A stretch of DNA of 61,107 bases, filler included. It is 8 parts of 8 records of this genome, joined end to end, with 100 filler letters (N's around TTAATTAATTAA, not from the genome) between each part and the next. Parts side by side here need not be neighbours in the genome. Positions count along the whole stretch, not along the records: positions 1 to 11,460 come from SRR7504441_6051; 7 more parts are not named here. One strand, given 5' to 3'. The position numbers were made by a program, and so were the translations under genes. Positions within the stretch are counted from its first letter, which is position 1. Every line of letters begins with the position of its first letter. Of this stretch, positions 1 through 61,107 are shown in pieces. A model generated the notes under the pieces. The model saw nothing but the letters and a program-made list of their open reading frames with translations. It did not search any database and was not told where the DNA came from.

Positions 1-1662
1 CTCAGAGAGGATCAAGAGCCCTCCAGGTTTCAGCAATTTGTGTGTATGAGTCAGGGCGACTCGCAAGTTACGTGTAGCATGGAGCACGTTCACCGCAACC
101 ACACCAGTGAAACTGTGAGCAGAAAATCCCTGGTCGCAAGGATCTATCTCAGCATTGAAGATGCCATACCGTACAAAAGTATAGCGGTGGCGCCAACGGC
201 CTCTCGCACGATTAAGAAACGCATCTGAAAGGTCGGTGAACCAATATTCGGTATCGTCTGGTGGAAGTAAAGGTAGAATGCCTGTGGTCGTGCCGCCGGT
301 TCCTCCTCCAATTTCAAATAGTCGCAATGAGCACTGCATACTCACAGTATCGCGCACCAACGCCTTAACCAGCGCCTGAACCAGGCAGTTGTATAGCCGC
401 ATTGCAGAGCTATCAGCATAGACTGCCTCCGCTTCGTCCATGCTGCCCTGAGGGAACAGCAGCTCGAGGGGATCAACAGTGCCATCAAACACTTCTGCGA
501 GACGAGGTCCGCAACGCTCCACCATTGCAAGCGACGATGCGACTTCTGGGTAATCTTGAATTATCTCTTCATATGAGACATGCTCCAAGGTTTGCTCCAC
601 ATGCATGCTATTCACAAGACGAGGGTGCCATCGAGCCCAAAGCTTGCGGTGATGTTCAAGACGAATTTCATGCATTTCGATTGTAGCCAGGGCTGCCCGA
701 AGATATTGTCGTGCAAGTCTCTCCTGCTTGACAGCGCACACATCCATGCGACTCAGATTCAGAGAGATGTCACTGACAGCAGAACGCATAGCATCAACAG
801 CTAGGTTGGCGATCTTTGGCGATACTACCTTGTTGTGCGATGCCATTGAAGACAATGGATCGATAGCAGCTGCAAATCCAGACTTCACCAACCGGAGCCG
901 AAGATGTCCTCCTTGATGAAAGACCAACTCTGGCTCGTTGCCAAGTGAGGATGGATTTAGTCTTAAAACTGCATCCATATCAGGATTGGCAACAGGGCAC
1001 TCCAAACACTTGAGCCCCAGTGATGGTTGTTCGACTCTGGCGGAACGAGCAAAACCCCAGAGTCCTGCATGAGCCCAAGACCCCACTGGACTCAGACAAG
1101 AGACTATACCAGTGTGTGTTAGCACTATCACTTCGGATCTTGAGTGAGCAGCGGCTTTACTCAGCCGCAGAACGTCATTCTGGACTTCATAGTACGTCGC
1201 CCCCGGTGTCAGCGCACCAGCATAGATTACTTTGTGAGAACTCGAGCTTTTGAGAGCAGAGACATCAAAGTTGAGAGGCAGCACTACTCGTGCAGTTCGT
1301 GTCTTAAGAGGGATCTCGTCCAGTCCAATGGTTGGTACCCAAGCTTCCTCCAAGGGAGAGCGCATGGATGAGACACCTTTCAGCCCCTGGACATGACTGC
1401 TAGTGAGGTACGCAATCTTGGCTCCGCTGGTCGAGCTACATAGCCATCGAAGTGATGAATCAAACGTTCGAACCTGGCCTGCACTGGAAACGCCCCATAC
1501 CGTCTTATCCATGCAGTCATGGGTAGAACCTAGCCTCATTGTGCCCAAACTGCTGAGAATCGATGGTCGGCTGGCGTGGCCTGGATCAGCCAGGGCTGCG
1601 CTCTGGGCACCCATTGCCATTAGCACAGAGGCTCGAAGGTCACTGGCCTCAGGGATGCTCTC
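1..1662 (-). CDS. Final visible exon of the megasynthase: DH C-half, pseudo-KR and C-methyltransferase (absent from ORF track because it runs off the window)
   Basis: Hand translation shows no stop from 1662 to 1: DPLELLFPQGS..AVY, LFEIGGGTGGTT (SAM motif I), EYWFTDLSDAFL, NVLHAT, LLKPGGLLILSE. Confidence 0.93.
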
Positions 1663-4600
1663 CTGACACACACACTGTCAATGGCTTAGCAATACAAGCA
1701 CAAGCAAGTTACCAGGAAAAGCGACTGCTCTTCGAAGGTGAGCCTATCCACTAAAGTGAAGCCTGCATCGTCATTATTCTGCACTGCCCAAAACGAGTGC
1801 AGGCATCGGAAATCGCCACGCATATCGTTTCCAGTTGCTGCATACAATACCTCTCCATCGAATGTGCGGGAAGATGCTGTTGGAATGATCTCGAGATTGG
1901 GTTCAAGTCCTGATAAAGAAGAGAGCTCCACTATGGCATAACTGGCCTGCTCTGTCGACGAAGCTTGGGAGAAGATCTCAAACTGCTGGTGCCTGTCCGT
2001 AGCTAGCTCCCTCATCTGTAACATACACTCGAGCTGTTCGTCCGTGAGGAAAAGAGGTTGCAAAAACCGCGTGGCTGGAACTGTCATAGACCAAAGACCA
2101 GTTTGCTGATGATAGATGTTCCTTACCATCTGCATGTATGCTGTCCCAGGAAATAGTGGTGTCCTGCCCACACGGTGCTGCGCCATGTAATTGCAAGAGA
2201 CGGCTGGCCAGGAGCGCTCCCAGGTGGTAGGGTTGTGTGGTCTTAGCAGAGTCGAATCAAAGCGTTTCAGCTCCACGAGGTCGCTCCAAGTAAACACTGA
2301 GTGTCTGTATACAGTCGCACCAACTTGGGACAATGCACCTGCTAGGCTACTCTCCGGTGTTACAAGTGTCATGTTGTCAGATGCCAGCGTCGCATGACTG
2401 TTTGTGCCTGAGAAGCCAAACGAGCTCAATCCGAGGACCCTGGCCTGGCGAAAGTGACTCTCAGAGGTCATGAGAGCAGCGAAGCCCTCTAAGTCGCACG
2501 TCTCATTGCTCTGTTGCAAGTGCAGATTGGGAAGGAAAGAACCTGATTTCAAGATGTGCAATACTTTCGTCAAGCCAGCTACTGCAGCTGCCCCCTCCGG
2601 GTGCGCAATCAGTGATTTGATTGCCCCCAGGGCTAATGTGTCCGCTGACTCCGTGCAGCTACTCATCACCCTATGCAGCGCACCCACCTCTATCGGATCA
2701 CCCAAGGCAGTACCAGTACCATGCGTCTCCACCGAATATGCCTTAATCAAGCGTGCTTGGCTTTTTGCATCTGCGACCACCTTTTGTTGTGATGGGCCAT
2801 TCGGAGCCATGAAACTTGCGCTACGGCCGTCTTGACCGACAGCAGTCGAGGAGAGGTAAGCTATGGACCAAGCAGCACCTTTCTCGAGGAAAATGGCGCC
2901 ACACGCCTCAGAGCGGCCGTAACCGCTTGCAAGATTATCAAATGTCTTGCAGCGACCATGGACCGACAATGCATGCAGAGCACACATCGCTGCGAAGGAG
3001 AATGGGTGGAGGTTGAGACAGCAACCGGCGACGATGGCACTGTGAGAGCTCTGATGGTACAGGTTCTTATGCGCAATGTCTAAGGCCACTGCAGCCGAGG
3101 AGCATGCGGTGTTCACAGAAAGGCATGGCCCTTTGAGACCAAACAGGTAAGATAGGCGGCCTGAAGCTGAGCTGCCATCCTGGCCATGTGCGGTGTAGAC
3201 GCTCAGGGGGAGCTCCTGCTGCACAGCCACCCAGTCGAAATTGCACAGTCCAATGTAGACGCCCACTGCCATTCCTGCTAGGCCCGATTTGGTCCAACCA
3301 GCTTGCACTGCAGCACTAAAAGCGGCCATTAGAAGCAAACGATGGCTAGGATCGGTGTAGGTTGTCTCAGACTGATTCATCTCAAAGAATTGATCGTCAA
3401 ATCGCTCTATCCCAGTCATGAAATTGCCGTGCTCTGTGTACACGGCCTGGACTGCGTGGACATCGAACCTCAGGGTTGGTATGACGACTGTATTGTCCAC
3501 AGCACAGCACATGGAAGACCACCAAGATTTTGAGTCAGCAACGCCTCCAGGGGCAAGCATGCTCTGGCCACTAATCGCTGCTGTCACAGGAAACTGATCC
3601 TGCCTCAATGAATCTCTCTCTTCTGGAGAGGTATAGTCTCGTTGCTCTGCATGCTGGGATGCATTAACATACAGCGCCATGCTTCTCGTAGTCGGGTAAT
3701 CGAAAACAAGCGTGCGAGGTAGCTTGAGACCGAGGTCGCGCTGAAGAGTTGTGTGAATTCTGATCGAAGCCTGTGACTTAACTCCCGCTGCCATCAAGGG
3801 CACGTCCAATTCAGGAGCCTGCTCCATGACTTCTGTGATTCGTCTAGAGATCACCCGCTGAAGAGCAACAAGCTGCTCCACTGGAGCGCCTCTCCCATCT
3901 ATCCAGTCGTCTCTTCCAGGCTCAGCAAGACGAGATGACACCAAGCTGCCGTCAGATACATTTAGGCCGGATTCTATTAATGGTGGAACTGTCATGCAAG
4001 TGTCTGGCACACTACATAATACCAAATGAATGTTGTCGCCACTCGCCGAGGTTCCACTAACAGTTCCAACCCTCAACTTCTGTCCTGGCAGACTCATTGC
4101 TGCGCTAGGAACACACAGTACGCGAGCTTCGCGCAACTCTTTCATCAGCTGCAAGGTCATGTGTCCGGGCAGGCATTGATTTGACACTGCGAGGCAGGAC
4201 AATAGCAATCCGACGATACCAGCTGCGCTGACAGTGTGACCTGAGATAGCAAACACACAGTAAACATCAGACGGGCCTGAGGCGCACCAAAGTTGGTTTT
4301 GTGATCCAGGATCAGCAGTGGTGCAGTTGGCCGGTTAGAACGAATTCTATTGACCACTGCAAGCACCTCTGGAACGTCGGATTTGGGGTTGCCCTGGCAG
4401 TCACATTCACAGGGGGCAACTATTTGCGGGTATCTCACCATAGCATGTAAGTGGGTAAAGACGAGGTCTTTATCGGTGACATCAGCGCGCAGGAGGCTTG
4501 ATTGTGCCGCTTGCTGCATCCTCTGCGGGTCAGTAAATCCAGGAGGAGTCAATGTGCTGGTCCGACTTGTTGCCCTGTCCAGACCGAGTCATTTGCTGGA

Positions 4601-7600
4601 GCACAAAGGGTTAGCCACCAGCTTAAAAGACTCCCATGTGGTTGCGAGCTCAGAGGAAAGCTGCGACTGAGGAACAAAGCAGAAGAGCCCTCGCCCCAGA
4701 GCATTCCGTCCGCATTCTCTTGCAGGGGACGCATAGAGCCCGTTAGCGACAGGATGCTTCGCAGCAGGATTTCTACACCCCATTCTGGCCGGATCATTAG
4801 CGATACACCCGCAGCGACCGCAGTCTCACACAGCTGCTCAGCTAAAGACTCTGCGGCTTGAGAGACGGCCAGGTACCCAGAGGAGCAGACCGCCTCCACA
4901 TTGCTGTATGGGCCTTCAGTCCTCAGCAAACCAGCCAAAACTCGTGCAACCATGAAACTTGCCAGTGGGACTGTGTAGTCGCTGGTCTGTGCCGCTGTAA
5001 AGACTCCATACTTAGAGATACCAGTCGCATCGACTGCTTCCCTCACGGTCTTGCACAAGCAGTTCATATGGCTGTCCAGATCATCACGTGCACTGCTAAC
5101 AGCCAACAACTTGTCCTCTAAGAAAGCGCCACCTGCTGCAAGAAGCTGAATCGGCGCCTGAGCACACGCCTCCTTCCAGCGGGATGGCACATCTTTTGTT
5201 ATATGGCATCTCTGTTTGTGCAGATTCTCCCACAAATCCGCAGGTGAGAAAGTGCGACCAGCCAGCTTGCATGCAAAGCCAGTCAAGCTGAGACCCTCAG
5301 ACTTTGAGCATTGCAGAACTCGCGGGGCAAAGCAGCTGCTTCCTTTTGGTGCTACCTTGCTAACAAGCTCAACTAAATGTGTCGTGACTTTTCTCAGTGT
5401 CGGGTATTGGAATACCAGTGTGCTCTCGAGCTGCACTGAAGACCCAAGGTCGCGCTGCAGGGTGCTCACCAACTCTATCGCTGCAAGGCTGTCCAGTCCA
5501 TTATCCTCCAACAAATCATCTGGGCCGATGTTTTGTGAGGTGCACTGCTGGACAGCGCGCTGCACCGATAGTTCAATGTCTGCTTTGGAGAGAACAGCTG
5601 CAGTGCTTTGCTGCAGGTACGCTTGTGGAAGAGTGAAATCAGACAGATGGTCAGGAACGGTGCAGTAGAGAGTCAGAAACTGGTGCCACAACATATCGGC
5701 ATATGCAAGACAGGCGTCGTTTGAAACCATGGCCCATTGAATTGCCCACAATCCAATCGTGTTTGTGACCCCTCCTGCCACATACCCGGCTTTCCCTTCA
5801 GACGCCAAGTGGATCCAGTCAACCCCTGCAGCCATTCCAATATCTGTCCACGCGCCCCACTGCATACTGAGGGCCGCGAGCCCAGCAGCGCGGCGGTGCT
5901 GCACAAATGAGTCAAGACAACTGTTTGCTGCGCTGTACACGTGCTGATTGCGCACTCCGAACACTGCTGACGTGGAAGAAAATGCCACAAAGCATCGAAG
6001 GTCTTGATGTCTAATGCTATAGTCTAGATTGTGGGTTCCTTCAAGCTTTGGCGAGAGCACCATTGAAATTTCCTGTATCGAAAGAGCCTCAGTTGGGTTG
6101 GACTGAGCCATGCCAGCTGCATGGATCATGCCATCAACCTGAGGAGCTCGTTCTAGTGCACTAGCCACCGATTCTGCCACAGCAACCTCACATGACACAA
6201 TGTTTGAGCTAGTTGCTTTGCTACGCGAAAGCAACACCAGTCGAGGTGTACCATGCTGAACCATCCATTCTGCAAAGAACGACCCAAGCCCCCCCGTCCC
6301 GCCGGTCATGGCGTAGACCGAGCAGCAATCAAACCAAGGTGTCCTTAGCACCGCTAAGCTGCTGCGCGGCAGTCTGCCTAGCCGAGAGGTCTGATGCCGC
6401 CCATTCCAAACAACAACCAGCTCTGCCGTGAGACCGGACAGTGACTGCTCGTCCAATACATGCCGAGACCCTTTAATGTCGACGATGCTCCAGATTTGGG
6501 ATTGGCTGTCTAGACTCTGAGATCGAATAAATCCCAAAAGCACACTGTGCATCCACTGCCAGCAGGCAGGCCCAAGGGCTCCACAGGTCACCACGCACAC
6601 AGGAACCCCAGGTGGAAGATGTTTCCCAAGACTAATAATATCGGACATCAGAGCCACAACAGCAGCTGGAGTATGTGGCAGTCGCATTGCATCAATACAG
6701 ATCTTTTTGTCTGTAGTTTCATAGGGACCCAGTAAGCCCATCCCAGCATCAAGGATTAAGAATGGCGACTGGTTATTACGCTGCACTTGAGTTGTTGATT
6801 GCCATCTCGTCTGGTACGTGCAGCGGCGGAGCCGGTCACCTTCAAGGATGCCAGGTTCGAAGTATCCAGGCCTCCCACCATCCATGCGGCAAACTAATGC
6901 ACCACATTGGTTGTAAATCCCCGTAGAGCGAGACCAAAATGTAGCATTCTGGTCAAACCCGATGGAACTGATGACGCACTGATCCAGGCCGTCGAAGTAA
7001 AATGGATGACCTATACAACCTCGAGCATCTGCCAACACTGACGCATGTCCACTTGCATCCATCACAGCCACAGCTCGAAGCTCGAATTCCGTTGGATTGG
7101 TGGTCTCTGAGCTGAACTCGAGCTTCTCACAAATCTCATCATCTGCTAACCATACAGCGCTCACACATTGAAAATCTCCGCAATACTTGTTTCCGATCAT
7201 GGAGTACAGTGCATTGCCTTCTAACAGCAGCTCGGTACACGGAGTTTGAACCAGGTCGGGATCAACATCATCAACAGCAAACTCCGAGCACTCAACAATT
7301 TGCATGCTAAAGTTTGTATTCCACATCTCGATTTCAAAGTTGTAGGACTCGAGGATGACCCGCCGAGAGGAGCCATCTACAGAAGCGCGCATTTGTTTCG
7401 CAGTAACGCTAGAGTCTAGAAACATGAACGCTTTGAAGACAGCATCTGCAAGCTTCACTGCATTCATGGACGGAAAGAAGCGTTGACCTATGCAGCTGGC
7501 AGTTTTAAGGTAATAAGTTCCCGGGACGAGCGGGACTTCTCCAACAAGATGATTCTGAAGAAAGCTCAGAAAGGAGCAATCCCATTGATGCTGCCAGACT

Positions 7601-10600
7601 GGAGGATCTGACTGTCGACTGGACAACTGGCCTAGAAGAGAATGCCATCCATTCCTGCTATCATGGTGCATTTTGATCTCCCACCAGGCAAATGCCACCT
7701 GCTTGTACAGGACCAAGTTGTGCTTTTCGGTCGTAGCAACTTCCTGGGATCTAGACGACATGCACGACAGAATTGCATGAGCATTGGTGCCAGCATACCC
7801 GAATGAGCTCACCCCAAGCGCTCCGGTCAATGGCACACCCTGCGATGGCAACACTGAAGGAAGATCTTCCGCAACCAGTATATGAGGATTGACGGCGGAA
7901 AAGTGCAAATTTGGCCCAGCGCAGCCAACCAGAAGAGCACATACACACTTCACCACCCCACTCAATCCAGCAGCGAATTCTGAGTGGCCGAAGTTGCTCT
8001 TAAGCGCCCCAATTACACCATGACATCGTCCTGAGCGGCACCGGTGCACCTGAGCCAAGGCTGAGACTTCAATCGGGTCCCCAAGAGCTGTTCCCGTCCC
8101 GTGCGCTTCGACAGATTCGAGTTGCAATACATTAGCTGCGCCCAAGGCCTCCTCAACAACATGTCGCTGCGCCATACCATTTGGCGCCATGAAGCTTGCG
8201 CTTCGACCATCCTGATTGACTGAAGCAGCATCAATAATCACACGCCTCTGCTCTATATGCAACTTGGTAAAGAACACAGCGGAGCAAGCGTCACCCCGTC
8301 CGTATCCATCAGCTCTGCAATCAAACGTCTTACAGCAGCCATCGGGCGAGAGCGCTTGTAAAGCACACATCATTATCCACACTGCTGAGCCTATGGTCAA
8401 GTTGACCCCTGCACCGATTGCATGCTGACAGCTGGAAGTATTCAAGCACCGGCAGGCTGCGTCCAGAGCCACCAGGGAAGATGAACATGCCGTGTCAACG
8501 CTGAGGCACGGGCCAACTAGCCCCAGTAGGTATGATATCCGACCGCAGGCTGCTGCTGCATGGGCGCCATGTGCAGTGTAGGTACTGATCCGACCTATGA
8601 ACGAACTCCAACCTGTGGATCCGAAGCCCAGAAACACTGCGGTCCTAGAACCAGACAGAGATGTTCGTGTCTGACCTGCCGCAGCAACTGCTCCAAATGC
8701 TGTCTCAAGCAAGACCCGTTGGTGAGGATCAGTGGCCTGGACCTCTGCTGCGCCCATTTCAAAGAATTCTGGGTCAAACAGCTCAGGCTGCTTGATGAAG
8801 TGGCCATGCTGCACGTATATGTTATGCAGTTCTGACTGAGCGTAAGATTCAGGAATACTCTGCACTGACTCGTGTGCTTGAAGCAACGTGGCAAATAGTG
8901 CTGATGGACTTTTGCAGCTGTTGGGTGCAGAGCACTGAATGCCAGCTACAGAGCAGGAACTCTCAGTCTCCTCAGTCGAACACTGGCCCAGCAGCTTTGG
9001 GGCTACAGCGCCTGTATCAGGGTCGCTTAGTTTAAAATCGAGATATTCAGCAATGGCCGCTGCAGTGGGGTACTCAAACACTAGCGTCACAGGGAGCTGT
9101 GATGCGGCCGGTTGCATCAAGGCTTGAAGTGAACGACTCAGGCGCACAGCACTGAGTGAGGTCAGCCCAGCTTGCATGAGCGGTTGCGTCAGGCCCACGT
9201 GGTGCCCCACCAGAGCCTCTACCTGTTCGAGAACAGCATTCTCGATATGAAATCGAGAAGGACCACGCTGAGCAACGCTTCTTTTCACACCGTCTGTGAC
9301 ACTATCTGTCTTTGTGACGGCAACAGCCATAAGCTTGAGCAATCGCCGTCGGTCTAGCTTCCCGGAAGTGTTGAGTGGCCACTCGGCCAGTGCCAGCACC
9401 TCTGACGGCACCATGTAGGCTGGAAGTCTACGTTGGCACAACTCAACAACTGAGTCTGGCTCAGCGGTGTCAGGTACTATGTATGATATCAGTCGGTCGG
9501 CACCGGTGTTGGACCGCAGTATGACAGCATCCCGCACCCCTGGTGCAGTCCGTAACACAGTTTCTACCTCGTTGGCTTCTATGCGGTTGCCGTTGAGCTT
9601 GATCTGATAGTCAATTCGACCGAGAAACTCCAGGTTGCCACTCGCCAACCAGCGGGCCCGGTCGCCGGTGGCATAAAATCTGTGCTGTGCGCGGTGCACA
9701 AAAGCTTTGGCTGTCAGGTCAGGACGCCGCACATATCCCCGTGCTAGTTGCACTCCTGCAATAATCAAGTCACCTGGTGCATCAAGAGTGGACGAAACGG
9801 TCGGACAAAAACCAATGCGACAGCTGATATTTTGTAACGGCACCCCTATGGGCACTGCGCTTTCCCAAGCTCTGTTGACATTCGAAACACTTGCAATAGC
9901 TGCCTCTCCGGTGGTTTCCGTCTGGCCATAGATATTCCAAACAGTGCGAGGTCCCAGCTGTTGTAACTTGTAAATCAATGCAGTCGGGCATTCCTCGCCA
10001 CTGACTACAACTGTACACAGGAAAAGTGGCCATTTCCCGGCCCACAAGTCGACGAGAAGAGACAATACAGAAGGCACAAGCATTCCAAATGAAACAGCCG
10101 CTTGGGAGCAAAGCCGCAAAACAAGCTCCGGAAATAAAAATGCGCGCGGTCTTGATGTCACCAGTGTACTTTGATTCACGAGAGCACACCAAACCATCAC
10201 AAGTGAATCCACAAATGTGAAACTTGTCGCATAGAATGCAACATCTGTCTCTAATAGCAGGAGCTTGGTCGACAATCCAAGTGCGCAGTTGGTCAAAGAC
10301 TGATGAGCAAGGGCAACTCCCTTTGGAACTCCAGTGGAACCAGATGTATACAGGACACAGCACAACCCGTTGTCCCTGGCCCTGGGAGTACAACTCCTCT
10401 CCAGTACCTGTGGATTGGTGCTTTCCTCCTCTATCACCAGCACTGTAGTCTGTCCGAGCAGGAGCAAAGCAAATCTCTTCTGCGCCACCACCACGCCGCA
10501 TTCGCATTGCGTTACCAGATAACGCAGCCGCTCAACAGGGAATCTCGGGTCAAGAGGCACGTATGCGTACCCAACTCGCATGATCCCCACTATCCCCGCA

Positions 10601-11460
10601 ACCTCTTCTACACTCTTCTCTGTGCAGATCCCGATCAAACCCCGAGAAATGCTTGAGGTCAGCAGCCTAGCAGCCAACCGTGTGGTCCTCCTTTCCAGCT
10701 CGCTGAAGGTGACTACCTCGCCCTCAAAGATGACGCCAGCTGCTGCAGGGTTGCACGCTGCCACCAGCTCAAAGATGCTGGGCGCAGTGCCCCCAGCACA
10801 GAATGCCGATGCGGTAGCATTCCACCGCTGCAGAACCAGTTCAGCCTCACAGAGCAGTACCAGCGGCAGGTTGGCAATGGGAGTCCGTGGCTGGCTCACT
10901 ACTGCATGTATCAACTGTGCCAGTCGACGCTCCAGTCGGGCCACCTGCATGCCAACAGAGGTCAGTTGCAAGCAAAGGCGTGGTTTCACCGTTCCGGGCT
11001 GAAACATGGTGACATCGTAGCTGATATGGCCAGTCCATTCGCTTGAATTGCGACGAGATGGTGCTAGGTGAAGCTCCAGCTCCACACTGGCAGCCTGATA
11101 AAGCAAAGGTGTACACACTTCCAAACCTGTCATTGCCGGCATACTCGACTGACCAAAGCCTTCCTCCCACAAGAGCATGGTCTGGTACACTGGTGAGTGG
11201 GAACGACGGCGCTGGAGTTCTGACAGAGCCCCAACAACCTGTACAAATGGGACCGACCCATGACACAGGCATTCCAGCACCACCTTGCTTGTTTCTGCCA
11301 CCAGTGTGCTGAAACCAGCGTTGGAATTGATCGGTATCAAGGCTGCCAGCGTATTTACGAAGTAGCCCACAAGCGGTAGCACCAATTGGTGCTCTCGGTG
11401 AGCATACGGGAACCCCACCACCACTTCTGTCTGCCCAGTGTGCCAGTGTAGCAGTCCGGC
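1..11460 (-). CDS. Hybrid NRPS / trans-AT type I PKS megasynthase, internal fragment open at both ends, 5 short introns
   Basis: One frame after removing GT-AG introns 10989-10945, 4618-4575, 4438-4394, 4287-4241 and 1712-1663. Motifs in order: C-domain tail (GQTEVVVGFP..LVGYFVNTL); A domain (YTSGSTGVPKG, YGQTET, FYATGD, TSGKLDR); PCP (GLTSL); KS (DTACSS, HGTGT, KSNFGH); DH (HLVGEVPLVP); KR (TGGTGGLG, YSAAN); ACP (GLDSL); divergent KS; ACP (GVKS); KS (NTACSS, HGTGT); DH (HRVGRTPLFP); pseudo-KR (GLWGFARS); cMT. No AT domain. Confidence 0.95.
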
Positions 11461-11560
11461 NNNNNNNNNNNNNNNNNNNNNNNNNNNNNNNNNNNNNNNN
11501 NNNNTTAATTAATTAANNNNNNNNNNNNNNNNNNNNNNNNNNNNNNNNNNNNNNNNNNNN
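11461..11560. other. Artificial contig linker (N-run, TTAATTAATTAA, N-run); also at 28820-28919, 32681-32780, 39821-39920, 44257-44356, 53054-53153 and 56673-56772
   Basis: Seven 100-nt spacers of the same design with a six-frame stop cassette; genes are cut at them. Confidence 0.98.
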
Positions 11561-12737
11561 AGTTCGCTCCGCAGGCTCTTCCTCCCACTGGCCTCCACAC
11601 TGACTGCACCGCCAGACCCAACCCTCGCCCGCCCGCACGCACTCGGACCAGCTGTTCTCGCAATCCCGGCACCGGACCGTCCGCAGCTGGGCCGCCAGTC
11701 AGCTGGGCCCCAGCAGGCACTCACAGGGTCCACAGGCTCCATGCAGCGGGCACATTCGCACACAAACCCATGCGTGCTGAGCATTCGCTGCTGCCGGAGC
11801 CAGGTCGGCTGCAGGTAGTAGAAGGTGCCCCAGCTCTCCGACTGCGAGTAGGCCATGGTCAGCTGCTCGCCAGGCTCAATCTTCCGGAGCGCCTGTCCGC
11901 TGGCTCGGGCTGCGCCAGCTTAACTCTCGTACCAAGTGCTCGATCGCGTCCGCTGTGTGCAGCATAAGCGTGTTCGGGTCGCAGCTCTGCTGGACCCGGC
12001 AGTGCAGCGAGTACACCGCCTCCTTGGTGATGTTCCCGTCGCAGTGCAGCATCAGCCGGAACAAGTCATCTCCGACCAGCCCGACGGCTGCTGGCTCGTC
12101 CATCTCCTTGGCCACCGCGCGGCAGCCTGCCCGCAGCATGGCATAGAACGGATACCTGCCCGCCCCGTCGGCCAGCCCCCGGCCCGCCGCACCGTCCGGT
12201 GGCCGAATCTAGCGGCTCGTAGTATAGGCTAAACAGCCGCCCGCGCACCCGGGTCGGCCCAGTCAGCAGGCTGGCCAGCGCCCGACTGTAGTGCGCCTCG
12301 CCGGTCCCATAACGGGAAAACACGCGCTGGATCCGGGCGGCGAGGCTCCGCGCCTCCGGGCTCAGGTCGGCGCTGCCAAACCGGAACAGCACCGGCCCTG
12401 CGAACACGCTGACCCCTTGCTGCGTGTGCGGCTGTAGCACCACCAGCGCCAAGCCGGCATTGGGAGTCTGCTCGAGTGCGAGCCCCGAGGCCGCCAGCTC
12501 GGCCGCCTCCAGCGAGGCCGGGCAGCTCTCGGCGTGCGCCCGCTTGGCCAGCGGGGAGTCGAAGCGTTCGAGGCAGCGGCTGCACCGGAAGGGCGGTGGC
12601 GGGTCGGACGGGTAGGCCGGCGCGTCCGACGGCGGCGGCGGCGGGCTCTCGGGCTGGGCGGCGGGCGTAGCAGCCGGCTGCTCGCCGCTTGACTTGTTCT
12701 GCCGCCGAGCTGCTCGGCTCTTGGCGGCACGACCCAT
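11561..12737 (-). CDS. SMYD-like SET-domain protein with N-terminal C2HC zinc finger, spliced, 3' truncated by linker
   Basis: FRCSRCLERFDSPLAKRAHAESC; RVQQSCDPN; after an intron, ALRKIEPGEQLTMAY; post-SET HGFVCECARC. Confidence 0.8.
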
Positions 12738-12844
12738 GAGCACCGCGCGGGCAAAGGCCGGACCTCGATCTGCAGCAAGCTGTAACGGATTTGCGTCCCC
12801 GGCTGGCCGGCTCTTGTTGGTACATAGGCCTCCCGTCGGCTGTG

Positions 12845-15616
12845 ATGGTCCAGATCGAGCGGGTGTTTGTCACCTGGGCGCCTACCAACGCCGCGAGCTG
12901 CAAGGGCTGCAACTCCAAGTTCTCCAAGGGCGAGTGTAAGGTGGCCTTGTGCTCGCCATCGCCCTGGCACTCGGGTCTGGACAACAACTTCTACCACCTC
13001 CGGTGCTGCCAGGCCCAGCTTTTGAAGTTCGCCGAGCAGCGGCAGCACGCCCCACCGGACTTCTACTACAAGCTGTCTAGTAGCGAGCTGACCAGCTTGT
13101 ACCAGGCCGCTCCGAACATGCTGCCCCAGGTGGACCCGGCTGCCATCGGCCAGCGGACCGTCCTGGACGAGGCGCTCTGGCGACTCAAGTTCGGGCTGCA
13201 GGAGCTGTCGCCCAAGGCCTTGAAAGAGATGCTCGAGCTCAACCAGCGGTACTTTGACGACAGCTTCAAGTCGCCCAAGCTGGCCCACCACTGCGCCCAG
13301 GGGGTGATGTTTGGAGCCACCCCGCCGTGCCCGGCGTGCAGCCAGCGGGCGCTGATTGTGTGCCCGTTCCTGAACGAAGTCCACTGCGAGGGCAACGTGG
13401 ACGGGTTTGCCCGGTGCGAGTACAAGGCCGCGCTGAGCACGGTCGAGAGGAGCAGCTGGAGCGTGCCCAAATCGTGCAATGGGAGCAAGAGCCCGATCCC
13501 GGGGTTCGTGCACCCCGAGCCGTCGCAGGGCAGGGAACTGATCCAGACCGCCGCCAGCAAGAAACCGGCCAAACCGGCCAAACCGGCAAACCCAGCCAGT
13601 CAAGCCGACAGCAAGAAACCAAAGCAGCAGGCGCCAGTGGCGGTGGACAGCACTCATCAGGATTCGGCGCCGGCTGTGGGCTGTGAATTGGATGGGTGCA
13701 CGTTCTTCTTTTCCGGGAACTTTAGCGGGGACCGGCCGAGGCTGATGCAGATGATCAACTCGGCTGCAGGTGGAGTCTGCTCGAAAGCGAGCAAGGCCAC
13801 TCACATTCTAGTCCCAGCAGCGGCGGCGAGCAAGCCCGGCCCGAGCGCCGCGCTGGCCAAGGCGATGAATGCGCGCAAGGACATTCCGGTGGTGGACCAC
13901 AGGTTTGTGGAGGGCTTGGTCCAGAGTCGAACTCTCACGCTGCGCGAGCCGGCCAGCCTGGAGCGATCTGGGCTGCTGCTGTTTGGTTCGAAGCCGGGCG
14001 GGCCGCTCCAGCTGTCTGGCCAGCCGACCCTGGCCGAGGAGCCGGAGGAGTGCGCGGAGCCGGAGCCCGATGGCCGGGCGAGCAAGCGGCGCAAGCTGTC
14101 GAGTGCGAGCGCCCGGTTGGTTCCCGATTCTGAAGGCCCAGGGGGGAACATTGTTGTGACCGACGACGGATGCGACTGCTTCAGCGTGATGTTGAACATG
14201 TTCACACCGACAGACAACAAGTATTACCTGCTCCAGCTCAGCCAGTGCGGCCGGCGGGGCGGGCAGTATGTTCTGTTCATGAAGTGGGGCGCAGTTGGAA
14301 CTAGCGCGCTCGACACCCACTGCAACACCTATGGCGCCAAGGCTGACGCGATCAAGGCATTCGAGGCCAAGTTCAAGGACAAGACCGGCAACAAGTGGGC
14401 CAATAAGCAGAGCTTTGTCAAGAAGCCCGGCAAGTACGCTTTGGTCGACCAGGCAGACGGGGACGAGTCGGAGCCCGAGCCCTCCGAGCCGACTGCGAGC
14501 GAGCAGCAACCGACGCCAAACCCGGCCGAGGAGCCGGAGCTGACCAAGCCGGTCCAAAAGCTGATCCGGACGATCTTCGACGCCAAGGCGGTGGCTGCAG
14601 CCTTCCAGGGGATGCAGCTCGACGCGTCCCGGATGCCTCTGGGCAAGCTGTCGCGCAGGACTATCCTGCAGGCCTACAGCGTGCTCAAGACGATGCTCGA
14701 ACTAGTCGGCGAGAACCAGCTGCCGCCCGAGGTAGTCGAGTCGCGGCTCAAGCCGGCCACGGCCCAGTTCTTCACGCTGATCCCGCACATGCATGCCCCG
14801 GCGGTGATCAGGGACGAGCAGGAGCTCAAGGCCAAGGTGGGCATGCTCGACGACCTGCTGGGGCTCGAGGCCTCCCAGCGGCTGATCAGCGAGCGGTCCG
14901 GGGTGGGCTGCTCGGTGTGGTCTCAGTACCAGAGCCTCGGGCTGGACATACAGCCGCTGGACAGCTCGAGCCCGGAGGCCGGTGCGATCGAGAAGTACGT
15001 CAAGAGCTCGCATGGGGCCACCCACCAGCAGTACATGCTCCAGATCACCGCGCTGTACAAGCTGGATCAGCCCGAGATGAGCCAGCGGTTCGAGAAGGTG
15101 TCCGGCCGGATTCCCAACAGGCAGCTGCTGTGGCACGGCTCGCGCCTGGGCAACTGGGTAGGCATTCTGAGCCAGGGCCTGAGGATCGCCCCGCCCGAAG
15201 CGCCAGTGACCGGGTACATGTTTGGTAAAGGTGTGTACTTTGCGAACTCGGTCTCGAAGTCGGCCAACTACTGCAGATATGAGGAGCACAGGGAGAACCC
15301 GATCGGGCTGCTGCTGCTGTGTGAGGTCGCACTCGGGAACACACACGAGCTGACCAGGGCCAACACGGCGATTGTAAAGCCACCGGATGGGTACCATTCA
15401 GTCAAGGGATGCGGCCAGATGAGGCTTCCGAACAAGACGCAGATGGCGGATGGCGTGTCTGTGCCTTTGGGCCCGATTGTGAAGGACCAGACGTTCCAGA
15501 CCTCGTTGATTTACGACGAATTCATCATTTATAATGAGGGCCAACAGAGGCCGCGCTACCTCGTAGAAGTCAAGTTTGTAGAACCATTTTCTCTCAGCGA
15601 CTCCGACTCTGATTGA
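12845..15616 (+). CDS. PARP1: Poly(ADP-ribose) polymerase, PARP1-like (zf-PARP, PADR1 zinc domain, BRCT, WGR, regulatory, catalytic), intronless
   Basis: CKGC..YHLRC finger; MFGATPPCPAC; MPLGKLS; LLWHGS, GYMFGKGVYFA, KSANY, YDEFIIY (H-Y-E triad). Confidence 0.95.
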   Translation: MVQIERVFVTWAPTNAASCKGCNSKFSKGECKVALCSPSPWHSGLDNNFYHLRCCQAQLLKFAEQRQHAPPDFYYKLSSSELTSLYQAAPNMLPQVDPAAIGQRTVLDEALWRLKFGLQELSPKALKEMLELNQRYFDDSFKSPKLAHHCAQGVMFGATPPCPACSQRALIVCPFLNEVHCEGNVDGFARCEYKAALSTVERSSWSVPKSCNGSKSPIPGFVHPEPSQGRELIQTAASKKPAKPAKPANPASQADSKKPKQQAPVAVDSTHQDSAPAVGCELDGCTFFFSGNFSGDRPRLMQMINSAAGGVCSKASKATHILVPAAAASKPGPSAALAKAMNARKDIPVVDHRFVEGLVQSRTLTLREPASLERSGLLLFGSKPGGPLQLSGQPTLAEEPEECAEPEPDGRASKRRKLSSASARLVPDSEGPGGNIVVTDDGCDCFSVMLNMFTPTDNKYYLLQLSQCGRRGGQYVLFMKWGAVGTSALDTHCNTYGAKADAIKAFEAKFKDKTGNKWANKQSFVKKPGKYALVDQADGDESEPEPSEPTASEQQPTPNPAEEPELTKPVQKLIRTIFDAKAVAAAFQGMQLDASRMPLGKLSRRTILQAYSVLKTMLELVGENQLPPEVVESRLKPATAQFFTLIPHMHAPAVIRDEQELKAKVGMLDDLLGLEASQRLISERSGVGCSVWSQYQSLGLDIQPLDSSSPEAGAIEKYVKSSHGATHQQYMLQITALYKLDQPEMSQRFEKVSGRIPNRQLLWHGSRLGNWVGILSQGLRIAPPEAPVTGYMFGKGVYFANSVSKSANYCRYEEHRENPIGLLLLCEVALGNTHELTRANTAIVKPPDGYHSVKGCGQMRLPNKTQMADGVSVPLGPIVKDQTFQTSLIYDEFIIYNEGQQRPRYLVEVKFVEPFSLSDSDSD

Positions 15617-15966
15617 GCCGCGCAGGCAGATTGAGCAGTCTCCGATTCCCACACATAACTACGTACAGACAATTTCAAGGTCAGCAGTAGGCTTACTTTG
15701 ATGGCTGCAAATCTTCAACTTACACTCTCGAAGTCAGCACGCACTATAGACGATTCGCTAAATCTGAGAAGGTCTCGACTCACGTGTTAGGTAGATTCTA
15801 CATTTATTCGCGAAGTCGAGCCAAGGCCACAATCATAACCGGATGTCAACTCACGTAAATCAATCGCGCTACAATCGCGCCGTATCTTCGTAATAACTAT
15901 TATCATAAACAATTTCATCCGTTTCTTTATCAATCGTCAATGTTAGTAGGCTAGCTAACAATAGGC

Positions 15967-17193
15967 TCAATGGATGTACTCGAGGTGCTCGTGTCTAGCA
16001 AGCTCGCTCATGTACTCAGGGTTCAGTGCGTCGTCTGCATGGGTGCCAGGCTCGAGTGCATCTGTCTGATTGAAGATCCGCTTCACTTCGGCGTACACCG
16101 CGAGATGGATGTCCCACAGGTTTTGCTGAAAGATCTTGGTCTCCATGTTAGTCACAAGTGTCATGCTAAAATCCAGATACGGGTTGTAACCAGAAAGCGA
16201 ATAGAAGCCCCAAGTCGCGCCGCCATGCCCAAAGAAGTCCGGATAGATGCCCATAGTGCCAAGCCCGTAGTACACGGGGAAGTAGGGCGAGAGCATACTG
16301 AACCGGATCATCTCTAGCACAGTGCTGCACTGGACCACTTTGCACTGGCCGTCCCCGTACAGTAGATGCACCCACTTGGCCATGTCAAGCGGGCTGGCTA
16401 TCACATTCCCACACGTCCAGCCGCCCAGCGCGCTCATATTCCGCACCCATGAGCCGCCCGGCTGCCTGCCGTCGACTGTTCCGTTGTACGCGCTCAGCGG
16501 GCCGTGTTTGGCAAACTCGATAGAAGGGAGCGGCTCGGCAGCGAGCGGGAGAGGGCTTTGCTTCACGCTCTCCCAACTGGAGGCGTTCTGGTGCGTCATG
16601 AGCAGCAGCCCGAGCAGGATGTAGTTGACGTCCGAGTACCAGCCGCACTTGCCCGGGGCGCAGGCCGGCTCCTTCTTGGTCCGAGAAAGCAGCTCGATTG
16701 GCCCGAAATCGTGTCCGGGGGCGGCCATTTGCCACTGTCGGAGCTCGGCCGGCAAGTCGAAGATGCCGGAGGTCATCGACAGCAGCTGGTACACGGTCAC
16801 GTTGGCCACCTGGGCCGGGAACCCGAGCTGCTCCAGCGAGGTCCGGTTGAGCCGCTGGAGAGCCGCGTCCACTGGCTCGGCCGCCGTGCTGTTGAGCGAG
16901 AGCGAGCCGGCCTGGACCAGCTTGAGCACGCTGCTGGCGGTGAACATCTTGGTGCCCGAGCCCCACAGCCACCGCGCGTCGGGGGCCGCCCCGGAAGCCA
17001 GCTGGACCCCGACCCCGCGCCGGGGCGAATAGATGGCCACGCCGATGGCCGAGTTGTTCCACTTGGACGACTTGGCCGCCAGCAGCCCCGGTAAGGCCGC
17101 TTGCAGCGCGGCCGTGGGCGTCTGTGGCTGCTGGGCCAGCGCTGCCCAGCAAGCCCCCGCCAGCAGCCACAGCTGCAGACCGTGTGCCTGCAT
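15967..17193 (-). CDS. Secreted serine hydrolase, beta-lactamase class C / PBP-like family, intronless
   Basis: Hydrophobic signal peptide; SGTK (SxxK); LLSMTSG; YSDVNYILLG; GHGG. Confidence 0.85.
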   Translation of the reverse strand: MQAHGLQLWLLAGACWAALAQQPQTPTAALQAALPGLLAAKSSKWNNSAIGVAIYSPRRGVGVQLASGAAPDARWLWGSGTKMFTASSVLKLVQAGSLSLNSTAAEPVDAALQRLNRTSLEQLGFPAQVANVTVYQLLSMTSGIFDLPAELRQWQMAAPGHDFGPIELLSRTKKEPACAPGKCGWYSDVNYILLGLLLMTHQNASSWESVKQSPLPLAAEPLPSIEFAKHGPLSAYNGTVDGRQPGGSWVRNMSALGGWTCGNVIASPLDMAKWVHLLYGDGQCKVVQCSTVLEMIRFSMLSPYFPVYYGLGTMGIYPDFFGHGGATWGFYSLSGYNPYLDFSMTLVTNMETKIFQQNLWDIHLAVYAEVKRIFNQTDALEPGTHADDALNPEYMSELARHEHLEYIH

Positions 17194-17497
17194 CCTACGC
17201 GACGCGACGGGGACGTGCGGCTGTCACAACCTTGATTATTGGAGTTAACCTTGGAGTGATTCGAAATAATGGGGACTCAGCAAGTGCTCAACACTGACGC
17301 GCGTTGTCCGGTTGTCTATCACTGCGGTACGTAGTACTTAAAAGGTCTACAAGACAATCAAAGGTGCTTGACTTTAGTAGCTGATAGCTAATCCGGGAGT
17401 AATCCGGGAGCTTGCGGTTCAATTGTAAGCAGTCGCACAGCGTAAACCAGTTACCGATCGCGCTATCGCTACATGTACGTACTGTTACAAAAGCGGG

Positions 17498-19375
17498 TCA
17501 CTGGTCCTCGGCTTCGTCCATCGCCATCTCGTCGATCTCGTCCTCTTCGCTCTCGGGCTCGTCGGACGACGATTGGTCGCACGGCTCTGGCATGGTGGCC
17601 ATGATCATCTCGAGCATGCCAGCCAGCGCCTGCAGCTCGTGCTGCAGCTTGAGCTCGGCTTGAACTTTGACTGTGAGCTTGACGAACAACTCGTCTATCA
17701 GCTCGGACTGGCCCACGATCGGGGTGTAGGTGTCGAGCACTTGATTGGCCACGTCAATCAGCGTGCCAGAGTAGTGCGGGTTGCTGATCTGTCGGGTCAG
17801 GAACTCCAACAGTGGCTGCACCCCAGAGTCGCCCCCCCCCGGCTAATGGCGCGCTACCTTTAGTCGGCTCTCTTCGCGCGATGCCAGCGCCTGCCTGAGC
17901 ACGTCCCGCGCGGCGAGCTCCTCGAACAATGACACGATCACCACAGGGTCGCGGTCCTCCAGTAGCACATAGTCGACCGCCGCCTGGAAAGCGAACCGTT
18001 TGAGCATCTTGTCGTACGGCCGCAGCTTGGGCTTCCGGGCGCTCTTCATCACTATATCCTCCTGCCCCGGCGATTGGCCGCCGCGACCATGCCCGCAAGA
18101 CCTCGGCTGGCCGGGCGTTCTTCCCACGCATTTGGTACCCAAAGCTGCCGGCTATCCGCCCAGCTCAGAACCGGCCGGCCCGGCGGGCACCCCGAGGCGG
18201 CCGGCGGCGGGGCTGCAGTCCGGTCCTGGGCTCTCTTCGGCGGCTGGCAGCAGAGGTGAGAGCTGGGCAGAATGGCAGGGTTACCGAACCGCGAGTGTGC
18301 CGTCTGCCAGCCCGACAGCGAGACACTGGTTGTCCGGAGCCATCCCGACGGCCAGGACCGGTGCGGACATCTTGAGCGAGTAACGGACCTGGTAGTCCTG
18401 CATGTCCACCATCTTGACAAAACCGTCAAGTGAGCCAGAGAGCAACCGGCCTGAGCTCCCGTCCATGCACAGACAGCTCACCGCCTTCTGGTGGTGCGAG
18501 CAGCTGTGCAGCAGCCGGCCGCCGGCCGCTACGTCCCACATCTGGCCACGGCTCACCGAGGCAGCGGCGGCAGTTACCTTGACTACGGGCCCTCCTGCGG
18601 ACACGAGCACCGCTCCATTGGCTGAGCAGATCACAGCCTCGACCGGCCAGCCGTGGTCCACGCTGAGCACCGACTGGCCGGACCGCATGTCCCAGCAGCG
18701 GACCGACCGGTCGTAAGAGCCCGACCCAAACGTGTGCGGTCCGCCGAGCGAGCACAACGCGCGTACGTAGTCGTCATGACCTGTGAGCGTCACTGTGGGC
18801 GCCGAGGCCTCCCCCAAGTCCCACAGCTTGATCGTCTTGTCGTCGGAGCCCGAGGCCAGTCCGGTGGTCACCCGGTCGGCCCCGCCCGCCCACGCGAGCG
18901 CCTGGACCGGCTGCGTGTGCCCCCCCGTGCTCTTTTTGAACTGCCGGAGGATGCTCCGGCTGGCGGCCTCGAACACTTGGACCATCCCGGTCGCGCCCCC
19001 GGCCGCCAGCAGCTGGCCGTCCCCCCTGAAGCTCCCCGCGTACGCTGTGTCCTTGAACCGAGCGATCCGCTTCGCCACCGTCACAGACCGCTGCTCGTAT
19101 ATAGTTACCTGCCCCGGCTGGCAGCCGGCGGACCGGCCGGTACCATGGTGGACGCGGTGGCGGCCAGGCTGTGCGGGGCGTTCGGCCGGAAGTGGACGCT
19201 GGTGACCGCGGTGGGGTGCCTGACGTAGACCGGTTCCTGCCCGGCGGTCGGCGGCCGGGCGGCGGGCCGGGCCGACCTTGAGCCTGTCCCAGTAGCGCTG
19301 CTCGCGGGCCGCGTGCAGCCCCGCCGTGGGCAGCCGCTTGAGCCGGATTCCATGGTACTCGCGAGAGGCGTTCAT
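17498..19375 (-). CDS. UTP15: U3 snoRNA-associated WD40 protein UTP15, 7 short introns
   Basis: Spliced model gives RFKDTAYAGSFRGDGQLLAAG, GHDDYVR, HHQKAV, and the UTP15 C-domain LRPYDKMLKRF..FEELAARDVL..ALASR..LLEFL..VGQSELIDELF. Confidence 0.92.
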
Positions 19376-19497
19376 GCCCGCAAGCCCCACAGGTCTCTGC
19401 CCTTCGTGCGGCGAGTCCGGTGCCCAACGGACTCTGCGTTTTGCGTTGCTTCTCCAAGCCGACACAGCTCCCAGCTCAGTCCGGACAGCCCGCAGCC

Positions 19498-21867
19498 ATG
19501 CCGCGCAAGAGGATGTCATCCGACGACGACGACGAGGACTTCTCCAAGTTCAAGACCCCGGGCGGCGTCGACAGCTTCAAGGGCGAACGGACCGGCGACA
19601 AGGACGTGCGGGCCGCTGGCCGGCTGCCGGCTCACTGGGCGCGGCAGGACCGGGGGGCGGAGGAGGGCGTGTCCGGGATCCGGCTGTGCGGCTACCTGTA
19701 CAAGGTGCCGCCCGCCCGGGGCTGGGCCGACCGGCTGGGGCCAGAGCGCCTCCAAGATCGCCGGGCGGTGGCACCGGCGCTGGGTGGTGCTAACCTCGCG
19801 CAACCTCTACCTGTTTGAGGAGCGGGCGGTGCGGCCCCGAGCTGGCCAGCCGCGGACGGCCGGGCAGAACGAGACCCCGAAGAGCATCGTCGACCTGTCC
19901 GACGTGCGCGAGATGACCCTCAGCAAGAAGGTGGTCTTCACCACCTCCGGGCTGGAAGACGTGCGCCGGCCGGGCCAGCTGGGGCGAGCCCCGGCCAGGC
20001 GTTCGCTTTCAAGCTCACGATGAACGACCGGGACACCAAGTACACGCTGGACGCGAGCAACGAGAAGAACCGGAAGCTCTGGATGCAGCACGTGCAAGCA
20101 GTTATGGACGTGCGCCATAGGCTGCTGGCCATCCCGGAGCCGCGGTCAGGACCCGGAGCCGGGCCAGGACGACAAGGACATGTTCGTCAAGACCAACGAC
20201 GCGCCGCGCCCGGTGTCGAAGCGCGAGATGGCCATGCAGGAGGAGCGGGTGCAGCTCAGCCGCGCGGCGCAGGCTGAGCAGCGCGCGGCAGGAAGCGGCC
20301 CGTAAGCGCGCCAAGGAGAGGGAGGCGATACCCAAGGAGATCCGGGACGCGAAGTGGGCCGCGTTCGCTGCCGACATTGAGGCCTCCGAGGCGGGGGCGG
20401 CCGGCGAGGGTGCGCAGCTCGGTTGGCGGGTGTGAGCGTACGGTGCAGACTCACCGGCCGGGAACGCGAGGAAGATGACCTTCTCAGGGAAGTCGCTCAA
20501 AAAGCTGCAGCTGCTGTCCAAGGCCGCCAACGCGGACGGCGACAGCGGAGCGCTCCCCGGCTACCTGAAGAGTGGGCTCGGTAAGGATGCGCTGGATGAG
20601 GAGGAGGCGATGCTCAATGATGACCTGTGCGTGGGCTGCGGGCCGAGCTAACCGAATGGCAGCGAGGACGACGAGTGGGACACTCTCGAGCAGGACAGGA
20701 CCCTCCCCCGCGCCCGGCTGGGGCTCGCCAAGAAGCTTTTCACTGCATATGACTTTGACGGTGTCGGCTGGCCAGGGGCCCCGGGGCTGAGCCGAAAGGC
20801 AGGCTCAAACCGAATTGATTTCGAGGAGTTTTACGCGATTATAAAGAAATTCGACCCGCGGATCCAGCCGGCTGGCGTCCGGAAGACTTTTGAGCAGGTG
20901 GTGGGCGAGTGGGCGGGCCGGAGCGGCAGCAGGTCGGTGCTGACGACCTCGAGTTCCGACCGACTCACTTCTGCAAGTGGCTGGACCTGGTGTTCGGGAA
21001 GGCGTCCGACAAGGAGTTCCAGGCCGGCTGCAAAATGTTGCTCGACGAGTGCTCACCGGAGGCCGTGCTTGGTGCGAGAGCAGCCGGCCAGCCGGGCTCA
21101 TGTGGGCCAGGGCACGCGGAGTCGCTACGACACACGCTACGGCAGATGTGGCACTGGAGGGTGGCAGACGTGCTCCAGCGCAAGTGGATGCCGGAGCTCA
21201 CCTATGAAGAGGTCGGCTGGTCGGGGCGCACTGGCGAGCCTCGTGCAGGCGACTCGTGAGGAGACGCCACAGGAGAAGAAGCTTAGGAAGACTCTCAAGG
21301 ATGTGTGGGGCGGGGGGGTAGCGGACGTGCTCTCGCGGTTCACCACCGACACGACCCCCGGCGAGGTGTCCAATATCAAGCAGGATCCGGATATCTGTGA
21401 GGAGTTGGTCTATTGTGCGATGGAGAACAAGATCGAGCAGGCCGAGCTGCTCCTGGACAACAACGCCAACCCAAACTTCCTCGGCTCGGACCTGCGCACA
21501 CCGCTGATCACAGGCACTGGAGAGCTCACCCGGCCAGCCGCTCACCGGTTGGCAGCGGCCGCTGAGGGCAACGCGGAGATGGTATCGCTGCTGCTGCAGT
21601 ACGGTGCTGACGCGACTGTTACCTCGCGATCCGGTGAGCGATCGCGAGGCCAGCGAGCGCGTGAGTCTGTTACCAGGCAACTCGGCGTTTGACTATGCCA
21701 AGTTCTACAGCCACAACACGGTGGCCGAGATGTTGTCGGATCCTTACCTGTACCGCGGCTCCACTTGCATCAATCCGCTATTCCACGTCACTCTCAAAGC
21801 CGGCAAGCCTCAGCCCATCCTGCGGTTTTTCAGCGAACCAGGCGACAAGAACGAGAAGATCATGTGA
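19498..21867 (+). CDS. Multi-exon protein with N-terminal PH domain and C-terminal ankyrin repeats
   Basis: LCGYLYK|SASKIAGRWHRRWVVL..LYLFE..RKLWMQHVQ (PH); LLLDNNANPN, TPL..AAEGNAEMVSLLLQYGAD (ankyrin); many ~40-nt introns. The middle exons are less certain. Confidence 0.8.
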
Positions 21868-22059
21868 GTTGGGGGCTAACCGGGCAATTAACGAGACGTG
21901 CTTAGTAGCACGAGCTGCAAGTCAGCCGCTCGATCACAACGACTGTACATAGCTCGATATACGTACACAGCGATATCAGAGTCTCAATCTTGAATAAAAC
22001 TCAGCTAATAGTAAACTAATTGCAGACCGCAAGCTATTGCAGAGTAATATTGCTCGAGA

Positions 22060-23082
22060 TCACGGATCCCGATCGCACTCAAAGAAGAAAACGCCCAACC
22101 CGCCGATCCCGAGCTCATCTAAGGTGGTGTCGGGCGACACCGCGGCCGCCAGCTCGAGCATCTCGAGCCCTGGCTGACCGGTTCGCTCGGACGACTTGTA
22201 TGTGCTTGTGTTGGGCTCATTTACATGCTCATTTGTAGTCTGTCGGTGCACATAGTGCACCCCAGCTCCGCGGCTGCCGGGCAAGCTCGGGCAGAAAAGG
22301 TCCAGCCAGTTGTGCGCCCCAGGCTCGCCGGACAAGTCCACCAGCCGCTGGCAGCCGCGCGGCCGGCCCTTGCCCAGGCCCCTTGCAGGCCCGTGCGGCC
22401 GGCCTTTGCCCAGGCCCCTGTATGTGTTGCCCAGGCCCCTGTATGTGTGTGAGAGATGGCCTTCGCCCATTCCGTGCACGGGCCAGCTGAATCCGTTGGC
22501 GTCCGTGTGCACTACCTCCCACGGCGGCCCGCGATACCCGACCACCCGAGTGCAGCCCGGCGGCTCCCCCCCTTTCCCTGGCGAGTTTCGGCCGGCGGTC
22601 AACCGGGCGGCCACCTCTGGTGAGAGCAGCAGCTCCATCAACTCGCCGAGCGTGCTGCCCAGCTCCAGCTGGCGGCACTCGACCAGAGCGGCGTAGCGCA
22701 CGCTGAACATATTTTTGGAGCTCCAGCCCGGGGTGCCCTTGATCCCGATTCTTCTCCCCGCTGCCTTCCCGCCCTTGCCGAAATCTTCCCGCCGCACCAG
22801 CGCGCAGCTCAGGAAGCAGCGCCGGCCAAAGTGCTTGTGAAGCGCCCTGACCAGCAGCAGCTGCAGCGCCCCCGGGATGTGCCGATGGAGCGCCAGCAGC
22901 CCCGCCGCCGCCCGGCGCTTGAACCGGTCCGACTGCAGCGGGTGCGTATCCGGGTTCCAGTCGCTGGCTCGCTCGAAGAGCTCCAGCTCGGATCGGGCCA
23001 TGGAAGGAGCATGGAAGGGTCCCCTCACCACCGGACGCCCTCCGCAGCTCCGCTCGAAGAGCTCCTCCAGATCTGCCTCCAT
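22060..23082 (-). CDS. Hypothetical protein (340 aa, intronless) with a short (TY/A)RGLG repeat
   Basis: Long ORF with ATG, divergent from the 23208 gene; no recognisable family. Confidence 0.55.
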   Translation of the reverse strand: MEADLEELFERSCGGRPVVRGPFHAPSMARSELELFERASDWNPDTHPLQSDRFKRRAAAGLLALHRHIPGALQLLLVRALHKHFGRRCFLSCALVRREDFGKGGKAAGRRIGIKGTPGWSSKNMFSVRYAALVECRQLELGSTLGELMELLLSPEVAARLTAGRNSPGKGGEPPGCTRVVGYRGPPWEVVHTDANGFSWPVHGMGEGHLSHTYRGLGNTYRGLGKGRPHGPARGLGKGRPRGCQRLVDLSGEPGAHNWLDLFCPSLPGSRGAGVHYVHRQTTNEHVNEPNTSTYKSSERTGQPGLEMLELAAAVSPDTTLDELGIGGLGVFFFECDRDP

Positions 23083-23207
23083 CTCCCGCCGAGCTCCACC
23101 CGGCTCAGGCCTGCCAGGGGCTCATGTCAGGCTCCAGCCGGCAGGCCAACAGACTGAGAGATCGTGCTCTCATCTCATCACCGGGGCGGCGGTACGCAGG
23201 GAAACAC

Positions 23208-24656
23208 ATGGAGCCCCAGAGCGGCAAGCGGCAGTGCGAAGCGCTCAGCCAGGCGGGCGAGCAGCCGGTCGACCAGATCCAACTGTTGCACCTCCTCAGG
23301 ACGGCGGGGATCGCCGGGCACATCCTGAACGCGTGCATGAGCCGGCACTACAACAGGGTCCGGGCGCGCAACGAGTCGGCCATGGTGCTCTGCAACCTGG
23401 AAGAGCTGAGCAAGACGGCCCGGGCCGCGCTCTGGGATCTCCGGGGGGCACGGGAATCGTCGGCCAACCCGTGGCGCTGGGTGGCCCAACTGTACGACCC
23501 GAGGGCCGAGTGGAAGATGGAAGCTCTGTGCCCGCAGATCCCAGAGCCTGATCGGGACTGGCGGTGGCTAGTCAAGGGGCGGCACTGGGCCGACCTGGAC
23601 GACAAGACGGTCCTGATCCAGGCGGTGAGCGCCATGAGTCGCACCCTGGCCTGTGAGGACAACCCGGACGTGTTGGTTCAGTTTGAGTCGCGCTGGGACC
23701 GCTGCTGGCTCGGGGCCTCGGTGTACGATCTGTGCACCCGGAAGGAGGACTCGTGCTCGGACGAGATGTACCAGCTGGCCTCCGACGCCATCCGCCAGTT
23801 CCACGCAATGCTGCTCCAGGGCTGCCAAGACTCGAGTGGGCCTGACAACCTGGCCGCGATCGCCCGAGCCTGGGGCCGCCGGTGCTCCTTCGACCGGCAC
23901 GTCGCCGGGGTGTTCGGCTACTTGGAGCGATACCACATCCCGCGCCACAACCTCAGCCCGCTCAAGCCAATCTCGCACCAGCTTTTCGTGTCATCAGTTC
24001 TGCCTCTACTCGATCGGTCGGCGCTGCTCGATCGATCGGTGCTAGACGGCTGCTCGGAGGCGACGCTGGCCAACGTGGCCCGGATGGCCAATGCGTGCGC
24101 CGAGCATCTGCCCGGGCTGGTCTTGCCTGATTCGCTCAAAGAACTGCCAGGCCAGCTGGAGCCGGAGCCTACCAATCAACCGCTCACGGACGCTGACGCG
24201 CCCTGTCTTTTCATCACCTCTGACGGCACCGAGCACCAGTTCGTGCCGAGCCAGGTGGTCGGCTCCGGGCTGCTCTGGGCCTGCTGTGAGCGGCCGGCCG
24301 GCTCGGACAGCAGGGGAGTTGTCCACCTGCCGGCGCTCAAAGAAAACCGTTACTTTGGCCGGGTGCTGAGCTTCCTGAAATACGAGGCCGAGCACAGCGA
24401 GGCGACCGACGGGGAGCGCGAGCTGTGGGAGGCCCAGTTCGTGAGCGGCGGGGACGACCAGCTGTTTGCTCTGGTGCTGCTCGCTAACCAACTCGACTGC
24501 AAGAGGCTGCTTGACCTGGCGTGCAAGGCCATCGCTGACGAGATCAAGAAATGCAAAAGCCCGCAAGAGATCCGGCGGCGGTTCAACATCAAGAATGACT
24601 TCACCCCCGAGGAGGAGCAGCAAGTGCAGGCCGAGAACGCCTGGGCAGGAGAGTAG
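23208..24656 (+). CDS. Fusion of a cullin N-terminal repeat and a SKP1 domain, intronless (an upstream in-frame ATG exists at 23124)
   Basis: VYDLCTRK..SDEMY..W..VFGYLERYHI..L.PL (cullin repeat 1, ~23720-24010); ITSDG..WEAQF..LFALVLLANQLDCKRLLDLACKAIADEIK..SPQEIRRRFNIKNDFTPEEE..ENAW (SKP1, ~24207-24656). Confidence 0.88.
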   Translation: MEPQSGKRQCEALSQAGEQPVDQIQLLHLLRTAGIAGHILNACMSRHYNRVRARNESAMVLCNLEELSKTARAALWDLRGARESSANPWRWVAQLYDPRAEWKMEALCPQIPEPDRDWRWLVKGRHWADLDDKTVLIQAVSAMSRTLACEDNPDVLVQFESRWDRCWLGASVYDLCTRKEDSCSDEMYQLASDAIRQFHAMLLQGCQDSSGPDNLAAIARAWGRRCSFDRHVAGVFGYLERYHIPRHNLSPLKPISHQLFVSSVLPLLDRSALLDRSVLDGCSEATLANVARMANACAEHLPGLVLPDSLKELPGQLEPEPTNQPLTDADAPCLFITSDGTEHQFVPSQVVGSGLLWACCERPAGSDSRGVVHLPALKENRYFGRVLSFLKYEAEHSEATDGERELWEAQFVSGGDDQLFALVLLANQLDCKRLLDLACKAIADEIKKCKSPQEIRRRFNIKNDFTPEEEQQVQAENAWAGE

Positions 24657-24922
24657 TGAGTTTACTAATGAGCGCTTCTAACGTTCTAACTTAACACATG
24701 TATGCGCACAAGTCGGCACGGATGTGCAGCCGGCCAAGATCCCACACCCACTAGTTTGTTAAATCATTGACATTACGTAGTCTATAAGCTTACATGTATG
24801 TGTACAATAAGTCGACTTCATCCTTGAGCTCCTGCACACTGCTCCTGCAGGCCGCACGCAACGTGGCTGCTCACGGTCGAGTGGCTCACGAGCGTTCATT
24901 CAGCAGCAGCGAGAAGGGCGGT

Positions 24923-26113
24923 ATGGCTGACCTGGATCAGAGCCGCCGGTGGGACCCAGTGGTGTCGGAGGTGGAGCAGGAGGAGCAGGAGGAGACCCAG
25001 CTGCAGCAGCGGCTCATCCAGCTCGACAAGCAGATCCGGTCCATCCGCACCGCCCTGGCTCAGCCGACCGAGGGCGCCGACACCGCCGGGCTGCTCGGCC
25101 AGTGGCTCGGGCTGGCGGAGGAGGCGATGGGCCTGCTCGAGCCCCGGAGCACAGAGCTCACGCTGCAGCACTCGATTGCCACCTTCAGGGAGGCCCGGGC
25201 TATGGCCCGCTTCCTGGGGTCGGTATCCGATCGACGGCTCGACTTGGCTGTGGAGCCGGTTGTGCGAGATCTGGCGGCGGCCGAGGCGATTGCGCTGCAG
25301 GAGGGGTACGATAGCATCGCGATGCGCTGCCTGCAGTCGCAGCGGACGGTGTTTTTGCACCCGTTGCTCATGTTCGAGACCGCCGGCTTCCAGGACAAGC
25401 TGATCAGCGTGCTCAAGGAAATCTCAGTCCGGGATCGGAACGTGGCCAGCGCCACCGAGTTTGCGGACCACCTTCAGCTCAAGGTGGTGGGCGACCTGAC
25501 CATGACCAAAGCCTGGGCCGAGCACGTTAGGAGCACGTTCAGCCCAAACCTGGCACACGTCCAGTGGTACAGCACCTACTGGAGCAACTACGTTTGGATG
25601 CGGAAGAACGGGCTGGGCCAGCAGGAGTGGGTGGATCGGCCGTGCTCGTTCGATCCGGCGGAGGACAGCATAATGAAAGAGAGCATCAAGGATGGGAGGC
25701 CGCTCACGATGGCAGTGGTGGCCAACGGCCTGGCAGCCGAGTTCAATAGCGTCAAGACCCGGAGCAGGGCTCCAACGGTGTTCGCGGAGAGCGCCGAGCT
25801 CAAGCGGTGCTGCGGGGGCACGCACCACGGGGAGGCCTGCCAGCTGGCCAACAAGGCTGTCGAGGCGGCTCTTGAGGTGGACGGGATGGCGGTCGGAGAG
25901 CTCCGGGCGTTGCAGGCCAAGCTGACTAAGTTCCAGGACACGCTGTGGAAACTGGAGTTCCAGGAGGCGGTGAGCATCATGAGCCAGCCGATGCAGCAGC
26001 TAGACGATAGGATAAAGCAACGGCAAGCGGAGGAGGGCGCTGCAGCGGAGACGAGAACGGAGACTAAGTTGAAAGCCAAGCCGGGCAAGATGAAGAAAGG
26101 ATTCTTGTTATGA
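24923..26113 (+). CDS. Hypothetical helical / coiled-coil protein, intronless
   Basis: Long ORF with coding-like GC3; AATAAA at 26167. Confidence 0.65.
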   Translation: MADLDQSRRWDPVVSEVEQEEQEETQLQQRLIQLDKQIRSIRTALAQPTEGADTAGLLGQWLGLAEEAMGLLEPRSTELTLQHSIATFREARAMARFLGSVSDRRLDLAVEPVVRDLAAAEAIALQEGYDSIAMRCLQSQRTVFLHPLLMFETAGFQDKLISVLKEISVRDRNVASATEFADHLQLKVVGDLTMTKAWAEHVRSTFSPNLAHVQWYSTYWSNYVWMRKNGLGQQEWVDRPCSFDPAEDSIMKESIKDGRPLTMAVVANGLAAEFNSVKTRSRAPTVFAESAELKRCCGGTHHGEACQLANKAVEAALEVDGMAVGELRALQAKLTKFQDTLWKLEFQEAVSIMSQPMQQLDDRIKQRQAEEGAAAETRTETKLKAKPGKMKKGFLL

Positions 26114-26241
26114 TGTGCCGAGCCACCGACACGCCGGCAGTGTGAATGCATAGTGTGTTCGTATAAAATAAATCCTTAGTACTTAGACTCGGTGTCATGT
26201 ACCAGTATTAAATGCCGAACCTTGCGTGTTTCGGCATTCAA

Positions 26242-27309
26242 TCAGACGAGCAGCTGATGGTAAAACTTCTTGGTCTCGTCATAAATCATAAACTGGAGCA
26301 TCGAGGCCGGGAAGGCCCGAATAGCGTTGGCGGCGTACCCCTTGAAGAACCCTCGCATCCCTGCCCACTATCACTCGCCAGCCAGCAGCCAGCGCCACCC
26401 TCGGCCTCCAGCGTGCGTGAGATCACCCGGAGCATGCTCCCGCCGTATTCGGCCGGCTTGCCGTGCATCCCGTCTGTTATCAGCCGGGTGCGGACCACCT
26501 CACCTGGGTAGGTGACCAGCTGTGCGCACAGGTTGGACATGAGGCCGGAACAGGCCGAGGCCACGGGCCCGGGCTCGATGCGCTGCTCCACCAGCGGCTT
26601 GAACACCCCGTGGTGGAAGGTGAGCTGCAGACTAATGTATGGCGCCCCAGAGAGCACCGTTGGGAGCAGTCCTCGGTAGAACCCAGTTGGGCCGTCCACG
26701 CGGGCCATGGTCATCACGCAGTGCGCTATCCCTCTATACTGCACCCCCGCGATGAGCCGCCGGGGGTGTGGACCGGACCTGGTCGCCGGGCATCGACAGC
26801 CGGGTCCGGACCACCTGCAGCGGGTGGCAGGCCAGGATCGTAACCACCCCGGAAATGCCTCCTGCGAGCATCTTCTGTTGCAGGCTGGTCTTGCTGGTCT
26901 TATCGCTCTTCACCAGATCCTGCCCCCCAGATCCCCGCCGGCCGGCCCGGGGCTGCACGTTGATGTAGTCAAAGACCCCGAACTTGAGTGCGTACTGGGG
27001 GACCACGCGCAGGCAGTTGGTCAGGTTGCCCTTCCACAAGGACATGGCCCCCTCGCTCCGGAGCGTGCGGAGCCCCATCGCCAGCGGCCCGAGCCGGCTT
27101 TCCTTGCTTACCTGACTGAGGATCTTGATCCGCTCCAGCGGCGCCGTGCAGCTCTTGGTGATCGTGCCCGAGGTGGCCCCCGCCATCAGCCCGGCGTAAA
27201 GCACCCGGCTGGCGTGGGCCGACCCCGCACGCGCCTTGAGCTGGGCCGCCTCGGCCTCCTCGGCCTTGGTCATGGGCGGGAGCCGCGAGTGCCCCACCGT
27301 GGCTGGCAT
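26242..27309 (-). CDS. Mitochondrial carrier family (SLC25) protein, 3 introns
   Basis: Three carrier repeats: APLERIK, HPLQVVRTR, YPGEVVRTR; LWKGN..RVVP, FYRG, FFKG..RAFP. Confidence 0.9.
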
Positions 27310-27592
27310 CTTTACACTGACTGGGCCGGCCGCGGGGCGGTGCCGTTATCAGATCTCGATCCGGGCGGGGACCGGGAGCTATGATACTTGGTAGCGACGA
27401 TAGTCGGGCAAGAGTTCATGTTCTCTTTAGGGCGTCTTGCTAGCACATCATCTACTTATTTACAAACTACTAATCTATTGCTAAAGCTCTTGCAACACCA
27501 ACAGATGCGTCCCCGCGTGGGACCTATGTTTAGGCGGGAATTCGAATACCCATCCAGAAAAAGTTGGCCCCAGCTCGGCCGTTTCTTTCAAG

Positions 27593-28412
27593 ATGGGTGC
27601 CAGCTGCCCGGTGCACAAGGCTGAGTGAGTTGTGTGGGGGGCAGCAATGGTGCCGTCCTGGTGGGAGAAGACCGAGAGCGGCTACGTCGCCAAGCCGCTC
27701 CCTTCCTCGCTGATGGTCCGCCGGATGGGTCTGGGGCCCGAAGTCCGCAAGCCCTGGTTCAGCGGTCAGCCCCAGCAAGAGCCGCCCACCCCGGACCCGA
27801 CCGACGTGCCGGGCCAGCAGTATCGGGCAGTGCCGGCGCGCGACGCACTGGCCCAAGGGCTCCCGATCGTGCCGGGCTCCATCCACTACCCCGGTCAGAA
27901 CCTGGCCGGAGGAGACACACCCGCCACCGTGCCGGCCGCCGCGATTCCGACGGCGGTGGTGGCCGCTGGGAGCGGGCCGCTGCTGGTGGAGCACCCGGAG
28001 CCGCCCAGGCTGTACGACGGGGTGCGCTCGGCTATGCTCCGGTTCCAGCCGGAACGGAACCATTTCCCATTCCACGGTGCGCGCGGCCTGTGTGCCGGGC
28101 GAGCGGGCGGACAGGACACGGGTATGCGCGGGCGCGGGAGACGGTGCGGGCTGGGCGCGGCGGGTGGTGAGGCCGGGGGGGCAGCCGAGCAGCACGGTTG
28201 GGTCTATCATGGCGGGGCGGGATGAGCAAAGAGACGATCTGATGAGGAAGCACCAGAGCGAGTACGATGAGCTGATGAGCGAGCACGAGGTGCAGATGAT
28301 GCGCGACACCCACAGGCAATTCGCGTACGACCCCAGGCTGCACCCGCAGGGGTTCAACCCGATGGCCGACGCCGAGCTCCGCAGGTGGGCTGCTCATGGG
28401 ATACTGAATTAA
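27593..28412 (+). CDS. Hypothetical proline-rich protein with an intron directly after ATG-G and a 29-nt internal exon
   Basis: GT-AG introns join ORF-track pieces 27632-28225 and 28077-28412 into one frame. Confidence 0.55.
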
Positions 28413-28919
28413 GCCCGGGGGTAGGTACCTAGCCCAGTGAGCACGCACTTGTAGACTCGTGAGCAAGCAGCTGTGACCGGACGAGGCCGCTCGATTGATA
28501 TTAATAGAAAGATGTACGCAAAGAGGCGTGTAAACGTAATCACACCTGCCGTGTTTATTACGTAGAGTCGAGTGGGTCACTGACCCCACCACGATTGACC
28601 ACGTAATTTTTATATAATAACGTAATTGTAATCACGGATACCTTATGGAAGCCTACAATTCAACCCTTGGCTTCCCGTTGCCCAATATTTTGAGATTGGG
28701 GAGATGGGATAGCGATAATGCATTGATCACGGCTCTGGCCACGTTCCTCAAGTGCCAGGCAAGGGGGTGGAAATCAAGTTGAGGGCACGTTTCATTAAAA
28801 CATAGGCATATAATAGCTTNNNNNNNNNNNNNNNNNNNNNNNNNNNNNNNNNNNNNNNNNNNNTTAATTAATTAANNNNNNNNNNNNNNNNNNNNNNNNN
28901 NNNNNNNNNNNNNNNNNNN

Positions 28920-29086
28920 TCGCCTCGCCTCTCCTCGGGCTTATCGCCCACGAGCTGTGCCGAGGCGTTGCCGCGCACAAGCAGCGCCACAGTGCACACC
29001 AGCACCAGCACCGCCCCAGCCACAGCGGCTTGGCGCCTGCCCGATCGCCGCAGCTCCATCTCAACGGTACCGTACGCCGGTGCCAT
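28920..29086 (-). CDS. 5' end of a probable signal-anchored protein (start 29086 or 29059), truncated by linker
   Basis: Basic stretch followed by the hydrophobic segment AAVAGAVLVLVCTVALLV. Confidence 0.45.
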
Positions 29087-29105
29087 TTTGGGTACCCGGC
29101 AGCGG

Positions 29106-30534
29106 ATGGACCAAGTCCGGGCCACCTTCCCGACCGGGCCAGGCCGGCGGGCCAAGCTGCTCCCTCCGGGCAAGACCGACGTCGCCTTCGTGGCCGAGGC
29201 CGAGGCCAAGGTCCGCGCGCAAGTCGGTGGGTCGCAGCTCCGGCCGCCGCTGACCGGCCGCGGGACAGCGGGGCTGAGCCCGGAGCAGCAGCAGGTGCTG
29301 GTGCAGCGGGTGGGCAAACTGTTCGAGAGTCGGACCGTTGTGTCGGTGCCCGGCCGGCCGGGGCACCACTGACGGGGGTCCCCAGGTGCGGGACCTGGAC
29401 AAGGTGCTCCGGATGCTCCGGATTAAGCTGCCCGAGCAGGCCTGCATGGCACTGTTCATGCGGCACACTGCAGTCGGGCGCACCGGGACGATCGATCTGT
29501 TCGCGCTGCTCGAGATACTGTTTGGGCCACAGGCCGCCCGCAAGAGCTGGGCTACCGCTTCGGGGTAGGCGCCACCCCACTGGCCGGCGAGCCAGCGGCT
29601 GCAGGTGCCAGCTCCCGCCGAGTCCGTTTGCTGGCGGCCGGTCGAAGAGCACGCCGCCACTCAACTTGCCTCGGATTGTGCCCCAGCACCGAGCAGTCGA
29701 TCCGGTCCAAGTCCGGGCCACACCAGACCCAACAGCAATGACTGCAGCCAAGACCGCCATCAGTAAATGGGCGCGCAAGTCGGGGCATCGGGCGTACTGG
29801 GGTGCGTACCACGGGTTCCAGGACTTGGGCAAGAGCCTGGTCGGGATGGTCGGCTCGGAGCTTCTAAGTGTGGACCTGTTTGCTGCTGCGTTGAGGAGCA
29901 TCGACCCAACCATCTCGCACGAAAAGACACTGGCCGCATTCGCCCAGTGTGACCTGAATAAAGACGGCAATCTGGACTTGGAGGAGGCAACGCTGCGCGC
30001 TCCGGCTGCTAGGCTGACACTGTGTGTGTGCAGTTCAAGCCGCTGCTACCTAGCTTACGGACAGAGATGCCAATCTGGATGACGCGGCGGTCCATACGCT
30101 TTAACCATACGCCGCCAGCGAAGACGATGCTGCCGGGGGCACAAGGCCGTACGTACCCCAAGCTCCAGCAGCCTGGCCCTAAACGGGGCTGGCCATGGCT
30201 AACTGAGTGCCTGGATAACCTTTATGAAGAAGCTGCCGGAGCAGGCAAGCGGAGGACCCCTTTGAAAAAGCTGCCCCCGGGCGAGTACGGCAACGATATG
30301 TTCCAGGCCGCCCGCAGGCCGCACAGTAAGGGCGACCCCATGAAAGACCATCGGGTCGAATTCGCACACGAATGGCATTGGTGCGTAATCGGTGCAGCTT
30401 TGGCGTTACGTGAATGTTGCTTGTGCAGGAGGGAGTCAATTGCCCATCGCAAGAACACTCTAAACTTATTAGAGTATGGCATCAAAGGCGACTACCGCGA
30501 TTACATGGCTGCCAAGTATGGAATTGAAAAGTGA
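29106..30534 (+). CDS. EF-hand-containing protein, multi-exon, includes GC-AG intron 29987-30033
   Basis: FAQCDLNKDGNLDLEE|F EF-hand is completed only across the GC-AG intron; AATAAA at 30592. Confidence 0.7.
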
Positions 30535-30608
30535 GACGGTCGATCCTTGATTCAAGCTCTGAGCCATACATGTAAAATTTTAATAAAGCACAATAAAAAT
30601 AATAGTAC

Positions 30609-31673
30609 TCACGATCCCCGCCACGGATCACCAAGAGGTCCATTCCGAGGCTGCAACAGATTGCGAAGGATCCGAACAGTCCAGCTCGCATTAACACAGA
30701 ACCACGCGCTCCCTCCCACGAAGGTCCAAGCCTGCAGATATGCGGGTAATCCTTGAGCGCGAGCATGAGTCATTCCTTCATACGACAACAGGGCAGCCCC
30801 GAATCCCCGGGTGAGGATGTCCGTTGCCACCCGCAGCCAGCGCATGCTCGTCGTGTTGTGCAGAGCCATCAAATGGTGAACTGTACTGCCTCCCTCAGTC
30901 ACAGCAGTGAACAGTGCTCCGTAGCCGGCGCCATGTGCCGGGTGCAGCCATGCGGCGCATCCGCCAATTGTAACGATGTGGTGCACCAGCAGGTCGGGGC
31001 TGCGCATGATCTTCTTGAAGGAGAGAAGCGTCGCAGCTATTTGGTACCCGATGTTCAGAGTCTGAACCCACTGTTCGGCACCCAACGACGACTGGTCCCA
31101 ACGCCCCAACGGCGACTGGTCGAGCGGGGGAGCCGCCCCCAGCCAGGAAGATGGCTTCTTGACCGTCTTGACGAAGTACAGGAGGAAGGCCGGGAGCAGC
31201 AGCCCGGTGTGGACAAGGCTGTGGATGTAAGTGAAGAACGGCCAGCCCTTGAACTGCGCTTTGTGGGCGAGCAACCTCTTCAGCAAGTAGCCCAGCCCCA
31301 GTTGGATCAGCGTGCCGAGGGCGCAGTCACGGAGGAGCCTCTTGACGTAGGACCAGCCATGGGCCTTGGGCGCTATCGCCGGCTCCCCCCCCGCCGTCTC
31401 CTCCACCAGTACATCGGTGAGACGAGCGAGGTCCAGGTTGAGCGGTTGCTCGTTGGGCCGCGGCGATCCGGGTGAGGATTGTGGCCCGTGATAAGGCGAG
31501 TCCCGAGGGGGACCGGTCCATCGGCCCTCCATTTGGCCCAGCGGAGTTGGTTGCGCTGTCACCAGAATCTTGCTGGCCAAGCGGGCTGACTCGTGAACGC
31601 GACCATCAACGCACGCCCGGCGCCGGCGTACCGGCGGCAGGTCCACGGCCAGTTCATCCGGTTGAGCTACCAT
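30609..31673 (-). CDS. TLC (TRAM/LAG1/CLN8)-domain-like multipass membrane protein, intronless
   Basis: Several TM segments; SLVH, GYQIA, LLVHHIVT, TEGGST, conserved R in a later helix. Confidence 0.65.
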   Translation of the reverse strand: MVAQPDELAVDLPPVRRRRACVDGRVHESARLASKILVTAQPTPLGQMEGRWTGPPRDSPYHGPQSSPGSPRPNEQPLNLDLARLTDVLVEETAGGEPAIAPKAHGWSYVKRLLRDCALGTLIQLGLGYLLKRLLAHKAQFKGWPFFTYIHSLVHTGLLLPAFLLYFVKTVKKPSSWLGAAPPLDQSPLGRWDQSSLGAEQWVQTLNIGYQIAATLLSFKKIMRSPDLLVHHIVTIGGCAAWLHPAHGAGYGALFTAVTEGGSTVHHLMALHNTTSMRWLRVATDILTRGFGAALLSYEGMTHARAQGLPAYLQAWTFVGGSAWFCVNASWTVRILRNLLQPRNGPLGDPWRGS

Positions 31674-31797
31674 CAAACGCGTCAGGCACGCAACCCGCTC
31701 GTTGCCTCAACCGACAGCTTGACTTCGTTGTGTGCCTCACCGGCTGAGAATCAACGGCAGCCACGGCGCACCTGTGGTGTCCGTAAGATAAGGGGGA

Positions 31798-32680
31798 ATG
31801 GACGCTACCGAGTATGGCCAGCGGGTGCGGGCGGAGCTGGCGGCACTTAGGAAGCACTACGAGAGCAGCGCCTTAAGTGCCGCCAGCTCCGCCTCGTTGT
31901 CGGCCCAGCTCGACCGCTTGACCGAGGTCGGTGGCCCCGGCGCCCGGCGAGCGGTGGGCAGTTACTCCGCGGCGGGCTGGTGGCTCGGTGCGGCCAGGCG
32001 GAGGCCCAGGCGGCCGAGTGGCGGCGGCTGGCCGAGCAGCGGGGCGAGCGGGTGGCTACGCTCGAGGGGCTGCTGGCCGACGCCGCCAAGCTGGCCGACC
32101 TTTCCCGCCGGGCGGTGGTAGCCGCGCAGAGCGAGGCAGCCTGTGAGCGGCAGAGGCTCGCGGCGCAGGTGCAGGGCCGGGGCGATCTGGGCGAGCCACG
32201 GAGCAGGCGGAGCAGCAGGTGGAGACGGGGCGGCAGGCAGTTGACGAGCTGGGCGAGTTCAGGCGGACGGTGAGTATGAGCCGGCCGGTCTGGCCGAGCG
32301 GCGCTGCAGGTGACAGAGCTCGCGGGCCAGCTTGGGGTGGCTGTGGTGCGGGCCGTGCGGCTGGGCTGGAGCAGAGGGGACAGGGTGAATATAAGGGCAG
32401 TCGGACTGTGCTGAGTCGACTGTTCCATGAGGCAGGAGAGCGGCTGCCTGGCGCGCCCGAGCGGTTTAGAGAGCAGAGCGTGCAGGCCGCTCAGCAGGAG
32501 GCGGCGGTGGCCGAGTTGCTGGCCAAGCTGGCGCGTGCTGGGAGGGAGCTGATGACGCAGGAGCCCCGGGTGCTGGAGGGCCGGCAAATGAGTGCCCAAA
32601 GGGATCAGGCCGAGAAGGAGGCGGATGGTGTGTGGCGAGGGCGGGGCGGTGTGAGGCTGGGCAGGTGTTGAGAATCAGTT
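31798..32680 (+). CDS. Coiled-coil protein, multi-exon, 3' truncated by linker
   Basis: MDATEYGQRVRAELAALRKHYE.. with heptad-rich exons separated by short introns. Confidence 0.55.
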
Positions 32681-32851
32681 NNNNNNNNNNNNNNNNNNNN
32701 NNNNNNNNNNNNNNNNNNNNNNNNTTAATTAATTAANNNNNNNNNNNNNNNNNNNNNNNNNNNNNNNNNNNNNNNNNNNNATACTACTACTGAATTGCTT
32801 TCACTGATATTTGCTTGAGTCTTGCAATCTGATTTTTAATCGCTTCATTTA

Positions 32852-35800
32852 TTATTTTGTATGATCATTGTCCTTTTTTCTATTCCGGCGTTCTGCAAGG
32901 ACAAGTTTAATCACATCCTTCACGAGCTCATCCTTCTCCTCTTCACGAGTTCCTTTGCGTGCTGAGCCACCCCTATAGATCCCAGATTCAAAGTAGGTTC
33001 AGGGCAAGGCATGCATCGCCCAATTTAATTATGATGTGGTAATGATGTGGTGGCACCTTCCAGGCTTGCCAATGATCTCCTCAAGAGTGCGTACCTTGAC
33101 CAGAAACCCATCCAATTCGTCGGAGGGCGCCACCTTCGCGCCAGCCCATGTCTTGTAATTCATGATCACCTGTGGTATGAATATTCGTTAGCCAGGGTCA
33201 GCAATTTGTGTTGTTATCACTGACCGCAAAAGGACAACCAAGCTCCCGAGCTCGTTGCAATGGGTCCTCTTGATTACTCTGTTGATATGAGTAGTCGGCA
33301 GAGATTCCTGCTTCCCAAAACTTGGCAGCCAACCTACAGATAACCCCTCTCACTTACACACAGCATGGCCGACCGTGCTCGTTCTTGTGCCATCGAAGGC
33401 CCGATCGAGCAGATGAACACCTGTCACCGACTATCCTCTTGGGTGCCATTGTTGAACCGCACCTCTGCAGCTGACGGCTTTTGTCGACGGCATATTTCGT
33501 TCTCGTCGGATGCGTGCAACGCCTTTTGTAGATCGTCCAAGTTTATGGTCAGCCCCACTGCTCGACCAATGAGCCGCGTACTCACGCTTACCTGCAATAT
33601 GAAGAAGATTCTCACTTGCAGGCTGAGCTCAAAGCTTACAGAGAGCTGCTGAGCCTGCAACTGATGCACTACATTGGTGTAGTCTCCAGACCAAGCAACA
33701 CAAGCGGTAGCATTTGCTGGAATGACTGCACAAAACAATCCAGAAAAGAACGGCTCTGGTGGACCAAGAAGGACAGATGGCTCTATTCCCTGCAAAGTGG
33801 ATCAGTTGAACGGTTATCACCATGTATTTGCCTGAGTAATCCCAAAGATAGGAAGACTTTCAGCCAGGTGATTCAGCTGAATCATTCCTGCTTCCCAATC
33901 AGGGTGGTGAACAACTGGGTGCTGCAGTCTTTCAAGCTTTTCCCTGAGGGAAATTGTATTGTCAGCAGATGCGGATTACTACATATACTATACATTAGCT
34001 AAGGCGTCACCTCAATTCTTCCAGATTTTGAACCATGCTAGAAGCACCAGAAAAGCCAGAGCTCAAGCTCGCCAGCTCCAAGAGACGATCCACCCCCGCC
34101 CTGGCAACATTTGGTCAGCCCCCCTGTAGGTTGCGATGCAGTTCTTTCTACTAATACCTTGTAAGGCCTTGGCAAAGTAGCTCAGTGCGCACTTTCTTTG
34201 GCTTGTTTAACAGCTCCGGTTTCGATAGAACACTTTTGAGCTGTGGCCAATTATCTGGGTCAATCCCACACACAGAAAGAACTGCCTGGTGGATCAGGGT
34301 GGTGTTCACTTTGAGCGGCAGCCATGGCGCTGTTCCAGAATCTACCCCAAGGCTCTCGAGGCAATCTCCCAAGATTGTGATGGTCTCAGCAAATGGCAGC
34401 ACAGGATCTTGGGAGTTGGTGACAATGTCCATATTCAAAATGGCAGTTTCGTGTGTAATCTCTGATGATTCAGCCCGATGGAATGTTTGACGCATTTCCC
34501 AGCATTTGATCTCAGCTGTCGTCACCCGCCCAATAGCAATCCTTTGTGCAAGATTTCGTGCGAAGGACGCTCTGGGCCAAAAGGGAAGGCACGACAAATC
34601 TCCTTTACTATCCATCATGGTCACTGGATACACACACAGCCGACGTAGAGAGGCCTCGAGTTCATCACAGTACACATGCTCCAAGGCAGGCCCATTCCAA
34701 GCTAGGGCTCCGTGCTGCTTGAAGCAGGCTACCATCGGTTTGAACAAGTTTTCACGGGTCACACATCGCCTGGATGTAAATACTGGATTGCTCATATTCT
34801 CATGACGCTCTACGGAGTCGCATTCAAACAGGGTTTGAACCACTCGGTGGCGGAAGGAAGAGGTAGGATCGGATAGCGATCGAATTGCATCTTCAATATA
34901 CTCATCTTCAGGCTTTGGAGGCAGCCACTCACTATCAAGAATTGTCTGAGCATCTGGACGGCGGCTGGGATCACGATCGAGTAGCAGTTTGATGATGTGT
35001 GATTGGGTTGGATAGATGAGATCAAAAGGATGTGGGAACTCCATATGCTCTCGCAATCCACGAAGAATGGCAACCCTCTCCATCTCTGTGGCAAATGGAT
35101 GCAGAAGCTCGAATAATATAATTCCCAGGCTGTATAGATCCACTGTTTCGTTGTACCGCTTGGCGAATATATACAATTCTGGTGCAGTATATATAGCCGT
35201 GCCGACTCCTGCCGTCATGTCACTACCTGACAGCTCAGGCGCGAATGACTCTCGTTTCACAACTGTAGCATCGTCCACATCGTGTACGCGTGCGTCGCTG
35301 GAGCTTTTGTTCCCTTCTGTTGCCAATCCAAAGTCACCAATTTTGATATCACTGAAAGAGTCGATGAAAATGTTGGATGGTTTAAGATCTCGATGGATCA
35401 CTCCATTCTTATGGATATGTGCCAGTCCTTCACAGATCTGCCGCAGCAGTCGCCACACCTCCTCCTCCTCCAGGATCACGTTCCTGATGACTTGCGATAG
35501 CGTCTTCTCACAGAATTCCATTTGAATGTACAGAAATCTGGTCATAGGCAGCTGTGGCTTAGCCTTTACTGCAGCATCTTCAGATGACTCGGCCTCTGCT
35601 CCACCACCAAGGAACAGCCCTGTTTGGGAGTGCAACCCGACATCACCGTGAATGGTCCAGTTGTTCACAAAAGCCCCGATCCCAAGCTCAGATATGCCCT
35701 CTAGACTTGTTCTGTTCAAGCCGCTAGACTCACTGGTGGAAATGCCTGTTGAGGAGCTTTCATCAAAGCTGGACAATGGGTCACTTCCATTAGTTGGTCC

Positions 35801-37301
35801 TGCGGCAAAATTCCCTTCCACCCATGCTTGGTAGTAGCGTACAATGTGCTTATGGTGCAGCCTGGAGAGCGTAGTGACCTCTCGCATGATCTTCTTATTT
35901 TCTTCGTTACTGGCTTTCTCTAAGCGTATCTTCTTGACCGCGTAGACCCGCCCATCGAGCTTGTTATTCACCTTAACAACTTCTCCAAATCCACCATGAC
36001 CCAACGTGCAGCTCTCAACAAAATCGCTCTGATATCGTGAGTCTCGGTTCTCTGTGAACCGCAAGTTGTTCCTGCATGCCGCCAGTGAGTACGGCTTCAT
36101 GGCTTTGGCTCACCAGAAGCGCTCGTAAATGTGACCTCGACTAGCAGCCTCCCGAATAGGCTTGCCAAACTGCCGCTTGAACTGCTCCTGGTGCTGCTCG
36201 ATAGATTGGTCTTCAAGCAAGCCCATCTGCTCGAGCTGTGCGGCGAGCTGCTCGAAAGCGTCGGGGTCGGTCGAGAGCAACGGGATGCAGAACCCGTGCA
36301 GCAAGTGACGGATTATGAGCTGCTGCTGCCGCAGGCCGCTCCGTAATCTGTCAGTCTCGCTGTTCTCGTCCGCAGCGACACTCCATCCGCTGTCCTCACC
36401 ACTGCTCTCGCGCAGCAGAAGCCCGCCTTCGCGGCTCTCACCTTCTGATAAGTCTGACAGTCCGCGGAAGGCTTTCAGGGCCGCGTCTACAGGCCGGCCA
36501 GAGAGCCCTCCGGAGGGCGGCTTCTCTTCGGACCAGTCTACAGTGCTGTCGCTCTGCAGGCTGCTTCCCCTCATGTGTGCCTGCGCCCGGCTGCTGTGGC
36601 TCTCTTCCGCAGGGGTCTCCACTTTGCGCGCCAGTCTCCGGTTGACCTCGCGCTCCTTCTTCCAGCGTCGGAGGTGCTCCTGCCTGATTTCTTCAGCTAG
36701 CTGCTCCTCCTGCTCGGCCTCCTCCTCTGCGGCGCCTTCCTCGGCTACAGCTGCGATCTGCTCCTGCGCCTGCACAAGCCGGTCAAACGCGGCTAAACGG
36801 TGAAGCTCGCCTGCCGGAGCATCATTTTCTCGTGCAGGCTCATTGGCTGCTCGTTGTGCTGCCGCAGGAACTCGCACGCAATGTCCGCCAGCGTGAAGAC
36901 CGCTATCTGCCCAGCCAGTGCGCCAGCCCGTCTGTTCAGGATCTCGGTCAGCTGCTCCAGCCGGGCCTCGGGCAGCCGGTGACTCTTCTCCTCAGTGTTT
37001 TTGACCCCAACATGCAGCCGGGTCTCGGGGTACCGCTCCGGCAGCCTGTGGGCCCCGATGGCCGGCTGGGCGGGCCGTGGGCCACCCGATGCAGAGGAAG
37101 CAGGCCACCAGGTTCTCGGACGGGAAGCTGTGATGCGGCACGAGCCGGATCTGGCGCTGGGGCTGGGCCGGGCCCAACGGGCCGCACCTTGAACCGGAAG
37201 GTGACCGGCATCTCCGGGTATGAATCGTCGACGAAGTCCTCGCCAAAGATCGCCTTGAGCGCCTGTACCTCATTCTCCTGCTCCTCGAGTAAACCGCTCA
37301 T
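32852..37301 (-). CDS. GCN2: eIF2-alpha kinase GCN2 (RWD, coiled coil, kinase, HisRS-like), multi-exon
   Basis: EEQENEVQALKAIFGEDF (RWD); SRYQSDF..LGHGGFGEVVKV..LDGRVYAVKKI; RYYQAWVE; LYIQMEFC; HRDLKPSNIF; DFGLA; long degenerate HisRS-like C-terminus ending KDNDHTK-stop. Confidence 0.93.
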
Positions 37302-37496
37302 CCCTGCTGCTCCGGCCAGAGGCGCTGCGGGGCCTACTCCCTCACAGGGGCCACGGTGGTGCGAGCGCCCGCTGCGATTGCTTCACGACTTGCATGCAGG
37401 GTGAGCAGTCTGGAGGCAGAGCACATTCCGTTACCAGTACTCTCAAGGCTTCGTTTCCGTTGGAGGCCCGCGCTCGTACTCAGTAAGCTTCTGGCA

Positions 37497-38420
37497 ATGG
37501 GTGGCTCGCGCCCGGCGGGGCTGGTGTGCTGAGCCGCGTGGCCAGGGGGGGGTTCGGACAACGTGATGCGCGAGATCAAGGTCGACAAGCTGATCATCAA
37601 CATTGCTGTCGGGGAGGCTGGAGACAGGCTCACCAAGGCCGTCCGTGTGCTCCAGCAGCTCAGCGACCAGCAGCCTGTGGAGAACAAAGGTGCACCAGAA
37701 CGCCTAGTCAGCGCCACGTGCCGCGGCCTGAGCTTGATGTTCCGTGTGCAGCGCGATACACCGTGCGTACCTTTGGCATCCGTAGGAACGAAAAGATCGC
37801 GACCCACGTCACCATTCGTGGCGAGAAGGCCCTCGATCTGATCGATCGTGGCCTCAAGATTACCGACTACGAAATCAGCCAGCGTCATTTCAGTGCCACA
37901 GGTCAGTCACTCACCCACATGATGCTGGCTGTTCGATAGATATACGAGGGTGCGAGCAGCCCTCTCCCCGGCGCAGGGTGTTGGAGCCCTGAGACCGGTG
38001 GAGAGTGTCGATCAGCCCGACAGCTATCAGCTGCTAGGCGGCCGGCTTTTCAGTAGTGTAGAGTGCCTGGCGGCATGTCCACTGTGCGAGAGTCGGGCCG
38101 TGTCCTTCCAGCCATCCGTCTGCAGCTGCTCCTGAGCTGCTGTGTTCCAGGCAACTTCGGCTTCGGTGTGAATGAGCACATCGATTTGGGGCTGAAGTAC
38201 GATCCGAATACCGGCATTTACGGTCTGTCTTTGGCCCGCTGTATGCATTTGAGTGGGTGTGCGCTCAGGGATGGACTTCTACGTTGTGCTGTGCCGTCCG
38301 GGCTTCCGTGTTTCCCGCAAGAAGAGGAAGGGAGGCAAGGTGGGCCTTTCACACAAGATCACAAAGGCAGAGTCTCTGGAGTGGGTCCGGACAAAGTTCC
38401 AAGCTGAGATCCGCAAATAA
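37497..38420 (+). CDS. RPL11: 60S ribosomal protein L11 (uL5), 4 introns
   Basis: Spliced: [82 protein letters not shown] at 38452. Confidence 0.97.
37919..38074 (+). ncRNA. Candidate structured intronic RNA (snoRNA-like or regulatory) in RPL11 intron 3
   Basis: Intron 37902-38150 is 249 nt versus ~45 nt typical; nested stems 37927-37938/38006-38017 and 37962-37971/37995-38005, plus 38030-38039/38065-38074. Family not identified. Confidence 0.4.
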
Positions 38421-38451
38421 GCTTCTCGTTTTTTTCTCCCCCTATTGAACC

Positions 38452-38457
38452 AATAAA
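38452..38457 (+). promoter_or_regulatory. AATAAA polyadenylation signal (representative; also 21993, 26167, 30592, 47108, 54806, 59666)
   Basis: Hexamer recurs about 30-190 nt after the stop codons of several + strand genes. Confidence 0.6.
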
Positions 38458-38920
38458 AAATTGAATATAATCAAGTAGGTACTGATGTTAGGTATGTGAT
38501 GGCGGACCACGTGTAAGACTCAGAAACTGATGCTGCGGCCTCCCCGGCAGCAATGTTGATGATCAACTTGTCGCGCATCTACCACGTGTTGTCCGAAGTT
38601 ACCCCTCTTTTGCACGCTTACTCGTATAATAATTATAGCAACTCAGACACCAACCCGGCGCCCCGTGCGAGCCACCCATGCATTGTCAAAAGCTTACTGA
38701 GTACGAGCGTGGCACTCCCAACAGTAACAAAAGATTCTTGCTGTGCCCACCTTGCACCGTCGTGAAGCATTGAATCACGATTGCAAAATGCAGAAGTCGA
38801 TCGGAGATTGACATCTCCGCATCACAACAAGTAATTAAGTGATAATCCTTACAGAGAGTATGGATCAGAGACAGAGTTGAAAAGCTATGCGTGATATATA
38901 TCGATCTAGTGCAATGTGGG

Positions 38921-39547
38921 TCAATTGATCAGCATGCATTGGAGGAACTCATCAAAATCAATCTTGCCGTCCTTGTCTGCCACAGCGCCGGGCTCAATAC
39001 GCACCCAGGGACTGATTAGCCGGTCTGGCGGGCACCGGTGTCGACCTCGCTGATCATTTCCTGAACTTGCTCCTCGCTGAGGTTTTCCCCGAGGCTCGCC
39101 ATCACTTGACGCATTTCGGAGCTAGTAATATACCCATTGTTGTCCTTATCGAACACCTTGAACGCCTCCCGGATCTCGTCATCTGGGTTAATGTCACCCA
39201 TCTTTCTAGCCATCTGCCAACACAGCAATGAAACTCGCACTCAGGATAGCTACCAGGTTGAGGAACTCGCTAAACGTTATGTTATTCTGCCCGTTCGCAT
39301 CGGCCTGGCCCAGGGCTGAGCAGCTGGGACGCCGCCCCGGCGCGCCTGGCGGATCATGCTCTGGATCTCTGCGGCTGTGGTTGTCTCGCCCAGCGAGTCC
39401 ATCGCCACGCTGAGCTCCTCCGGGCTGATCGTCCCGTCCTTGTCCCTATCGAACAGCGCGAACGCCTGCCCGCAGCTCCCGACCAGCGCCCGCCGCTGCC
39501 ACCTCCTGGAACTCGGCGATCTGCTCCCGGGTAAAGTTTTGGGCCAT
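38921..39547 (-). CDS. Calmodulin-like four-EF-hand protein, 4 introns (one GC-AG, 39345-39305)
   Basis: [77 protein letters not shown]. Too divergent for canonical calmodulin. Confidence 0.93.
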
Positions 39548-39702
39548 CCCACCCACCGCCGCCGTCCCTGTGCTGCCGCCGCACTGCAGCTGGTGCTCCA
39601 ACGGTCGCGATACGATCTATTTGCGCGCCGAGCACGGGGCCCCGCTGTGTCGTGGCCGCAAGAGAGGAGGCCTGGTCCGTCTCTGGCAGTGTGCGGCGGG
39701 AG

Positions 39703-39820
39703 ATGATGGAGCACGTATTTCCGATCGGCCCGGTGCCCCACCGGGAGTTTGCCTACTCGCATACGCACAAGCACAGCAGCCTGTACACCGCCGACGTGGC
39801 CCCAAAGAGCCGCGAGACCA
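39703..39820 (+). CDS. 5' fragment of an unknown gene, truncated by linker
   Basis: ATG ATG followed by a frame open to the gap; divergent from the calmodulin-like gene. Confidence 0.35.
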
Positions 39821-40319
39821 NNNNNNNNNNNNNNNNNNNNNNNNNNNNNNNNNNNNNNNNNNNNTTAATTAATTAANNNNNNNNNNNNNNNNNNNNNNNN
39901 NNNNNNNNNNNNNNNNNNNNGTATTGCGTACTAGTGCGAGTATTACATGAACCTAGCCGCGCTAGCCGCGTGATTGCGTGATTCAATTCGTGCGTACGCG
40001 TGATTAATTAAAGCCTAATTAAAGCCGGCGGTAGCTGCATGGAACCATCAGTCAAAGATAAGTCAAAGATAAGATTCTAGAGGGAGGAAAAAGTTAAACT
40101 GAATCTATGAGCCCACTTGTTCAAGCGATGGGCCCGATTGGGGAGGGGTGAGTAAGGGGTGAGCTCTGCTGGGCACCTCTGCAGTTTGAGCTCATGTGAG
40201 CTAAGTCTGAGCTCGTTGACACGAAAAGATTTTTGAAAGAGTTTGGCGCTAAAGAGTTTATGGCGCAGGTGACATGTACTAGTACTGGTAATCAACCTTA
40301 TTGCTACCTCATTGCTTGT

Positions 40320-42164
40320 TCAGTCGGGACAATTCATGTAAGTACTTCTAAGTATACATGGTGGTCCGTGCGTAGGATTGCATCGGATCATTCTGTTTCG
40401 TGTCTCTTGAGAGGCAGACGGTTTACAGACGGTTACCAACCGATCGTGGGACAGATAGCCAGTTTCACGGCGCTTGCATGGACGGTAGGTCACCACCCCA
40501 CGCGTCGAACAGGCAGCTGCCCAGCGTCCACGACACTCCGTCGGATGCCCGCTGCGAGAAGCGCAACACCTGCCACCCAAGCTCTCCAGCGGCCCGAGCC
40601 CAATACGCACCGGTCTGTCCGGCTCAACGGACAAAGCCGAGCCAAGCAGCGCTGCTAGATAGGCCGGCAAGAAGCAGCTGATCCGGTCCAATTGCTCTGC
40701 TGTCCAGAACCCGGCCTCGTGATGCACAGCCGCCTCAATCTTGCGCGAGCCCCATTGCTCGCACAGCGGCTTGGCGGATCGCTCCATGGCCTGCACGCGG
40801 TCTCAACCGAGCTAGTCCCCAGCAGGCGCCGACCTCCAATGGCGCGCTGGCTGTGAGGTTGAAGAAGCTGTGCGGCAGTCCGGCCTCGCCCACCGCTACA
40901 AACTTGGAGGTTTGAATCGATTGGCTGTACCGACGAACAGGCGCCAGGTCCAGACCGTCGAGCGCCCCGGACACTGCAGTATGGCACTCGGCGTACTTGC
41001 CAGTACCGGTGTACAAGCGGCCGTCGAGTTCTGCCTGGGAGCCGAGAGGCATGCACGGGTCGCGGTTGGACCTGCGGACAAGGCTCACTCCAGACTTCTT
41101 GAGGCAGGGCTTTACCAAGACGCTGACCGGACCGATTGGTGCACACGCGAAGAGCCAAGCTCGACGGCGTGGGCTGTCACCACCGAGATGCGGTGTCCTC
41201 CCAGCAGCACCGAGTGAATCGTGGCTTGCTCGTGCGTGGTGGCGCTGCAGCAAGGTCTCAGCAGTGAGCTAGCCGCACGGGCACATCTGCGGAAAGAAGG
41301 CGAGGGTGAGGGCTCGCGGGTCAGCGCCAACCGTCCCCAGCCTGTCCCAACGGCTCAGCCAGCTGTGAGGCCTGGGCTCACGTCTCAGGCAGATCTTTTG
41401 GGCTGCTCCTCAGCGCGTGCTCGAGCAGACCAGCAGCTGTGGCCGATTGAGGACTGCGCCAGAGCGGCCAGTCACCTTGATTCACGGCGATCCACTGTAG
41501 CAGCGCCTTCTCGGACGGCCGGACGTGCGCAGTCACCACAGTCTGCCACGCACCTCGCGCCCGCCGGCTGCGCGGCCAGACCGTGAAGTTGAAGAGCGTC
41601 GTGATCCAGCCGGCCAGCTGGTCGAGCGCCCACAGCTCATCCGGGGACGCCTCCACCCCCGCAGTGCCCAGCAGCTTGACTGTGGTCCGCCGATGCTGCT
41701 CCTCAGGCACAGCCAGGCGCACGTGCTCGAGCAGCGTCAGCACCTCGGGCGGAGGCGCCGTGCCGTTGATCGCTACCAGCTGGCGCACCCCTGCGCGCCG
41801 GATCCGGCCGGCCGGGCCTGGCCGGGGCACCGAGTCCAGCGGAGGTGCTGGCCGAAGCCACTTGGTGGACCGCGGGCAAGCGGGCGAGGTCGTCCGTCCA
41901 GTTGTAGACAGCACTGCTCATCACCGAATCGGCCACATCGATCTGACCTCCGGCTCAGCTGGCCGGAGGGCTTAGCGTGGGCGGCACCACCACGACGTGC
42001 CGGGATGTGTCTGCGGTGACGTACGGGGCCAGCGAGGTGGATGGGTAGAGGCAAACGGTCGAGACTATCACGAAGATCGAGGCGATCGCCTGGCCCTGGC
42101 CCAGCCAGAACGGGGTGCTTCGGCCGCTCTCCTCCTTAGTAGGCGACCACTCTCGCCGCTCCAT
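40320..42164 (-). CDS. GDA1/CD39 (apyrase / NTPDase)-like membrane protein with degenerate catalytic regions; 3' end approximate
   Basis: N-terminal TM; spliced VVV|IDVADSVMSSAVYNW (ACR1-like), VPEEQHRRTTVKLLGTAG (ACR2-like), RPSEKALLQWIAVNQ (ACR3-like); LCEQW..CFLPAY. Confidence 0.6.
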
Positions 42165-42281
42165 GTGCTACAGTAGCGCCACTCACTCGTCCGAGGCGGC
42201 GCGACTCGAACTCGATCCGGCGCGGCGACCTCGTCCGAAAAATTCGGCACTGCGCAAGTGCGGTGGCCGGTGGGCTCACGG

Positions 42282-43757
42282 ATGGTCGAACGGATGGGCA
42301 CTGGCTCCAGCCTTCTAGCGCTGCTATTGCTGTGCCGTGCGGCCGTCGGGTTTGATGTGGCAGTCGGCCCAAACAGGACGCACACCATTGGGCCAGACTT
42401 CTTCTCTCTGACGGCCGACTCGTCCGCGTTCAGCCTGGAGGCCCACAACAGCACCGTGAGCAAGCTGGCGGCACTGGAGCGGTTCCTGGTCGGGCTGGCC
42501 CCGCTGACAATCCGGGTGGGCGGCACGCTCACAGACATGCAAACGTTCCCCTCTGGACCGGCTCCGGGCAGCCCGCGCTCGCCGCAGCACGTGTGGGACA
42601 TGGACTCCTGGGCGCTGATCAATCAGATCACAGCCAGGCTGCCCGGCTCCCAACTCGTGGTGAGTGTGTCCGGGCTGCAGCGCCATTGGAACCAGACTGG
42701 TGTACCGTGGGATCCCACCAACGCCGAGTCCTTTGTGCGCGCCAACTTGGCGCTTGGCTACGATCGGATCGCCGCGTACGAGCTCGGGAACGAGCCAGGA
42801 TGCTGGAACTCACACGGCGGTGCGGTGACGCCCGCCCAGCACGCGCTGGACTTTGGGCAGCTCCGGGCGGTGATTGCAAGAGCATACGCCGGTCGGAGGC
42901 CTCTGCCAATGGTGATCGGTCCTGACACTACAAACTGCGGTGGAGACGTGTTCAACGCCACAATCGCTCACCACCCGGACATTGACGTGGCCACAGTCCA
43001 TCTATACAGCGTGGTGCCCACCTCCAGTCTGCAGGATTTCGTCGCCGCTTCGCGCTCCTCAGCTATGTGCCAGAGAGCGCAAGGTGCACTGGCCGAGCTT
43101 CGTCGCTCGCTCGGGGGCATCCCTCTGTGGAATGGAGAGGGCGGTGCCTCATATTTGTACCCTCCAGCAGGCGGCTACTTGCATCAGTACGGTGGTGCAC
43201 TGGCCCTGCTCAACAATTTGGGCTGCCTCTCAGCTGTCGGGGTGGCCAAAATGTTGAAACATGATCTGTTTGAAAACATCTTCAGTTCCGAGCCAGATCC
43301 AGCTCCAACACCTACCTTCTGGGCAGCGTACGTGTTCAAGCGGCTTGTGGCCTGGAATGCAGGCCAGCCTGGGAGCGCCGGAGTGATGCCGGTCAAACTG
43401 GAGGGGGCCGACTCCGGTATACACGTCTATGCGTTCACCCAATCTGCGGCGGACGAAACCAATGTGCTGATGGCACTCAACCTAATCAATGTGAGCGAGA
43501 GTTTTCGGTCGCCGCTGCTGCCATGCCAGCACACTCGGGTCTACAGCCTCTCACCACATCAGGCCACGGGACAACGAGTGGATGAGTCAGAGCCTGTATG
43601 GCCATGGAATGCAGCCGAGATGCAGCTCAACGGTCAGGTGTTGGCAATGCAAGCAAACCAGACGTTTCCAGATTTACAAGCGTGGGCAATTCCGTTACCG
43701 TGCGGTGCGAGCGTGACTGTACCTGCTTTCTCTGGAGTCTTCTTGGTGAACGCATGA
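42282..43757 (+). CDS. Glycoside hydrolase family 79 (heparanase / beta-glucuronidase-like), secreted, intronless
   Basis: Signal peptide; IRVGGT; YELGNEP (acid/base Glu); VIGPD; LWNGEGG (nucleophile Glu); PTPTFW..FKRL; QLNGQVL. Confidence 0.9.
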   Translation: MVERMGTGSSLLALLLLCRAAVGFDVAVGPNRTHTIGPDFFSLTADSSAFSLEAHNSTVSKLAALERFLVGLAPLTIRVGGTLTDMQTFPSGPAPGSPRSPQHVWDMDSWALINQITARLPGSQLVVSVSGLQRHWNQTGVPWDPTNAESFVRANLALGYDRIAAYELGNEPGCWNSHGGAVTPAQHALDFGQLRAVIARAYAGRRPLPMVIGPDTTNCGGDVFNATIAHHPDIDVATVHLYSVVPTSSLQDFVAASRSSAMCQRAQGALAELRRSLGGIPLWNGEGGASYLYPPAGGYLHQYGGALALLNNLGCLSAVGVAKMLKHDLFENIFSSEPDPAPTPTFWAAYVFKRLVAWNAGQPGSAGVMPVKLEGADSGIHVYAFTQSAADETNVLMALNLINVSESFRSPLLPCQHTRVYSLSPHQATGQRVDESEPVWPWNAAEMQLNGQVLAMQANQTFPDLQAWAIPLPCGASVTVPAFSGVFLVNA

Positions 43758-43998
43758 TAAACTCAAATGAATTCATTGATTTAATTAATTTAATTAAAGA
43801 CTAATTCAACTGGCTCTCGCGCGTCGAGCGACGGACCGATCTAATTGGTTTATTAAAGCGTGATCAGCGTACGAGTAGATCAACGCGGCCTCGGTTTTGA
43901 CCCATGCATCCATTCGGCACTGAGTAGAATCGAGCCACAACCTCGCCGCTCGCTTCTGAATTGAGTTTCATTTGGGGGCACTTGTAGGGCACTTGTAA

Positions 43999-44256
43999 TC
44001 AAGCGTATGTCTCTTTCATGACCAGTTTGCGGAAGCGAACCATTGCTTGCTCATATGCCTTTTTAAGCTCATTGATATCAGAGTCGTTCCTAAATTCATC
44101 CATTGCGACCCCGAGAGTGTCATGGGTGTAATCATTTCTCTCCATGAGTCGATGCTCGGCCCCCCCGCCGTCATGAAGTAGCAACGTGTGAGGATGTGAA
44201 AAATGAGCCATAATCTCAAGCTGTTTGGGCATGAACTCATGAACATCGAGAAAGAT
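43999..44256 (-). CDS. 3' fragment of an unknown gene
   Basis: Frame open from the linker to a stop at 43999; no family recognised. Confidence 0.35.
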   Translation of the reverse strand: MFLDVHEFMPKQLEIMAHFSHPHTLLLHDGGGAEHRLMERNDYTHDTLGVAMDEFRNDSDINELKKAYEQAMVRFRKLVMKETYA

Positions 44257-44383
44257 NNNNNNNNNNNNNNNNNNNNNNNNNNNNNNNNNNNNNNNNNNNN
44301 TTAATTAATTAANNNNNNNNNNNNNNNNNNNNNNNNNNNNNNNNNNNNNNNNNNNNTAAAAACACTGTGTGTATGTTAGAGTG

Positions 44384-45523
44384 TTAAGCAGTGTGCACAG
44401 CTACAAGTAAGGTCGCGCCAATACTTACCATAATGGCCAACCCCAATCCGCTTGTAAACCTGGTCCTTGTACCTGATGGCTCTGCCATGATCTTCTGGTC
44501 AATCAAGGACTTGGCTGTGTCTATTGCGGCAGTGGCTGGACGGTACTTGTACCGAAACCCAAGCTGTGTGATCCTCGTACCATCAACTAATGCGGGCTTG
44601 TTCCAAAACTTGATCAAATATTGCATGTCCGAGATCCCGCACAGAGCACCTATCTTGGCAACTATCCAAGGAAGATGCCACTTTGGAACACCAGCCAATG
44701 GATACTCAGCTCCAAGCGCATCACACAGCTCGTGAGCCCAAATGCTCGAATGTGCCAGAATGTATCTCGCACCGTGAGATGCAGGGTTGCCCATCACTGC
44801 GATGTGTGCAGCAGCAGCATCGCGCACATCTACACAGGTCCACTGAACTGGCGGTATTGCAGGGATCCGTCCTTCTATGAGCTTCTGGACCACGGCCACA
44901 GAGGTGCCAGGATGGCCCAAACAAGGACCTAAAATCATCCCCGGATTCATCACACAGAACTGGAATTTGTGTGGCTGCTCTGCACGCACGAACTCCCACG
45001 CAGCCAGCTCCGCTCTTGTCTTGGAGATGTCATACACTGGAACGTCATCGCTGCTTTCTATGTCAGACCAGTCTTCATGGGTGAACACGTAATCGTCCGG
45101 CTTGTCGGTGTGTCCGATACGCACGGATGCTGTGCTGCTGGTGAGCACAACCTGGTTGACCGTAGATCCGGCGGCTGCGCAGGCTCGCAGCACTCTCAGC
45201 GTGCCTTGGATGGCGGGCTGGTACAGCTCGGTCTCTGGGTCTTTGGCGTCATGGAAGAATGGCGAGGCTGTGTGCAGTATTATTGTGACGTCTTTGACTG
45301 CCTCTGCCCATCCAGCGTCCCGGCTTAGGTCAGCTTGCACCAGTTCGACTCTTTCTTTGGCGTCCGGGGTGAGATCGTAGATCGGCTGCAACTTGGCCTG
45401 ATTCGTGAGGTCGCGGACTGTTCCTCGGACACTGATCGGTGGCTCTCGCTGGAGCAGCTGTTGGCAGATATGCAGCGCAAGAAAACCATTGCAGCCTGTA
45501 ATTAATACCCGCTCCTCGGACAT
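44384..45523 (-). CDS. Extended SDR, dihydroflavonol/cinnamoyl-CoA reductase-like aldehyde reductase with C-terminal TM anchor, intronless
   Basis: VLITGCNGFLA, VRGTVRD, HTASP, VVLTSS, YDISK (YxxxK), VDVRD; hydrophobic tail LGLAIMVSIGATLLVAV. Confidence 0.92.
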   Translation of the reverse strand: MSEERVLITGCNGFLALHICQQLLQREPPISVRGTVRDLTNQAKLQPIYDLTPDAKERVELVQADLSRDAGWAEAVKDVTIILHTASPFFHDAKDPETELYQPAIQGTLRVLRACAAAGSTVNQVVLTSSTASVRIGHTDKPDDYVFTHEDWSDIESSDDVPVYDISKTRAELAAWEFVRAEQPHKFQFCVMNPGMILGPCLGHPGTSVAVVQKLIEGRIPAIPPVQWTCVDVRDAAAAHIAVMGNPASHGARYILAHSSIWAHELCDALGAEYPLAGVPKWHLPWIVAKIGALCGISDMQYLIKFWNKPALVDGTRITQLGFRYKYRPATAAIDTAKSLIDQKIMAEPSGTRTRFTSGLGLAIMVSIGATLLVAVHTA

Positions 45524-45634
45524 CGCACCGCTGACCGCGTCCAACGTACACCCAACGACTTCACGAGCCACCCCAGGGCTTCCATCGAGTTGATCGTCGA
45601 CCCCGTCCAAGCCGTACCGGGTACCGGGTGAAGG

Positions 45635-46969
45635 ATGGGCGCCTCTTGCACCACCGGGGAGCTTCAAGAACAGCACTCGCGTCGGATCTCGGAACAAGCG
45701 GCCGCTGAGCAGTCGTCGGGTCCGCCGTTGCTGCTGGTGATCTGCGACTCGCACAGCGGGGCCAAGATCGACATCGAGCTGCCCCCGACGGCCCTGGTGT
45801 CCCACCTGCAGCGGCTGGCCGCCCCAAAGCTCAAAGTGGCCCCTCGGCTGGCCGGTCGGCTCGAGCTGGTCTTCGCGGGGGTGCTGCTCCGTCCGGAAGC
45901 CGAGGTGGGCAGCCAGGAGTATGGCATGTGCGACGGGGCCGAGGTGGTGGCCGCTAACACCAGCACGCTAATCGGACACTCGCCGGTGCCGTTGTACCGG
46001 CGCCTCAAGGAGAACGAGAAGCACGGGTTAGTGCCGTTGGACTACGCCCAGCTCACAGTAGTGAACGACGTGAAGGTCTCCAACGAAAACCAGGATAACA
46101 ACAACTGGCTGACCGGGCTCACGTTCCTCGACCAAGGGATGTTCATCGCCTGTGTCCGCAACGGCACTCAGCGGACGCTCACACTGGTGGACACCAAGCC
46201 GGCCGAGTGGAATGTGACCAAGATCATGTTTGATGGAGAGGCGGTCAAGATCCCAGACTCATGCTGCCTGCTCGGCGATGGCGTGCTGGCCGTCACCGCA
46301 TATGAGCCGGCTGTGGGCCCCAGGCTGTACGATTGGGTGAACGATGACTGGCAGACCCGTCCTCAGCTCAAGTTGCACGCCCGGCCTGAGTCGCCCTACC
46401 GCTACGGCAAAATGTGTGGGCTGTGCGAGGACAGCACCGGCCGGCTGATTGCTGCTGACATTATGAAGCACCGTGTTGTGATCTTCGACCGTAAGCTCGA
46501 GCCTGCTTCAGCCAGACTGCCCGAAACGCTGGTCGAAGTGCTCACGATTGGCAACTTGCATCACCCGTGTGGGCTGGCCATCCTACCCGACGACTCTTTC
46601 GGAGTGACTGAGTGGGCCAAGAACCGCGTGTCGGTGTTTGGACCGAATGGCACAGCGCGGTACGCCTTTGAATCGCACTGCGACAACCCGCGAGCGATGG
46701 CGGTCGACTTGAACGGCTGCATAATGGTGTCAGACTATGACAATCCTGCTCTCAAGATCTTCAACAGGTTCACAGATGACTTCGATGCCAACGGGCTGCT
46801 CGTCCAGGCCCCCGAGCCGTACACGGCCAGTCTGTCCAGCCTGAGCCACTCAGGGGTCAAAAACCCGATGGCAGTGGCGATCAACCCAGACGACGGGCAC
46901 TTGTTTGTTGCAAGCTCGGCCGATGGCCGGGTGGTGGAGCTGGGCGGGCCATCTGCGCCGGCCCTCTGA
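45635..46969 (+). CDS. Putatively N-acylated protein with ubiquitin-like domain and NHL-repeat beta-propeller, intronless
   Basis: MGASC N-terminus; UBL-like segment ..LELVFAGVLL..YGMCDGAEV; NHL repeats (GRLIAADIMKHRVVIF, LHHPCGLAI, PRAMAVD, NPMAVAI). Confidence 0.75.
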   Translation: MGASCTTGELQEQHSRRISEQAAAEQSSGPPLLLVICDSHSGAKIDIELPPTALVSHLQRLAAPKLKVAPRLAGRLELVFAGVLLRPEAEVGSQEYGMCDGAEVVAANTSTLIGHSPVPLYRRLKENEKHGLVPLDYAQLTVVNDVKVSNENQDNNNWLTGLTFLDQGMFIACVRNGTQRTLTLVDTKPAEWNVTKIMFDGEAVKIPDSCCLLGDGVLAVTAYEPAVGPRLYDWVNDDWQTRPQLKLHARPESPYRYGKMCGLCEDSTGRLIAADIMKHRVVIFDRKLEPASARLPETLVEVLTIGNLHHPCGLAILPDDSFGVTEWAKNRVSVFGPNGTARYAFESHCDNPRAMAVDLNGCIMVSDYDNPALKIFNRFTDDFDANGLLVQAPEPYTASLSSLSHSGVKNPMAVAINPDDGHLFVASSADGRVVELGGPSAPAL

Positions 46970-47223
46970 GCACCAGCAGCTCGGCACTCGATGCCCCAGA
47001 ATGTAATGTTCCTGTAGGCGGTCGTGGCTCACGCGCCAGGCCTACCGGGCACACTCATGCTAATGAGCCGCCGCATGACGATACTGTCAAGACTAACAAT
47101 TTGACTGAATAAAAAAGAAGCACAACAATTTAATAAAAAGCGATTATCATCATCATAAATGGATGTACATGCATGACATTGTGCACAGCTGAACCGAAAA
47201 AATACTAGTACATGTCATGAATA

Positions 47224-50194
47224 TCAATCCTGACATGGCAACATGCTCTTCTCTGCGCGGGACATCATGCTCTTCAGGTTGCGCTGCATCTGCTCAAGCT
47301 CGGCCTCCCAGCTCCCCGCCCCAAAGTCCGTCTGCCGCCATTCCGGCCGCCACTGTTCCGGACTCCGCAGCACGCTCCCCGGGCTGCCGACCAGCTCCCG
47401 CGAGAGCATTGGGACGTCCTCGGCCGGCAGCTTTGCCCCTAGCATCTGGAGCTGGGCCAGCTGGTCCACCAGCCGGCCGCTCCGGCGCTGCTCGGCTTGC
47501 AGCCGATCCTCAAAGTCTCTCAGCACCAGCCCCACAAGCCGGGCGTCCTGCACGTGCACAGGCCTGCTGAGCACAGCCGGCCGCTCCATTTGCGAGGTGA
47601 ACAGCTGGAGCTGGCTGCTGGTGGTGTCCGCCACGGCGGTTCGCTCGCGCACCCACAGCCGGACAACCTCGGCGCACCAGCGGTGGAACGCTCGGGTCAG
47701 CTCGGCTCGCATCCACAGTCCGAGCTGCCGCTGGCAACCCACCACCGAGCACCACTGCACCGCAGTCTGCGCCGCCACCCGGCAGTTTATCGCCCGATTC
47801 CTGGCCATTGCCAGCAGACCCATACTCCCGCGCCGGCCGCGTTCGCTGAGCGCCAGCCTGGCCCCGAGCACAGCCGCGCGGAGCTCACAGGCTCTCAGCC
47901 GGGCACGGCATCGGCCCTCCCTGCTGCGCGCCACGTTCACCACAAGTGCCCAGATACCGCGCCTCTGCCGCCGCCCCGCCACGGCGTGCGCAGACCGACG
48001 GGCAGCCAACTCCCTCTGCCGGAGCACGCAGCGCTGCAGCCGCCGTCGGTCCCGTCGGGTGTGTTCGAACAGCCAGACCCGCCGCCACAGCACGAGTCCA
48101 GTCAGCAGCTCCGCCCGGACTGCCGCCTGAGCCGCGCTCGCCCGCCAACTAGCCCCGGCCTGGCGCGCCAGTCGGGTGAGTGCAGTCATGCAGCCAGCAC
48201 GCGAGGTCCGGTGATTAGCAAATACAGCCAGCCGGACCACTCGGCTCTGCAGCCCGCTGGTCTTGCGCATCGCACGCCGGCAACTGCGGTAGCAGCGCCA
48301 GTGGCCCATACTCGACCGCAGCGCGAGCCGGCTCACTGCCAGCCCTCCGAGCGTCGAGCGGGCCATGAGAAGCCCGGCACTGGCCCAGCGGACACACCGA
48401 TGCCACTGCCCGAGCGCAGCAGCCTTGCGTACCCTGACAGAGCGCCGAACGCCCAACCAGCCGGCCAGATCGCCCCGCGCCGTCAGCTTCACGGCAGCCT
48501 GCTTGCTGGCCTCGTCTGCGGCCTGGGCGCGTCTGGCCGCCAGCCCGACCAGCGCGCAGCATCGCCAGTGGCCCATCGCGAGCCTTGCGTTGGCCTTGGC
48601 TCGGAGATGGTACGCCCCAACTGCCGCGGCCGCCTTGACAGCGCGGACGTGCCTGTGGAGACTGCGGAACACAACCGTTGCCCGCGCCACTGTGCCGACC
48701 ATCTGTCGGGCTCGCCACCGGCACAGGCATTTGGACAGCACCGCCGCCCAGCCACGCTGCCGCCAGACCAACGCCACGGTCTCGGCGCTGGCTCGCGCTG
48801 CTGTCGCCTGCTCGAGCTGCAGCTCCAAGTGAAGCCGCGGTTTGACGAAAGACTCGAACCCGGGCCGCCACCAGAAGAAGGCCGCGTACATCCGTCGGCG
48901 GGCCGCCTGGCTCCTCCGCTCGAGCAGCATGGCCAGCTTGACAGCCTCAGGCCCGCTGCCGTCGGCTTTCCTCTGCTCTTGGGCGCGGCGCTTCTCTTGC
49001 TCAAGTTGTTCCAGCGCGCTCTCTATCATCTGCCGGCTGCTCCGCTGCCAGTGCAAGTTGTCCACCACAAGCTTCCAACGGGCCAATCCGGCCGCCAACC
49101 GCTGCCGCCCACGCCGCCAGCTCACCGCCGCCGCCATCCGCGCCAGCTCCCGCCGCCGCCCACGCGCCCCGGCCCACAGTCGCCAGCGCTGCCAGCCGGC
49201 GCGGCCGGTCCGCTCGCGCACCCGCCGGGAATTCCGCAGCGCCCACCGCTGCCGCGACAGGCTGAGTGCCGACCACACTCTGAACACCAGAGCTTTGAGA
49301 CCATGCGCCTGACAGAGCAGCTCGGTCAGCCGTGCGAACCCGACCCGCCGGAGCTGGAGCCGCTCTCGAGCCTGGGCCGCGCCGAGCTCGGCTGCGGTTG
49401 CAAGCTGGGCCGCGCGCTGCTCGGAGAGCCCCATCTCACACTGCCTCAGCTCCCGCTCGGCCACATCCACCAGCCCCTGCGGCCACAGCTCCAGCTAGCC
49501 CCGGCGCCCCGCACCCGGCCCTCCGCCGTCTCCCGCTCAGCCGCCTCCAGCCGCTCCTTGGCGAGCTGCAGATCCCGCTCGAGCCCCGCCCCGCCAGCCC
49601 GGGCCTCCTCCAGCTCGGCCTGCCCACGCTCGCCCGCGCGCTTGCCACGGCGCACCAGGGCCTGACTCAGCTGCCGCTGCAGCTCGGCGTTGGCAGTCAC
49701 CGCCTGCTCGGCCTCGGCGTTGATGGTCTCCCAGGCCTGGCGATCCACTTCCCTGCAAGAGAGCAGCTGCCGGTTGGCAGCCCGCTCCAGCTCCAGCTCC
49801 CGTTCCAGCTGCTGGTTTCGCCCGGCCAGCGCTCCCGCCCGACGCCGCTCCTCGTCTGCCCGCGGCTCAGCCGAATATCAGGCGGCCCCCTCCCTTCCTA
49901 CGCAACGGGTCGGGGACTAGGGCTGGACGGGCCGGTCTGAGGGCTCCAACAGCCCCGCACGGACCAGCCCGAGCCGGTCTTGTCGCGAACGGCTCGGCCG
50001 GGCGGCGCACCAAGCTCAGCGCGCAGCTCAGTCTCGCGCCGTTCGGCCGCCTGCTGGAGCTCGGCGGTGCGCTCCTTGAGCTGGAGGCTGTGGCGCTTGT
50101 ACTGGAGCGCATCGCGGAGCTGCGCCTTGAGCTCGGACACCTGCGCCTTGCGCGGGACCCCGTGCGCCGGCAGCGTCTTCACCAAATTGTTCAT
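47224..50194 (-). CDS. Long coiled-coil protein with Trp-containing basic repeats, Sfi1-like, multi-exon
   Basis: N-terminal heptads, then recurring (F/L/M)xxW(R/K) motifs (VFRVWS, LARWK, LCRWR, MGHWR, AFHRWC). Confidence 0.55.
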
Positions 50195-50292
50195 CCAAGC
50201 ATTCGTGTTGAGTCAGCAACGGAACAAATTTTGGCGCTCGCCAGCACGAGGCAACACACCTCCGGCAGATCGCGGCGTGTGTGTCGGCGAGG

Positions 50293-50882
50293 ATGCAAGG
50301 GGGGCCGCCAGAGATGGACGCGGCCCAGCTGAAGCAGATGAACTGCTTTTACCCGGCGTACATCGACGGCGCGCTCACCCGGCCGCAGGCACCCTCCCCC
50401 CTCGCGCCCGACGGCTCTGAGCCTGCCGCAGGGCCGGCGGATCCCCACCGCGGCGGCGGTCCGCGCGGGAGTGAGCGGGCTGGGTTGAGGGGCGGGGGCA
50501 GGTGCCGCACCCGACGATATTCGAGTGCGTCGAGGTGTTCAAGGCGCTCGGAATCACGCACGTGCTGGAGGTGCTCCCTGGCTGAGCCCGCGGGCTAGAT
50601 GGTCAGCCGGCCGCAGAGCGCTCACCGGCGGGGGCAGCACAAGTTCTATTCGCGGGATATCTTGCGGCCGGGCCGGATCAAGTACGACCTGGCGGCTAGC
50701 GCTGGGGAGGACGGGAAGCTGCTGGCAGCCAACAGTTCGCCGCGGCTTGCCGGCCGGGGCTGACTGCCGGGCCAGAGCGCGAGCTGCTGAAGATGATCGC
50801 AGCGGAGGTCCCTAAGCTCAAGTCGCGGAACCAGACCCAGCAGGCGCCCGCTCCAGGTAAGAAGAAGAAGAAAGGGAAGTAA
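50293..50882 (+). CDS. SRP19: Signal recognition particle 19 kDa protein, 4 introns (first is GC-AG, 50389-50431)
   Basis: Spliced: CFYPAYID..TRPQ|GRRIP..VPHPTIFE..LE|HKFYSRD..GRIKY..KRELLKMIA..KKKKKGK. Confidence 0.92.
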
Positions 50883-51075
50883 TAATTGTAGCTAGTGAGG
50901 ATGGAGTGGCCGGATGAGTGTATAAATGCTCATATTTACGCCACCAGCCATGTACCAGCCATGCAGGGCTTGCCGCGTGCGCTTCTACCGAGCATCCTGC
51001 TGTGCCGTTCTATACATGTATAGTTGAATCTTGTGACGTCGTCGATCAATAGTCAATACTCGACATACCGGTACT

Positions 51076-51118
51076 GTACGTGAATACGTGAATACGTACT
51101 CGTACTCGTACTCGTACA
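51076..51118. repeat. Compound microsatellite (TACGTGAA then GTACTC units) in a convergent intergenic region
   Basis: gtacgtgaatacgtgaatacgtactcgtactcgtactcgtac. Confidence 0.7.
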
Positions 51119-51372
51119 ATGTCATAGAATGTGACAATTTCCGTACTCGAGTACGTACCGTATTAACGTCGTCGTGATTTAGAAAATGATCGCGGCATGC
51201 ATCGCTTACCGGTACATGCAATCTAATGCAATCCCAAGTGTTTCTTTAAATACAAGATTGTACAGTACAATGCAATCATAACACTTGAACTGAAACTTGT
51301 TGTTCAATTTTGAAAGAGCTCGTGTAGCCTCAGAAACACCAAGTCGTTGATGCTGGTGTACAAAGGCCCAAG

Positions 51373-53053
51373 CTACTCGCCAAACTCCGCCAGCCACGGA
51401 TCCTGCCCCACACACGCTGAGCAAGCGACCCTGCACTGCTTGCCTGGCAGAGCGCAGCGGCAGTGAGCCGCGCAGAGGGCTCCTCTTGCAGCAGGCCCTG
51501 CACCAGCGCTCTGGGCTGCTCCAACTGCTCCCAGCAGGCGTCTTCGTCGAACGGCACAGTCAGGTCCTGTCACCCGACCTTCAGAATGCCCTAGCTGGCC
51601 AGTTGGGCCTCGGGGTAGGCGTCATCGAGGCTGCTGTGGTCGAAAGGATGCTTGTGCGTGAGCATCATATACAGCACCACCCCCAGGCTCCACATATCCA
51701 CTTCGGACCTGCCCACTTGCTGGAGCCCCGGGAGGCTGTGCCCTCACCCATATGGAATTCCTAGCACCACCTCAGGCGCCACGTAGCCCGGGGTCCCCAG
51801 CACGTCCTCAAGCGGGGGCTCGGAAGCGGCTGGCAGTTCGACCGCAGTGCCAAAGTCAGTGAGCTTAAACACGCTGTGATCCTTAGAGCAGAGCACCTAT
51901 CCCAGGGCTCGCTTACAGCCCAGGGACCATGCCACATTCTCAGGCTTGATGTCCCGGTGCACAATCTGCAGATCGCTATGCAGGTACTGAACGGCCCGAG
52001 CGACCTGCCTCGTCACCCGTGCCACCACCGCTTGTTCTGTACAAAAGATCTTAACCCTGATCACTGTGGCTACTCACCGAGCGGCGCGTTCTGTTCAATC
52101 AAATCAAAGAGCTCACCGCCTGCAAGAGTTCAGCCGACGCCGCACAAGAGAGCACACCAGGCACAAGCTCCATCACCAGATGCAACAATGGATGCTCATG
52201 GAACACGTGTACCAGGCTGACGCAGTTGGGGTGGCTAATTCGGGTGAGAATCTGCACCTCCCGATCCAGATTGGCACTGTCCTCTTCGTCGATTGCAAGC
52301 TGATCAATCGTCTTGATCGCCACCTGCTCGTCAGTTCAGCCAATCAAACGGCCAGGGACGCACCACAGACGGCAGGTGCGCTGATGGTTCCCGTCGCGTG
52401 CCAAGATGCACAATGGCGAACGCGCCCTTGCCCAGGCGCTCGCCTTTCTCATAGGTATCCTCAAGCTTACCTGAACACAGATATGGTGGGTCTACGTCAA
52501 GCTTTGCGTGGCACCCTGTTGCTGCAGTCCTGCAGCCATTCCGCCGCTGTCGATGCCCTCCTCATCTACTGTGTCGACATCCGGATTGTCCATTGCGCCG
52601 TCGAAATAGAACTCGTCCTTGTCGCAAGGCTCCTCGAGCTCCTCGAGCTCCTCGACGACAGCCACAGGAGCGGCCGATCCACCCCCGCTCAACAGCTGCG
52701 ACTGTAGCTCTTTCAGCCTCGCTTCAAGCTGGGCCTTGTCCTGGCCTTGAGCTGGCGCTTCTTCTTCATCGTCGGATATCTCTGCTTGGCACGGATTGAT
52801 CTCAGGCACTACAGGGCTGGCCTGCCCCTTGATGTGACTACTTGCCCCCTCAGCGCAGGGAGGTGTCTCAACGTCCTCCTCGGCCTCGGCATCCTCCTCC
52901 TCGGCCTTGTCATCATCAACCTCGGCCTCTTCATCGCCCTCTGTCTCCTCACCTTCGTGTGCCTCTTTACTGTTCCCTACCTCCGTTTCAACCGTCTGTT
53001 CACCCACCTCGAACTCTGCCTCTTCGTCGTCGTCGTCGTCCTCCTCCTCCTCC
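51373..53053 (-). CDS. CAMK-family Ser/Thr kinase with acidic N-terminal region, multi-exon, 5' truncated
   Basis: LGKGAFAIV, VAIK, HPNCV, VMELV..GGELFD, HRDIKPEN, DFG, GTPGYVAPE, DMWSLGV, RLTAAALCQ|DPWL. Confidence 0.88.
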
Positions 53054-53153
53054 NNNNNNNNNNNNNNNNNNNNNNNNNNNNNNNNNNNNNNNNNNNNTTA
53101 ATTAATTAANNNNNNNNNNNNNNNNNNNNNNNNNNNNNNNNNNNNNNNNNNNN

Positions 53154-54691
53154 GGACCAACATCGGACTCGGACCACTCTGATCTGGCCGTTGTGATTCC
53201 GTTATGGAGTCTGTGAGTCGGACACATTCCGGTGGCAGCAAACAAACGACAAAAACAAACAGCGACAATGGACTGCACCACCCTGAGCACAGCAAACATA
53301 GGGTCCGCCTGTCCTTTGGCAGCACACCAAGGTCGCGGTCAATTGGGAGCATTCGGCTTTCTGCCCATCAAGCGCCCGCGCATCTCTCCATCCGGAGACT
53401 CGCAGTCCGTCGAGAAGTCGCTGGCAACACAGGCTGCCGAATTTGAGCTCGTCAAAGCCCGGTTGCAAGCGGAAGCCGCTCACCAGAAGCTGCATATGTT
53501 AGAAGCTAAGGAGCAGGTTCTTGCCGCCACTGCCCGAGCGTCTGACCGCCGTGTAATCTGTTGCAGCAGACGAAGATGTGGACAGCAATCGAGGAGCGGG
53601 ACGCCGAGCTTGCCGCACTGCGGAAAGAGATCGAGGTGAGAGATGCCGAGATTGTCGAGCTCAAAGCGAAGCCCTGCGTTGAACTTGGGGCCCTGGACGT
53701 GGAGCCCTGTGTTGAGGAGGCGCTCGCTAGCCTGCTAAGTACAGGTGTTCCCTGCACCTATGATGGCTTTGATAGTTATACCTTTCGTGTTGCAGCCGAA
53801 GCCGAGCACTCTTATGCCTGCGAGCTGATCACCCCTATGGACCGGGTGATTGAGCTCCATGGCAAGTGGCAGAATCTACGAGGATGTACAGTTGATTTTG
53901 CAGAGAGCATCCGGACGGAGGCAGCGAAAGCAGCTGCCCTGGTGAGCTCTGCTTTTGCATTGCATTGTTTTAGTGTAGTGCTGCAGGTCGAGCGGTCAAA
54001 GAAGGATCAGAAGCTGTTGGATGCGGCTGCGAATGCCGCTAAAAGAAAGAGCAGGCAGAGGCAGGTGGAGGTGCAAGAGCAGGCAGAGGCAGCATGGACA
54101 GCAGAAGAGCTCACGCTTGCCATGAACATGAGGCTAGAAACACTGGAAGTTGAATGTTTGGAGACGTCACAGCAGATGCTAGAAGGATCGGAAGTTGAAT
54201 GTTCGGCTGAACCATTGGACCGAATCAACAAACTGCTTACAGCTGTGAAAGAGGACGGTAAAACACTTAGTGGGACTGGTGTGTGGTCTATCGGGGGTGC
54301 GAATCCATATGGTGCCACCGTTCCGGTCAAGGGGTTCCGCAAGAGGAAGCTTCTTCTCGGATATAAGACCTTGGCGCCGGCCTTGTTGGCCGTGCAAAGT
54401 TACATGGCAGCAACGGAGGTGAGAGCTTGATATATGACTGAAACTGTAACGAGGGTGGTGCTTCAGGTGACGCATCCTGATTACAAGGATGATCTCACAA
54501 AAGCATGGAAGCGGTGCAACAAGCATTCGAAGTTGAGGAGGATTGAACCATTGCTGAAATTTATCAATGAGGACTCGAGACTGCAAATGTGGTACAAAGA
54601 CATCCACACTGGTGCGCAATTGCCTTATCCAATAGCCAATCCGTATTATGAGATAGCGTCTCAACTTCCGAAACTTCAGCTTAATTATTAA
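53154..54691 (+). CDS. Hypothetical coiled-coil protein, multi-exon; 5' end uncertain
   Basis: ORF pieces 53561-54430 and 54434-54691 join through a GT-AG intron near 54419-54466; AATAAA at 54806. Confidence 0.55.
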
Positions 54692-54837
54692 AAGCTAGCG
54701 ATTGCATTCTTGTATACAATCATTTATAACAGTACCGAGCACTAACCGAGCACTTTTTTTGGTACCGGCATGGTAGTATTGTGTTCATGATTAATCTCAT
54801 GTGTAAATAAAAATGATTGTATTTAATCATTGAACGA

Positions 54838-56672
54838 TCATTCGTGGCCTTCCATTGCCGTGGTCGCGACCAGTTGCCCGTAGCTCTCTATCGCGCCCAC
54901 ATCGAGACCCAGCAGGCCTATTTGCCGCCCAAACTCCTCGCTATCGAGCTTAAGCTGGCCACAGAGTGTAAGTACAAACAGAAAATGGCCCCAAAAGACC
55001 TGCAGGCAGATCTTGTACGCATCTGAAGTAGTGTCAACAGCGACGGCGTCGCTCTGAGCCGCCTGCAGCCACCAACTGCGCCAGCCGCAACCATTGCGCT
55101 GACCTTTTGCATCCGCCTCAGTGTATCTTCAGTTTTACGTACAGTCTCGATCAACTCGCCAACTTGCTTGTCGTACTGACAGCACACAGCATCGACCACC
55201 TGCCGACCGTGTCAGTTGATTGGCTGCCAATCCATCACCAGGGATTTGAGTCTAGCCAAGTGGGCCTCCTCGATAGGAGCGCTTTGTTGGAGAAATCGTT
55301 GCAGCGGCGCGAGGAAGTTGGCTACAAATGCGGAGGCCCTCGTTGGCGCAGCCTTGTTTTGCATTCGGAAGCCAGCAGTGATCCCTCTGATTGCCTGCAC
55401 AGGTTGCACAGTCAGTCGGTGGCCTGGTCTAGGCTGAAGACCAAAAGTTTCTCTGTACAGCCCTCGCTCAACTTCTCGGCAAGGTGCTCAACAATTGTCT
55501 CTGCGGCCGTTCGGACACCGGCCACAGCTGCATCATAACTCTCGCATACTAGCTGCTCCTCGGGAGTGTCGCCTGCCTCGGAAACCTAGCCGGGCACCAA
55601 TACTTGGTCCAACACATTCAAACTAGGCAGGCGCACCTGAAGGCAGGCTAGAACCACCTCTCGTAGCTTGGCCACGTGAGCTGCGACCGACTCGACGTCT
55701 TTCATCACCAGCGGCAAGTGGTGCATCAGGAGCCCATTTCCAGGACCAGAGCTGTTCAACTTGGAAACGGCAGCTGCTGTAGGAGCTGCAGCTGCGCTGG
55801 ATGTGGCCGCCATGGCGACAGGCACTACCTGCAGACTGCTCACCCAGTGCTGTGTGAGGGGGGAGACCTTTTGTGTGACGTACTGCGAGTACAAGTGCAG
55901 CAGCTGCAGATGAAGCTGGTAGAACTTGCTGCTCGCCTGCCCAGCTTTTAGCGAGACTAGCGCTGGCCAGGAGCGCACAGCATGTAGGAACACGCGATCA
56001 TTCCAGCAGAAGCTGATCTTGTCACAGACCAGCTTTGTCGCAGCCAGCAGCGGCCCACTAGACTCATCCTGAAGAGCCGGTTCTCTGTTCATGCTCTGCG
56101 CCCGAATTGTCAGCTCCCGCTGCAGCCCGACCCTCACACCTGTTCAATCTCGCCCACAACTCCTCGCTGCCGCAGCTGGAAATACACGTCCAGGTTCCAA
56201 AGCTTCATCAGCTGAGCAAGCCCTGGGCTGCTCCGCAGCTCAGCCACCTGTCCAGCCTCTTCGCTCCGACCGGACCAGCCAGCCTGCCTCAATCTTAGTC
56301 GAGCAGAGCTTCTCCAACCTCTCCATGAATGCCACCTGCGCCAGGTTTAGCCCCCGAAGCCAGTTCGCGGCACGGTGAGAGAGAAATTGCAGTGAAACGC
56401 CTCCGGGATGCCCGGTGCAAATATCGGCTTGAGGTTTGTCTGGATGGCCTCGGCGACCTGCTCAGCAGCTGAGCACTTTCGGCGCGTGTCGAACCTCAGG
56501 CCAGATCGCGTTCGACACGAAGCGGAACTCCTTGGTGTCACACCCGATCGCTGGCAACGTCGGGCCTGTCTCCTTGGGCTCCTGCCCTCAGCAGTGACTC
56601 GGGTCTCTGGCTTGGCAGCCACCTCCAACCCGGACAGAAACTCGCGGTCAATCGGATCCAACTTGATCGACA
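54838..56672 (-). CDS. COG2: Conserved oligomeric Golgi complex subunit 2, 3' part, multi-exon
   Basis: IFAPGIPEAFH; WNLDVYFQLR; IRGITAGFRMQNKAAPTRASAFV..LAPL; VRKTEDTLRRMQK; SDADKICLQ. Confidence 0.85.
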
Positions 56673-56772
56673 NNNNNNNNNNNNNNNNNNNNNNNNNNNN
56701 NNNNNNNNNNNNNNNNTTAATTAATTAANNNNNNNNNNNNNNNNNNNNNNNNNNNNNNNNNNNNNNNNNNNN

Positions 56773-57036
56773 TGCGCACTACTGAGGAGCTCCGTGGAAA
56801 TATACCTGACGATGAGCCGGTACGCCGCTATTGGCCTTATATTGGCCTTTGCCTAACTTATATTGGCGCCAGAGTATATTGCCGCCGGGCTAATTTGACA
56901 CGTATTTTGCAAGGTGCCTGAGCACGTGGTGGATGAGCTGAGAGGTACATCGGAACCGGCAGACCTGAGGGGCTCCGAACTGAGGAGCTCGGAATTGAGG
57001 AGCTCAGAGCGGCCGAGACCTGAAGATCAAGTGTAG
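56773..57036 (+). CDS. 3' fragment of an unknown gene ending in LRxSE pentapeptide repeats
   Basis: Intron starting near 56820, then LRGSELRSSELRSSERPRPEDQV-stop (15-nt repeat unit). Confidence 0.4.
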
Positions 57037-57332
57037 CATTTCGCGAGTACTACGTTGCGCACTGATTACCATGTGCACTTGGCGGTACGAGTGAGTGGCC
57101 TGAGTGGTTTCTACCTTGTAACTTTGAGTCTTGTGTGTCGTACTTCATCAATGGATCAAACCGAATTAGAAAGGAAAATTCTAGAAAATGAAAGCGTGTA
57201 CATGCAATCTTGAGTCTTCTACGATATCATTAGATGTAATAGAATCAAACATGCATGTCCTCAGCGTTATCTATGACATGATGCATACTTGTACGGGGAA
57301 TATACGAGAAATATACGAGAAATAATTCTAAG

Positions 57333-58046
57333 TTATGATGTTTTGGCTTTCTTTGCTTCCCGCTCGGCATCCCCTCCCTTCCCTGGATCATCCTTGACCT
57401 GCCCAGTACTTCAGCTGCAGTTGCAGCTGCCTGCTACAAACCGAAGCAGCTTCGTCATCGTCAAAGAACTTAGCAAATAGTTCTGGGTCTGCAACGACAG
57501 TCAGGGCCAGCCACTAGTGCTCCCTGCCGCACCCTCCCTCTTGATCCGAATGAAGTATTTCTGGGCGTGTGTTCGCACCTGTCCTGCGCGCTGACCCACA
57601 CCCACAGGCCCGTCGGCTCACTTGGGTCGGGTTGCGTGTTTCTACGTGGTCTGCGATCGCTTTGACGTCCTTCCGGCCATACCTACCCAAGTTGCGGCCG
57701 GCTGCACGGCCTGCTTGCGGACCGGTGAAGCGCCTCGAGGAACCGCTCGTGCTCTACAGGAGTCCAGTACCGCTGTGTGTTCTGCCCCCAGCTTAGCTGG
57801 CTGCCGTCCCCTCCCCGCGCACCTTGCCCGTACCAGACTCATTATTACCAGAGCCCCCCTGGCGGTCGCGCTGCCCTCCAAGCTGATTGATCTGCCCCGG
57901 GCCGCTCATGGACTGGCTCCAGGGCGTCTGGGCAGTACCACAGATCGGGCCTTGGCCAACTTCATCTCGAGCGCGGCAATTCGCTCCTGATTCTCGTAGA
58001 GGATGGTCAGCAGCCGGTGGCTCTCCTTCTTGACGCTGTGCTGCAT
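57333..58046 (-). CDS. Single-repeat MYB transcription factor, SHAQKYF class (THAQKYF), not shown in ORF track
   Basis: Spliced across short introns: RYWTPVEHERFLEALHR|YGRKDVKAIADHVETRNPTQ|VRTHAQKYFIRIKR, preceded by a coiled coil. Confidence 0.88.
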
Positions 58047-58217
58047 CGTGCCTGCACACCGCGGCCTCGGGAGGGGCAGCCAGCGGCTAGGCCGGGGTAC
58101 CGCTTGCTACCACGGCCACCAGCTCGGTGCTACTCGGTGCACAAAGCGATCGGCTCGGACTGGCACCCCCTGGTCGTGCTTGCACCAGCCAGCCAATCGC
58201 ACAACGAACTCGTCCCG

Positions 58218-59477
58218 ATGGCCACCGAGAAGAACAGGCCGAGTGTGTCGCCTTCGGTGCTGTGACGGGTGGGCCGGCCGGGCCGAGCCGTGGCCAGGTT
58301 GCGCTGCTCTCTGGTGCGATCGCCGGGGCGGCGGTGCCGGCTGCCCAGGCGGCGTCTCAGGCTGTCCAGGTCGACACGTCGCTCTTTCCGATCGACACGC
58401 TCAAGACCCGACTGCAGGCGGCCCCCGAGCCTGGCCCTGCCCTCAGCCCCACCGGCAGTCTCGGAACGGGTTTTGGGCCTCTGGCGGGTTCAGGGGAATC
58501 TACAAGGGGCTGGTGCGCGCCTGGCTGGCTGGCTGGCTGGCTCCAACCTGTGGGCAGTCCTCGGCAGTGATCGGATCGGCCCCGGGCGCAGCACTGTTCT
58601 TTGCCGGCTACGAGGGCGGCCAGGCAGCCTTGTTGGTCCGAGCACGGCTGATCGCCATCCCAGGTGCTGCTCAAGCGGGCGGGGGCTCCCGAGGCGCCCT
58701 GGGTCTACGCGGGGGCTTCCTCGCTCGGCGAGGTGATGGCGTGCCTGGTCCGTGTGCCGACCGAAAACGTCAAGCAGAACATGCAAATAGGTGCAGCTGG
58801 CACGCACGCCAGCCTAGCCGCTGGCCAGGAAAGTACCAGGGCGATAATGCGCTGCGGGCCACGGTGAACGGGCTGATACAGGAGCGCGGGGTGCCCCGTG
58901 ATCCCGATCCGGCTGACTGCCGCAGGTGGGCGGGCTGTGGCGCGGGTACGGGACTACGGTAATGCGCGAAATTCCGTTCTCGGTCATCCAGTTCCCGATC
59001 TTTGAGACGCTTAAAGGTGGATGGGGCCTGAGTTTGCGTGGCGACTCCTTGGCAGGTTGGGTGAGGCAGCGGAAGGGGGGCGATGTCAACGGTATCGAAG
59101 GTGGGCTGTGTGGGTCTCTGGCTGGCGGGTTCGCCGCAGCGGTGCCAGTAGAGCAATTGGAGATTTGAGAGCCCTGCAGGTGACTACGCCATTGGATGTG
59201 GCCAAGACTCGAATCATGCTCGGTGAATCGTCATCCAGCAGCTTTGGCGCTACCATCAAGGAGATCCATGCTGCTGAGGTATCATAGGCTGGTGTACCGT
59301 CGCTTACCGTGGGGAAAGGGCCTGAAGGGGCTATTTGCTGGCGTCGCGCCTCGGGTGTTTTGGATCAGCATTGGCGGGTAGCTGTAAGGGCCCCGGGGCT
59401 GCGAATTGGCGGACAGGTTCGTGTTTCTTGGAGCGTACGAACAGTCCCGACAAGTTTTGAGCCAAGTCACTAAGTAA
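58218..59477 (+). CDS. SLC25A26: Mitochondrial S-adenosylmethionine carrier, multi-exon (GC-AG intron 58418-58458)
   Basis: LFPIDTLKTRLQ|SRNGF..GGFRGIYKGL|..GSAPGAALFF; CLVRVPTENVKQ; REIPFSVIQFPIFE; TTPLDVAKTRIML; PRVFWISIGG. Confidence 0.92.
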
Positions 59478-59792
59478 ACCGCTCGTAAAAAAGTTGATTG
59501 GCTGGGTGCAACGACCGAAGCACATACATCGAGCATCACTTGGCTTGTTACATATATTGGACCTATGCGTCGTACTTGTACGGACGGCAAGATCCAATAA
59601 TTATAAAACGTACTAGCACATTACAATCATGTGCATACGAGTAATATACGAGTAATATAAACTACAATAAAATACATCAAATTTCATACATAATTACGTA
59701 TCAGTCAGACCGGTACATACCAATACAATTTCTGCGGACGACACAGATAGAATCGATCAGCCTAGTCGCTTGATTCATTAGAGCACGCCGAC

Positions 59793-60803
59793 CTACCGGC
59801 TCACGGTGATGTCCTTGCTCTCCAGATCGGCGCAAGCCACGATAGCTGCTGCCCAGCGCGCAAATTTCCACTGACCGAGATCTCCGATCGTCTTCACCTT
59901 CAGTTCAGCAAGGTTATAGTCGCTGTGCTCCGCCAGGCCTTGGAGGGCCGAGGGCGGCAGCTGCACGATCTGCTTCAGGCTCTTGGCCTCGTGCTCTTTG
60001 ACCAGCCCGAAGTTGAGATTGAGCCCCGAGCCTGCCTCCCGATGGCCTTCCTGTTCCCTGGGCGCGAGCTCACAGATCGCCTTGGCCCAACGGAAGTATT
60101 TGTACGTGCCCAGCTCCCTGATGCTGCGGATGCCCAGCCGGGCCAAGTCCTCGTCGCTATGCTCGGCCAGCCCCTGAAGAGCCGACGGCGCCAGTTCGGC
60201 AATCTCGTTGAAGCGCTTGCCTTCATGTGCCTTGTCCACAGCACCAGCAACGTTCATCGCGAAGGAACGTTCCTCGGCGGCCTCGCTCTCTGGGGCACCC
60301 GGCTCTCCCTCGCCGCTCTCGCGAGCCGCCCGGGACTCCTCCTGCCTGGCCTTTTTGCCGGCCCTCTGACGGGCCTGCTTGGCCTTGCGCTTGTCGCGCT
60401 TCTTGTTCACCTTCTCCTCGTGCTCGTTGGCGACCGCCTCCTTCTGCTCGCGGTACTCTTTCTCCTGCTTCTCCCTCTCTGCGTCGCGCCGCATGGCGTT
60501 GAGCCGGAACCCCTCCTTGCGCCGCCAGGCCCGGTACATGTGAAAGTCGCCGCTGCCGGCCCCGGCGCAGCTGCCCATGTAGTTGTTGAACTCCGGGATC
60601 GAGTTGGCGATCTCGTTGATGAACTCCCATTTGTCCTTCACCTCGGCCGCCCGCCCGGTCACGTAGCACTTGACCATACCCTCCTCCGGCTTCTCCTCGG
60701 GCTGCTCGGCCGGGGCACCATCGGGCACCTTGGACCCCATGAAGGCACCCTGCGCCAGCTCATCGCCCAGCACGCCCTCGCGCCGCGGGAAGGGACGAGG
60801 CAT
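59793..60803 (-). CDS. PRKRIP1: PRKRIP1 (DUF1168)-like protein fused to two copies of a ~70-aa domain, intronless
   Basis: IPEFNNYMGSCAGAGSGDFHMYRAWRRKE followed by a charged helix (KKRDKRK); C-terminal repeat PSALQGLAEHSD twice. Confidence 0.8.
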   Translation of the reverse strand: MPRPFPRREGVLGDELAQGAFMGSKVPDGAPAEQPEEKPEEGMVKCYVTGRAAEVKDKWEFINEIANSIPEFNNYMGSCAGAGSGDFHMYRAWRRKEGFRLNAMRRDAEREKQEKEYREQKEAVANEHEEKVNKKRDKRKAKQARQRAGKKARQEESRAARESGEGEPGAPESEAAEERSFAMNVAGAVDKAHEGKRFNEIAELAPSALQGLAEHSDEDLARLGIRSIRELGTYKYFRWAKAICELAPREQEGHREAGSGLNLNFGLVKEHEAKSLKQIVQLPPSALQGLAEHSDYNLAELKVKTIGDLGQWKFARWAAAIVACADLESKDITVSR

Positions 60804-60860
60804 CGCGGTACCAGGCCGGGTGTGCAAGGCAACTCCGAACTCGCGAAAGTCGGTCGAGCT

Positions 60861-61107
60861 ATGCGGGCTCGACCGCATCGCGACCTGGCAGGGCTGCGCG
60901 AGCGGCTGGAGCGGCTGCGGTGGGTGCTGGTGGCGGGGCTGGGAGCGAGCCGGGGCGGGACAGCCAGCCGCAGCCGGGGTCGGAGCTGCAGGAGGTGCAG
61001 AGTCGGTGCTGGGGCCGGCTGCAGCAGGTGCGCGGCCTGAGGGACCGCGGGCGACCGCCGGGCGGCGCAGATAACGCAGGGCTGGTCGGAGTGCCTGGAT
61101 GAGCACC
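60861..61107 (+). CDS. 5' start of an unknown gene, truncated by window end
   Basis: ATG divergent from the PRKRIP1-like gene, followed by a GC-rich GT..CAG intron-like segment. Confidence 0.35.

Follow-up and report, generated by a model that had tools for sequence, protein, structure and literature searches.

An internal fragment of a probable eukaryotic nuclear gene for a hybrid NRPS/PKS without integrated acyltransferase, from marine metagenomes

A giant synthase gene that is broken by short introns raises the question of whether it belongs to the nucleus of a protist, and whether its polyketide synthase (PKS) modules work without an acyltransferase (AT) of their own. The window (the whole stretch of DNA analysed, 61,107 nt with filler) consists of eight contigs, separated by linkers of 44 N, TTAATTAATTAA and 44 N. 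Contig 1 occupies exactly positions 1–11460, and the synthase gene, its only content, lies on the minus strand throughout, a point that the original prediction had left unstated while describing the codon count and introns correctly. The stop-to-stop frames of this strand are 4549–11508 (2319 residues), 1686–4334 (882 residues) and 1–1677 (559 residues). Once five GT..AG segments are taken out, 3,743 codons follow one another without a stop, where more than 3700 had been predicted, and the spliced frame runs off the contig at both ends, as had also been anticipated. Pfam searches of the three frames detected Condensation (partial), AMP-binding with AMP-binding_C, PP-binding, three ketoacyl-synt, two PKS_DH_N, KR and Methyltransf_12 domains, all collinear, in the N- to C-terminal order C(partial)-A-T-KS-DH-KR-ACP-KS-ACP-KS-DH-cMT(partial). 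The domain search proposed with the original prediction returned a collinear hybrid of NRPS and AT-less PKS. Starting from what can be read directly off the contig, namely the frame, the domains, their catalytic residues, the absence of an AT and the intron boundaries placed by homology, we conclude that contig 1 very probably holds a stretch of at least 3,743 codons from the interior of a nuclear gene, in an uncultured microbial eukaryote of marine origin, and that this gene encodes a hybrid of NRPS and type I modular PKS in which no AT is integrated.

The NRPS portion comprises the following features.

10990–11460, minus strand: exon 1, C-terminal part of the condensation (C) domain (Pfam Condensation, profile positions 262–420 of 456, 51.7 bits), with the frame already open at the contig's first base
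9358–10767, minus strand: adenylation (A) domain (Pfam AMP-binding, 186.8 bits, with AMP-binding_C)
~10215–10204, minus strand: A-domain motif F-V-D-S, with Val in the Asp235 position
9366–9346, minus strand: C-terminal Lys of the A domain, present in the motif SGKLDRR
9148–9171, minus strand: carrier (T/PCP) serine motif AGLTSLSA (motif position; Pfam PP-binding, two stretches in P0001)

The C, A and T domains follow each other as in an NRPS elongation module, the C domain being cut by the contig end, and the predicted NRPS module is thus borne out by Pfam. The closest solved relative of the A domain is that of LgrA module 2. Asp235 (GrsA numbering) binds the α-amino group of the substrate in A domains that activate α-amino acids. 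This position is Val in contig 1: both LgrA alignments pair this Val with Asp235, an Asp stands opposite it in 199 of 246 HSPs, and the contig 1 protein has its own Asp one position later (Val235/Asp236). The A domain scores 302 bits with TIGR01733, just below the cut-off of 317.4. As the amino-binding Asp235 is replaced, the substrate of the A domain is uncertain, and the nitrogen-containing product that had been proposed is not assured.

The PKS portion follows. One of its KS domains was delimited by alignment to P0192, a 2,503-aa marine protein that is the nearest relative found (collinear over 1,451 residues at 32% identity).

7900–8949, minus strand: KS1 (Pfam ketoacyl-synt and Ketoacyl-synt_C); Cys in DTACSS (8496–8479), His in HGTGT (8103–8089), Lys/His in KSNFGH (8001–7984)
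7045–7644, minus strand: DH1 (Pfam PKS_DH_N, 38.8 bits; DH alignment); His motif HLVGEVPLVP, Asp motif DASGH
5842–6318, minus strand: KR (Pfam KR, 139.6 bits); GGTGGLG, YSAAN
5374–5538, minus strand: ACP1 with GLDSL (Pfam PP-binding, residues 1991–2045)
4005–5346, minus strand: KS2, very divergent and split by introns 2–4, aligned to P0192 residues 1456–1852; Cys in EAVCSS (4896–4879), His in HAMGN, Lys/His in HKTNFGH
3666–3839, minus strand: ACP2 with AGVKSQAS (Pfam PP-binding, 24.4 bits)
2517–3578, minus strand: KS3 (Pfam); NTACSS, HGTGT, KSLIAH
1627–2222, minus strand: DH2, broken by intron 5 (Pfam PKS_DH_N, 37.6 bits; DH alignment); HRVGRTPLFP, Asp in PEASDLRAS
13–315, minus strand: C-methyltransferase (EIGGGTGG), cut by the contig end (Pfam Methyltransf_12, 60.6 bits, residues 455–555 of P0003)

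The three predicted KS domains are all recognized by Pfam, and each retains the Cys, His, Lys and His residues (motif columns of a 78-row alignment); both DH domains keep their His and Asp, and ACP2 has KSQ where DSL is expected. A type I modular PKS has several KS domains with Cys-His-His, each with a carrier after it, and this is the organization seen here, with three KS domains and PP-binding matches after each module. The predicted C-methyltransferase is present in part. Across the three frames, Pfam gave no Acyl_transf_1 match at E≤1e-3. Between the end of the Ketoacyl-synt_C match and the start of the PKS_DH_N match lie about 85–100 residues in the case of KS1 and KS3 (KS-to-DH spacing about 85–90), which leaves no room for an AT, and KS2 is directly followed by an ACP. 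The synthase is AT-less, that is, ‘trans-AT’ in the descriptive sense, and DH does follow almost directly on KS as had been claimed. Among the 40 other ORFs of at least 130 aa in the window, none belongs to a free-standing AT or PPTase family. To judge from its motifs, KS2 is a very divergent yet catalytically intact form, which P0192 also has; this point amends the original prediction.

Absence of an AT does not make the synthase a relative of the bacterial trans-AT enzymes. In a KS tree of the 78 rows, a quick search with Durusdinium as the single named alga-type reference, KS1 and KS3 fall in a 19-row clade (support 99) whose members include a dinoflagellate and a fungal sequence alongside unnamed AT-less proteins, with the bacterial trans-AT KS placed elsewhere. 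A tree forced to join KS1 and KS3 with 24 bacterial trans-AT KS is 306 lnL worse (p-AU 3.8e-05), for a group that was named after the tree had been seen and whose bacterial rows do not form one clade in the free tree. Membership in the bacterial trans-AT family, in the evolutionary sense, was accordingly rejected; the label ‘trans-AT’ stands as a description of the modules and fails as a statement of kinship. KS2 is the sister of P0192_KSdeg (support 100) and KS3 that of P0192_KS1 (support 99); the end branch of KS2 measures 2.27 against a median of 0.54. High-scoring database relatives of the synthase are mostly bacterial. Identities in the protein searches and the full-library search are at most 42%, and 185,579 prokaryote species genomes yielded 17 loci, the best at 41% identity and matching KS only. 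A close match to a characterized megasynthase would have undone the original prediction; no relative above about 44% identity was found.

Five introns interrupt the frame.

10945–10989, minus strand: intron 1, 45 nt, GT..AG, in frame, stop-free
4523–4566, minus strand: intron 2, 44 nt, GT..AG; shifts the frame, and its removal takes out a stop
4394–4438, minus strand: intron 3, 45 nt, GTGAGA..CAG, in frame, stop-free
4241–4287, minus strand: intron 4, 47 nt, GTGCGC..CAG; shifts the frame
1663–1712, minus strand: intron 5, 50 nt, or 38 nt (1712–1675), GTAACT..CAG; shifts the frame, and its removal takes out a stop

All five begin with GT and end with AG, and, the alternative 38 nt of the last one apart, their lengths are as predicted (44–50 nt). 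Left unspliced, intron 1 appears as an exact 15-residue insertion compared to the bacterial C domains of P0351 (three of the four HSPs listed); it contains CTGAC 19 nt from its 3′ end, and CTGAC also lies near the 3′ end of intron 2. The alignment to P0192 crosses the junction of intron 2 gaplessly. Excision of intron 3 joins HAMGN to SDVPE, which compares with HAVGN..SDVPE in P0192 and HGTGT..GDPIE in other KS domains, and excision of intron 4 rebuilds the KTNFGH motif of KS2. A DNA contig of run X1 spans 4195–4485 unspliced with 0 differences. For intron 5, where no homolog alignment bridges the junction, the 50-nt and 38-nt versions both keep the frame. Introns 1–4 are thus supported by homology, through the 15-residue gap for intron 1 and through the gapless alignment and the restored KS motifs for introns 2–4. 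None of the seven runs returned as holding contig 1 sequence is an RNA run, so we infer from the DNA that five short spliceosomal introns would be lost from the pre-mRNA.

DNA of contig 1 recurs at 99–100% identity as short contigs in four runs from three studies of marine and estuarine water. On the low-GC contig 4, a GCN2-like kinase gene has an intron of 42 nt and a calmodulin-like gene has introns of 41, 40 and 59 nt, in keeping with the earlier claim that the PKS introns share the size class of those in housekeeping genes. The GC-rich contigs that were examined look intron-poor, a 958-aa PARP ORF and a Skp1-fusion ORF being uninterrupted. Since contig 1 holds only the synthase gene, it provides no flanking eukaryotic gene as an anchor, and since its composition differs from five of the seven other contigs, its membership in the same organism is plausible only.

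Contig 1 could instead come from a eukaryote other than the source of most window contigs, in a chimeric bin, so that the host of the PKS would not be the GC-rich organism. We consider this rather unlikely. Contig 1 (GC 0.53) has a GC3 of about 0.49–0.57, lower than the 0.61–0.83 of genes on contigs 2, 6 and 8, and the apparent scarcity of introns on the GC-rich contigs points the same way. Its tetranucleotide correlation is 0.44–0.58 with contigs 2, 3, 5, 6 and 8, compared to 0.78 with contig 4 and 0.84 with contig 7, so that contig 1 resembles the latter two in composition and differs from the other five. However, 1-kb GC windows within the other contigs range over 0.48–0.71 and contig 6 carries adjoining genes of GC3 0.61 and 0.79, so the values form a continuum; in addition, low-GC, intron-rich compartments with giant PKS genes are described in GC-rich picoeukaryote genomes in the available text of bioRxiv 10.1101/2025.04.21.649811. 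A bacterial gene, or a decaying one derived from a bacterium, in which the five breaks are small insertions or assembly errors, is barely tenable, even though the top-scoring relatives are mainly bacterial and modular NRPS/PKS systems are best known from bacteria. Every break is a GT..AG segment of 44–50 nt, the two in-frame, stop-free ones coincide exactly with homolog gaps or motif breaks, identity to bacterial genes does not exceed 41%, the KS domains group with eukaryotic sequences, and independent metagenome contigs repeat the same interruptions with 0 differences. A gene broken by such introns is very unlikely to be a bacterial contaminant, as the original prediction had argued in favor of a nuclear gene.

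Two further alternatives concern the synthase itself. Its modules may belong to a mixed cis/trans enzyme, or draw on an AT encoded elsewhere in the gene, outside contig 1, instead of a free-standing enzyme, which we regard as improbable. The gene lacks both ends here, and available descriptions of dinoflagellate synthases include an array of six AT-less modules ahead of a single cis-AT module, as well as K. brevis contigs of mixed type (PMC5725682); on the other hand, all three modules present here lack an AT, and the available text of PMC4661987 reports that, of about 30 multimodular PKSs in algae, nearly all are without an integrated AT. That the gene is a non-functional eukaryotic pseudogene is far less credible. 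The extreme divergence of KS2, the KSQ of ACP2 and the loss of Asp235 from the A domain would suit decay, but the 3,743 codons are stop-free and all catalytic residues checked are intact. The odd signature of KS2 is, moreover, common to P0192 despite only 32% overall identity, which argues for selection.

If contig 1 is a working nuclear synthase gene, we infer AT supply in trans, substrates and a product along the following lines. The C domain would condense an upstream chain onto whatever unit the A domain has placed on the T domain. KS1 would extend the chain by a malonyl unit delivered in trans, and the KR and DH of its module would give an enoyl intermediate. KS2 and ACP2 may provide a further extension or a hand-over, without β-processing. 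KS3 would then extend the chain again, with dehydration and α-C-methylation, and the remainder of its module and chain release would lie beyond the contig.

Algae and dinoflagellates are well-documented sources of AT-less hybrid synthases (PMC4661987, PMC5725682, as far as the available text goes). As AT-less synthases are already known from algae, the synthase is a new example of this known kind and not a new kind. It resembles the microalgal multimodular AT-less type I PKSs of Shelest et al. (2015), whose available text (PMC4661987) describes eukaryotic nuclear genes with many modules, no integrated AT, KS distinct from bacterial ones and occasional NRPS parts; MicPKS2 of Micromonas sp. RCC299 may have N-terminal C and A domains. 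According to the same text, most algal trans-AT PKSs have no MT, and NRPSs are rare, whereas contig 1, compared by description only, has a full C-A-T module within the line and a cMT. The Karenia brevis hybrid transcripts, contigs 1930 and 10563 (Van Dolah et al. 2017, PMC5725682), likewise have an NRPS module followed by AT-less PKS modules, a possible MT and protist-clade KS. As described there, and compared by description only, they differ in six tandem ACPs and an N-terminal NRPS module, whereas the C domain of contig 1 implies an upstream part and its minimal KS-ACP module lies between two full modules. The PKZILLA genes of Prymnesium parvum (bioRxiv 10.1101/2024.01.29.577497, available text) share GT-AG introns in a giant AT-less PKS gene, minimal KS-ACP ‘pass-through’ modules and a single MT; the pass-through KS there is a non-elongating KS0, whereas KS2 keeps its Cys, His, Lys and His, and that text describes no NRPS module, which contig 1 has.

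P0192 (ENA marine assemblies; 3 cluster members on contigs of 10.7–16.3 kb) matches contig 1 over KR-ACP-KS2-ACP-KS3-DH, and its sister KS carries the same divergent signature, HA[MV]GN..SDVPE. It differs by ER domains in its upstream module (its Pfam list), and its known part has neither an A domain nor an MT. Bacterial trans-AT PKSs of the PksL type (P0189, P0199, P0225, P0231) are similar in lacking an integrated AT, in using cMT for methyl branches and in hybrid use with NRPS; contig 1 differs in the placement of its KS outside their clade and in its spliceosomal introns. The KS-flanking linker families PF22336/PF22621, present in several bacterial trans-AT matches (precomputed Pfam lists), were not found in the contig 1 frames at E≤1e-3. 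BOC1 of the Mamiellales is a low-GC outlier region with a giant PKS and short (40–65 nt) introns in a GC-rich genome, and the intron sizes and GC contrast of contig 1 would fit this picture if a shared genome of the contigs is assumed. In contrast to BOC1 introns, described as AT-rich (<43% GC in Micromonas) and without a branch-point motif in the available text of PMC3879977 and PMC3491373, none of six introns here is below 0.43 GC (five PKS introns 0.44–0.57, kinase intron 0.60), and CTGAC occurs near the 3′ end of introns 1 and 2.

A broader and speculative reading, which we hold to be rather doubtful, is that the gene represents a family of hybrid synthases, conserved but so far undescribed, among uncultured picoeukaryotes of the sea, with an intact divergent KS-ACP insert (HA[MV]GN..SDVPE), an A domain that loads something other than an α-amino acid (Val235/Asp236), and a location in a low-GC part of an otherwise GC-rich genome, marked by short introns, as a counterpart of Mamiellales BOC1. 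Since the introns are not AT-rich, such a family would probably belong to a non-Mamiellales lineage.

Among the products of giant AT-less synthases in marine protists are compounds of ecological importance, such as fish-killing polyethers, and to our knowledge very few giant protist synthase genes have been tied to products. To these, contig 1 contributes a hybrid of peptide and polyketide type, whose uncultured source organism turns up in marine and estuarine metagenomes of three studies. It offers concrete targets in the unusual binding pocket of its A domain, in the odd but conserved KS-ACP module and in precise predicted splice junctions. If the low-GC and GC-rich contigs do share a genome, this would be another case of a giant PKS in a low-GC, intron-rich compartment, an arrangement recently proposed to be recurrent among small marine eukaryotes.

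The synthase gene lies on the minus strand of contig 1, where three stop-to-stop frames (4549–11508, 1686–4334 and 1–1677) encode 2319, 882 and 559 residues. Excision of five GT..AG segments joins them into 3,743 stop-free codons, with both contig ends open, in agreement with the more than 3700 codons and five introns of the original prediction. The domain calls in these frames are unambiguous. Pfam recognizes in the NRPS part the C-terminal portion of a Condensation domain, AMP-binding with AMP-binding_C, and PP-binding, followed in the PKS part by KS, PKS_DH_N, KR, PP-binding, KS (N-terminal part), PP-binding, KS, PKS_DH_N and Methyltransf_12. No acyltransferase (AT) family was matched in the three frames at E≤1e-3. 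The gap between KS and DH is only ∼85–90 residues after both KS1 and KS3, and KS2 is directly followed by a carrier domain, which leaves none of the three modules with space for an AT. Both DH1 and DH2 retain His and Asp in the DH alignment (the Asp of DH2 within PEASDLRAS), and the nucleotide-binding and Tyr motifs are present in the KR. The methyltransferase, truncated at the contig end, is of the Methyltransf_12 type, which serves C-methylation in PKSs.

The five excised segments, all of which start with GT, end with AG and measure 44–50 nt, are as follows.

10989–10945, minus strand: intron 1, 45 nt, GT..AG
4566–4523, minus strand: intron 2, 44 nt, GT..AG
4438–4394, minus strand: intron 3, 45 nt, GT..AG
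4287–4241, minus strand: intron 4, 47 nt, GT..AG
1712–1663, minus strand: intron 5, 50 nt, GT..AG (38-nt alternative, 1712–1675)

Intron 1 is in frame and stop-free, and hence its removal is not forced by the frame. Left unspliced, it forms an exact 15-residue insertion relative to the C domains of P0351, one of the fetched database proteins (P-numbered here), in three of the four HSPs printed. Introns 2, 3 and 4 all fall within KS2; the spliced protein aligns without gaps across the three junctions with P0192, a marine homolog, and their excision makes the KS motifs H-x-x-G-x..D-x-P-E and K-x-N-x-G-H contiguous. Intron 5 is required by a frame change and a skipped stop, and the 38-nt version keeps the frame equally; the single HSP found does not align across this junction. 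Taken together, the sequence argues strongly for splicing of all five introns. A 36-nt candidate for a sixth (4631–4596) was rejected, as it is coding in the P0192 alignment, and the candidates 4829–4785, 9773–9711, 9503–9456/9450 and 3372–3316 were also discarded, since conserved stretches of the KS or A domains are encoded there. A brute-force scan of contig 1 for frame-joining GT..AG segments is uninformative, since matches are as many as for control dinucleotides (106 versus 99.2 on the minus strand; 44 versus 59.8 on the plus strand).

Introns of the same size class in housekeeping genes, on which the original prediction had relied, are indeed found in a kinase gene and a calmodulin-like gene of contig 4.

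34154–37300, minus strand, contig 4: gene for a GCN2-like eIF2-alpha kinase that starts RWD-like (MSGLLEEQENEVQALKAIFG) and contains a kinase domain
38920–39480, minus strand, contig 4: calmodulin-like gene with four EF hands and three short introns
39345–39305 (41 nt), 39253–39214 (40 nt, GT-AG) and 39035–38977 (59 nt, GT-AG): the introns of the calmodulin-like gene

The kinase gene is split by a 42-nt GT-AG intron (36113–36072) carrying an in-frame TGA, and must continue past 34154 via further frame changes. The 41-nt intron of the calmodulin-like gene fits the fixed 24-residue spacing of the EF-hand loops only as a GC-AG intron; with the sole nearby GT as donor, the intron would measure 26 nt and five residues would be inserted.

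The introns also bear on whether the gene could be a bacterial contaminant. Among 185,579 prokaryote species, each represented by one genome, the best of 17 loci reaches 41% identity, and in the KS only. Local identities are at most 42% in a 5.8-billion-protein collection (lengths 1275–5000 aa) and at most 38% in a full scan of a 1.84-billion representative library with A-T-KS1-DH1, where the top scores belong to multi-module NRPSs and are summed over several matched stretches. Given the introns, on which the original argument rested, and a prokaryote identity of 41% or less, a bacterial origin of the gene is very unlikely.

The term “trans-AT”, which had been applied to the gene, needs to be qualified. 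We built a KS tree from KS1–KS3, the divergent KS of P0192 and 74 KS of 28 proteins (chosen from 354 fetched); partial KS were left out if their coverage of the 434 query residues was below 330 (quick IQ-TREE search, LG+G4, 460 columns). KS1 and KS3 fall in a 19-row clade (SH-aLRT 99) that also contains KS from the dinoflagellate Durusdinium trenchii (P0005), from a fungus (P0165) and from five AT-less database proteins. Bacterial trans-AT KS are found elsewhere in the tree in 23 of 27 rows, together with KS of bacterial NRPS-PKS hybrids; of the other four, the three KS of P0130 lie among cis-AT rows adjoining the eukaryotic clade, and one row stands alone. When KS1 and KS3 are constrained to group with 24 KS of bacterial trans-AT PKSs, the log-likelihood drops by 306 units (p-AU 3.8e-05); the group of this test was named after the tree had been seen, and in the unconstrained tree its trans-AT rows do not form a single clade. 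Thus, “trans-AT” holds as a description of AT-less modules, but the KS tree and the constraint test do not support membership in the bacterial family. This placement agrees with the view, published in PMC4661987 for algal multimodular PKSs as far as its available text goes, that AT was lost independently.

The closest relative is P0192, a protein of 2,503 aa from ENA assemblies that belongs to a three-member cluster on contigs of 10.7–16.3 kb. It is collinear with KR-ACP-KS2-ACP-KS3-DH over 1,451 residues (32% identity), and its KS domains pair as sisters with KS3 at support 99 and with KS2 at support 100. This collinearity and the sister KS domains place the gene in a family whose module order is conserved across two or more distant marine organisms. 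KS2 itself is extremely divergent, with an end branch of 2.27 compared to a median of 0.54, and shares the signature HA[MV]GN..SDVPE with P0192. As its Cys, His, Lys and His are all kept, KS2 is not a classical non-elongating KS0. The KS2-ACP2 module has no processing domains and in form resembles the minimal KS0-ACP “pass-through” modules described for PKZILLA (preprint 10.1101/2024.01.29.577497, in part).

The A domain carries the motif F-V-D-S in place of the usual F-D-x-S. Val occupies the position of Asp235 in both alignments with solved LgrA A domains, and of 246 local alignments with fetched NRPSs, 199 have Asp opposite this Val. The TIGR01733 model scores 302 bits on the domain, just below its cut-off of 317.4. 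Beta-alanine-activating A domains may start with “VD”, but the literature searched did not support such a Val-Asp code among A domains for beta-amino acids. Asp235 is described as the binder of the alpha-amino group (PMC11355689), and keto-acid-activating A domains as having a hydrophobic residue in its place (PMC13643306), in the portions of these sources available. However, typical keto-acid modules contain a KR between A and T, whereas the module here lacks that KR and has an Asp one position later. The substrate may thus be a non-amino carboxylic acid or a differently bound amino acid. An N-containing product, as proposed earlier, is therefore possible, yet not assured, given the Val at the Asp235 position and the TIGR01733 score under the cut-off.

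The window of 61,107 bases consists of eight contigs, of which contig 1 occupies 1–11460. The contigs are separated by linkers of 44 N, TTAATTAATTAA and 44 N, and features crossing these positions are artefacts.

11461–11560, 28820–28919, 32681–32780, 39821–39920, 44257–44356, 53054–53153 and 56673–56772: artificial joins

A repeat search of the window returned linker artefacts only, and an Rfam search gave no matches. Contig 1 has a GC content of 0.529, uniform in 1-kb windows (0.50–0.54), and a GC3 of ∼0.49–0.57, compared to 0.61–0.83 for genes of the GC-rich contigs. Its tetranucleotide correlation is 0.78 with contig 4 and 0.84 with contig 7, and 0.44–0.58 with contigs 2, 3, 5, 6 and 8. 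A chimeric bin would be one reading of this; a single mosaic genome is as plausible, because GC within the other contigs spans 0.48–0.71 in 1-kb windows and contig 6 carries genes with GC3 of both 0.61 and 0.79.

Plainly eukaryotic genes on the other contigs include those for PARP1-like, GCN2-like kinase, Skp1-domain, WD40 and ankyrin proteins and for a GH79 hydrolase, and the GC-rich contigs look intron-poor and gene-dense. On contig 2, the PARP1-like protein (zf-PARP, WGR, PARP_reg, PARP) is encoded by one uninterrupted 958-codon frame (12740–15616, plus strand), and a 577-codon frame (22923–24656, plus strand) combines a terminal Skp1 dimerisation domain with an otherwise unrecognised region and a weak Cullin match. 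On contig 6, a 527-aa ORF (44387–45967, minus strand; GC3 0.61, versus 0.79 for its NHL-repeat neighbour) matches the Epimerase, 3Beta_HSD and NAD_binding_4 families, the last being the fold class to which fatty-acyl and thioester reductases belong. Between 47227 and 49665 of contig 6, open frames of 740–756 codons overlap on opposite strands at a GC content of 0.71, neither with a Pfam family; at least one of the two is probably a high-GC by-product.

With regard to lineage, the Atlas yielded no usable taxon for PARP. With the N-terminal half of KS2, the first Atlas cluster is 79% Eukaryota, most commonly Haptophyta (score 0.95, with only 146 shared features), which makes a haptophyte affinity of KS2 a weak lead. 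A pelagophyte origin is not favoured, as pelagophyte introns average 103–177 bp in the source excerpt available. The pattern of low GC and short introns in contig 1, beside GC-rich contigs that look intron-poor, is reminiscent of the “big outlier chromosome” of Mamiellales, a low-GC region with many 40–65-nt introns in a GC-rich, intron-poor genome (PMC3491373, PMC3879977; in part). Giant PKS genes are among the conserved features of that region, and Pelagomonas and other lineages are reported to have comparable regions (bioRxiv 10.1101/2025.04.21.649811, in part). The available text of PMC3491373 and PMC3879977 has the Mamiellales outlier introns AT-rich by definition (<43% GC in Micromonas) and lacking a branch motif. 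The five synthase introns and the kinase intron have a GC content of 0.44–0.60 (none of six below 0.43), and two contain CTGAC near the 3′ end. Contig 1 thus lacks a defining feature of the Mamiellales outlier system.

Matches to contig 1 are short, low-depth metagenome contigs with 0–3 differences per listed piece, from four runs of three studies, and the sources are seawater, “aquatic” and estuary. No RNA is listed among the matching runs; those aligned to contig 1 are DNA contigs only, and the parts of contig 1 that they leave uncovered are uninformative. One contig runs through introns 3 and 4 unspliced, as expected of DNA. In the KS1 region (8387–8765), two of the metagenome runs (X2 and X3) yielded further contigs ∼85–90% identical, with 54 differences in 379 bases in one record; their source is either paralogous modules or related strains. 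Among JGI metagenome contigs, the MT exon gave 48 pattern matches and no relatives.

The finding is real, and its outline had been read correctly from the start. AT-less multimodular PKSs are described as the rule in microalgae, with NRPS parts and MT domains as the exception (PMC4661987, in the text available). Karenia brevis transcripts likewise carry an NRPS module with AT-less PKS modules after it and possibly an MT (PMC5725682, in part), the giant AT-less PKS genes of Prymnesium contain introns and KS-ACP modules (preprint 10.1101/2024.01.29.577497, in part), and type I PKS genes reportedly occur widely in the single-cell genomes of marine protists (preprint 10.64898/2026.04.17.719054, in part). 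In light of these reports, the gene is a further example of the AT-less synthases already described in algae and dinoflagellates, made distinctive by its Val235/Asp236 A domain, its conserved divergent KS-ACP module and a possible low-GC, short-intron setting.

What the first reader, a model, noticed from the sequence alone, without database searches (positions are those of the whole stretch)
23208..24656. Cullin N-terminal repeat fused in cis to SKP1, with no cullin C-terminal domain
Seen: one uninterrupted ORF with a cullin-repeat-1-like segment followed by a full SKP1 domain, including the F-box-binding tail. Established: in SCF ligases the first CUL1 repeat binds SKP1, while RBX1 binding and neddylation need the cullin C-terminus, which is absent here. 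Inference: a self-capped SKP1 that could bind F-box proteins but not build an active ligase, acting as an F-box sponge, stabiliser or decoy. The ~170-aa N-terminus is unrecognised.
Basis: partly seen in the sequence, partly recalled or inferred. Interest (0 to 1): 0.7.

Follow-up and report, generated by a model that had tools for sequence, protein, structure and literature searches.

The report
Cullin tip fused to SKP1
A marine single-celled eukaryote and several relatives carry a gene that joins the SKP1-gripping tip of a cullin to SKP1 itself in one protein without the catalytic end of the cullin, so it probably holds F-box proteins away from the cell's protein-destruction machinery instead of helping to destroy their targets.

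Summary
The fusion is real. One 482-aa ORF holds a complete first cullin repeat (aa ~130-270; fold match to Cul3 Z 14.3, Cul2 Z 12.8) followed by a whole SKP1, with no cullin C-terminus. Four other lineages, 31-38% identical, have cullin repeat and SKP1 in one gene, including a transcript and an intron-containing gene, so it is not a misassembly. The nearest named SKP1 tail is Telonema subtile. Across relatives the F-box-binding tail is 80% identical, the two adaptor-binding cullin helices 41-51%, and SKP1's front (POZ) part only 25%. Best reading (0.45, inferred): a self-capped SKP1 that binds F-box proteins but cannot recruit RBX1, be neddylated or be stripped by CAND1, like laboratory dominant-negative CUL1. 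The unassigned N-terminus is ~128 aa, not 170, and conserved. It looks F-box-like by eye and by one weak Atlas hit, but every profile test was negative. No binding is shown. I found no paper on a natural cullin-SKP1 fusion. A second, apparently independent fusion (UBA-cullin repeat-SKP1) turned up, and this scan reported a similar design earlier on other DNA (e1-7365231).

The parts
23208..24656 (+). Whole ORF, 482 aa (P0001): N-domain + cullin repeat 1 + linker + SKP1
   Evidence: GC3 0.78-0.90 in every segment, like neighbouring PARP and ORF 24794 (0.84). Alternative in-frame ATG at 23124.
23274..23591 (+). Conserved N-terminal helical domain (aa 23-128), family-specific; possibly a degenerate F-box plus following helices (not shown)
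   Evidence: 30% mean pairwise identity over 5 family rows, with invariant N87-P88-W89 and W118-R119; AF2 pLDDT mostly under 50; F-box lead only; profile tests negative.
23592..24017 (+). Cullin repeat 1, five helices (aa 129-270)
   Evidence: Helices 132-149, 153-177, 184-207, 212-246, 252-267, block pLDDT 59-93; Cul3 Z 14.3, Cul2 Z 12.8; Pfam Cullin E 1.1e-4; Cullin-1 E 4.4e-4.
23697..23738 (+). Core of cullin helix H2 (aa 164-177), adaptor-binding helix
   Evidence: 41% mean pairwise identity in the family; register against CUL1 read from the alignment.
23913..23945 (+). Cullin helix H5 (aa 236-246), adaptor-binding helix
   Evidence: 51% mean pairwise identity; F236 and Y238 in 5 of 5 rows; L002, not among those rows, has His at the Y238 position.
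24018..24191 (+). Post-repeat helices and linker (aa 271-328)
   Evidence: Helix 284-296 predicted; distance from helix E to SKP1's first strand is 65, 56, 80 and 29 residues in the four full-length rows.
24192..24443 (+). SKP1 POZ/BTB-like front part (aa 329-412), strongly diverged
   Evidence: Fold match to SKP1 and Elongin C; 18% identical to standalone SKP1 P0020, where standalone relatives have a median of 47%; no Pfam Skp1_POZ hit.
24444..24653 (+). SKP1 C-terminal helices with the F-box-binding tail (aa 413-482)
   Evidence: Pfam Skp1 E 2e-22; 80% mean pairwise identity over aa 432-480; 48 of 67 identical to Telonema subtile SKP1 P0037.

Best explanation
A lineage-specific paralogue of SKP1 that carries its own cullin cap. 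Shown: cullin repeat 1 and SKP1 lie in one conserved chain without the RBX1/NEDD8 half. Inferred step 1: the tethered repeat folds back and docks helices H2/H5 on the cullin-binding face of its own SKP1, as CUL1 does in SCF, and so keeps real CUL1 out. Inferred step 2: the intact tail binds cellular F-box proteins in trans. Inferred step 3: the captured F-box protein sits in an SCF-like seat that cannot ubiquitinate and that CAND1 cannot open, because CAND1 first lands on the cullin C-terminal domain. The F-box protein is thus held and protected from autoubiquitination, and its substrates are shielded. The protein would be a natural one-chain counterpart of dominant-negative CUL1: a brake on SCF or a store of receptors. 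The N-domain would localise or switch it (no evidence for how).
For: Fusion conserved in four other lineages at 31-38% identity: P0002, P0003, P0015 (a transcript), L002. Within repeat 1 the adaptor-binding helices are the most conserved parts: H2 core 41%, H5 51%, against 16, 28, 31 and 18% for helices A, C, D, E; H2 and H5 form the primary adaptor interface of repeat 1 in Cul3 (PMC3597819, passages). The SKP1 front part has drifted in all 5 fusions (13-26% to standalone P0020; standalone median 47%) while the tail has not (73-90%; standalone median 90%): the pattern expected if the cullin face has one private, tethered partner and the tail has many. Standalone SKP1s with the same tail signature exist (73 of 120 hits), so the fusion looks like an extra copy (not shown for this genome). 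CUL1 1-452 binds SKP1, not RBX1, and is dominant negative (PMC4737497, passages). CAND1 first binds the CUL1 C-terminal domain (PMC11865535, passages). F-box proteins outside active SCF could shield substrates (PMC4675558, discussion). AF2 pTM 0.51 is above my rough estimate of 0.38-0.43 for undocked domains; weak, and AF2 knows the SCF structure.
Against: No binding of any kind was shown; I could not see model coordinates. Positions matching human CUL1 Y42/M43, whose mutation abolishes SKP1 binding, vary freely in the family (R/C/G/L/C and C/A/S/L/V), and the Y46 match is Gly in the window protein and in P0016. H2 and H5 are also the generally conserved parts of cullins, and the tail is the generally conserved part of SKP1, so the pattern is not unique to this mechanism. 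My pTM arithmetic also gives 0.50 if the N-domain rather than SKP1 is the docked part. P0016 has the N-domain and repeat 1 but its recorded ORF has no SKP1. The window copy is the most diverged of the five (longest branch). The model leaves the conserved N-domain unexplained.
Confidence: 0.45

Rival explanations
1. One-chain mini-SCF arm: the N-domain is a degenerate F-box that occupies the protein's own SKP1 tail, so F-box, cullin tip and SKP1 close into a single module. It is then either an autoinhibited F-box trap that opens on a signal, or a rigid scaffold that binds something else.
For: ESM Atlas: nearest cluster for P0003 aa 1-95 is 'F-box domain-containing protein', 0.87, 114 of 256 features shared, F-box on 58% of members; a second F-box cluster at 0.81 (under 0.9, a lead only). 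hhalign places the N-domain in F-box register with one insertion. Predicted short helices 23-30, 35-45, 54-67, 69-77, 88-96 resemble an F-box and its following helix (resemblance recalled). An earlier scan note describes an F-box-like motif before a cullin tip and Skp1 in another marine protist (e1-7365231, unchecked).
Against: Pfam: 0 families for the window N-terminus and for P0009. An 8-sequence F-box profile gives no N-terminal hit in 7 family proteins. hhalign probability 0.08 and 0.58%, score 11.9, reached by 1 of 40 column shuffles and beaten by 5 of 10 control windows. PDB searches give no F-box. The F-box Pro-x-Glu motif of the profile is missing. A tail that bound only a private F-box should have drifted like the POZ part, and it has not.
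Confidence: 0.2
2. Dedicated non-SCF adaptor: the fusion serves one or a few F-box proteins in a non-degradative complex, or feeds them to another catalytic partner (a separate cullin C-terminal half or a RING/RBR ligase) recruited by the N-domain or the post-repeat helix. The cap only keeps canonical CUL1 out.
For: SKP1-F-box complexes without cullin exist (Roy1, PMC3084679, abstract). The N-domain is as conserved as the cullin repeat (30%), so it has a job. The independent fusion P0017 carries a ubiquitin-binding UBA domain at the same position, which suggests that the front slot recruits or reads something.
Against: No partner gene nearby: Pfam found no cullin, RING or F-box among 37 window ORFs (intron-split genes could be missed). 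Near-canonical tail argues for broad, not narrow, F-box binding. No genome is held, so a split cullin could not be sought.
Confidence: 0.2
3. Open, trans-acting bridge: the two domains do not dock on each other. The cullin tip captures ordinary SKP1-F-box pairs, and the SKP1 part binds an F-box and possibly real CUL1, so the protein links two receptors or forms chains.
For: Linkers vary from 29 to 80 residues and are poorly ordered in the model. Conserved H2/H5 would also be expected if the partner were canonical SKP1.
Against: Loss of the Y42/M43-type residues and drift of the POZ part fit a tethered private interface better than binding to conserved partners in trans. A tethered partner wins on local concentration (general knowledge).
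Confidence: 0.12
4. Assembly chimera, read-through of two genes, or a decaying duplicate.
For: No listed contig piece bridges the junction in the 4 runs laid. The Pfam cullin score is below the cut-off.
Against: Same order in four other lineages from JGI, EukProt and a metagenome contig, at 31-38% identity with open frames; uniform GC3 across the junction; the five fused SKP1 domains group together (SH-aLRT 84, quick tree, long branches).
Confidence: 0.03

Closest known systems
SCF/CRL1 (SKP1-CUL1-RBX1-F-box; PDB 1LDK)
   Same: SKP1 fold and tail, first cullin repeat with adaptor-binding helices H2 and H5.
   Different: The two parts are in one chain; repeats 2-3 and the RBX1/NEDD8 C-terminal domain are missing; SKP1's front part is diverged; an extra conserved N-domain.
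Engineered dominant-negative CUL1 (aa 1-452)
   Same: Keeps the SKP1-binding end, lacks RBX1 binding (PMC4737497, passages).
   Different: Natural, only one repeat, and covalently joined to its own SKP1, so it would compete for F-box proteins rather than for SKP1.
CACUL1/CAC1 (human cullin-domain protein)
   Same: A short cullin-domain protein reported to associate with Cul3-Keap1 and stabilise the substrate Nrf2 (PMC4523873, abstract start and passages).
   Different: Not fused to SKP1 (0 mentions of Skp1 in that paper); acts on CRL3. Sequence relation to this family not tested.
BTB-Kelch adaptors of CRL3
   Same: Natural single-chain joining of CRL parts (adaptor plus receptor; PMC3597819, passages).
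   Different: They join adaptor to receptor and leave the cullin site free; here the adaptor is joined to the cullin tip, which would close that site.
Non-SCF SKP1-F-box complexes (yeast Roy1)
   Same: SKP1 serving an F-box protein without cullin (PMC3084679, abstract).
   Different: They use ordinary SKP1; no dedicated capped paralogue.

Membership tests
SKP1 family | C-terminal dimerisation/F-box-binding domain (PF01466) | tested here: met
   79.2 bits, cut-off 22.3, model positions 1-48 of 48.
SKP1 family | N-terminal POZ/BTB-like domain (PF03931) | tested here: met
   Met by fold (1ldk_D Z 13.1, rmsd 2.6, aa 331-460) and family profile; the Pfam model itself does not hit.
SKP1 family | Binds F-box proteins | not testable with these tools
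   Tail 73% identical to standalone P0020; binding not measured.
SKP1 family | Binds CUL1 in trans as a standalone adaptor | not testable with these tools
   Architecture differs (fused to a cullin repeat); POZ part 18% identical to P0020.
Cullin family | First cullin repeat, five helices with H2 and H5 | tested here: met
   (Cul3 Z 14.3, Cul2 Z 12.8, CUL1 8or0_A Z 9.7).
Cullin family | Three cullin repeats | tested here: not met
   Only ~60 residues lie between repeat 1 and SKP1; Pfam covers model positions 27-121 of 620.
Cullin family | C-terminal RBX1-binding and neddylation domains | tested here: not met
   ORF ends after SKP1; no Cullin_Nedd8 hit, which the full cullin P0013 gives.
CUL1 subfamily | SKP1-contact residues Y42/M43 on H2 | tested here: not met
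   R165/C166 in the window protein and variable in 5 rows (register; columns). The full cullin P0013 also lacks them, so they are not universal.
F-box domain (for the N-domain) | Match to F-box profiles | tested here: inconclusive
   Negative; weak Atlas lead. My profile finds many PDB F-box chains but rests on 8-9 viral sequences, so a diverged F-box is not excluded.
F-box domain (for the N-domain) | Three-helix fold that docks on the SKP1 tail | tested here: inconclusive
   N-domain pLDDT mostly under 50, so the fold searches did not test it.

The most novel reading that the evidence does not exclude
Marine protists have repeatedly (this family, the UBA-cullin-SKP1 protein P0017, and possibly the scan's e1-7365231) built a one-chain, catalytically dead copy of the SCF receptor arm. 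In this family it contains F-box, cullin tip and SKP1 together, and works as a switchable, CAND1-proof trap for F-box proteins, host or viral. That would be a class of natural SCF regulator not described so far.
Probability: 0.2. Interest if true: 0.8.

Novelty: new variant of a known kind. Interest (0 to 1): 0.6.

Why it matters
SCF ligases are controlled by neddylation, the signalosome and CAND1 exchange, all acting through the full cullin. A natural SKP1 that brings its own cullin cap would regulate the system from the other side, by holding receptors in a seat that neither ubiquitinates nor exchanges. It is directly testable in yeast or human cells and could serve as a compact genetic tool to block SCF or stabilise recombinant F-box proteins. 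A second, apparently independent fusion suggests that the design is useful rather than accidental. It comes from a barely studied protist lineage.

Tried and rejected
Complex prediction of the N-domain (aa 20-128) with the SKP1 domain (aa 325-482): no verdict, score 0.02 in both runs, alignment not used, partner fold uncertain; not counted for or against. Single-sequence AF2: pLDDT 39, unusable. F-box tests of the N-domain: Pfam, NCBIfam, PHROGs, PDB sequence searches, own profile, hhalign with controls: nothing significant. The F-box reference set stayed at 8-9 viral sequences, which leaves the question open. Atlas on whole P0002: no usable hit; the window protein itself could not be run there. 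More family members: profile search returned only 2 proteins, both already known; metagenome scan with the N-half found 0 relatives among 60 stretches; the whole-library search was run with one sequence, not a profile, and longer or shorter forms were not searched, so the family size is a lower bound. Viral origin: 1 of 172 viral stretches was a relative, a standalone SKP1; fold search of viral models gave no match at E 0.001 or better and only SKP1-sized top hits; the L002 relative has a spliceosomal-type intron. No genome is held, so the organism's own SKP1, CUL1 and F-box set could not be checked. Sequencing runs held at most 0.10 of the sampled words; gaps in cover are no evidence. Literature: 10 searches, listings and abstract starts only except six papers noted in the report; none showed a natural cullin-SKP1 fusion.

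Full report
Observation. Window 23208-24656 (+) translates without a stop to 482 aa (P0001). Pfam gives Skp1 at aa 432-480 (E 2e-22) and Cullin at aa 171-265 (E 1.1e-4, 21.6 bits, under the cut-off of 33.2). An AF2 model built on 9 family sequences (mean pLDDT 64.5, pTM 0.51) has five cullin-repeat helices between aa 132 and 267 and a SKP1 fold from aa 333 to 477. Against 48,161 PDB representatives the best matches are Cul3 (Z 14.3, rmsd 4.5, 173 aligned), ASK1 (Z 13.2), SKP1 of 1LDK (Z 13.1, rmsd 2.6) and Cul2 (Z 12.8, rmsd 3.1, aa 130-271). A sequence profile of the N-half finds Cullin-1 first (E 4.4e-4). No cullin C-terminal domain follows.

Context. The window is eukaryotic nuclear DNA: PKS modules, PARP, a WD40 protein, mitochondrial carrier, kinase and others, several apparently split by introns. 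None of the 37 ORFs scanned is another SCF part. GC3 is 0.78-0.90 in every segment of the gene, like its neighbours. In the 4 marine runs laid (of 19 listed), near-identical contigs cover parts of the N-domain and cullin repeat, among them 373 nt with 5 differences in a DNA run and 259 nt with 3 differences in an oligo-dT RNA run; none of the 30 listed pieces (111 not shown) bridges the junction, and presence in an RNA library does not prove transcription.

The fusion is a small conserved family. P0002 and P0003 (JGI) came from the first search, 2 of its 5 hits. A whole-library search with aa 1-321 gave 5 hits: P0010, P0011, P0002 and two ordinary cullins. P0010's cluster holds a 478-aa EukProt transcript, P0015, with the whole architecture. 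Among 81 SKP1-bearing loci (80 kept of 225 confirmed metagenome matches, plus 1 viral), two carry a cullin repeat before SKP1. L002 is a family member whose repeat is interrupted by an apparent GT-AG intron; its N-domain lies off the contig. P0011/P0016 have the N-domain and repeat 1 but no SKP1 in the recorded ORF. Identities to the window protein are 31-38%. All five fused SKP1 domains share a tail signature with a one-residue insertion that also marks 73 of 120 standalone SKP1 hits. Two such standalone proteins are named: Telonema subtile and Roombia truncata. Of five named SKP1s compared, T. subtile is closest to every family tail (window 48 of 67, P0015 61 of 65). The organism is therefore probably a telonemid or a neighbour; this rests on one domain. 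The fused SKP1s form one group in a quick tree (SH-aLRT 84, long branches).

A second fusion. L019 encodes a 792-aa protein (P0017) with UBA (E 1.9e-18), a weak cullin match at aa 170-253 (E 0.002) and SKP1 at the end. Its SKP1 lacks the family signature and falls among ordinary SKP1s, and it has no N-domain match, so it looks like an independent origin; one sequence only.

What is under constraint. Mean pairwise identity among five family rows (four beyond aa 246): cullin H2 core 41%, H5 51%, other helices 16-31%, N-domain 30%, SKP1 POZ part 25%, SKP1 tail 80%. Against standalone P0020, the fused POZ parts are 13-26% identical (standalone median 47%) and the tails 73-90% (median 90%). H2 and H5 of repeat 1 are the primary adaptor interface in Cul3 complexes, whose assembly resembles SKP1-CUL1 (PMC3597819, passages). 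Against the reading: the matches of human CUL1 Y42/M43, needed for SKP1 binding (PMC4737497, passages), are not conserved, and the Y46 match is Gly in the window protein; and these segments are conserved in cullins and SKP1s generally.

Mechanism. I infer that the tethered repeat caps its own SKP1, that the tail binds F-box proteins in trans, and that the product is a dead SCF seat. CUL1 1-452 keeps SKP1 binding, loses RBX1 binding and is dominant negative. CAND1 starts exchange by binding the CUL1 C-terminal domain (PMC11865535, passages), which is missing here. F-box proteins outside active SCF can in principle shield substrates, and their levels are set partly by autoubiquitination (PMC4675558, abstract and discussion). 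None of these steps was shown for this protein. Confidence 0.45.

The N-domain. It is family-specific and conserved. By eye it resembles an F-box followed by the usual next helices (recalled resemblance), and the ESM Atlas puts P0003 aa 1-95 nearest to an F-box cluster (0.87, lead only). All profile tests failed: Pfam, PDB, an F-box profile from 8 Pfam-checked viral sequences that does find many PDB F-box chains (9-sequence version), and hhalign, where the register is right but the score (11.9) is reached by 1 of 40 shuffles and beaten by 5 of 10 control windows. I put the chance that it descends from an F-box at about one in three, and the chance that it occupies the tail in cis at 0.2.

Known or new. 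All parts are known. It is a SKP1-family protein by fold and tail, and not a cullin (one repeat, no C-terminal domain). It works, by inference, like dominant-negative CUL1; CACUL1 is a natural short cullin-domain stabiliser of a CRL3 substrate (PMC4523873, passages), and Roy1 shows SKP1 working without cullin (PMC3084679, abstract). Ten literature searches (listings and abstract starts) showed only engineered or unrelated SKP1 fusions; supplements and subscription papers were not seen. Verdict: real, conserved, apparently undescribed variant of SCF parts with a plausible and testable inhibitory role; narrow known range; mechanism inferred. Interest 0.6.

Noticed in passing
L019:17-2395 (+), P0017: 792-aa ORF with UBA, cullin repeat 1, a stretch that looks by eye like a degenerate SKP1, and a C-terminal SKP1 of the ordinary type; apparently an independent cullin-SKP1 fusion.
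   Followed up: partly
P0178 (JGI, 289 aa, contig 1159 nt): Cyclin C-terminal domain (E 6e-32) directly followed by a complete SKP1 in one predicted protein; single sequence, may be a chimera.
   Followed up: no
L003/L081 (28,892-nt contig, also listed as a giant-virus MAG): Standalone SKP1 with the same tail signature as this lineage, suggesting uptake from a related host.
   Followed up: partly
P0010 versus P0015 (EukProt isoforms): One transcript isoform stops just before the SKP1 C-terminal helices and so lacks the F-box-binding tail; retained intron or assembly artefact not told apart.
   Followed up: no
window 1686-11178 (-): Large NRPS/PKS-type ORFs (AMP-binding, ACP, KS, DH, KR; no AT domain found by Pfam), at lower GC (0.51-0.54) than the surroundings.
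   Followed up: no
window 12845-15616 (+): PARP1-like gene in one 923-aa ORF (zf-PARP, PADR1, BRCT, WGR, regulatory and catalytic domains).
   Followed up: no
window 24794-26113 (+): 439-aa ORF directly downstream, coding-like GC3 0.84, no credible Pfam match.
   Followed up: no
window 15967-17193 (-) and 42282-43757 (+): Beta-lactamase-family (serine hydrolase) ORF and a GH79 heparanase-like ORF.
   Followed up: no
P0012 (Populus, 455 aa): Plant protein with repeated pieces of the first cullin repeat and no neddylation domain; truncated cullins also occur in plants.
   Followed up: no
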